Below, piece by piece: positions 1 through 32,000 of a stretch of DNA of 32,000 bases. Source of the stretch: Candidatus Heimdallarchaeota archaeon B3_Heim (GTDB lineage Archaea > Asgardarchaeota > Heimdallarchaeia > Hodarchaeales > Hodarchaeaceae); the NCBI GenBank assembly GCA_003144275.1, contig NJBF01000023.1:39190-71189 (forward strand), given 5' to 3'. The notes beneath the pieces were generated by a model. It made no database searches. It saw only the letters and a program-made list of their open reading frames with translations, and was not told where the DNA came from. Each line of letters starts with the position of its first letter. Positions within the stretch are counted from its first letter, which is position 1. Both the position numbers and the translations under genes were made by a program.

Positions 1-90
1 ATGACCTAAGCGGTCAATAACTGTATAGAACAGAGCCTCAGCGAAGTTTATTCAAAATGGTTTGTATTAAAGCCCACACGAGGTCAATGA

Positions 91-408
91 TTACTTTTCT
101 CTTCGATCAAATAGGAAAGCTGTAACAAAAGAAATAATTGCGATAAAAATCGACAATATCGCTAACGAAAATAGATATTCTGATGATCTTTTGAAGTACA
201 AATATAGGGCGTTAGAAGGGGAATAATACCTCTTCATCCAAGCCAATCTTTCAAGTTCTACTCCATAGGTTAGCAGAAGTACTAATGCCAATAAAGTTGC
301 AAGCGCTCCAATTATGATGGGGATTTGGATAGTAATATTTCTATAATTATCGTGTAAGAACGCCCTGACTCTTTCAGAGAAATTCTGATCCTGTTGTTGC
401 ATTTTCAT
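91..408 (-). CDS. Small hypothetical membrane protein (2 predicted TM helices)
   Basis: 105-aa ORF with two hydrophobic segments (IPIIIGALATLLALVLLLTYGV; LFSLAILSIFIAIISFVTAFLF) and a charged tail. An AT-rich TATA-like tract lies upstream (~445-460). Confidence 0.7.
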   Translation of the reverse strand: MKMQQQDQNFSERVRAFLHDNYRNITIQIPIIIGALATLLALVLLLTYGVELERLAWMKRYYSPSNALYLYFKRSSEYLFSLAILSIFIAIISFVTAFLFDRREK

Positions 409-696
409 TTCATATTCCCTTTATCTATCTTTGTAAAAAGATAGTATAAATATAATATGTTAAGGGCAATTCAGAATAAAATCTAGAGGGAATAATTCGT
501 CAAATAAAATTATGGGAAGGACTTATTGTTATTGGTGTGAATTGCACCACAAAAAAGTTTTATTAGCACAATAAATAATCTTCGTCTGTGCTTTGTAGGA
601 TTCAAAAATCGGATAATGTTGTTACAATTACAATATAATGCGATTGAATCTCAAAAAATATGATTTACTTCAAATCAACAAATTATAGATTTCCTG

Positions 697-716
697 TAAG
701 TCCACATGTGGACTTA
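697..716. promoter_or_regulatory. Perfect 20-bp palindrome TAAGTCCACATGTGGACTTA upstream of oppA; candidate transcription-factor operator
   Basis: Exact inverted repeat read from the sequence, 57 bp upstream of the oppA ATG and ~10 bp upstream of a TATA-like TCTATAAA (726-733). The operator role is inferred. Confidence 0.6.
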
Positions 717-740
717 TTCTGAGAATCTATAAAGCACTGA

Positions 741-752
741 CGTGTATACACG
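741..752. promoter_or_regulatory. Perfect 12-bp palindrome CGTGTATACACG between the TATA-like box and the oppA start
   Basis: Exact inverted repeat, located around the expected transcription start if 726-733 is the TATA box. Confidence 0.4.
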
Positions 753-772
753 GACTAGAGGTAAAAAATAAA

Positions 773-2920
773 ATGAAAAATTTATCAAAAATGAAACTAG
801 TGTTCGGTTTCGTCCTGCTTCTGGTTGTATCTTCTAATGTTTCCCCCGCTGGCGCTGCCGTTATGGCAGTTAAAAATCCAGGGGTTTATATCACAGAAAC
901 AATAAGTGCACCAGATCCAATTGATCCAGCCACAAACTATGAAAGCTTTGGCTCAGGACTTAACGAACTCTTATATGAAACATTAATCGACTATGCAGGT
1001 AATTCAGTCACAGAACTAGAAGGTGTTCTAGCTACTGACTGGGTTGTCTCCGAAGATGGACTAGAGTATAACTTTACTCTACGACAAGGTGTTACATTCC
1101 ATGATGGGACTACATTTAATGCTTATGTAATGAAGTACTCATTAGACAGAATGGTAATCATGAACGATCATTGGGGTCCAGCCTGGATGATTCAACAAGT
1201 TGTTGTTGGTGGTCCAACAATTATGGGTATGGATGATGTGAACGTCACTCAAGCAAAAACCTTCGTACAAGGTGATGCATTTGTAGTTATTGATGAATAC
1301 ACATTCCAAATCAACCTGGAAGTAGCCTACTCTCCTTTGATCTACGCTCTTGTTTATCGAGTAGGTTCTGCAGTATCACCCTTTTCAGTTGCTACGCATG
1401 CTCCTGCAGAATACGTGGTTAATGATGCTGATGCTATGTGGGGAATGCTTTCATTAGCCGATTGGTTCCCAGATCTAAATGAAGCAGAAATTCGTACATA
1501 CCTAGGTCTAGCAACGGACTGGGATGTTGACAAATCTGGTGTTGTACCAAGCTCTCCAGGTGACGGTGACAACAATCACGCTTGGATGGCTGTTAATGAT
1601 GCTGGTTCAGGTCCCTACTCACTTGTAAATATAGATCCTGGAACTCTAATTACGATGACTAAATTTACTGGTTGGTGGAATGCTGCAAACTTTGCAGAAC
1701 ACTCTGTTGATCAAATTCTCGTTAAAACTATTAATGAGGTTACCACCCGTATCTTAGATATCAAAGGTGGAGACGCTGACAGCGTATATGTTCCTTCCAC
1801 ACATGCCGGTGAGATCATAGATCTGACCACACGAGAAGTTCTCCCAAGTCTAGCGGCTGATATTGATATATATCTGAACCCCACTTTTAGCGTAATGTTC
1901 TTCGGATTAAATATGAACGATACGTTACCAGCTCAATTTATTAATGAAGCTGCGGATAGTGGTTATAACGCTTCAGCTTGGAAAAGGTTGGATGACGAAA
2001 TATACGGTACGGCTTCACCAGATAATCCATTCTCAGCTCTGAAATTCCGTCAAGCATTCGCATTATCCTTTGATTATGACACTTTCATTGATGCTGTGAC
2101 AAATGGTCTCGCAGATAGAATGGAAGGTGTAATTCCAAACGGAATGTTCGGCCATCATTCAGAGCTAATTGGGGATGAAATACCAAACTTCGATCCTGAT
2201 GCGGCTAAAATATTATTCGAAACCGTTAACTGGACAGGTGATCTTACTATTGGTTTCAACACAGGTAATGAAGTACGCAGACAAGGTTCTCTCTTACTCG
2301 CTGCCACCATCAATGGCATGCTAATTGATGAAGGTACGGACGATGAAAGACCACTCGGTATCAACGTCAACATCCTAGAAATGGCCTGGCCTACATATCT
2401 ACGTGCAGTTCGAGCAAGACAACTTCCAATATTCTTCTTAGGATGGGCACCTGACTATGCAGATCCAGATAACTATGCTGCTCCATTCCTCCACGGAGAT
2501 TATGGTATCTTTGCCCCACGTATCAAATATAACAACTCTGCTGTCAATACACTGATTGAAGATGCAGCAATTGAGCAAAATCTAACTATTAGACAGGAAA
2601 TGTACTGGAATCTTGAAGAAACTGCTGCTAAAGACTTTGCATTCATTTATGCATATCAAGGCACACGCTTCTCAGTAGTTCGTAATTGGTGGGGCGGTGA
2701 CGGCAGTTACGAAGCAAGTGGTTCATTCAATCCTATGAGTTCTTTTGTCAACGTTGAGAAAATCAACAAATATCAAGCAGATGTTACGACAACAACAACA
2801 ACCACTGTTACAGCCACCACAGAAGAAACTACCACTGAGGCTGGCCCTGGTTTCGAATTTGCAGCACTATTTGTTGCGATTTCATTAGCAGCAATATATG
2901 CACGAAAACGAAGACGTTAA
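773..2920 (+). CDS. oppA: Peptide/nickel ABC transporter substrate-binding protein (SBP family 5) with Thr-rich linker and PGF-CTERM anchor
   Basis: Sec signal peptide (MKLVFGFVLLLVVSSNVSPAGA). Family-5 motifs LYETLIDY..GVLATDWVVSEDGLEYNFTLRQGVTFHDGTTF, GSGPY, FRQAFALSFD and GWAPDYADPDNY. C-terminus TTTTTTTVTATTEETTTEAG-PGF-TM-RKRRR. Confidence 0.95.
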   Translation: MKNLSKMKLVFGFVLLLVVSSNVSPAGAAVMAVKNPGVYITETISAPDPIDPATNYESFGSGLNELLYETLIDYAGNSVTELEGVLATDWVVSEDGLEYNFTLRQGVTFHDGTTFNAYVMKYSLDRMVIMNDHWGPAWMIQQVVVGGPTIMGMDDVNVTQAKTFVQGDAFVVIDEYTFQINLEVAYSPLIYALVYRVGSAVSPFSVATHAPAEYVVNDADAMWGMLSLADWFPDLNEAEIRTYLGLATDWDVDKSGVVPSSPGDGDNNHAWMAVNDAGSGPYSLVNIDPGTLITMTKFTGWWNAANFAEHSVDQILVKTINEVTTRILDIKGGDADSVYVPSTHAGEIIDLTTREVLPSLAADIDIYLNPTFSVMFFGLNMNDTLPAQFINEAADSGYNASAWKRLDDEIYGTASPDNPFSALKFRQAFALSFDYDTFIDAVTNGLADRMEGVIPNGMFGHHSELIGDEIPNFDPDAAKILFETVNWTGDLTIGFNTGNEVRRQGSLLLAATINGMLIDEGTDDERPLGINVNILEMAWPTYLRAVRARQLPIFFLGWAPDYADPDNYAAPFLHGDYGIFAPRIKYNNSAVNTLIEDAAIEQNLTIRQEMYWNLEETAAKDFAFIYAYQGTRFSVVRNWWGGDGSYEASGSFNPMSSFVNVEKINKYQADVTTTTTTTVTATTEETTTEAGPGFEFAALFVAISLAAIYARKRRR

Positions 2921-2930
2921 GTCTTCTAAT

Positions 2931-2957
2931 CTCCCTTTTTTTCTTTTTTTTTCTTCT
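2931..2957 (+). terminator. Oligo-T (archaeal-type) terminator of oppA
   Basis: CTCCCTTTTTTTCTTTTTTTTTCTTCT starts 11 nt after the stop codon. Confidence 0.75.
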
Positions 2958-3179
2958 CATATACTCACTCCCCTTTTAATATACAAATATCCTTCCTTAA
3001 CGATAACTACCCATATTTTGCTAAGGAACTTACTCTGAAAGGATGCTATTCAAATTTTAGATTGTTCATTGAATATAGTTGTTCTCTGGCTGAGCTTTTT
3101 AGAAATGAAACTGATTTAAAATTCTGATAAGGAAGTGGTATCAAAAATTTTTACCAGAATTACACCAAAATGAATGTGT

Positions 3180-3207
3180 AAAAAAAAAGTGGAAATAGAG
3201 AGAAGGG
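3180..3207 (-). terminator. Oligo-T terminator of the oppBCDF operon
   Basis: The minus strand reads CCCTTCTCTCTATTTCCACTTTTTTTTT downstream of the last operon ORF. Confidence 0.7.
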
Positions 3208-3252
3208 TTGTTCCCCTAACTGTCCTACTTGGGCAAGTTTTTCAGAATGGTG

Positions 3253-3495
3253 TTATAAGAATGCAAAGAAAAGTGCTAGGATAAAAAATACACCCATAAT
3301 AACAATAAGAGGGAGAAAAATCGTTTGCATCATGGCAATAAAAAGTGCGAGGTAATCTTTCTTTTCTAAGGTTACACCAGCAATCTTGTTGTCCTTAGGT
3401 TCTTTAAAAAGTGAGAGCTGATGAGGATTAGTGGGAATAGTTGCTAATTGCTCTTCAAGACTCTCTTTAGTGCTCTTATCATCCGAACTAATAAT
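3253..3495 (-). CDS. Unannotated ~80-aa small membrane protein at the end of the opp operon, probably with a non-canonical ATT start
   Basis: Hand translation gives IISSDDKSTKESLEEQLATIPTNPHQLSLFKEPKDNKIAGVTLEKKDYLALFIAMMQTIFLPLIVIMGVFFILALFFAFL*. It has a hydrophilic N-terminus and hydrophobic C-terminus, a GGTG SD-like motif ~7 nt before the ATT, and lies between the oppF stop and the terminator. Confidence 0.7.
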   Translation of the reverse strand: MISSDDKSTKESLEEQLATIPTNPHQLSLFKEPKDNKIAGVTLEKKDYLALFIAMMQTIFLPLIVIMGVFFILALFFAFL

Positions 3496-3510
3496 TTCTC
3501 AACACCTTTT

Positions 3511-4545
3511 TTATCTGAAATGACATGCTATTGAATGTCCGCTTTCTTTCTGTTCCAATTCAGGGACTTTCTCAGAACAGATAGCTCTAGCTTCAGGACA
3601 TCGTGTATGGAATACACATCCAGGAGGGGGATTAGCAGGACTGGGAACATCGCCTTTTAAAAGAATAACATTCCTTTCTAAACTAGGATCTGGGATAGGA
3701 ACTGCTACTCCTAATGCACTTGTATATGGATGGACCTTTGATTTTTCCATAGTGAATATCTTTTTAGACCCGACTTCCAAAATCTTTCCCAAGTACATAA
3801 CCAGGATAATGTCAGCCATATGAGTTACTACCGAGAGATCGTGACTAATGAACATATAGGTCAAATTTCGACGTTTTTGAATGCGTTTAAAAAGATTCAA
3901 TACTCTGGCTTGAACAGATACATCTACAGATGCTGTAGGTTCATCTAAGACAAGTAAATCAGGATTCAAAACCAACGCTCGTGCGATACATACTCTTTGT
4001 CTCTGTCCTCCGCTAAATTCATGAGGAAAACGATTTAAATGTTCTTTATCCAGACCAACTTCTCTCATAATTGCTAACACGTAGGGGTTAATTTTTCCTT
4101 TAGGAATTGTTTTATGAACGCGTAAAGGTTCTGTTAAAATATTTCTAACAACCATTCTGGGATTTAAACTTGCGTATGGATCTTGGAATACAATCTGCAT
4201 TCGTTTTCGATACTTACGAAAGTGTCGTTGAGGAATGGTAGATACATCCTTATTGTCAAAGATAATTGTACCTGAAGTTGGTTCAACTAATCGCAATATT
4301 GTTCTTCCTAAAGTAGTTTTACCACACCCTGATTCACCGACAACCCCAATTGTCTTTCCTCTCGGTACTTCAAAAGAAACGTGGTCAACTGCATGAACCC
4401 AACCGATAACCTTACTCAATACGCCGCCCGTGATTGGAAAAAATTTCGTTAAATCCTTTACTTCGAGAAGATTCCCATGTTCTTGTATTTCTGGGGATGT
4501 CTCCTGTGATTCTTCGACATTCTGTGTTTGACTCATAGCTCTCAT
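3511..4545 (-). CDS. oppF: Oligopeptide ABC transporter ATP-binding protein (OppF/DppF)
   Basis: Walker A GESGCGKTT, Q-loop FQDP, signature FSGGQRQR, Walker B LVLDEPT, H-loop ISHDL and C-terminal oligo_HPY motif (HPYT..CVFHTRCP..C..HSIACH). The start is likely ATG 4545 or 4536, just after the oppD stop, not 4584. Confidence 0.97.
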   Translation of the reverse strand: MRAMSQTQNVEESQETSPEIQEHGNLLEVKDLTKFFPITGGVLSKVIGWVHAVDHVSFEVPRGKTIGVVGESGCGKTTLGRTILRLVEPTSGTIIFDNKDVSTIPQRHFRKYRKRMQIVFQDPYASLNPRMVVRNILTEPLRVHKTIPKGKINPYVLAIMREVGLDKEHLNRFPHEFSGGQRQRVCIARALVLNPDLLVLDEPTASVDVSVQARVLNLFKRIQKRRNLTYMFISHDLSVVTHMADIILVMYLGKILEVGSKKIFTMEKSKVHPYTSALGVAVPIPDPSLERNVILLKGDVPSPANPPPGCVFHTRCPEARAICSEKVPELEQKESGHSIACHFR

Positions 4546-4547
4546 CT

Positions 4548-5606
4548 CTATATGTGCTTGTACTCCTTCTCTCGGACATGACACGCAACAAAATGATTTG
4601 GTCGCAATTCTAACAATTTTGGCTTAGTAACTGTACACAAATTCTCTTTTACGTCTAAGTTTTTTTCAGCAAGATAACAACGAGGGTTAAACCTACAGCC
4701 TCCAGGAGGATTCACAAGATTTGGAACAACACCAGGAATCGAATCGAGTTTTTCTTTGGGAGCATGTAGTAGAGGAATTGCTTTCAAAAGACCTTTAGTA
4801 TATGGATGAATAGGGTCTTTAAAAGCTACCATTGTAGAAGCCACTTCCACAACCTGACCGCCATAAAATATAGCCACACGATCACACATTTCTGCAATAA
4901 TACCAAGATTGTGTGTTACAAAAATTAATGTGGTAGTTAGGTCGTCTTTTAGATTTTGCAGCAATTTGAGAATCTGGGCTTGAATTGTTACGTCAAGGGC
5001 AGTAGTAGCTTCATCTGCAATCATTACATCTGGTTTACTGGCAATTGCCATCGCTATCATAACACGTTGACGCATTCCTCCAGAAAGTTCATGGGGGTAC
5101 CTAGAATAAAGGCCCGCAGCATCAGGAAGGCGAACCAGCTCGAAAACTTTAGTAACTTCTTCTTTCAGAATTTGTTTCATTTCCGCCTTTTTGACTTTAT
5201 CCTTTTCGGCATCAGTTAAGCCTGGGAGGCCTTGATGTAGCAGAATTACTTCCGCGACTTGTTCTCCAACAGTCATCAATGGGTTCAGAAAAGTCATTGG
5301 ATCTTGGAATATCATAGCAATTTTTTTTCCCCGAAGTTTCCTTACATCTTCTTCATCCATCTGAAGAATATCTTTGTCTCTGTACATAATCGTACCATTG
5401 ACAATCTTGCCAGGGTCTTCAATCAAACGCATAATTGACCTAACAGTGACAGATTTTCCACATCCAGTCTCGCCAACAAGTCCTAAGCTTTCTCCTTTGT
5501 AAACATCAAATGTAATTCCATCAAGAGCTTTTACTACTCCGTCATAGGTGAAAAAATGGACTCGAATATCACGTAGTTCTAGTACCGTATCTTTAGATTC
5601 GATCAT
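4548..5606 (-). CDS. oppD: Oligopeptide ABC transporter ATP-binding protein (OppD/DppD)
   Basis: Walker A GETGCGKS, IFQDP, LSGGMRQR, IADEATTALD, VTHNL and HPYT..GCRFNPRC..FVACH. Confidence 0.97.
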   Translation of the reverse strand: MIESKDTVLELRDIRVHFFTYDGVVKALDGITFDVYKGESLGLVGETGCGKSVTVRSIMRLIEDPGKIVNGTIMYRDKDILQMDEEDVRKLRGKKIAMIFQDPMTFLNPLMTVGEQVAEVILLHQGLPGLTDAEKDKVKKAEMKQILKEEVTKVFELVRLPDAAGLYSRYPHELSGGMRQRVMIAMAIASKPDVMIADEATTALDVTIQAQILKLLQNLKDDLTTTLIFVTHNLGIIAEMCDRVAIFYGGQVVEVASTMVAFKDPIHPYTKGLLKAIPLLHAPKEKLDSIPGVVPNLVNPPGGCRFNPRCYLAEKNLDVKENLCTVTKPKLLELRPNHFVACHVREKEYKHI

Positions 5607-5622
5607 CTTATACCAACCATTA

Positions 5623-7485
5623 TTACCGTCGTATTTTTGGATCCATTACATCTCTCAATCCATCGCCAATAAGATTGAAGGCTAGCACGATTAGGAAGAT
5701 AACTAGGCCTGGGAAGAAAACAAGCCATGGTGCTTGAATAAAGTACTCTCTTCCGTCAGCAATCATTCTTCCGAGTTCTGCATCACCTGGATTTGCACCA
5801 AATCCAATGAAGCTTAAACCTGCTGCAGTAAGCACAACTCCACCTAAATCTAACGTGGCTGCTACAAGTAGCGGATAAAGGCTATTTGGTAATACATGTC
5901 TGAAAATTATACGTGTATTACTCAATCCTACAGCTCGGGCAGCTTCGACATATAGCTTATTTTTTTCGGATAATACTTGGCCACGGGCAATTCGAGCATA
6001 ACCAGCCCACCACACAACAATTAAGGCAATAGACAGATTGAACATATTCTTCCCAAGAGCGGCGGCAATGGCCATAGCCAATATTAATCCTGGAAAAGCA
6101 AAGAAAACGTCAGTAATCCGCATCATCAGGTTATCTACCCATCCACCGTAATACCCAGCAATAGCACCAATTATAGTTCCTACTACAAGTGCCCAAGTAA
6201 CAACCCAAATAGCTAGCGTCAGGTCTAACTGGAGTGCCCAGATACATCGACTGAAAATATCACCACCGATGGCATCTGTTCCAAATATTAAAGGTCTACC
6301 GTCAATCTCTGTATACTGCTCTGCGTATGTTACTTCACCTTGGCTAGAAAATACGATCAGGTCACTCATATTATCCTGATTAAAATCACACCAAAGGAAA
6401 TCGACACCAGGTACTTCTTCTAAAACTGGAAAAGAGAAAGTCACATAAAGACTATCTTTATCCATTTCTAGAAAGTTTGGTGAGAGTTTTAAGCCAATTG
6501 AGGTATAATAATAGTAATGACCAGAATCGAAAATAAGGATCATATCCCAACTCTCTGTTGGATTTATGTGTAAGATATCTACTCTGATTGAACCTGTACC
6601 TAACCCTTCTAATGGCAATACTTTGTCGTAGACGTCTAGTGGAGCGTCTTCATTGAGCTCAAGTTCCCATATTTCATGACGCATCATTGAAGCGTCATTT
6701 ATGTAAACGTAAACCTTGAAATCAGTTGAACCTACAACCAGATCGATCATATTATTGCTATCGCGATCGAAGTTAACAAGTGTAGGGTGAGCTTGTCCCG
6801 GAAAATGAAGAATACTGCCAGTACTATTTCGCACTAAGGAAAAATCGGTCCAGTTTGCGTTGTTGGGCGTTCCTTGATTTATACTCCTGTAGAGATATCC
6901 ATCATCACCACCGATCATTAAGTCGGTAACATTGTCACGATTCATATCTCCTGTAGTAGGACTCACTCGTGTAACATTTTCAGGTAATGTTGGAAACTGG
7001 TATGAAGTATTTAAAACCCATTCGTTTTCTCCAGCTTCTTCGCCAATATTCTCATAATAGAGTAATTGGCTATCGTCAGTCCCTAAAAGAACGTCTATTT
7101 TTGTATCGTTATTTAAATCAACAAGCCAATTCCGAACGAGAATATCTTCATCAAGTTGAAATTGGTCTGAAAGATCTGAATAATCTGTCCAAAGGAGATA
7201 TTTTCGTGTATCAATTGCCCCAGGTGGTTCTTGTTTTAGAATTCGTCCTTCCAAAGGATCCAGAAGAAACTCTTTGGGTCCATACGGGGTAATCGTAGGA
7301 GCCAATAGAGCGATAATCACTAAAAATGATATTGTCCCAAAACCGAAAAGAAAGAGAGGACTCTTTCGTAAGAGGGAAATACTGTGTCTAATTTCTTTTC
7401 CCCTTGTTCTTAAAGTTTCTCGGAAGCTAAATATTTCTGAAGGTACATCTTCATCAAGCATATCTAATTCATAACCAGTTGTCAT
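5623..7485 (-). CDS. oppC: Oligopeptide ABC transporter permease OppC/DppC with an inserted FG-GAP/VCBS-repeat domain (620 aa)
   Basis: N-terminal TM1 ending APTITPY..PP, then FGTDAIGGDIFSR, GYYGGWVDNLMMRITDVFFAFPGLILA, EAA motif YVEAARAVGLSNTRIIFRHVLPN and APWLVFFPG. A ~306-aa repeat insert spans 6301-7218. The start is taken as ATG 7485 (RBS GAAGGAGG); the 7566 start would overlap oppB. Confidence 0.93.
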   Translation of the reverse strand: MTTGYELDMLDEDVPSEIFSFRETLRTRGKEIRHSISLLRKSPLFLFGFGTISFLVIIALLAPTITPYGPKEFLLDPLEGRILKQEPPGAIDTRKYLLWTDYSDLSDQFQLDEDILVRNWLVDLNNDTKIDVLLGTDDSQLLYYENIGEEAGENEWVLNTSYQFPTLPENVTRVSPTTGDMNRDNVTDLMIGGDDGYLYRSINQGTPNNANWTDFSLVRNSTGSILHFPGQAHPTLVNFDRDSNNMIDLVVGSTDFKVYVYINDASMMRHEIWELELNEDAPLDVYDKVLPLEGLGTGSIRVDILHINPTESWDMILIFDSGHYYYYTSIGLKLSPNFLEMDKDSLYVTFSFPVLEEVPGVDFLWCDFNQDNMSDLIVFSSQGEVTYAEQYTEIDGRPLIFGTDAIGGDIFSRCIWALQLDLTLAIWVVTWALVVGTIIGAIAGYYGGWVDNLMMRITDVFFAFPGLILAMAIAAALGKNMFNLSIALIVVWWAGYARIARGQVLSEKNKLYVEAARAVGLSNTRIIFRHVLPNSLYPLLVAATLDLGGVVLTAAGLSFIGFGANPGDAELGRMIADGREYFIQAPWLVFFPGLVIFLIVLAFNLIGDGLRDVMDPKIRR

Positions 7486-7498
7486 ACCATTTCCTCCT

Positions 7499-8704
7499 TC
7501 AATCATACCTAATTCTTGGGTCAACAAAAGCATACAGAATGTCCACAAGGAGATTGCTAAGCACATAGATTAATGCGGTAACCATAACAAACCCTTGAAT
7601 TGCTGCAATATCTAAGTTTGATACCGCGGTTACGGCCCATCGGCCAATTCCTGGCCAGTCAAAAACCGTTTCAGTTAATACGGTTCCAGTTAATAACCCA
7701 GCTAAAGAAAGCCCTGCTATAGTAAGCGTAGGAATTAATGCATTCTTTAATGCGTGCCGGTATATAATTACTCTCTCAGAGAGACCTTTAGATTTTGCAA
7801 GTAAAATGAAATCTTGCCGCATTGTTTCAATCATGGCCATTCTTGTCATTCTTGTAATGAGCGCCATTTGTACCCATGCAAGACAAAATGCTGGTGGGAA
7901 AATGTGAATTAATGCATCAATAAACAGCTCCAAGCTCACGAGAATTGATTCGAGAGCAGGAACTCCTGCGGGTAAATACAACAGATTATCAATTAAGTAA
8001 AAACCAGTTGTCGGTATTGGTCCAAGATCTAAAAATGGTAGCAAATTAAGGAGGCCTACTACTGCACCAAGGATATTATCCTCCTTCGCAAAAAATTTAT
8101 TTACATTATACCGCTCATGATAAGGCATTTTAATTCCAAGACCTAAATCTTCAAAAATCATATTAGAATTAAATATCAATACTTGTAACATTAGACCAAG
8201 CCAGAATATTGGCATGGAAACACCAGATAATGCTGTAATTCGAGAAATTTGATCTGGTAGTTGATCCTTTCTAGTTGCGGATACAATACCGAGAGGGATA
8301 CCAATGACTACAGCAAAAATCATCGAAAATATGGCTAACTCCGCAGTAGCTGGGAAACGGGTTATAATTACGTCTAAAACAGGTAGGGGAGGCCGAAACG
8401 AGGCCGAAACTCCCAAATCTGGAGGTCTTAAGTACCAAGACCCTATATTTGTAAGCTCTGGCGTTTCGAGTGGCCAAAGCCGTTGAAGATACCTAATATA
8501 TTGTATGTGAAGGGGTTGATCAAGTCCTAGTTGTTCTGTTAAGAGTTGAATCCTTGCTTCTGTTAATCGATCTTGATCTTCTCCGATATACGAAGCAATC
8601 GGGTCTCCAATGCTATTGGAGAGAATAAAACTCATAATACTAACCCCGAACATTACGGGGATTAACAATAACAGTCTTTTTATCGCATAGTCTCTTAATT
8701 TCAT
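7499..8704 (-). CDS. oppB: Oligopeptide ABC transporter permease OppB/DppB
   Basis: YAIKRLLLLIPVMFGVS..GDP, LGLDQPLHIQYIRYL, RFPATAEL, SMPIFWLGL, TGFYLID, EAA-like FILLAKSKGLSERVIIYRHALKNA, ETVFDWPGIG and DPRIR. Confidence 0.96.
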   Translation of the reverse strand: MKLRDYAIKRLLLLIPVMFGVSIMSFILSNSIGDPIASYIGEDQDRLTEARIQLLTEQLGLDQPLHIQYIRYLQRLWPLETPELTNIGSWYLRPPDLGVSASFRPPLPVLDVIITRFPATAELAIFSMIFAVVIGIPLGIVSATRKDQLPDQISRITALSGVSMPIFWLGLMLQVLIFNSNMIFEDLGLGIKMPYHERYNVNKFFAKEDNILGAVVGLLNLLPFLDLGPIPTTGFYLIDNLLYLPAGVPALESILVSLELFIDALIHIFPPAFCLAWVQMALITRMTRMAMIETMRQDFILLAKSKGLSERVIIYRHALKNALIPTLTIAGLSLAGLLTGTVLTETVFDWPGIGRWAVTAVSNLDIAAIQGFVMVTALIYVLSNLLVDILYAFVDPRIRYD

Positions 8705-8987
8705 ACTTTACCCAGCCAAAAGTATTTCCTCTTCGTAGGCAATAATTGATTTGTACGAATAAATCATTTTCATCTTAGAAATTAGTTTCGTTCTGACAAG
8801 AATGAATATAGAGCGGAAATAAATCCATTCAGTCAGCACTTTGCTTGTTTTTTGAATTTTTTCAAAGACAAAAATAATTTTGAGAGGATAATGTATTTTC
8901 TTTTCATATATGATACAGAACGCAACAGAAAAATTCTTTTAAAAACAAATTGCTTAATGCAAGATTTCCTGATAATATATACTATCG

Positions 8988-9479
8988 TTAAGAATCCAAT
9001 GGCTTTTGATTTAGATGAATGTGGATTTTCTTTCGCGTAGTTCCTAGATAGATAAAGCCTATAATCAATATAATAGGTCCGATTATTGAAAGAACAAAAC
9101 CTATCTGGAGAGCAATCGGATTTTCAAGACCGATGGAGGATGCCTTTGTATATGCATTAAAAATATCTTTTATAACAAAGATTATTCCAACAAACGAGCT
9201 CATAAATGACAACGCTAGAATAACCATCACATTTTCTAGCTTTTTATCAATATCTATGGAGTTTAATTTGCCTAAATAGTTATATCCCAGAAACCCTCCA
9301 GTAAACACCATCAACGTGCCAAATGTCAACGTTAGTGATTCAGTAAAATATAAATTCCCTCCAGTTAACTGTAATACTACGTTTTGATCGTGACGTATTG
9401 ATATAAAGGGTATACTTAATCCAATTAGAGAGAAAAGTCCACTAGACGTGAAAAGCAGGAATAAGATTTTTTGTCTCAT
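8988..9479 (-). CDS. Hypothetical 4-TM membrane protein (163 aa from MRQKILF)
   Basis: Four hydrophobic segments. The start is moved to ATG 9479 because the 9578 start overlaps the upstream gene. Confidence 0.7.
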   Translation of the reverse strand: MRQKILFLLFTSSGLFSLIGLSIPFISIRHDQNVVLQLTGGNLYFTESLTLTFGTLMVFTGGFLGYNYLGKLNSIDIDKKLENVMVILALSFMSSFVGIIFVIKDIFNAYTKASSIGLENPIALQIGFVLSIIGPIILIIGFIYLGTTRKKIHIHLNQKPLDS

Positions 9480-9537
9480 TTTTATTTCATCAGTAAAAGT
9501 CAACGATGTACCTCTTTCATACAAGTCTTTAATAATT

Positions 9538-9834
9538 TCAATATATATCTTTTTTTGTATAATAGATAATAAAACCAATAATTAGTAAAACAATGGCAAT
9601 ACCCATAAGAATAATCGAATTAAATGTTAACTGGTTCGCCAAATCACGATAGTATATTGCCGCTCCAACATGACCCGCTTCAAGATAAAATTTCAAATTA
9701 TCAATACAAACACCGCTTGCTAGCAAAAAGGTTAAAGAAAGAAAGATCAGGGGGATAGCAAGAAAGACAAAGTATTTCTCTTTTTCCCTCTTTGGTTTAC
9801 TAATCTTTAAAATTGGAGTATCTACCATTTTCAT
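9538..9834 (-). CDS. Small hypothetical 2-TM membrane protein
   Basis: 98 aa with a basic N-terminus and two TM segments. Starts 10 nt after the permease stop (RBS-like GAGGT). Confidence 0.7.
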   Translation of the reverse strand: MKMVDTPILKISKPKREKEKYFVFLAIPLIFLSLTFLLASGVCIDNLKFYLEAGHVGAAIYYRDLANQLTFNSIILMGIAIVLLIIGFIIYYTKKDIY

Positions 9835-9844
9835 ATACCTCTTG

Positions 9845-12616
9845 TTATTTAATTACGAAAATACCTTCACCAAGCAGCATTCCTCTTATGATAATTATAA
9901 TGAGGAATATAACAATGATATAATATAGAATCATGATTAATTTGGATAGATGACGGAAATAGGCTGGAATGAGAATATTCTCAAACGAGATCAGTTTGGG
10001 TAGATCAAGTTTTTTTAACATTTGTTCCGTTAAAGAGCGAATAGGACGGGCTGATATCGTTGCTACAACTTCTTTCTGGCTAGATTTATATGCTGGAATG
10101 ATTGTACTCGCTATTGTAAATAGAAACGAGACGAATAACCACAATGCAACATGGTCAAGTGGAAAATTCAATGTAATAGGAATACTCAAGGAAATATACC
10201 ATACGAGTAGGAGAGCACTAAATAATCCATCAAAAAAACCAAAAAATAGCGCGGTTATACCTAACGTCACCGATTCAACTAGAAAAATTGTAAATACTCC
10301 CCATTTCGATAAACCCATGCTACGCATAATTCCCATCTCCCTCTCCATTTGCAGAGTGGACATCAACACACCGACAAATTGTGCAATTCCTGCGAGAATA
10401 AATGTCTCAAAAAAGAGAATTTGAAATAAATTTGCCTGGAAGATTAGACTATTTTCAATGATTTTGCCATAATGCCCAATACCGATAACTTCTTTTAGAA
10501 AGGGGTATGTAAGTGACAAGTTCCCTTCAGTCTCCGACAGACTAAAACCTTCTATTACATCACAGACGAATAATTGAGCTAAGGAGGAGTTGAATAGTTC
10601 TTGAAAATAAGAAGTTCCAATATACAGATATCTTCCATTACCCAGAAAAATATTTCCTTTGATAATTGCTGCTATACGTATATTTACAGTGTTGTTTGAA
10701 GATGTTTTCATTGATATATTAGAACCCATCGGCTTATTAATTGCACGATATAGATCTTCTGAAATTAAAGAGTTTATAATCGAAGGAGCAGAGGTGTTGG
10801 TTTCTAAAAATTGAAAGCTTGGTACGTCTAAGATTGAATCGTAAACATTTTCAGCAAAAATTGAATACTGAGTTGGATCAACTCCATATACGTAGCCATT
10901 GGATTCACTAATCTCAGTTCGTATTTCTTGAACGTATGCAACTTGTTTTATACGTTCATTTGCGAGTAAGCTTTCGGAAAAATTGATTGCTTGTCCAGGG
11001 TCATTCGCTTTGACTACTAGATCGACATTTCCCCATTGCCCCTGGTAATATTGGGGAACACTAGCTATTATAGTCGAAGAAACAACTCCTACCAATATAA
11101 TAAATGTTAACGCAATAGAAGATGTCATTATTGTAAAGAATGATCTCTGGAATTCACGTGCAATATTCCTCATCGAGATAAGACCTAACCGTACTTTAAA
11201 GGTCTTGAAAAATAATTCTCCAGCTTTGGGTAAGAAGAATAATAATCCTGCCTCAACAAAAAGTGTCCCAGCAAAAATCAAGACAATTGTCATAAATTGA
11301 ATAGAAAACAAAGAAAAGTCTAGGAATTGCGTGGTACTCGAAAAATTAGATAGAAAATAACCAGTAAAAGCCAAGACAATTCCAATAATTACTGTATATC
11401 TCCAGTACTCTGGAAGAGAAGATTTTTTAGCTGTTCTTATTTTAGAATGAATATTTTGAATTATAGGTTCCCGTATAATTAAATATAAAGGAAAAATTCC
11501 CGAGAAAAATGCCACTAGAATACCAGAGAGGAAGACCGTAATAACAGAGGCCGGATTAATAAGCACAGCTTGGAAATCTAAACTTGGATAAAACTGATCG
11601 ATTACACCAACTAATAAATTAGAGAAACTTATTCCAACGATTACACCCAAGATTCCACCGATGACGGAATACACAAGAATTTCATAGAACAATAGTAAAA
11701 ATACTTGTTTTGTACTAATTCCAACAGTTCGAAGAATACCATACTCCTTTTGTCTTTCACGCACAGCAATTGTCAGGATATTAGTGGTAAAAAGAAATTC
11801 TACAAGTAAGGATGCAAGAATTACAATATTCATTGCAATGGAATATGCTTTTATCCCAAGGACTTGGAGTTCAGAAATTTCCTTTCCTACAAATACATCA
11901 TATTCTGGACCAAGAAAGTCTTTGATATTTTCCGAGATCTTTCTAATCTCAATGAAATCTCTGGTTGTAACATCTATCCTCATATTTAACGAGTCAATTT
12001 CTGGTGTAATCTCAAATAAATCAAGCATTGTGTTTATATCAATTAAAATAACAGCAAAAGCTTCTCTATTTCCAAAGAATGGTGGTGCCGAAAATATTCC
12101 TCCAACAATTAATTCAGCACCTTTAAATCCAATTTCTGGTAATTGAGGTAACTCTATTGTTTCTCCCAATGATAACCCCATAAAATCTTTAACCGTCTGT
12201 GAAATTATGATAGTACGTCCGACACCAGTCCTAAACCCCTCGGTGACATTCAAAATTGGTACATCAGGATGAGAATGGAAATTTACACCATATATTAACG
12301 CATTAACAGGATATCCAGTTTCATTCTGTATCACATCTGCTGAGATATAGTATACTTCAGAAGCTTTTTGAACCCCTGGCACAGAGTGAACTTTAGATGT
12401 AAGATTTTGTAATTCAGCTAAGCTTACCCACTTTTTCGGATGAACACTTATATCAGAATAATTTTGGTTTCGGTTATCAAAAAGAAAATCTGCGTAAATA
12501 GTGTCAACTGTTACAATTACTGCCATCTCTAGAGCAAGAGTAACGGTTATTCCGAATATTAGCAGAAATGATCTTTGTTTTGAGCGAAAAACATTTCTAA
12601 ATGCTAGCTTAAGCAT
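9845..12616 (-). CDS. MacB/FtsX-like ABC transporter permease, internally duplicated (type VII ABC-like)
   Basis: Two homologous halves, LAFRNVFRSKQRSFL...RERQKEYGILRTVG and ISMRNIAREFQRSFF...EREMGIMRSMG, each with a large extracytoplasmic domain. Start is ATG 12616 or GTG 12625. Confidence 0.9.
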   Translation of the reverse strand: MLKLAFRNVFRSKQRSFLLIFGITVTLALEMAVIVTVDTIYADFLFDNRNQNYSDISVHPKKWVSLAELQNLTSKVHSVPGVQKASEVYYISADVIQNETGYPVNALIYGVNFHSHPDVPILNVTEGFRTGVGRTIIISQTVKDFMGLSLGETIELPQLPEIGFKGAELIVGGIFSAPPFFGNREAFAVILIDINTMLDLFEITPEIDSLNMRIDVTTRDFIEIRKISENIKDFLGPEYDVFVGKEISELQVLGIKAYSIAMNIVILASLLVEFLFTTNILTIAVRERQKEYGILRTVGISTKQVFLLLFYEILVYSVIGGILGVIVGISFSNLLVGVIDQFYPSLDFQAVLINPASVITVFLSGILVAFFSGIFPLYLIIREPIIQNIHSKIRTAKKSSLPEYWRYTVIIGIVLAFTGYFLSNFSSTTQFLDFSLFSIQFMTIVLIFAGTLFVEAGLLFFLPKAGELFFKTFKVRLGLISMRNIAREFQRSFFTIMTSSIALTFIILVGVVSSTIIASVPQYYQGQWGNVDLVVKANDPGQAINFSESLLANERIKQVAYVQEIRTEISESNGYVYGVDPTQYSIFAENVYDSILDVPSFQFLETNTSAPSIINSLISEDLYRAINKPMGSNISMKTSSNNTVNIRIAAIIKGNIFLGNGRYLYIGTSYFQELFNSSLAQLFVCDVIEGFSLSETEGNLSLTYPFLKEVIGIGHYGKIIENSLIFQANLFQILFFETFILAGIAQFVGVLMSTLQMEREMGIMRSMGLSKWGVFTIFLVESVTLGITALFFGFFDGLFSALLLVWYISLSIPITLNFPLDHVALWLFVSFLFTIASTIIPAYKSSQKEVVATISARPIRSLTEQMLKKLDLPKLISFENILIPAYFRHLSKLIMILYYIIVIFLIIIIIRGMLLGEGIFVIK

Positions 12617-13243
12617 TGAATTCACTGTAACAGTTATAGTTCTCTATAAAGGAATTTCAGAAAAACTCTATTTAAGAGTAAATCGTTCAATGCACTCCTA
12701 ATTGGTATGTGTTTAATTGCTTACTGATGAAGGAATCAAATTACCATAACTAAATTTGTCAAACAACTATTTAGCAAATAGTTCTGGACAAGATGAGTCA
12801 CACATCCGCTATCAGGCAGGTTAGCAACAGGAGAATGTATGCTTTCCATTGGGACTACTTGAAACAAATCTATTTGAAACATCCCAAACACCATTGATTT
12901 TCCACCAGATTGGCCATTCTTCTCTTGCCTTTGACGGGTAACTCGTCTAACGTAGTTACAAGAAATTCTGACCTAAGAGCTAAGAAGATTTTTTTGTCAT
13001 CACCTCGGGGTTGAACACGTATGGGAGGGAGGCCTTTTAAGATTGTGCGAGAGAGGTCAGCGAATACAAGAGATATTCCTTTGTCGGACAAAAATAATAA
13101 GGGTAAGATAAGAATGACTCGTGTACATTTGGAAGAAAACACTCAAAGAATAGCCATTAATATTTCAATTTAAACTAGCAATCTGTGAAATTTAGTATTT
13201 AAACATAAATTTTGTCTTCTTTACATATACGTGGGAACTTCCA

Positions 13244-14554
13244 GTGGATATTATTACAGGTTTACTACTAACAGGCATTTTTTTTATTATATTAGTTTTA
13301 ATTGCATCCGAAAAGTTTGACAAGGTATCTATAACTCTTGTAGGCGTTGTTGTTACAGTTATCGTTGCGAGTTCAGTAAATTTAATTCGAGAAATAAACA
13401 TCGTATACCAATGGCTTGATATCGAACTTATCATGACCATTGTGGGTGTTACGATAATAATGGAGATGTTGAAATCTTCAGGGTTGTTAGAAGTATTTAT
13501 ACTTTATATATTAAGAAGTATTAGAGGTTCCTTCTATGTTCTTACCATGATATTATCTCTTTCCGTATTAGTGCTGAGTATGATGATTACCAATGTTTTA
13601 GCATTAATCATTGTATCTTCTATCACAATTCTCATTGCTACTATTGCTGAATTTGATCCTAAACCTATATTGTTTCTGGAACTTGTTTATTCCAATCTTG
13701 CGGGCATGCTAACTCCTATCGCTTCCTATACAGCAGCATATGTTTCATTAGAACAGAATTGGTCTTATTTAGACTTCCTCATTTTGAGTTTACCTTTTGT
13801 GGTCATAATGGTTTTACTAACAATCCCTGTCACCTATTATATGTTTAAAGACTCATTTATGGCAATGAAAGAAAAAGAGAAAACATTTGGAATTGAACTC
13901 CAACGTCTTCTCCATACAATTGATCCATGGAGTTTTGTTGATTCGCGTAAGGATTTCTATAAAGCAACTATCATTTTTATAATAGTTACAATATTTCTTG
14001 CGATTGGAACATCAGTAGGATTCAGTGTAGATGTCATTTGTATTGGAGGGGGTGTTATTGTGTTGATCTTCTTTTCTGATCACGTAGATTCATTCATAAG
14101 AGCAGTTGACTGGCCAATGCTCTTTTTTTTAACGGGAATCTTCATTATGTCAGGACTTATTCAACTTACAGAAATACCTCTTCTTCTTGAAGAACCAGCA
14201 CTTAAATTAATTGAAATTTCTCCAGAAATTGGTATAGTGACTTTTTCAGGAATTCTCGGGGCACTAACAAGCATAATTGAAAACATTCCCCTTATATTTC
14301 TTTTACGTCCTGTAATAGACCTTCTTAGTAACAATACAGACCCTAGAATTGTATGGTGGACAATCCTTGCAGTAGTAAATATTACAGATTCAGTTATTCT
14401 TATTAGCAGTGTAAAAGGCATCTATATTATGGAGATGAGCCATAGAGAGGGAATTCCAATCACTTTCATGGAATATTTTCGATATGGTTTATCAATCACG
14501 GGGATACACTTGATTGCGATGGCACTTTATGTTTTTGTTTTATTTCTCCTCTAG
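13244..14554 (+). CDS. ArsB/NhaD (IT superfamily, SLC13-like) permease with divergent motifs
   Basis: 436 aa, ~11-12 TM, GTG start. Family-typical stretches include DKVSITLVG, IDWPMLFFLTGIFIMSG-like VDWPMLFFLTGIFIMSG, SIIENIP and GIPITFMEYFRYG. Confidence 0.8.
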   Translation: MDIITGLLLTGIFFIILVLIASEKFDKVSITLVGVVVTVIVASSVNLIREINIVYQWLDIELIMTIVGVTIIMEMLKSSGLLEVFILYILRSIRGSFYVLTMILSLSVLVLSMMITNVLALIIVSSITILIATIAEFDPKPILFLELVYSNLAGMLTPIASYTAAYVSLEQNWSYLDFLILSLPFVVIMVLLTIPVTYYMFKDSFMAMKEKEKTFGIELQRLLHTIDPWSFVDSRKDFYKATIIFIIVTIFLAIGTSVGFSVDVICIGGGVIVLIFFSDHVDSFIRAVDWPMLFFLTGIFIMSGLIQLTEIPLLLEEPALKLIEISPEIGIVTFSGILGALTSIIENIPLIFLLRPVIDLLSNNTDPRIVWWTILAVVNITDSVILISSVKGIYIMEMSHREGIPITFMEYFRYGLSITGIHLIAMALYVFVLFLL

Positions 14555-14609
14555 AGCTGAGCTACCTTTATCAAATCCTTTCTTCCATGAGAGCGATTGG
14601 TGTTGTTCT

Positions 14610-17600
14610 ATGTCTGAAGTTCAAAAGGAATTAGAAAAAGCTCAAGCTTTTGAAACAACAGGAAATTTCGAAAAGGCTGCAAAATCGTATCTCCAAATTG
14701 CCAAAAGTATTCCAGACGGGCAAAGAAGTTTAAAACTCTATAATAAAGCATTTTTTTCATCTCAAAAAACGGGAAAAAACGCCTTGATGTTCGAGTATGC
14801 ACGACTTTATTATCAACAGCTTTTACAAGAAGAACAACATAAAGCTATCAAAGAACTTCTCCCTACTTTCCTGGATCTATCTGGTCGGATACGAGATAAA
14901 ATTGACGAACTTAAAGTGGAAGGTAAACTAGAAGTTTTAACTTGGGCATTAGATTTATATCAGCTTGCTGGTAACCAAATAGGGGCATATGAGATTAGTC
15001 AAGATATAGGCGACACCTATTTTGTCTTTGGGAAACAATTGTTATCGTCTGGTCATCTCCTAGGAAAGGAAGAAAAATACAATAAGGGTGTTGAACTTTT
15101 TAATCAAGCTATCGAGAGCTATCAGTTGATTTCACTTGATACAACAGTTATGGAGAAAATTCTTGTTGTTAAACTTGAAAAAATCAACCGTTTCATTGAC
15201 ATAAGTCGCCCAGCCGAAGCAATGGAAGATACTGCAAATCTAATGCGTTATTTTAAGACACTGAATGTTGATATTCGTCCCTATTCCCAAAAAGATCTTT
15301 CACTCAGAATTGCGGAATTATTAGCAACAAAAACCTTAGAAAAAGTTCAGAAACAAATTGATATTGCTCGAGTATTACAGAAAACTGCAAGTGCTGGTTT
15401 TATAGAAGCAGAAGAGCCAGGAAGGGTGGCTCCCTTTCTATGGTCGCTTGCTCAAATTTTTGATAAAAACAATAAGATAGAAGACTTTGATACCACAAGT
15501 AATGAGGCATTTAATGCGGCCATTAAAAATGGTAACCAAGACATTGCAGAAAGTATTCTAACCTATTTGTTTGACCAGGGAAAATCGATTTGTGAAAATA
15601 CTATCAATTCACGGATGTTATTAGTAAAAAAGGGGTCGGTTGAATTTCGAAATAATAAGGGTGTCCAATACTTACTCCAACGAATCAAATTAGCGAAAAC
15701 AACTGACGATGAAATCGTAAATCAAACTACTGAATATTTGTTCAATTATGGTCAAACGATGTTTGATAAAAAACTTCGGGTACGTTCTCTTCCATATTTT
15801 GAATATTGCGCGCGTACATGGTGGGATTTACATCAGGATACTGGACGAGCGAGAGAAATCACTACTTTTTTACAAAGCAATTTTGGTGATTTACTAAGTG
15901 AAGGAAAGCTTGATGATGCTGCAACCCAATTAATATCGATCGTTGATTTATTCACGTACTTTGGAGATACAGAAATGGCTGGAGATACAGCTTTTTCTTT
16001 TGCTCAAACTCTTGGTCAAGAAGGAAAAATATCTTATGAGTATGACTTTCTAGAACGATCTTATGCGAATTTTGAGAAATTAAAAGCAACAGAGAAATTG
16101 CAATCATTGATTGATTATCTTATTGAACGTTCTGATCCCTTATTCTCTCATGATGAGAATATGAAAGACAATCTTCAGAATTTTCTCGAATTGATAAGCA
16201 AAACTGGAGCTGCAATCTCAATTGAAAGGCAGGGAGAAGTATTAGCTACAACAACATATAAATTGATTAACAGTAGCTTGATGGATCTTGCATCAAAGTA
16301 CGTAGAAGAAACGTTTGCAATATACAGTTCTTACGATAAGGAACTAGCAGCAGATTTCTATTTCAAAATTGGTACAATGTTAATAGAGAATAATCAAGAG
16401 TTAGCGATTGAAATTATTTCAAAATCGACCCAATTAGCCGCGGATGAATCAGAGCTTGAACAAATTGTTCTTAGAAATCTTCAATATTTAATGGATCAAG
16501 CTCTGGCCTCACCTTTACTAAGAACTAAGCTGCTAATTATTAACCAGCTGGAAAGCATTTCTTCTCTTGTTCATAAAAGTGCAATTTTCAATACATTCCT
16601 CTTTCCATTCGTTCAGAACTTAGCAGAAAAAGCTATGGAACCGGAATATTTATCAGAAACGAATAGATATCTAATGAAAACCTTTACAACATATTTTGAG
16701 GAAGATAATTCACATCCACACTTGGAAGAGATTATTGAGTGGACTAACAAGTTTATTTTAAGCTTGGATCAACCTCATCTACTTACTGAGATGATTCTCT
16801 TAAGTCTGAATTTCCACGAAAAAACCAATAAACCAGATCAATTTATCACTTTTATTTGGCCTATTATGGAGAAACTGTCATCAGAGAAGGAAGACTTCCA
16901 GAAAGCAATCACAATTTATAGACAAACATTTTCCTTCTTGAAACGTCTTAATGCTGAAAATGAAGAATTCACAGATAAAGTCGTATCCTTACTTGATCGC
17001 GATCAGAAATCAAGAATTCATGATGAGCAATTTGAAGAAGCTTGGGCTATTCTTCAAGCTCTATTTCAAATTCTCACGGAAACAGATATGAAAACTCAAG
17101 CTGTGCGATTATATAAGGATAATGCAGTTCTATTTGCCCCTCTTCGATTAGATCTCGCCTTAACAATGTGGGCTCAGGCCAGTGACGAAGCCAAATGTCT
17201 TGAAAATTCAAGGGAAGTAATTGGTGGAATTTGTTCAGATATAAAAGAACATGGATTAACGGTCTACAAAGAACAGCAAAATCTACCTGCTGTACTTCAA
17301 CTCTATAATCAGATCATAGAATTAAATTTAGCCATTGAAAATCTAGTAGGTGTTACGGATAATAGTATTGAGCGTTCAAAATATCTCCTAATGACGGGAG
17401 ACTTCACATCGTTATTAGAATGGGGAGAAAAAAGTCTTCGATTGAGTATTGAGAAGAAACTAATAGATCTTCTTGTGGAAATCACAAATATGTTTTATTC
17501 TGCAGGAAGGAGCTTACTTGAGGAAGATCCAGAAGTAGCCATTACCCTGATTAATACCGCATCAAAGAACTTAAAAGCTTTTGGGGAGAAGGGAATAAAC

Positions 17601-18080
17601 ATATATTCTACTAAAATTGCCGAAATTTATGAAGAATTGTATAGATCACCCATTGGCAATCAATTAGCAATATCGGAAAGAGAAAATCTGCTAAGACATT
17701 TTAAGGAGAATAATCAGAAGCAAGAAGAGGCAAAATTTCTTTTAACCTCCGCAAAAATAGCATTTACAGAAAATAATGTCAGTGATGGAATCGATCAAAT
17801 TTACAAATCAACAACACTATTTCAAGATCTAGAAGATAAGAATGGCCTATCCGAAATAGTTACTTTTTGTTTAAGAACTGCTTCACGATTTCAAGTAGGA
17901 TCTCCAGAATATAATTCGTTGTCACAACATGCTACGGCAATTCAGGATGGAGGAATTACTCTGTCTGATGAACAAACACAAGAAGCTTTTGGAGATTTAT
18001 ATGATGGAATCCTAGATGATATGACCACGTTATTTGATCCAAAAGAAAAGAGAAAACGGATGAAACAGAAAAAGAAATGA
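14610..18080 (+). CDS. Large soluble alpha-helical repeat (TPR/SNAP-like solenoid) protein, 1156 aa
   Basis: All-helical amphipathic pattern, N-terminus AQAFETTGNFEKAAKSYLQIAK, recurring A..F/Y...A..F helices, no TM segment and a polybasic tail KEKRKRMKQKKK. Start ATG 14610; the 14514 start overlaps the upstream gene. Confidence 0.8.
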   Translation: MSEVQKELEKAQAFETTGNFEKAAKSYLQIAKSIPDGQRSLKLYNKAFFSSQKTGKNALMFEYARLYYQQLLQEEQHKAIKELLPTFLDLSGRIRDKIDELKVEGKLEVLTWALDLYQLAGNQIGAYEISQDIGDTYFVFGKQLLSSGHLLGKEEKYNKGVELFNQAIESYQLISLDTTVMEKILVVKLEKINRFIDISRPAEAMEDTANLMRYFKTLNVDIRPYSQKDLSLRIAELLATKTLEKVQKQIDIARVLQKTASAGFIEAEEPGRVAPFLWSLAQIFDKNNKIEDFDTTSNEAFNAAIKNGNQDIAESILTYLFDQGKSICENTINSRMLLVKKGSVEFRNNKGVQYLLQRIKLAKTTDDEIVNQTTEYLFNYGQTMFDKKLRVRSLPYFEYCARTWWDLHQDTGRAREITTFLQSNFGDLLSEGKLDDAATQLISIVDLFTYFGDTEMAGDTAFSFAQTLGQEGKISYEYDFLERSYANFEKLKATEKLQSLIDYLIERSDPLFSHDENMKDNLQNFLELISKTGAAISIERQGEVLATTTYKLINSSLMDLASKYVEETFAIYSSYDKELAADFYFKIGTMLIENNQELAIEIISKSTQLAADESELEQIVLRNLQYLMDQALASPLLRTKLLIINQLESISSLVHKSAIFNTFLFPFVQNLAEKAMEPEYLSETNRYLMKTFTTYFEEDNSHPHLEEIIEWTNKFILSLDQPHLLTEMILLSLNFHEKTNKPDQFITFIWPIMEKLSSEKEDFQKAITIYRQTFSFLKRLNAENEEFTDKVVSLLDRDQKSRIHDEQFEEAWAILQALFQILTETDMKTQAVRLYKDNAVLFAPLRLDLALTMWAQASDEAKCLENSREVIGGICSDIKEHGLTVYKEQQNLPAVLQLYNQIIELNLAIENLVGVTDNSIERSKYLLMTGDFTSLLEWGEKSLRLSIEKKLIDLLVEITNMFYSAGRSLLEEDPEVAITLINTASKNLKAFGEKGINIYSTKIAEIYEELYRSPIGNQLAISERENLLRHFKENNQKQEEAKFLLTSAKIAFTENNVSDGIDQIYKSTTLFQDLEDKNGLSEIVTFCLRTASRFQVGSPEYNSLSQHATAIQDGGITLSDEQTQEAFGDLYDGILDDMTTLFDPKEKRKRMKQKKK

Positions 18081-18185
18081 GAGATGACATAGTCTCTGGA
18101 TTATGAAAAAGAAGGGAGGGGCCTTATAGGTAATCCTTTGGAAGAGTAATTATTCTGTATTAAAAATCACGGATTGATTACAATT

Positions 18186-18743
18186 ATGCTTGACTCTTTA
18201 ATTCGATCACGAAGAGCGTTCAGGGCTCTTCAACCAGTGGAAATTTCCCCTGAAGAAGTAAAAAATATTGCTGAACTTGTTTCATTAAGTCCAAGCTGCA
18301 TGAATAACCAACCTTGGCGTTACATCTTTGTTCAAGATCCAGATACTCTCCAAACACTTTTTACTGCCTTAAGTCGAGGGAATGCATGGGCAAAAAATGC
18401 ATCAATGATTGTAGCTGTACATTCAGAAGCAAGCTTAGACTGTCAGATTTCAGAACGTGATCCTTACTTTTTATTTGATACAGGTATGGCAACAGCCTAT
18501 CTAATCTTATTACTTACAGAAATGGGGTTGGTAGCACATCCTATAGCAGGTTATGATCTGGAAAAATCGAAAGAAATTCTCAAAATTCCCAAGGATAAGT
18601 CACTAATCACCTTAATTGTTGTAGGTAAGCATACTTCTGTTTTTCCTGAAGAAATGAGTGAAAAACAACGTGCAAGCGAACCACAGAGACCTAAGCGAAA
18701 ATCTGTTGAAGAATTTATTTCCTTTAACCAATATTCTGAATAA
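18186..18743 (+). CDS. Nitroreductase family protein (FMN-dependent)
   Basis: IRSRRAFR, LSPSCMNNQPWRYI, FDTGMATAYLILLLTEMGL..HPIAG, LIVVG and RK. Start is ATG 18186 (or TTG 18174). Confidence 0.93.
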   Translation: MLDSLIRSRRAFRALQPVEISPEEVKNIAELVSLSPSCMNNQPWRYIFVQDPDTLQTLFTALSRGNAWAKNASMIVAVHSEASLDCQISERDPYFLFDTGMATAYLILLLTEMGLVAHPIAGYDLEKSKEILKIPKDKSLITLIVVGKHTSVFPEEMSEKQRASEPQRPKRKSVEEFISFNQYSE

Positions 18744-18771
18744 CCGACTGGTAGTCTACATGCTTGGAAAT

Positions 18772-19341
18772 TTATGCAGATATCAATAGTTCTGGTTCTT
18801 CTTCTTCACGAAGTGGAAAAACATAGTGAATAGTAGAATGGTTCAAGGATAGATCATGTTCGACAAACCCACAGGCACGAAAACCTTGTTTTAGTAGAAA
18901 AGTGTGAACATTAACCAGCTGTTCATCTGCAAACCCGCGTAAAATAGTGTACTGAGTATTCTTTTTAGCAAACCGCTTAATATGCTCCATTAATTGCTTC
19001 CCATAGCCTAGTCCTCGATACTGCTTCCCAATGATCAAAGATAATATGAAAATTCCCCGACTAAAGAAATCAATAACTGCATATCCTACGATGGATTCAC
19101 TGGATTCTTGTTGCTCTGGACTATCTTCTTGCTCTTCTTTTTCCTCAGGAGCTGGTTTGGCAATACATGCAATAAAGACTTTTCCCTTTTCAGGTACTTG
19201 CACGTAAAAATTAATGCGACCTTTCTCACTTTTGAGAACTGTGGAGCCATGTACGGTATAAATATCTGATTCTAGTAAAGCTAACTTTACAGATGGCCAA
19301 TCTCCCTCCTGATAATCCCGAACAGTAATTTTTTCACTCAT
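18772..19341 (-). CDS. GNAT family N-acetyltransferase with an acidic low-complexity insert
   Basis: ITVRDYQEGDW, acetyl-CoA motif A QYRGLGYGKQL and FLLKQGFRACG. Insert PAPEEKEEQEDSPEQQESSES. Start is ATG 19341 (RBS GGGAG) or 19365. Confidence 0.88.
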   Translation of the reverse strand: MSEKITVRDYQEGDWPSVKLALLESDIYTVHGSTVLKSEKGRINFYVQVPEKGKVFIACIAKPAPEEKEEQEDSPEQQESSESIVGYAVIDFFSRGIFILSLIIGKQYRGLGYGKQLMEHIKRFAKKNTQYTILRGFADEQLVNVHTFLLKQGFRACGFVEHDLSLNHSTIHYVFPLREEEEPELLISA

Positions 19342-19438
19342 TGATACTCCCGCTTTTTCATTCATTATGACCTATAAAACTATTCGTAGAAATAATATAA
19401 AGAAAAAGAGGAAGAAATGATGAATATTATTCAAGTAG

Positions 19439-19837
19439 CTAAATTTTATCCCAAGCAGCAGATACTCGTTCACCAGTTTTCTTGATAACGGGTGCCATAG
19501 CCTCGTGAGAAGTAAATCCTAATTCAGCTGCTATCTTCATAATTGACACATGTGCCACTTTAATTTCTGAATCTTCTTCATAAACAACAAAGCTACAGGG
19601 AAATAAAGTTCCAACATCTTTGTGTACATCCAAAGCAGCCTTTGCTAGATCGGCACCACATGCCATGATGCTAGTATATCGAGGATAGTCTTTAACACCC
19701 AATTTTTTTTCGATAACCTGATCAATTGCTTTAGTTAATAATACAGTAAAGCCTTCACTAGCTACAATAGTTTGTACATGTTCCACAGTCTCATCAAAGG
19801 ACATATTTGTAATTGTTTTACGTAAGATTTCCACCAT
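19439..19837 (-). CDS. DUF302 family protein
   Basis: SFDETVEHV...EGFTVL..ID..IEKKLG...IMACG..LA..AL....GTLFPCSFVVYE, the conserved two-Cys DUF302 pattern. Confidence 0.88.
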   Translation of the reverse strand: MVEILRKTITNMSFDETVEHVQTIVASEGFTVLLTKAIDQVIEKKLGVKDYPRYTSIMACGADLAKAALDVHKDVGTLFPCSFVVYEEDSEIKVAHVSIMKIAAELGFTSHEAMAPVIKKTGERVSAAWDKI

Positions 19838-19972
19838 AAAAACTCACTAAACGGTGTGATTTAATGAATCTTTTAGTATTTATCTCTGCTAAAATCGTTT
19901 GAAATGGTTCCGTATTTTTTTTTTCTGATTAAACCAATATTTGCTCACGATTAATAATGGAATCTCCATTCA

Positions 19973-21943
19973 TTAGGTGAGATCTGAACGGATTTTTTCG
20001 TAAAAATCCAATGCTTCTGGATTAGAAAGAGCTTCCCGATTCGTAACAGGTCTACCATGAATAATATTGGTAACTGCCATTTCAACTTTTTTCAAACTGA
20101 AAGTATAGGGAATATCAGGTGTTTCAAGGATAAGAGAAGGTACATGTCTAGGAGATGCTTTTGAGCGTAATTCTTTCTTTATTTTTGACTTTAATTCATT
20201 AGTAAGAACAGATTTAGGCGCCAATTTGACGAAAAGTATGATTCTCTGATCATTCTTCCATTTTTGGCCAATCGTAAGACTATCTGCAACTTCAGGTAGT
20301 GCTTCCACAATATTATATATCTCTGATGTACCGATACGAACCCCTGATGGTTTTAACACTGCATCTGAGCGTCCAAGAACAGTCATTCCACCTGTATCAC
20401 TGTGAATAATAATATAATCTCCATGTCTCCAAACTTTTCTTTCAAGCGTATCAAAAAAATTGAAATAGGCATTTTTATATCGCCTATTATCTGGATCATC
20501 CCAAAAATAGAGAGGCATACTTGGAGATGGGGTTTCACAGACAAGTTCAGCCTGTTGATCTCGTACGGGATTACCACCTTCATCATACGCTTCAATACTC
20601 ATCCCTAAAGCACTTGCTTGAAGTTGACCAGCGTAAACAGGAAGAATAGGGCAACCACCAGCAAAAATAGCATTCAGATCAGAGCCTCCTGTAATAGAGT
20701 TAAAATGCAAATCTGCTTTTATTGCTGAATACATCCATTCGTTAACCTCCGCTGAAATAGGAGATGCGGTCTGAGAAATAACTCTTAGAGACGAAAGATC
20801 ATGATCTTTACCTGGTTCGGCTCGTATTCCATGTAGATAATGCAGATAACTTGCTGATGTACCAAAAATCGATATTTTTTCTTCTTCAATTATTTTCCAC
20901 ATAGCTCTCCAATCAGGAAAGAGAGGATTCCCATCATAGAGAAGAATTGTGGCTCCTACTGCCAACGACGATGTAAGCCAATTCCACATCATCCATGAGG
21001 GAGAAGTTATGTAATTTATACGATCACTCCTTTTCAGATCTGTGTGTAAAATTAAATCTCTCAATTGTGTTAAGAGAACACCACCTGCACCTTGAACCAT
21101 AGACTTTGGCTTACCTGTTGTACCTGAACTAAACATGACATATCCAGGATGATTAAATTCTACCTGCTCAAATTGTATTTCAGCATTAGCTATTGGGGAA
21201 GAAAATTCTTCCATAGTAACAGCTTTGGGGATTGTAGAGATATCTAAATTTCTCTTTTTTGTATATGGTGTAACTATTACCTTTTCAACTGAATTTAAAC
21301 CCTCTACCACTTTTCTTACATTGGGTAGTAAATTAATTGATACCCCTTTGTAGAAATAACCATCAGATACGAACAGTACTTTCGGTTTAATCTGGCCTAG
21401 TCGATCAAGTACAGCATCTGAACCTAATTCCCCACCCGTAGATGCCCAGGTTGCTCCTAAACTAGTTGCAGCTAACATTGCAATGGTAGTTTCTATCAAA
21501 TTAGGCTGGTATGCAGCTACAAAATCTCCTTTTCTTACGCCCATTTTCCGCAATGAAGTTGAAAGCTGAGCTACTTTTAGATTAAGTTCAGAATATGTCA
21601 TTACTTCACGATATTTGGTTTCTCCACGAAATATGAATGCATATTGATCATCTTTATACCTTAACAAATTTTCAGCAAAGTTTAGTCTCGCTCCTGGAAA
21701 CCATTCGTTACCAATGAATTGATCTAGATTTTCCCCAACTTTGGTGTACTTACGTGAGGAAATTATCCCTGTAAAGTCCCACAAAGTCGCCCAAAAATCC
21801 ATCATATTATTTGTTGACCATTCATGCAGTTGTGAATAATTTGATAACTGTAAATTATACTTTTTGTTTACATTTTTCATGAAACGAGTCATATTTGAGT
21901 TTTCAATTTGCCTTGCTGATGGTTTCCATAACAGTTTTGCCAA
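19973..21943 (-). CDS. acsA: Acetoacetate--CoA ligase (acetoacetyl-CoA synthetase)
   Basis: N-terminal LWKPS..NMTRF, WFPGARLNFAENLL, AMP-binding FSSGTTGKPK, WMMWNWL, FGTSA, SITGGSD, VWRHGD, GRSDAVLKPSGVRIGTSEIY and SPRHVP. TTG start with AGGAG RBS. Confidence 0.95.
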   Translation of the reverse strand: MAKLLWKPSARQIENSNMTRFMKNVNKKYNLQLSNYSQLHEWSTNNMMDFWATLWDFTGIISSRKYTKVGENLDQFIGNEWFPGARLNFAENLLRYKDDQYAFIFRGETKYREVMTYSELNLKVAQLSTSLRKMGVRKGDFVAAYQPNLIETTIAMLAATSLGATWASTGGELGSDAVLDRLGQIKPKVLFVSDGYFYKGVSINLLPNVRKVVEGLNSVEKVIVTPYTKKRNLDISTIPKAVTMEEFSSPIANAEIQFEQVEFNHPGYVMFSSGTTGKPKSMVQGAGGVLLTQLRDLILHTDLKRSDRINYITSPSWMMWNWLTSSLAVGATILLYDGNPLFPDWRAMWKIIEEEKISIFGTSASYLHYLHGIRAEPGKDHDLSSLRVISQTASPISAEVNEWMYSAIKADLHFNSITGGSDLNAIFAGGCPILPVYAGQLQASALGMSIEAYDEGGNPVRDQQAELVCETPSPSMPLYFWDDPDNRRYKNAYFNFFDTLERKVWRHGDYIIIHSDTGGMTVLGRSDAVLKPSGVRIGTSEIYNIVEALPEVADSLTIGQKWKNDQRIILFVKLAPKSVLTNELKSKIKKELRSKASPRHVPSLILETPDIPYTFSLKKVEMAVTNIIHGRPVTNREALSNPEALDFYEKIRSDLT

Positions 21944-22037
21944 TGAAAGTGACTCCTACAGATTTAGATTACCCAACCAGATATATTAAATTTCTTGATA
22001 GTATTTTCTTCTCTATTTGTATCGTAGGTCCCAGCAT

Positions 22038-23819
22038 TTAAACGGGTAGTAATGAAGTTAGAATCCAAACGAATAACAAACTATTGAATACAGCTCCAGG
22101 TACGATAGAGTTACTTAGATGATACCAGAACCATGAAATCAATGATCCAGCAATGATAAATAAGCCCAATACCCAATAAAATTGTATGGATAGCGTGATT
22201 AATCCACCTGGTAACAAGTTAATATCAAAAACTATCCGTGGGATGTAAATACAACCAACTACGAGAAGAAATGGCCAAACTTTCGCTACAAGTAATCGAC
22301 CGATTTGTGTAAGATCTTCTCGGAAGGCAGATCCATTGTTTGGTGTAGTAAGATCCGCGTGAAATAGTAACCCATCAATAAGGAAATAAATCAGGAATAA
22401 GGGCAAGAGAATTACAAAACTCACAATTCTAGGAAAAATCAGCAAGTTTGAGAAGAAAGCGATGATAAATCCCAACTGGATTGAGAAAAAATTGTTTAAA
22501 ATAAACATAATCCCATAAAGGCTTGCGATAATACCACAAACAAGACCAACACCTCTTTTCACCCACCATACTCTTCTATCCTTCTTCAAAACTTCCCTAA
22601 GAGAATGGTTCATTTCAAAATAGGAAGAAAATAAGTATATAATAGCAAACAGAATAGAGTTGATCATAAGAAACCATAATGCAATAGAAGGCGCGAATGT
22701 CATCGGGGGAACAGGAATAAATGTTCCTATCAGCATTACTGGAAAATATAGCACGATCACCAAGGATCCCCAAACTAGACCTGTCTTTTTGAGAGAGGGT
22801 TTCTCAAAATCTAATTTATGTGAGGACTTTTCCTCTTCAAAAGCATTAGTGTGATAGATCAACGATGCAATCGAAAGAAAGAGACAAATGATTGAGATGA
22901 GAGTAATAAGCGAGGTAACATCCCGAAGAGGGAAAATTAAATTGCTATGAGGGATAAAATATTCATCCACGTAACCGTCTACTTTGAGAGCCGTTTGCAT
23001 CCATTGTATTGTTTCAGTTACAATAAGCGGATCGATTGGTTCAAGAATATGGATAGTACTGGAAATAACTAATCGCCGGGCATCCTGTCTTTCTGGTTGA
23101 AAACTTCCATAAAAGGCATGATTTGGCACAACAGGATTAGTAGTCCCAAATAATTCCATTAAATCTGTTGTCAGAAGATTAACATCAGTAAAAAATTCAT
23201 CATACTTACCTACAGCCACTAGTAAGTTTTTTGGAAAGGTAGAGTTGTATTTTCCGCTATTTGTTCCATTAACACTAAGATCGGGAACTCCTCCAATCAA
23301 CACTGTTGCAGAAATATTTCCATGCTTAAGGGCTGTAGCCCATGCTGCCCACGCTCCCATACTATGTCCTACAATACCGATTGAACTGGTGTCAGCATAA
23401 GATAAAGTATCAAGATACTCAATAGCAGATATTATACCAAGAGAAGAGTCATCTTTTGAAGGCTCTGAATTCCCATGACCAGCTAGATCTAGTGCAAGCG
23501 CAATAAAACCACGACGGCCTAACTCAAGAGCCATACCGCTCATAGTATGCTTGGAATTTGAGATGCCATGGGCGCAAATAACAGTAGGAAGAGGGTTATC
23601 TCCAGAAGCCTCTATGGGTTTATATAGCAACCCCGTTAGATACGAATTCTCATTAGAAATCTTGATTAATGAAACATCGACCAATCCATAGTTCGTATTA
23701 AGCAAAAAGATCGAAATAAGCCCTGATCCACTGAAAACCAGCAAAATGCTCAATATTAGATAAGATGATTGCTTTTTTTTCTGTTCAGGCACGATAAACC
23801 CTTCTGTATCCACTATCAA
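22038..23819 (-). CDS. Membrane-anchored alpha/beta-fold hydrolase with a C-terminal multi-TM domain
   Basis: N-terminal TM, HGISN oxyanion region, ALDLAGHGNS, nucleophile elbow GHSMG, candidate acid GKYDE and His TIHILEP, then ~8 TM helices. Confidence 0.88.
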   Translation of the reverse strand: MIVDTEGFIVPEQKKKQSSYLILSILLVFSGSGLISIFLLNTNYGLVDVSLIKISNENSYLTGLLYKPIEASGDNPLPTVICAHGISNSKHTMSGMALELGRRGFIALALDLAGHGNSEPSKDDSSLGIISAIEYLDTLSYADTSSIGIVGHSMGAWAAWATALKHGNISATVLIGGVPDLSVNGTNSGKYNSTFPKNLLVAVGKYDEFFTDVNLLTTDLMELFGTTNPVVPNHAFYGSFQPERQDARRLVISSTIHILEPIDPLIVTETIQWMQTALKVDGYVDEYFIPHSNLIFPLRDVTSLITLISIICLFLSIASLIYHTNAFEEEKSSHKLDFEKPSLKKTGLVWGSLVIVLYFPVMLIGTFIPVPPMTFAPSIALWFLMINSILFAIIYLFSSYFEMNHSLREVLKKDRRVWWVKRGVGLVCGIIASLYGIMFILNNFFSIQLGFIIAFFSNLLIFPRIVSFVILLPLFLIYFLIDGLLFHADLTTPNNGSAFREDLTQIGRLLVAKVWPFLLVVGCIYIPRIVFDINLLPGGLITLSIQFYWVLGLFIIAGSLISWFWYHLSNSIVPGAVFNSLLFVWILTSLLPV

Positions 23820-24054
23820 TTAAATGATAGATAACAAGTCTGATTGAAGGAAGGCTTTTTGAGTTTTTTTTGGATCTTCGTTAGATTTATCGAAATCTTC
23901 TAACAATACAGCAATCAAATTACTTAACGTGAGTTAAGCAATGCTCTCCTCAGAGAAAAATGTTAGGAAAAAAACTTAAAACTTACATGATAACAAAGCC
24001 CCCACATGAATCGTTGATTCAGAATATACCTAAAAATAATTGGAGATATAATGA

Positions 24055-24270
24055 ATGGCAAAAACAAGATTTGAAGACGGAGATTTATGGGTAGAGATTG
24101 ACCTAGATCTATGTACAGGTTCGGGAGAATGCGTAGATGTATGCCCCGAAGAGTGCTACGTGGTTGTCGATGGTAAAGTTAATGCTAACAACATAGGTGC
24201 TTGCATAGAATGTGCCGCATGCGACGGAGTATGCCCCAACGACGCCATCCTTGATCAGAACTCTTGGTAA
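24055..24270 (+). CDS. Ferredoxin (bacterial-type dicluster; first motif CxxSxxCxxxCP)
   Basis: Motifs CTGSGECVDVCP and CIECAACDGVCP in a 71-aa acidic protein. Confidence 0.93.
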   Translation: MAKTRFEDGDLWVEIDLDLCTGSGECVDVCPEECYVVVDGKVNANNIGACIECAACDGVCPNDAILDQNSW

Positions 24271-24282
24271 AGTTTCCTCAAT

Positions 24283-24330
24283 TTTCCTCTAATTAGGGGA
24301 AATTTTCTTTTCCCTAAGTCTATTTTTTTT
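24283..24330 (+). terminator. Hairpin plus oligo-T terminator after the ferredoxin
   Basis: Stem TTTCCTCT-AATT-AGGGGAAA followed by TTTTCTTTT and TTTTTTTT tracts. Confidence 0.6.
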
Positions 24331-24438
24331 CTTCTCTAAACGTGAGATAAGTTACCAGCTTATACAGATATTTAAAGGCAAGATTAGAGAAATTACACAT
24401 AATGTAAAAATGCCTGAGATGTGTGTGTGGGGTAATAA

Positions 24439-25305
24439 ATGTCAATTAAGCGAGCAATGTATGAAATCGAAACTTCACAGGGGATGGCTGGCCTTTATCA
24501 TGTCACACGATTATCTTCTGGTCCTCCTGTCCTTTTTGTCCACGGATTTGGCTCGAATGCCGATATTTGGTTTACTTATCCTGATTCTCTTGGTAATTAT
24601 TTAAAGAAACAAGGAATGGATTGTTGGTCACTGCGATTAAGCAACGCAACAACTGGAAATATTTCATCTCTCGCGAATGAAGATCTTTATGTGGCGATAT
24701 CCTTCATTCATGAAAAAAGAAATCAGGAAATCTTAGTAGTAACTCACTCAATGGGAGGAATTATTGCCCGGGTTCTCACGAGTCCACAATTTGAGCATCC
24801 ATTCCCCTTGGCAACATTGGAATCCAATATTCGAGGAATCGTCCTTCTAACTGTCCCAAACCACGGGGCGGAAATAGGGGATATACGAAAATTGGAAGAC
24901 TCTGCTCATCAACTCAGAAACTATCTCAAGTGGGAAAGATCAAGCTCCCCAGATTTTGATCTTGGGTTCATTCAACTCACGTCTAAAAGCACTTTACTTC
25001 AGAACTTGAATAAGCCCCCTATGTTAAACCCCAATATTATATGGTTAAATGCGGTTGGTAAATATGACCACATTGTTCCCTCAAAAAGTGCTTCTTTTTC
25101 ACCTTCAGAAGCAGCCATTCCCTCCTTTGAACAACGTGGATTTGATAGCGATCATATGGTATATCCATTTGCTACTACTTTACAGAAAATAGCTGACAAG
25201 ATAGGGGAGATTGCAACCATCTTTGGATCCTCATTCAAATTGTATCCTGCTATCCATCGAACAAAAGAAGTAGGAGAATGGATTATTGAAGTTTTTGGAA
25301 AGTGA
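24439..25305 (+). CDS. Alpha/beta-fold hydrolase (lipase/esterase-like)
   Basis: VLFVHGFGSN, nucleophile elbow THSMGG, VPNHGA, GKYDHIVP and SDHM. Confidence 0.88.
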   Translation: MSIKRAMYEIETSQGMAGLYHVTRLSSGPPVLFVHGFGSNADIWFTYPDSLGNYLKKQGMDCWSLRLSNATTGNISSLANEDLYVAISFIHEKRNQEILVVTHSMGGIIARVLTSPQFEHPFPLATLESNIRGIVLLTVPNHGAEIGDIRKLEDSAHQLRNYLKWERSSSPDFDLGFIQLTSKSTLLQNLNKPPMLNPNIIWLNAVGKYDHIVPSKSASFSPSEAAIPSFEQRGFDSDHMVYPFATTLQKIADKIGEIATIFGSSFKLYPAIHRTKEVGEWIIEVFGK

Positions 25306-25522
25306 AGACTTCACGCGTGACTACCTTCTAGGAGCCGAATCATTATTCATCAAAGGATAGAATCTGGACGTTTTACTCCTACACGGAGCAGGTGGAGGAA
25401 TTGTATGGGATTTGAAAGAAACAGCAGCGAACTTACACCAACAATTAAAAGCCACAGTCTGGCTTCCTTCACTTACTGGATTTGGTACGAAACCTGAGAA
25501 TTTTACTTACTGTAGCTTTTGA
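25295..25522 (+). pseudogene. Truncated carboxylesterase (Est30/YvaK-like alpha/beta hydrolase) remnant with an in-frame TAG
   Basis: Hand translation from TTG 25295 gives LESEDFTRDYLLGAESLFIKG*NLDVLLLHGAGGGIVWDLKETAANLHQQLKATVWLPSLTGFGTKPENFTYCSF*. This matches the N-terminal E.ff..g..vLLlHG..G..dl..la..L....V..P.L.G.Gt.pe pattern. No nucleophile elbow follows. Confidence 0.75.
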
Positions 25523-25532
25523 ATGAATATAT

Positions 25533-26486
25533 TCATGATCGAAGAGAGTTCAATGTCTCCTCTGTAGAAAACTTCGGATCAAACCCCTCCGCACGCAATT
25601 TTTCATTAGAGGCCACATATGGGTAAGCTACGAAATCAAGATATGGGGCAGGAACTTCTGACAGACGTAACTTCCACTGACACCATAGTAGAAGTTTTAA
25701 TATCCTTAACGGGATATGAATGCCTCTTCCATTGAGTATACGAGGTATATCACCCACTGGTACAGATTGATTGGGGGTAGCGTTGTATGCACCTTCTAAT
25801 CGTTTTGAAACCATTAAATAGAACGCTTGGACGGCGTCATCGATATGCATGAATTGAATAGGGGTTTTAGGATTAGGGTGTGGCATTAAGAAGAAAGTTC
25901 GCCATCCTCCTTGTAAAATTGTTGTAACATAACTATCTAAATCAGCTGAAAGTATTGGAGAAGGTCGAATACGTCCAATCCTCATGTCAGTGATTGAATT
26001 TTCCTTAAAGTTATCTATTAATTGCTCTGCAAGTAGTTTATGGTGGGAATAATGAAATTCCTTGTTTCCCCGCAAAGGATGACTCTCTGTGAGTGGATTT
26101 GGATTGTCTAAGTGTGCACCGTAAGCGAGCGTTGACGAAGTATGAAGGAAGTATTCCACTCCAGCCTCTGCAGCTTGCATCAGAACATGTTTTGTTCCAT
26201 GTATATCAACATTATAAGCTCGTTGTGTATTATAACTAGGAGTTACTGTCCAAACCATGTGTATTAGATCTGTCACTCCAAATTCTTGCAGGACTTCCGC
26301 TGACAAGTTTAGGATATCCATCTGACGGTATTCAAAAGGAAAATCCACCTTTTGGATACTTTTCTTAACATCAAAACCTACCAACAGGTCACAATCTGGG
26401 AGTTGTTTTGCAAAATTCTGTATTAAATGTTGAGCTAAATACCCTGCTGCTCCAGTGATGGCTACGACTCTGGTCAATAATGTCAC
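25533..26486 (-). CDS. NAD-dependent epimerase/dehydratase (extended SDR)
   Basis: VAITGAAGYLA Rossmann motif, NVDIHGT, HTSSTLAYG, catalytic YSHHK, RIRPSPILS and QFMHIDD. GTG start. Confidence 0.92.
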   Translation of the reverse strand: MTLLTRVVAITGAAGYLAQHLIQNFAKQLPDCDLLVGFDVKKSIQKVDFPFEYRQMDILNLSAEVLQEFGVTDLIHMVWTVTPSYNTQRAYNVDIHGTKHVLMQAAEAGVEYFLHTSSTLAYGAHLDNPNPLTESHPLRGNKEFHYSHHKLLAEQLIDNFKENSITDMRIGRIRPSPILSADLDSYVTTILQGGWRTFFLMPHPNPKTPIQFMHIDDAVQAFYLMVSKRLEGAYNATPNQSVPVGDIPRILNGRGIHIPLRILKLLLWCQWKLRLSEVPAPYLDFVAYPYVASNEKLRAEGFDPKFSTEETLNSLRS

Positions 26487-26770
26487 CTATAGTATGAGTT
26501 TCAACTCACTTTCATTGATATTAGTTAATGAGGTTTCTGTTTTAGTTTCCAAGAATGAAAAAATTTTAATTTTATCAGAATTTTTCTCCCTTTTTTATTA
26601 GCAAAATTCTAAGTAGATTACTAGTCTTGGTTCTACACAGTGGTCTGTTTCGTTGTTATATCATAACTTTTTAAAAAAACAGCTTCCCTATGAAAGAAAA
26701 CTTAAAAATAGACTTTCATGCCTTTTTTCCCTAATATTGCGAAAGTCGGTGATTTTAAGAGGTAATATCC

Positions 26771-28033
26771 ATGAAATACGAGGGTTACACTATTAGAAAA
26801 TTACTTGTTGAAGATCTTACAGAATTCCAACAAATTGCACTCAAAGCCTACCCAGTAATGTTTCCTGAGAATTATTCTCCTGAAGCACAACAAGCCTGGT
26901 TCGATCGAATGAAATCCTCTATCGAAGAGGATCCACTAATGAATTATTACGGATGTTTCAAAAGTGATAAAATGATTGGTGGGATGATCTATTTCGATTT
27001 TAAAATGACTCTATTTGATCAACTGGTTGATGTTGGGGGAATTGGTTTAGTATGTGTTGATTTATTACATAAAAAGGAGCACGCGGCTAAAAATATTGTA
27101 AAAGCTTTTCACGACCATTATTACGGTAGAGGAATTACCCTCACAGCCTTATATCCATTCAGGCCTGATTTTTATACTGCAATGGGATATGGTCTTGGTA
27201 AAAAGATGAATCGGTACCGTTTTAAACCGAGTACTTTACCTAAAGGCAGCAAAGAACATATTGTTAAGCTAAGCTTGTCAGATTCTAAAAAGACTGTTGA
27301 GTGTTTCAATCGTTTTGCCTCAGGCATTCATGGAATGATTCAAACCAACAAAAAAGCGAAGGATCGATTGTTTACAAGGCAAAATGTCATCGGATATATG
27401 CAAGACAATGAACTCCAAGGTTTTATGGCCTTTACCTTCAAGAAAGTCGACCCTGATAATTTTATACTGCAAGACCTTATAGTTGAGGAATTGATTTATG
27501 AGAATAGTCATGCCCTCCGTGAGCTACTTGCATATCTAAACACACAGGCCGACCAAGTTAGATATATGTACTTCCACACTCAAGATGATTTTTTCCATTA
27601 TCTCCTTCACGATCCTCGCAATGGAGGAAAAAAGATCTTCTTGACCTCTCAGGAATGTAACCTCCAGGGGTTAGGGATAATGTATCGTATAATCAATGTT
27701 AGAAAGTTGTTTACTGATTTATCGACTTTTAATTTCAGAAATCAAACTGTAAAATTACTAATAACCTTGGAAGACAATTTTTTAAAACCTAATGATGGGA
27801 AACTAATTCTTTATTTTGATAACGGGATATGTTCAGTTATGGATGACAATCATGACTTTGACGCAGAAATCCAACTGAAAATTAACCATTTTTCCTCAAT
27901 GTTCATGGGTGTTGTTCCCTTCAAGAAGTTGTACTCACTGGGGTTAGCTCATATTTCCAATTTGGACTATTTAGATACTATAAATCAGCTTTTTACTTCG
28001 GAACATCCTCCAATAACAACTCAGCAATTCTAG
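26771..28033 (+). CDS. Eis-like GNAT N-acetyltransferase (tandem GNAT plus SCP2-like C-terminal domain)
   Basis: GGIGLVCVDLLHKKEHAA, LYPFRPDFYTAMGYG, MYRIINV, EDNFLKPNDG and INHFSSMFMG..F..L...G. Confidence 0.88.
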   Translation: MKYEGYTIRKLLVEDLTEFQQIALKAYPVMFPENYSPEAQQAWFDRMKSSIEEDPLMNYYGCFKSDKMIGGMIYFDFKMTLFDQLVDVGGIGLVCVDLLHKKEHAAKNIVKAFHDHYYGRGITLTALYPFRPDFYTAMGYGLGKKMNRYRFKPSTLPKGSKEHIVKLSLSDSKKTVECFNRFASGIHGMIQTNKKAKDRLFTRQNVIGYMQDNELQGFMAFTFKKVDPDNFILQDLIVEELIYENSHALRELLAYLNTQADQVRYMYFHTQDDFFHYLLHDPRNGGKKIFLTSQECNLQGLGIMYRIINVRKLFTDLSTFNFRNQTVKLLITLEDNFLKPNDGKLILYFDNGICSVMDDNHDFDAEIQLKINHFSSMFMGVVPFKKLYSLGLAHISNLDYLDTINQLFTSEHPPITTQQF

Positions 28034-28203
28034 ATTGAATTAACAGGTTGACCATGGTTTTTTAGCCTTCTAAGTTTCGGATGAAATGAAAAGGAAATAT
28101 TAAAACCTTATAATCAACCTGTGAAATCCCTTATCCATTAGAGAATTAGTTCATTCATTTAACCCAATGAATGGAGTCGTAATTTAGTAGGATAATTATA
28201 AGT

Positions 28204-28935
28204 ATGTTGGGGCTTAGCATCATTAATAAAACAGGGATATTAGTTTTTAATCACGAATTCACCAGTTCTTATGATGAAAAAATTGATGAAGATTTAAATG
28301 CTGGTCTAATGTCTGCGATCTTTAGTGCTCTACGCGAAACCCAAAAAGAGACAATTAAATCCATTCGATTAAGAGACAATTACGTTTTTCTTTTATATGA
28401 AGGAGTTTTGACCTATGGGGTGCTTTCTACCACTGAGGAAGATTCTAGACAATATAATTTCCTCCGAGAAGTGGTTTTGAAGTTCGAAATAATGTATACT
28501 AAAGAACTGCATCAAGAGACGGTAATTGAACGCTATTTCTTTAATGAATTCCACGTAGTTGTAAAGAAAATGTATAGTGACATGGTAGAAATCGATGTAG
28601 CAGCACTAAATAATCTTATTAATGTGATGGGAGAATCTAAGATTCGAAATTATCTTATTTATGAAACTAAGTACTTTCATCCAGTCTTTAGATCGATTAC
28701 TGATTCAATTGTCAATGAACACGCGGACAAGATGACCCAAATCTTCAGATATATAATAGATTTTAGTGAACATGCTAACCAAGCTTTTTCAACCGGTGAA
28801 TTAAACTTCGAAACCATGAGAATATTTACGGTCAAAACTAAATCCCATTGCATCGCGATATTCGACACTTCAACTGACAGAGGGAAAGGATCCATGAAAA
28901 AAGAGTTGATTCAACTCCAAAAAAAGATTATTTGA
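28204..28935 (+). CDS. Longin-domain protein with a second roadblock/longin-like domain (eukaryotic-signature type)
   Basis: The N-terminal beta-beta-alpha-beta-beta-beta-alpha pattern LSIINKTGILVFNHEF..DEDLNAGLMSAIFSALRE..IKSIRL..VFLLY..YGVL..NFLREVVLKFEIMY..FNEF resembles Asgard longin-like proteins. The C-terminal alpha-beta-beta-alpha-beta-beta-alpha domain is a less certain call. Confidence 0.7.
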   Translation: MLGLSIINKTGILVFNHEFTSSYDEKIDEDLNAGLMSAIFSALRETQKETIKSIRLRDNYVFLLYEGVLTYGVLSTTEEDSRQYNFLREVVLKFEIMYTKELHQETVIERYFFNEFHVVVKKMYSDMVEIDVAALNNLINVMGESKIRNYLIYETKYFHPVFRSITDSIVNEHADKMTQIFRYIIDFSEHANQAFSTGELNFETMRIFTVKTKSHCIAIFDTSTDRGKGSMKKELIQLQKKII

Positions 28936-29060
28936 TTAAGTATTTTTCTTTTCAAATTTACTTTAAATGTCGAACAGTTTTTGACCAGTCTGCCACAAAC
29001 ATATCCCTTTTAAAAAAAAATCCTTTTCCAGAGTTAACTATCAAATAAAGGTGCTAGTTT

Positions 29061-30488
29061 ATGTTTGATGAACTTCAAAGGATAATCGAAAAGGGTGAGT
29101 CATTAGGTGCAGACTACATCGATGCCCGATATGATGAGCTCTTACCTCGTACCATAATTAAAGAAAATGGACGTATCACACAGCTAAAGACAATGAATCG
29201 CACAGGTGTTGGCTTTAATGTCTATTACAATGGTGCTTCCGCATATGCTTTTTCTGCTGATATTTCTAATCCTAAAGCTTTAGAACAAGCTGCCCTAGAT
29301 GCCTTAGGGATTGCTAAAGCAACATCTAATAAAGTAATAGTAAAATCAGAGATCGACCCCAGATCCCCTGTAAAAATAAGTCTGGAACCTAAAATTCGGG
29401 ATCCCGCCTGGTTGGCTGAACCAGAAAGAAAGCTAGATCTGATCAATCGAATGGAATCTACAGCGAAAGATCATGGAAAAGATATCAATAGTCTTCTACT
29501 TATGTATGGTGAATTGTCAGGTAAGAAAATATTTACTAATTCTGATGGAACAGAAATTAAATGGTCCCCCTACATCTCGGATCTTCGCTGTATAGTAGTG
29601 AGTAAAACTCCAGAGGGGGATTTAGTTCGAGCAAGTGATGGCTGTGGTGGTTCTTATGGGTTAGAATATTATAAACGTGACGGGTCGACCCCTGAAGACT
29701 TAGGACGGAATGCGGCCCTGTGGGCAAAAGAGCAATTAAAAGCAAAATCTGCTCCTCCAGGTGAGTTTAGGGCTCTTTGTGAGAATACATTGGTTGGTGT
29801 GCTTGCACATGAGTCTTTTGGTCACTTAACTGAAGCCGATTTTATTGTAACTAAAGGAAGTCCAATCCATGATAAGGTTGGGGAAAAATTAGGATCTGAT
29901 CTAGTTACAATAATAGATGAAGGAGTATCTGAATTTAATGGTAAATCGACCCCACTATACCTTCCTTATGATGATGAAGGAGTAAAAACAACTCGTACCG
30001 TACTCATGGAAGATGGAATTCTTAAAAATTTCCTCACATCAAGATCAACCTCTAAATTGCTTAATACTGAATATTCAGGTAATGCTAGAGCAATTAATTT
30101 TGCATTTCCCCCAATTCCTCGGATGAAAAACACATACTTTACTCCTGGGGACATGACCGAAGAAGAAGCTCTCGAGCAGTTAGGGACAGGTATTTACGCT
30201 ATCCGTACAAGCGGAGGTCAGGTAGAAGGTTCTGGTGACTTCCTATTCAAGGCTGTGCGAGGTTATTGGGTAGAAAATGGTGAGAAAAAGTATCCTCTGA
30301 AAGATGTAAGCTTAACAGGTAATATCCTTGACTTATTGACGAAAATTGAAGGTGCCACAAAAGACTTTGAACTTTCTTCTGGGTACTTCGGAGGGTGTGG
30401 AAAAGGAGGACAATTTCCTCTACCTGTTGGAGATGGAGGACCTAAGTTAGTATTTGAAAAAGTTCGCTTTGGAGGAGAATCTAAATGA
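29061..30488 (+). CDS. tldD: TldD metalloprotease subunit
   Basis: GADYIDARY, FTNSDGT, Zn-binding LAHESFGHLTEAD, YDDEGVKT, GNARA, PIPRMKNTY and C-terminal GCGKGGQFPLPVGDGGP. Confidence 0.96.
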   Translation: MFDELQRIIEKGESLGADYIDARYDELLPRTIIKENGRITQLKTMNRTGVGFNVYYNGASAYAFSADISNPKALEQAALDALGIAKATSNKVIVKSEIDPRSPVKISLEPKIRDPAWLAEPERKLDLINRMESTAKDHGKDINSLLLMYGELSGKKIFTNSDGTEIKWSPYISDLRCIVVSKTPEGDLVRASDGCGGSYGLEYYKRDGSTPEDLGRNAALWAKEQLKAKSAPPGEFRALCENTLVGVLAHESFGHLTEADFIVTKGSPIHDKVGEKLGSDLVTIIDEGVSEFNGKSTPLYLPYDDEGVKTTRTVLMEDGILKNFLTSRSTSKLLNTEYSGNARAINFAFPPIPRMKNTYFTPGDMTEEEALEQLGTGIYAIRTSGGQVEGSGDFLFKAVRGYWVENGEKKYPLKDVSLTGNILDLLTKIEGATKDFELSSGYFGGCGKGGQFPLPVGDGGPKLVFEKVRFGGESK

Positions 30489-31852
30489 ATGAATTCGAAC
30501 AAATGAAAGATGATCTTTTAGGTCGTATAGAGCGTGGATTAAAACACGGTCAAGCAAAAGGAGCTAAATCATTAGATCTTTATATTATTAAATCGAATGA
30601 ATTAGCAATCAACATGGATGCAGGTATCATTACTGCTCAACGAGGAGGAACCATCGGTGTTGGTTGTCGGTGTGTAATTGATCGTAAAATAGGTTTTGCT
30701 TCTGCTTCAGGTATTACAGAGTCATCTGTTGATTTTGCAATTGAATCAGCTATTTCTGGTGCTAAATTAAATCAACCTGATGATAGATGGGAATCGTTCA
30801 TACAAAATGCAAAAACTGGTAAAGAGGGAATAATTGACTCTTCTGTTTTGGATATCAGTTCTGAAGAAGCCGTTCTTGGTGCAGATACAATTTTTCAAGA
30901 AGCTAAAGACTATGATCCTCGTATAACGTCAGTTTCAGGTGGAGTCTACGTCGGATTTGGTGCTTTCGCTGTTGGAAATACTGAAGGAATAGCAAAAGCA
31001 TCTGCAACTACAGGTACGTTTGGTCAGTCTTACATAACAGCAGTTGAAAATGGGAAAACAAAAACTGGGTTTGATTATATCATGGATCGAGGTGTTCCCT
31101 CATTCGATGGTATTGGCACAAAAGGAGCAGAAAAAGCTATCAAACTACTGTCAGCAGCATCATTGGGCAAATCAGAACAAACTAAATTTATTTTTGATCC
31201 TATTGCAGCGGGACAATTCATTAAAACCGCACTAAGTAATTCCGTGAACGGAAAGAGTGTGGTTGAAGGAAGAAGTTCATTTGCTGACAGAATTGGGGAT
31301 CAGGTTGGGGTAGAAACTCTGAATATTTATGATGACGGACAAATTCTTGAAGATCCTAATGTTCAGGCCATCGATGGTGAAGGATATCCGCGTAGTACAA
31401 CCCCAATTATTGAAAAAGGGGTGTTAAAGACTTTCATTTTTGATAGCTATTATGCCAAAACCTATGGTGCAGAAAGTACTGGAAACGCAAGTCGAGCTGG
31501 ACCTCAATCTTATGAATCACTCCCCACTGTCTCTCCAACAACTATTTCAGTCACACCAGGTTCAAAGGATCTAGATGGTCTCATTGCTGAAATAGGGAAC
31601 GGTATTCTCGTAACAGATTTTCTCATGGGTATGATGCATTCTAATCTAATTTCAGGTGACTTCTCTGTTGTTTCCCCCTCCAGTTTTGTTATTGAAAATG
31701 GGGAAGTAAAACATCCATTAGAAGCAGTAACGATTGCTGGTAATCTTTACAACGCGTTTAACCAGATTTCATCTTTTGGAAATGATAATAAATTAACTTT
31801 TATGGGCAAAGTACCTTCTATTGCTTTTGATGGATTTACAGTCTCTGGGTAA
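30485..31852 (+). CDS. pmbA: PmbA/TldE metalloprotease subunit
   Basis: ATGA overlap with tldD. RKIGFAS, VGNTEG, DGEGYPR, GVLKTF...YA...STGNASR, SGDFS, ENGEVKHPL..VTIAGN and PSIAF, with no HExxH. Confidence 0.95.
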   Translation: MNEFEQMKDDLLGRIERGLKHGQAKGAKSLDLYIIKSNELAINMDAGIITAQRGGTIGVGCRCVIDRKIGFASASGITESSVDFAIESAISGAKLNQPDDRWESFIQNAKTGKEGIIDSSVLDISSEEAVLGADTIFQEAKDYDPRITSVSGGVYVGFGAFAVGNTEGIAKASATTGTFGQSYITAVENGKTKTGFDYIMDRGVPSFDGIGTKGAEKAIKLLSAASLGKSEQTKFIFDPIAAGQFIKTALSNSVNGKSVVEGRSSFADRIGDQVGVETLNIYDDGQILEDPNVQAIDGEGYPRSTTPIIEKGVLKTFIFDSYYAKTYGAESTGNASRAGPQSYESLPTVSPTTISVTPGSKDLDGLIAEIGNGILVTDFLMGMMHSNLISGDFSVVSPSSFVIENGEVKHPLEAVTIAGNLYNAFNQISSFGNDNKLTFMGKVPSIAFDGFTVSG

Positions 31853-31865
31853 TGTAAGGGAGTTT

Positions 31866-31892
31866 CTCCCTCCTTTTTTCCACTTTTTTTTT
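31866..31892 (+). terminator. Oligo-T terminator of tldD-pmbA
   Basis: CTCCCTCCTTTTTTCCACTTTTTTTTT starts ~14 nt after the pmbA stop. Confidence 0.7.
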
Positions 31893-32000
31893 AATAGCTT
31901 TTACAACGCGTCACCTCCATTGAAGGAACTACTTTTATGAGGGCAGTTAGAAGATTTGGAAGAGTACTGCCGTATTTCTGATCATAATCTAGCCAATCAA
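31891..32000 (-). CDS. 3' end of a minus-strand gene truncated by the window edge
   Basis: The open frame from the window end reads ..DWLDYDQKYGSTLPNLLTALIKVVPSMEVTRCKSY* (TAA at 31891-31893), converging on pmbA. Confidence 0.45.
   Translation of the reverse strand, partial: DWLDYDQKYGSTLPNLLTALIKVVPSMEVTRCKSY

Follow-up and report, generated by a model that had tools for sequence, protein, structure and literature searches.

A permease subunit of an ABC importer from a Hodarchaeales-level Asgard archaeon was found to carry some 320 extra residues in the loop between its first two transmembrane helices (TM1 and TM2). Modelling indicates that these residues form a closed five-bladed beta-propeller of the FG-GAP/VCBS family with four-stranded blades. 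The gene lies within a window of 32,000 nucleotides (i.e. the whole stretch of DNA that was analysed). Sequence comparisons indicate a genuine fusion that is subject to purifying selection. Taken as a whole, the evidence is best explained by the propeller acting as an accessory docking platform for the tethered substrate-binding protein (SBP) of the importer, a reading to which we assign a probability of about 0.45.

An OppC-type permease in a complete importer operon

The coding part of oppC spans window positions 5626-7485 on the minus strand and specifies a 620-aa OppC/DppC-type permease (Table 1). A longer frame opens with an ATG upstream at 7566, but translation probably does not start there, as the N termini of most homologues coincide with Met 28 of that frame. 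Pfam searches matched OppC_N to residues 39-72 (26.9 bits; cut-off 23.9) and BPD_transp_1 to residues 436-620 (125 bits). Subunits of solved importers available for comparison were E. coli DppC (8z1v_B and 8z1w_B) and OppC (8z21_B), with M. tuberculosis OppC (8j5q_C) and DppC (8wd9_C) as further relatives. Residues 399-619 matched solved DppC and OppC chains in phmmer with E values from 6e-53 (8z1v_B) to 6e-38, and Foldseek aligned the membrane core to such chains at 43-44% identity over 216-219 columns. The Pfam and NCBIfam matches of the flanks, the DppC alignment and the operon partners agree with the OppC-type identity proposed in the preliminary description.

Table 1. Features of the importer locus in the window; blades and strands are as predicted from models and repeats.
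Feature	Residues	Positions	Strand	Remarks
oppA-type family-5 SBP		773..2920	+	715 aa; convergent to the operon
oppF-type ATPase		3511..4584	-	ABC_tran and oligo_HPY
oppD-type ATPase		4548..5606	-	ABC_tran and oligo_HPY
oppC-type permease gene		5623..7485	-	620 aa; ATG at 7485, stop at 5623-5625
Permease core	399-620	5626..6291	-	conserved pre-TM2 motif, TM2-TM6, coupling helix; aligns with DppC 79-299
Inserted, putative ectodomain	79-398	6292..7251	-	320 aa, against 13 in E. coli DppC
Blade 5	362-394	6304..6402	-	D367-x-N-x-D371-x-x-x-D375; D367 invariant
Blade 4, degenerate	300-341	6463..6588	-	without Ca-loop motif; D314, S321 and G322 invariant
Blade 3	233-278	6652..6789	-	D240-x-D-x-N-x-x-x-D248; only D248 invariant
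Blade 2	174-219	6829..6966	-	D180-x-N-x-D184-x-x-x-D188
Blade 1	117-158	7012..7137	-	D123-x-N-x-D127-x-x-x-D131
N-terminal strand	95-99	7189..7203	-	from secondary structure of models
N-terminal part of permease	1-78	7252..7485	-	cytoplasmic N-tail, basic stretch, TM1 (~43-65), conserved PYGP motif (OppC_N)
oppB-type permease		7499..8704	-	401 aa; outside loops enlarged, length varies by lineage

OppB, a pair of oligo_HPY ATPases and a family-5 SBP complete the set of OppBCDF and OppA at this locus. The protein is the OppC-type subunit of a type I ABC importer of the peptide/nickel (PepT-type) family that has all its components. These partners are shared with canonical OppC/DppC systems, as are the OppC_N TM1, the BPD_transp_1 core and the pre-TM2 motif. 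None of the NCBIfam equivalog models scored (i.e. NikC, Opp1C-Opp4C, GsiD, DppC and OppC) reached its cut-off, the highest being Opp2C with 257.9 bits against 300, and the substrate class (peptide or metal/opine) was therefore left unassigned.

The operon order was conserved at four other loci (L014 and L016-L018). A cognate oppA was adjacent in the window and at three of the four loci, which were read widely; it is convergent in L016 and L018, as in the window, and upstream in L017, while L014 has none within 8 kb. Replacement of the SBP by the propeller was ruled out, because the cognate OppA is kept beside the operon in the window and in L016, L017 and L018. Besides a signal peptide, OppA has a stalk rich in Thr and a PGF-CTERM-like anchor, and these last two suggest that the protein is tethered to the membrane.

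A predicted five-bladed propeller on the outer face of the permease

The site of the insertion was defined by phmmer, which paired residues 48-78 with DppC 35-65 and residues 399-619 with DppC 79-299 (8z1v_B), so that 320 residues stand where DppC has 13. The insert lies between TM1 and the conserved motif preceding TM2; canonical OppC/DppC proteins have, in contrast, ~13 residues between the PYxP and pre-TM2 motifs. The extra segment had been described as 306 aa at 6301-7218, which corresponds to residues 90-395, and the DppC alignment places an insertion of ~306-320 aa exactly in the TM1-TM2 loop. In E. coli DppC this region is periplasmic, and it is there that DppA caps DppB and DppC (PMC12136057). 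All 17 homologues contain 4-11 N-glycosylation sequons in the insert as compared to 0-2 elsewhere. The DppC homology and the enrichment of sequons indicate that the insert faces the cell exterior, as had been supposed, and the sequon motifs suggest that it is N-glycosylated.

The five repeat strings of the preliminary description are all present in the translation (residues ~121-148, 177-205, 235-264, 313-331 and 364-385) and its count of four clear FG-GAP/VCBS-type repeats and a degenerate one was upheld. The Pfam model FG-GAP_3 scored 32.0 bits against the whole protein and 37.6 against the insert by itself, both above the cut-off of 26.9, while FG-GAP (PF01839; cut-off 22.1) scored 23.4 bits for the insert alone and 19.7 for the whole protein. 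A profile of the insert produced 13,707 matches at E<=0.001 in a representative library, mostly multi-repeat FG-GAP/VCBS proteins; these matches are nameless and dominated by giant multi-repeat proteins and give no count of FG-GAP-permease fusions beyond the clade. A word-indexed search with the insert alone returned just eight proteins and yielded no further information. Two BBSome families, Beta-prop_BBS7 and BBS2_Mid, matched below their cut-off (20-24 bits against 27), and a eukaryotic BBSome link was rejected: these matches are taken to reflect likeness at the level of the repeat, since unrelated FG-GAP proteins show them too.

AlphaFold2 modelled the insert alone as a beta-propeller, as the preliminary description had anticipated, with a pLDDT of 88.5 and a pTM of 0.86. 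In a full-length model the insert was again confident and the membrane part was below a pLDDT of 50. The number of strands suggests that the N-terminal strand at residues 95-99 completes the last blade and closes the ring, probably bringing the ends of the insert together. With the ring closed in this manner, the domain would protrude from the permease's outer face as a compact, self-contained knob. Four of the five repeats start with a Ca2+-loop motif, D-x-[DN]-x-[DN]-x-x-x-D. Positions 1 and 9 of the blade 1 motif are Asp in 17/17 proteins, with Asp at position 5 in 15 of them and Asn in the other two; positions 1 and 9 of blade 2 are invariant and position 5 is Asp in 16/17. Between two and four blades keep a Ca2+-loop-like D-x-[ND]-x-D-x-x-x-D and, judging by these motifs, may bind Ca2+.

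Structural comparisons separated the repeat family from the overall architecture. The best global matches were five-bladed propellers (Z 12-16, up to 16.2; rmsd 3.3-3.8 A; 235-254 residues aligned). Among the best 50 of 978 re-scored chains, the lowest listed Z was 12.3 and all were GH43/62/32/117/130-type or related enzymes, which are five-bladed; no integrin chain was present in these 50. Likeness to GH43/GH62/GH32-type glycosidases is limited to blade number and geometry, with identities of 5-12%. Identification as a GH43-like enzyme was rejected by sequence, as no GH family of Pfam matched at E<=1. Small VCBS proteins of predicted structure were also among the best global matches, with TM scores of 0.70-0.72, and superpositions on such proteins, for example A0A2T1LRG1 (297 aa), gave 0.72-0.77.

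The insert shares its repeat family, Ca-loop-like motif and four-stranded blades with the integrin alpha head, CRTAC1, PVL and small prokaryotic VCBS proteins. The propellers of integrin alpha and PVL are seven-bladed. Foldseek target chains of these two proteins have ~400-450 aa, against 320 aa and five repeats in the insert, and the integrin superpositions were poor (TM ~0.4, rmsd 8-9 A). Unlike integrin alpha, the insert has neither thigh nor calf domains (Pfam) nor a beta-subunit, and is flanked directly by permease helices. The earlier label of 'integrin-alpha-like' therefore holds for the repeat family and fails for the propeller as a whole, which is modelled with five blades, one per repeat, and not seven.

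Conservation and spread of the fusion

The insert is kept in 16 other full-length proteins, with identities of 31-75% within the insert as compared to 71-96% in the membrane core, and is by this conservation far beyond a chance occurrence. A continuous frame was present in all 16, which derive from NCBI, ENA, JGI and Logan assemblies; one is encoded on a closed 3.16-Mb contig. Comparison with an 84%-identical orthologue gave a dN/dS of ~0.07 for the insert. The fusion was detected in 6 of 83 genomes of the class, only Hodarchaeales-level ones, and probably arose once. The literature search found no paper on a fusion of OppC with an FG-GAP domain or propeller, with thin coverage of subscription journals; the suggestion that this arrangement had escaped description is in keeping with the literature searched.

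Marine-sediment and cold-seep metagenomes contain contigs of related strains (90-99% alike) that span most of the insert and are free of indels. All holders with a share above 0.2 were marine-sediment and cold-seep metagenomes (0.23-0.36), a hint as to habitat. A sediment metatranscriptome library (X12) also yielded related-strain contigs, 90-99% alike, that cover parts of the gene including 6161-6981; these may stem from DNA carry-over.

Free-standing, membrane-anchored copies of the propeller are encoded away from any opp genes. They arose from the OppC insert on at least two occasions, and their existence suggests that the domain can work without attachment to a permease, which weighs against the docking reading. 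Within the same genus and order, further OppC paralogues have unrelated inserts of ~280-310 aa in the same loop, none with a Pfam match, and the OppCs of Thorarchaeota and other archaea are likewise enlarged. The TM1-TM2 loop thus tolerates or favours varied bulk. ESM Atlas neighbours, which all scored below 0.9 and serve as leads only, comprised long OppC-like clusters from Thermoplasmatota and one bacterial cluster, 12% of whose members have PSII_BNR.

Possible functions of the propeller

As the genome consists of 103 contigs and is 94% complete and 3.9% contaminated, an assembly chimera, a mis-called frame or a decaying insertion was considered. Such an artefact is extremely improbable given the recurrence of the frame in 16 other proteins, including that on the closed contig, the indel-free contigs of related strains, the high confidence of the model and the low dN/dS. 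A further reading gives the propeller no specific ligand and a passive role as a spacer, a shield or a contact with the envelope, by which the transporter would be positioned or protected beneath an S-layer or glycocalyx. The unrelated inserts of the paralogues, the enlarged archaeal OppCs and the much faster evolution of the insert than of the membrane core are all compatible with a requirement for bulk. Strong purifying selection, the invariance of Ca-loop residues among inserts that can be only 31% identical and the retention of the domain when freed from the permease are nevertheless more in line with a specific function than with bulk alone, and we regard a passive role as quite unlikely.

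Alternatively, the propeller could be an autonomous ligand binder, i.e. a lectin or a device for capturing glycopeptides or polypeptides, that concentrates ligand at the importer. Its ligands would be glycans (of OppA, the envelope or substrates) or long peptides rather than the protein surface of OppA. FG-GAP lectins occur among the Foldseek matches (PVL with GlcNAc ligands, 4up4 and 2bwm), the overall geometry is that of five-bladed carbohydrate-active propellers, and the free-standing anchored copies, which originated at least twice from the insert and lie away from opp genes, point to a domain that is useful alone. The diet of Hodarchaeales also includes peptides of higher molecular weight, and their SBPs are heavily glycosylated (bioRxiv 10.1101/2025.02.26.640444). 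However, no lectin family of Pfam, like the glycoside hydrolase families, matched at E<=1, identity to the five-bladed enzymes is as low as given above, and conservation is highest at structural positions, namely the FG-GAP and Ca-loop residues. An autonomous binder is accordingly viewed as somewhat unlikely.

Docking of OppA by the propeller, the preferred reading, has a counterpart in MalF P2, a folded domain on the periplasmic side of a permease; its Kd for MalE is 7-22 uM, and it remains bound throughout the cycle (PMC6906923). Both are large, independently folded extracytoplasmic domains within the permease of a type I importer, and a role in binding the SBP is proposed here for the propeller. 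They differ in that MalF P2 is Ig-like, has ~185 aa and is located between TM3 and TM4 of a sugar importer, whereas the hodarchaeal insert is a predicted five-bladed propeller of ~300 aa between TM1 and TM2 of a peptide-type importer, for which SBP binding is weakly supported by modelling. The knob would sit beside the surface where the SBP caps OppB and OppC and would keep OppA, which is membrane-tethered and probably glycosylated, close to the translocator. In a cell that lacks a closed periplasm, loaded OppA held in this manner would engage OppBC efficiently. Ca2+ probably stabilises the propeller and would not be part of transport.

Binding of OppA was assessed by complex prediction. OppA residues 30-668 and the propeller gave a score of 0.55, as compared to 0.00 for the best of three controls, a result graded as 'weak support'. 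In the calibration of the tool, 58 of 80 solved complexes passed the mark, as did 2 of 110 mismatched pairs; passing scores of <=0.60 were obtained for 7 of the 80 solved complexes and for both of the passing mismatches, so that, without a good prior, a pass this weak is wrong in the majority of cases. The runs agreed in at least 62% of contacts, with a pLDDT of at least 80 for the partner, and no interface is reported from them.

Implications for peptide importers

Opp/Dpp importers are textbook systems whose structures have been solved only recently. To our knowledge, the TM1-TM2 loop of OppC is a short linker in all solved cases. A conserved, folded propeller in this loop implies an additional step of SBP docking or cargo capture that is missing from current models. 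Domain traffic also appears to have run both ways, the propeller having entered the permease loop once and later given rise to free-standing surface proteins with an anchor on two or more occasions.

Cultured Hodarchaeales are obligate peptide degraders whose peptide-binding SBPs are heavily N-glycosylated and which consume higher-molecular-weight peptides (bioRxiv 10.1101/2025.02.26.640444), and Opp systems are for these reasons central to their physiology. A broader proposal, which we consider unlikely at present, is that unrelated propeller families have repeatedly been recruited into the OppC loop as a fixed receptor and that this is a general function of peptide importers. If true, such a receptor would retain either tethered, glycosylated OppA or peptide cargo that is long or glycosylated at the translocator entrance. 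Copies that have escaped to a free-standing state would in that case serve as surface receptors with the same specificity and, in Hodarchaeales, the closest known archaeal relatives of eukaryotes, the propeller would be part of the machinery for living on peptides only.

Insertion of an FG-GAP-type domain into OppC

Translation of oppC from the ATG at position 7485, preferred because the majority of homologues begin there, yields a protein of 620 aa (P0001). A preliminary description of window positions 6301–7218 (i.e. residues 90–395) as an FG-GAP-type domain inserted in an OppC permease was confirmed by Pfam and by alignment to the solved DppC, and each repeat string quoted in it was found in the translation. 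Between OppC_N and BPD_transp_1, FG-GAP_3 scored 32.0 bits with the whole protein and 37.6 bits with the insert alone (Pfam; cut-off 26.9), while FG-GAP (PF01839) scored 23.4 bits with the insert alone (cut-off 22.1). Comparison with solved structures aligned residues 48–78 to E. coli DppC 35–65 and residues 399–619 to DppC 79–299 (E 6e-53). As the pairings stop at residue 78 and resume at 399, P0001 has 320 residues at a site where E. coli DppC has 13.

In the Dpp importer, the TM1–TM2 regions of both DppB and DppC face the periplasm, where DppA caps the two permeases (PMC12136057). A basic stretch directly precedes TM1 in OppC (five Arg/Lys within residues 22–33) and, in every homologue, most N-X-S/T sequons fall within the insert (4–11, as compared to 0 in the N-terminal part and 0–2 in the core). 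Because of the periplasmic location in DppC and this distribution of sequons, the insert is assigned, by homology and composition, to the outside of the cell.

Features of the window and of comparison loci and proteins
Feature	Location	Strand	Remarks
OppA	window 773–2920	+	C-terminus with Thr run, PGF-type motif, hydrophobic helix and RKRRR (archaeosortase-type anchor)
Single-TM ORF, about 82 aa	window 3253–3498	-	Directly downstream of oppF
oppC ORF	window 5623–7566	-	
OppC_N (Pfam)	P0001, residues 39–72		
BPD_transp_1 (Pfam)	P0001, residues 436–620		
OppB, 401 aa	window 7499–8704	-	Enlarged on outer side too
Small multi-pass membrane protein, about 165–196 aa	window 8988–9578	-	Upstream of oppB
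FtsX/MacB-type permease, 926 aa	window 9845–12625	-	Upstream of oppB
ORF, 1188 aa	window 14514–18080	+	Without Pfam match at E≤0.001
FG-GAP protein, 510 aa	L017:3844–5376	+	Separate protein, about 900 bp upstream of the oppA that belongs to the propeller-bearing operon
OppC paralogue, unrelated insert	L020:632–2407	+	
OppC paralogue, unrelated insert	L021:37–1827	-	
OppC paralogue, unrelated insert	L022:512–2206	+	
OppC paralogue, unrelated insert	L023:1283–2971	-	
Free-standing propeller	L024:871–2127		
OppC_N	P0102		
BPD_transp_1	P0102, residues 97–280		
SBP_bac_5	P0102, residues 375–726		

Predicted fold and putative metal loops

Modelled alone from 19 aligned sequences, the insert formed an all-beta domain (mean pLDDT 88.5, pTM 0.86) with its predicted strands in five groups of four. 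From the strand count, an N-terminal strand (residues 95–99) appears to complete the last blade; such closure of the ring would place both ends of the insert side by side, as a loop insertion demands. When the model was compared exhaustively with 48,161 PDB representatives, the ranking was headed by five-bladed propellers, namely GH43-, GH62-, GH32- and GH130-type enzymes (Z 12.6–16.2; rmsd mostly 3.3–4.3 Å; 220–258 residues aligned). Re-scoring of the Foldseek top 1000 (978 alignable chains), a set from a ranking led by integrins, again gave enzymes of the same kinds as the best 50. The local Foldseek matches (i.e. integrin alpha heads, CRTAC1, lectin PVL, TcB and BBS7) superposed poorly overall, with a TM of about 0.4 and an rmsd of 8–9 Å. 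The best matches in AlphaFold DB were small prokaryotic VCBS-repeat proteins (TM 0.70–0.72), and a 297-aa VCBS-repeat protein reached a TM of 0.77 by the hit.

A profile of the insert matched 13,707 proteins at E≤0.001, the majority with 5–17 matched stretches running through profile positions of about 41–200. Sequence homology clearly points to FG-GAP/VCBS repeats, and no glycosidase family was matched in OppC by Pfam at E≤1. Taken together, the five-bladed geometry, the FG-GAP/VCBS repeats and the lack of a Pfam glycosidase family indicate that the insert, as modelled, belongs to the FG-GAP/VCBS propeller class and is a compact form with five blades. The earlier term 'integrin-alpha-like' thus fits the repeat but not the assembly, for which integrin superposition was poor and five-bladed propellers were the best match.

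Four of the five repeats open with D-x-[ND]-x-[DN]-x-x-x-D (residues 123, 180, 240 and 367), a pattern that coordinates Ca2+ in integrin FG-GAP repeats. Across 17 aligned sequences, blades 1 and 2 have Asp at positions 1 and 9 in all 17 and at position 5 in 15–16, the motif is retained in part in blades 3 and 5, and blade 4 has no Ca-loop motif. This likeness makes the four motif-bearing blades candidates for Ca2+ binding.

Distribution and evolution

The same architecture was present in 16 other full-length proteins of 616–677 aa with end-to-end identities of 47–84% (31–75% in the insert and 71–96% in the membrane core); close homologues are labelled 'Candidatus Heimdallarchaeota archaeon' and 'Candidatus Hodarchaeales archaeon' in the sources. 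When 83 genomes of the class were searched in six frames, the fused form was detected in 5 of the 22 that make up the window's genus-level group (G000, G053, G051, G052 and G055), in one of two genomes of a second family (G069, cut by a contig end) and in none of 59 genomes of five other families, these absences being soft as the assemblies are incomplete. Two more OppC-type genes in the window's own genome (ORFs of 328 and 307 aa) are ordinary in length. When a tree was built from the final 225 residues, all 17 propeller-bearing proteins fell on one side of a branch (support 90/78, recovered in 90% of bootstrap trees), a result that fits one insertion event. The frame runs uninterrupted through assemblies from four independent sources, a closed 3.16-Mb contig among them, and related-strain contigs (90–99% alike) from marine-sediment and cold-seep metagenomes span most of the insert with 0 indels. 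Against an 84%-identical orthologue, dN/dS was about 0.07 for the insert and 0.02 for the membrane core, values that are rough as dS is saturated. The signature of purifying selection is clear.

Single-stretch, full-length profile matches were found in proteins of 374–419 aa (P0128, P0137 and the L024 protein). In these free forms, a signal sequence is followed by the same propeller, a stalk, a C-terminal TM anchor and a basic tail; one form sits among unrelated methyltransferase genes. The propeller tree nests them in the fused clade at two separate places (support 99/100 and 99/95), both well supported, which takes a minimum of two state changes. Most simply, the tree reads as two releases of the insert from OppC, so that the domain would have its own use apart from the permease.

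Paralogues of OppC in the same genus and order (L020–L023; 563–597 aa) carry TM1–TM2 inserts of about 280–310 aa with no Pfam match, and P0093, an 'archaeon' OppC, has about 340 aa at the same loop site. This loop is a hot spot for ectodomain insertion. Separately, P0102 (814 aa) is an OppC-type permease with a C-terminal fusion to a complete family-5 substrate-binding domain. The ESM Atlas contained, as leads only (scores 0.85–0.87), long OppC-like clusters of 751–752 aa in Thermoplasmatota and a 585-aa, mostly bacterial cluster in which 12% of the members carry PSII_BNR, itself a propeller family.

Operon context

The window encodes oppB, oppC, oppD and oppF in an operon on the minus strand, with oppA (715 aa; signal peptide, Thr-rich stalk and PGF-CTERM-like anchor) convergent to it. 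Loci L016 and L018 share this arrangement, with oppB, oppC (FG-GAP), oppD, oppF, an 83–85-aa ORF and an oppA of 708–741 aa in that order; in L017, the most divergent locus (soil metagenome), oppA is upstream and reads the same way as the operon, and in L014 no oppA was found within 8 kb. OppA relatives of about 1030–1050 aa exist too. The importer parts are complete, and therefore the propeller is an addition and not a substitute for the substrate-binding protein.

The single-TM ORF is conserved: homologues (83–85 aa; 41–49% identity) are found at the equivalent place in L016, L017 and L018 and share an invariant motif around K-D-x-x-A-L; no ATG, GTG or TTG was found near the start of the window's copy. 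This ORF may encode a small sixth subunit or accessory protein of the opp system. OppB has a lineage-unique 16-aa segment in its N-terminal periplasmic domain and an extended loop within BPD_transp_1; its orthologues range over 358–414 aa, with an extra hydrophobic insert of about 50 aa in L018. Upstream of the propeller-bearing operon in the window, L014 and L018 are a small multi-pass membrane protein and an FtsX/MacB-type gene (907–926 aa); the two precede the operon as a pair in L018, as does the FtsX gene in L014. No ATPase partner for this permease was seen nearby within the window.

Possible functions of the propeller

By geometry, the propeller would sit beside the OppA docking surface. 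Complex prediction of OppA 30–668 (35-row alignment) with the propeller (19-row alignment) gave a score of 0.55 ('weak support') as compared to 0.00 for the best of three controls, with contact agreement between runs of at least 62% and partner pLDDT of at least 80. When the tool was calibrated, 58 of 80 solved complexes and 2 of 110 mismatched pairs passed the mark, and scores of ≤0.60 comprised seven of the 80 solved complexes and both passing mismatches. Together with a reasonable geometric prior, the score shifts the balance modestly towards docking of OppA by the propeller, a tentative reading with a probability of about 0.45. Capture of a ligand or glycan is a less probable function, in favour of which are the free-standing copies, the lectins among its relatives and the finding that peptide substrate-binding proteins of Hodarchaeales are heavily glycosylated (bioRxiv 10.1101/2025.02.26.640444). 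A passive spacer is improbable given the conservation pattern of the propeller.

Among type I importer permeases, the known precedent for such a folded extracytoplasmic domain is MalF P2, which binds MalE and remains attached to it throughout the cycle (PMC6906923). No paper in the literature searched joins OppC or ABC permeases with FG-GAP domains or propellers in the fused sense. By analogy with MalF P2, the known arrangement of a permease with an accessory ectodomain would here take the form of an OppC version with an FG-GAP propeller.
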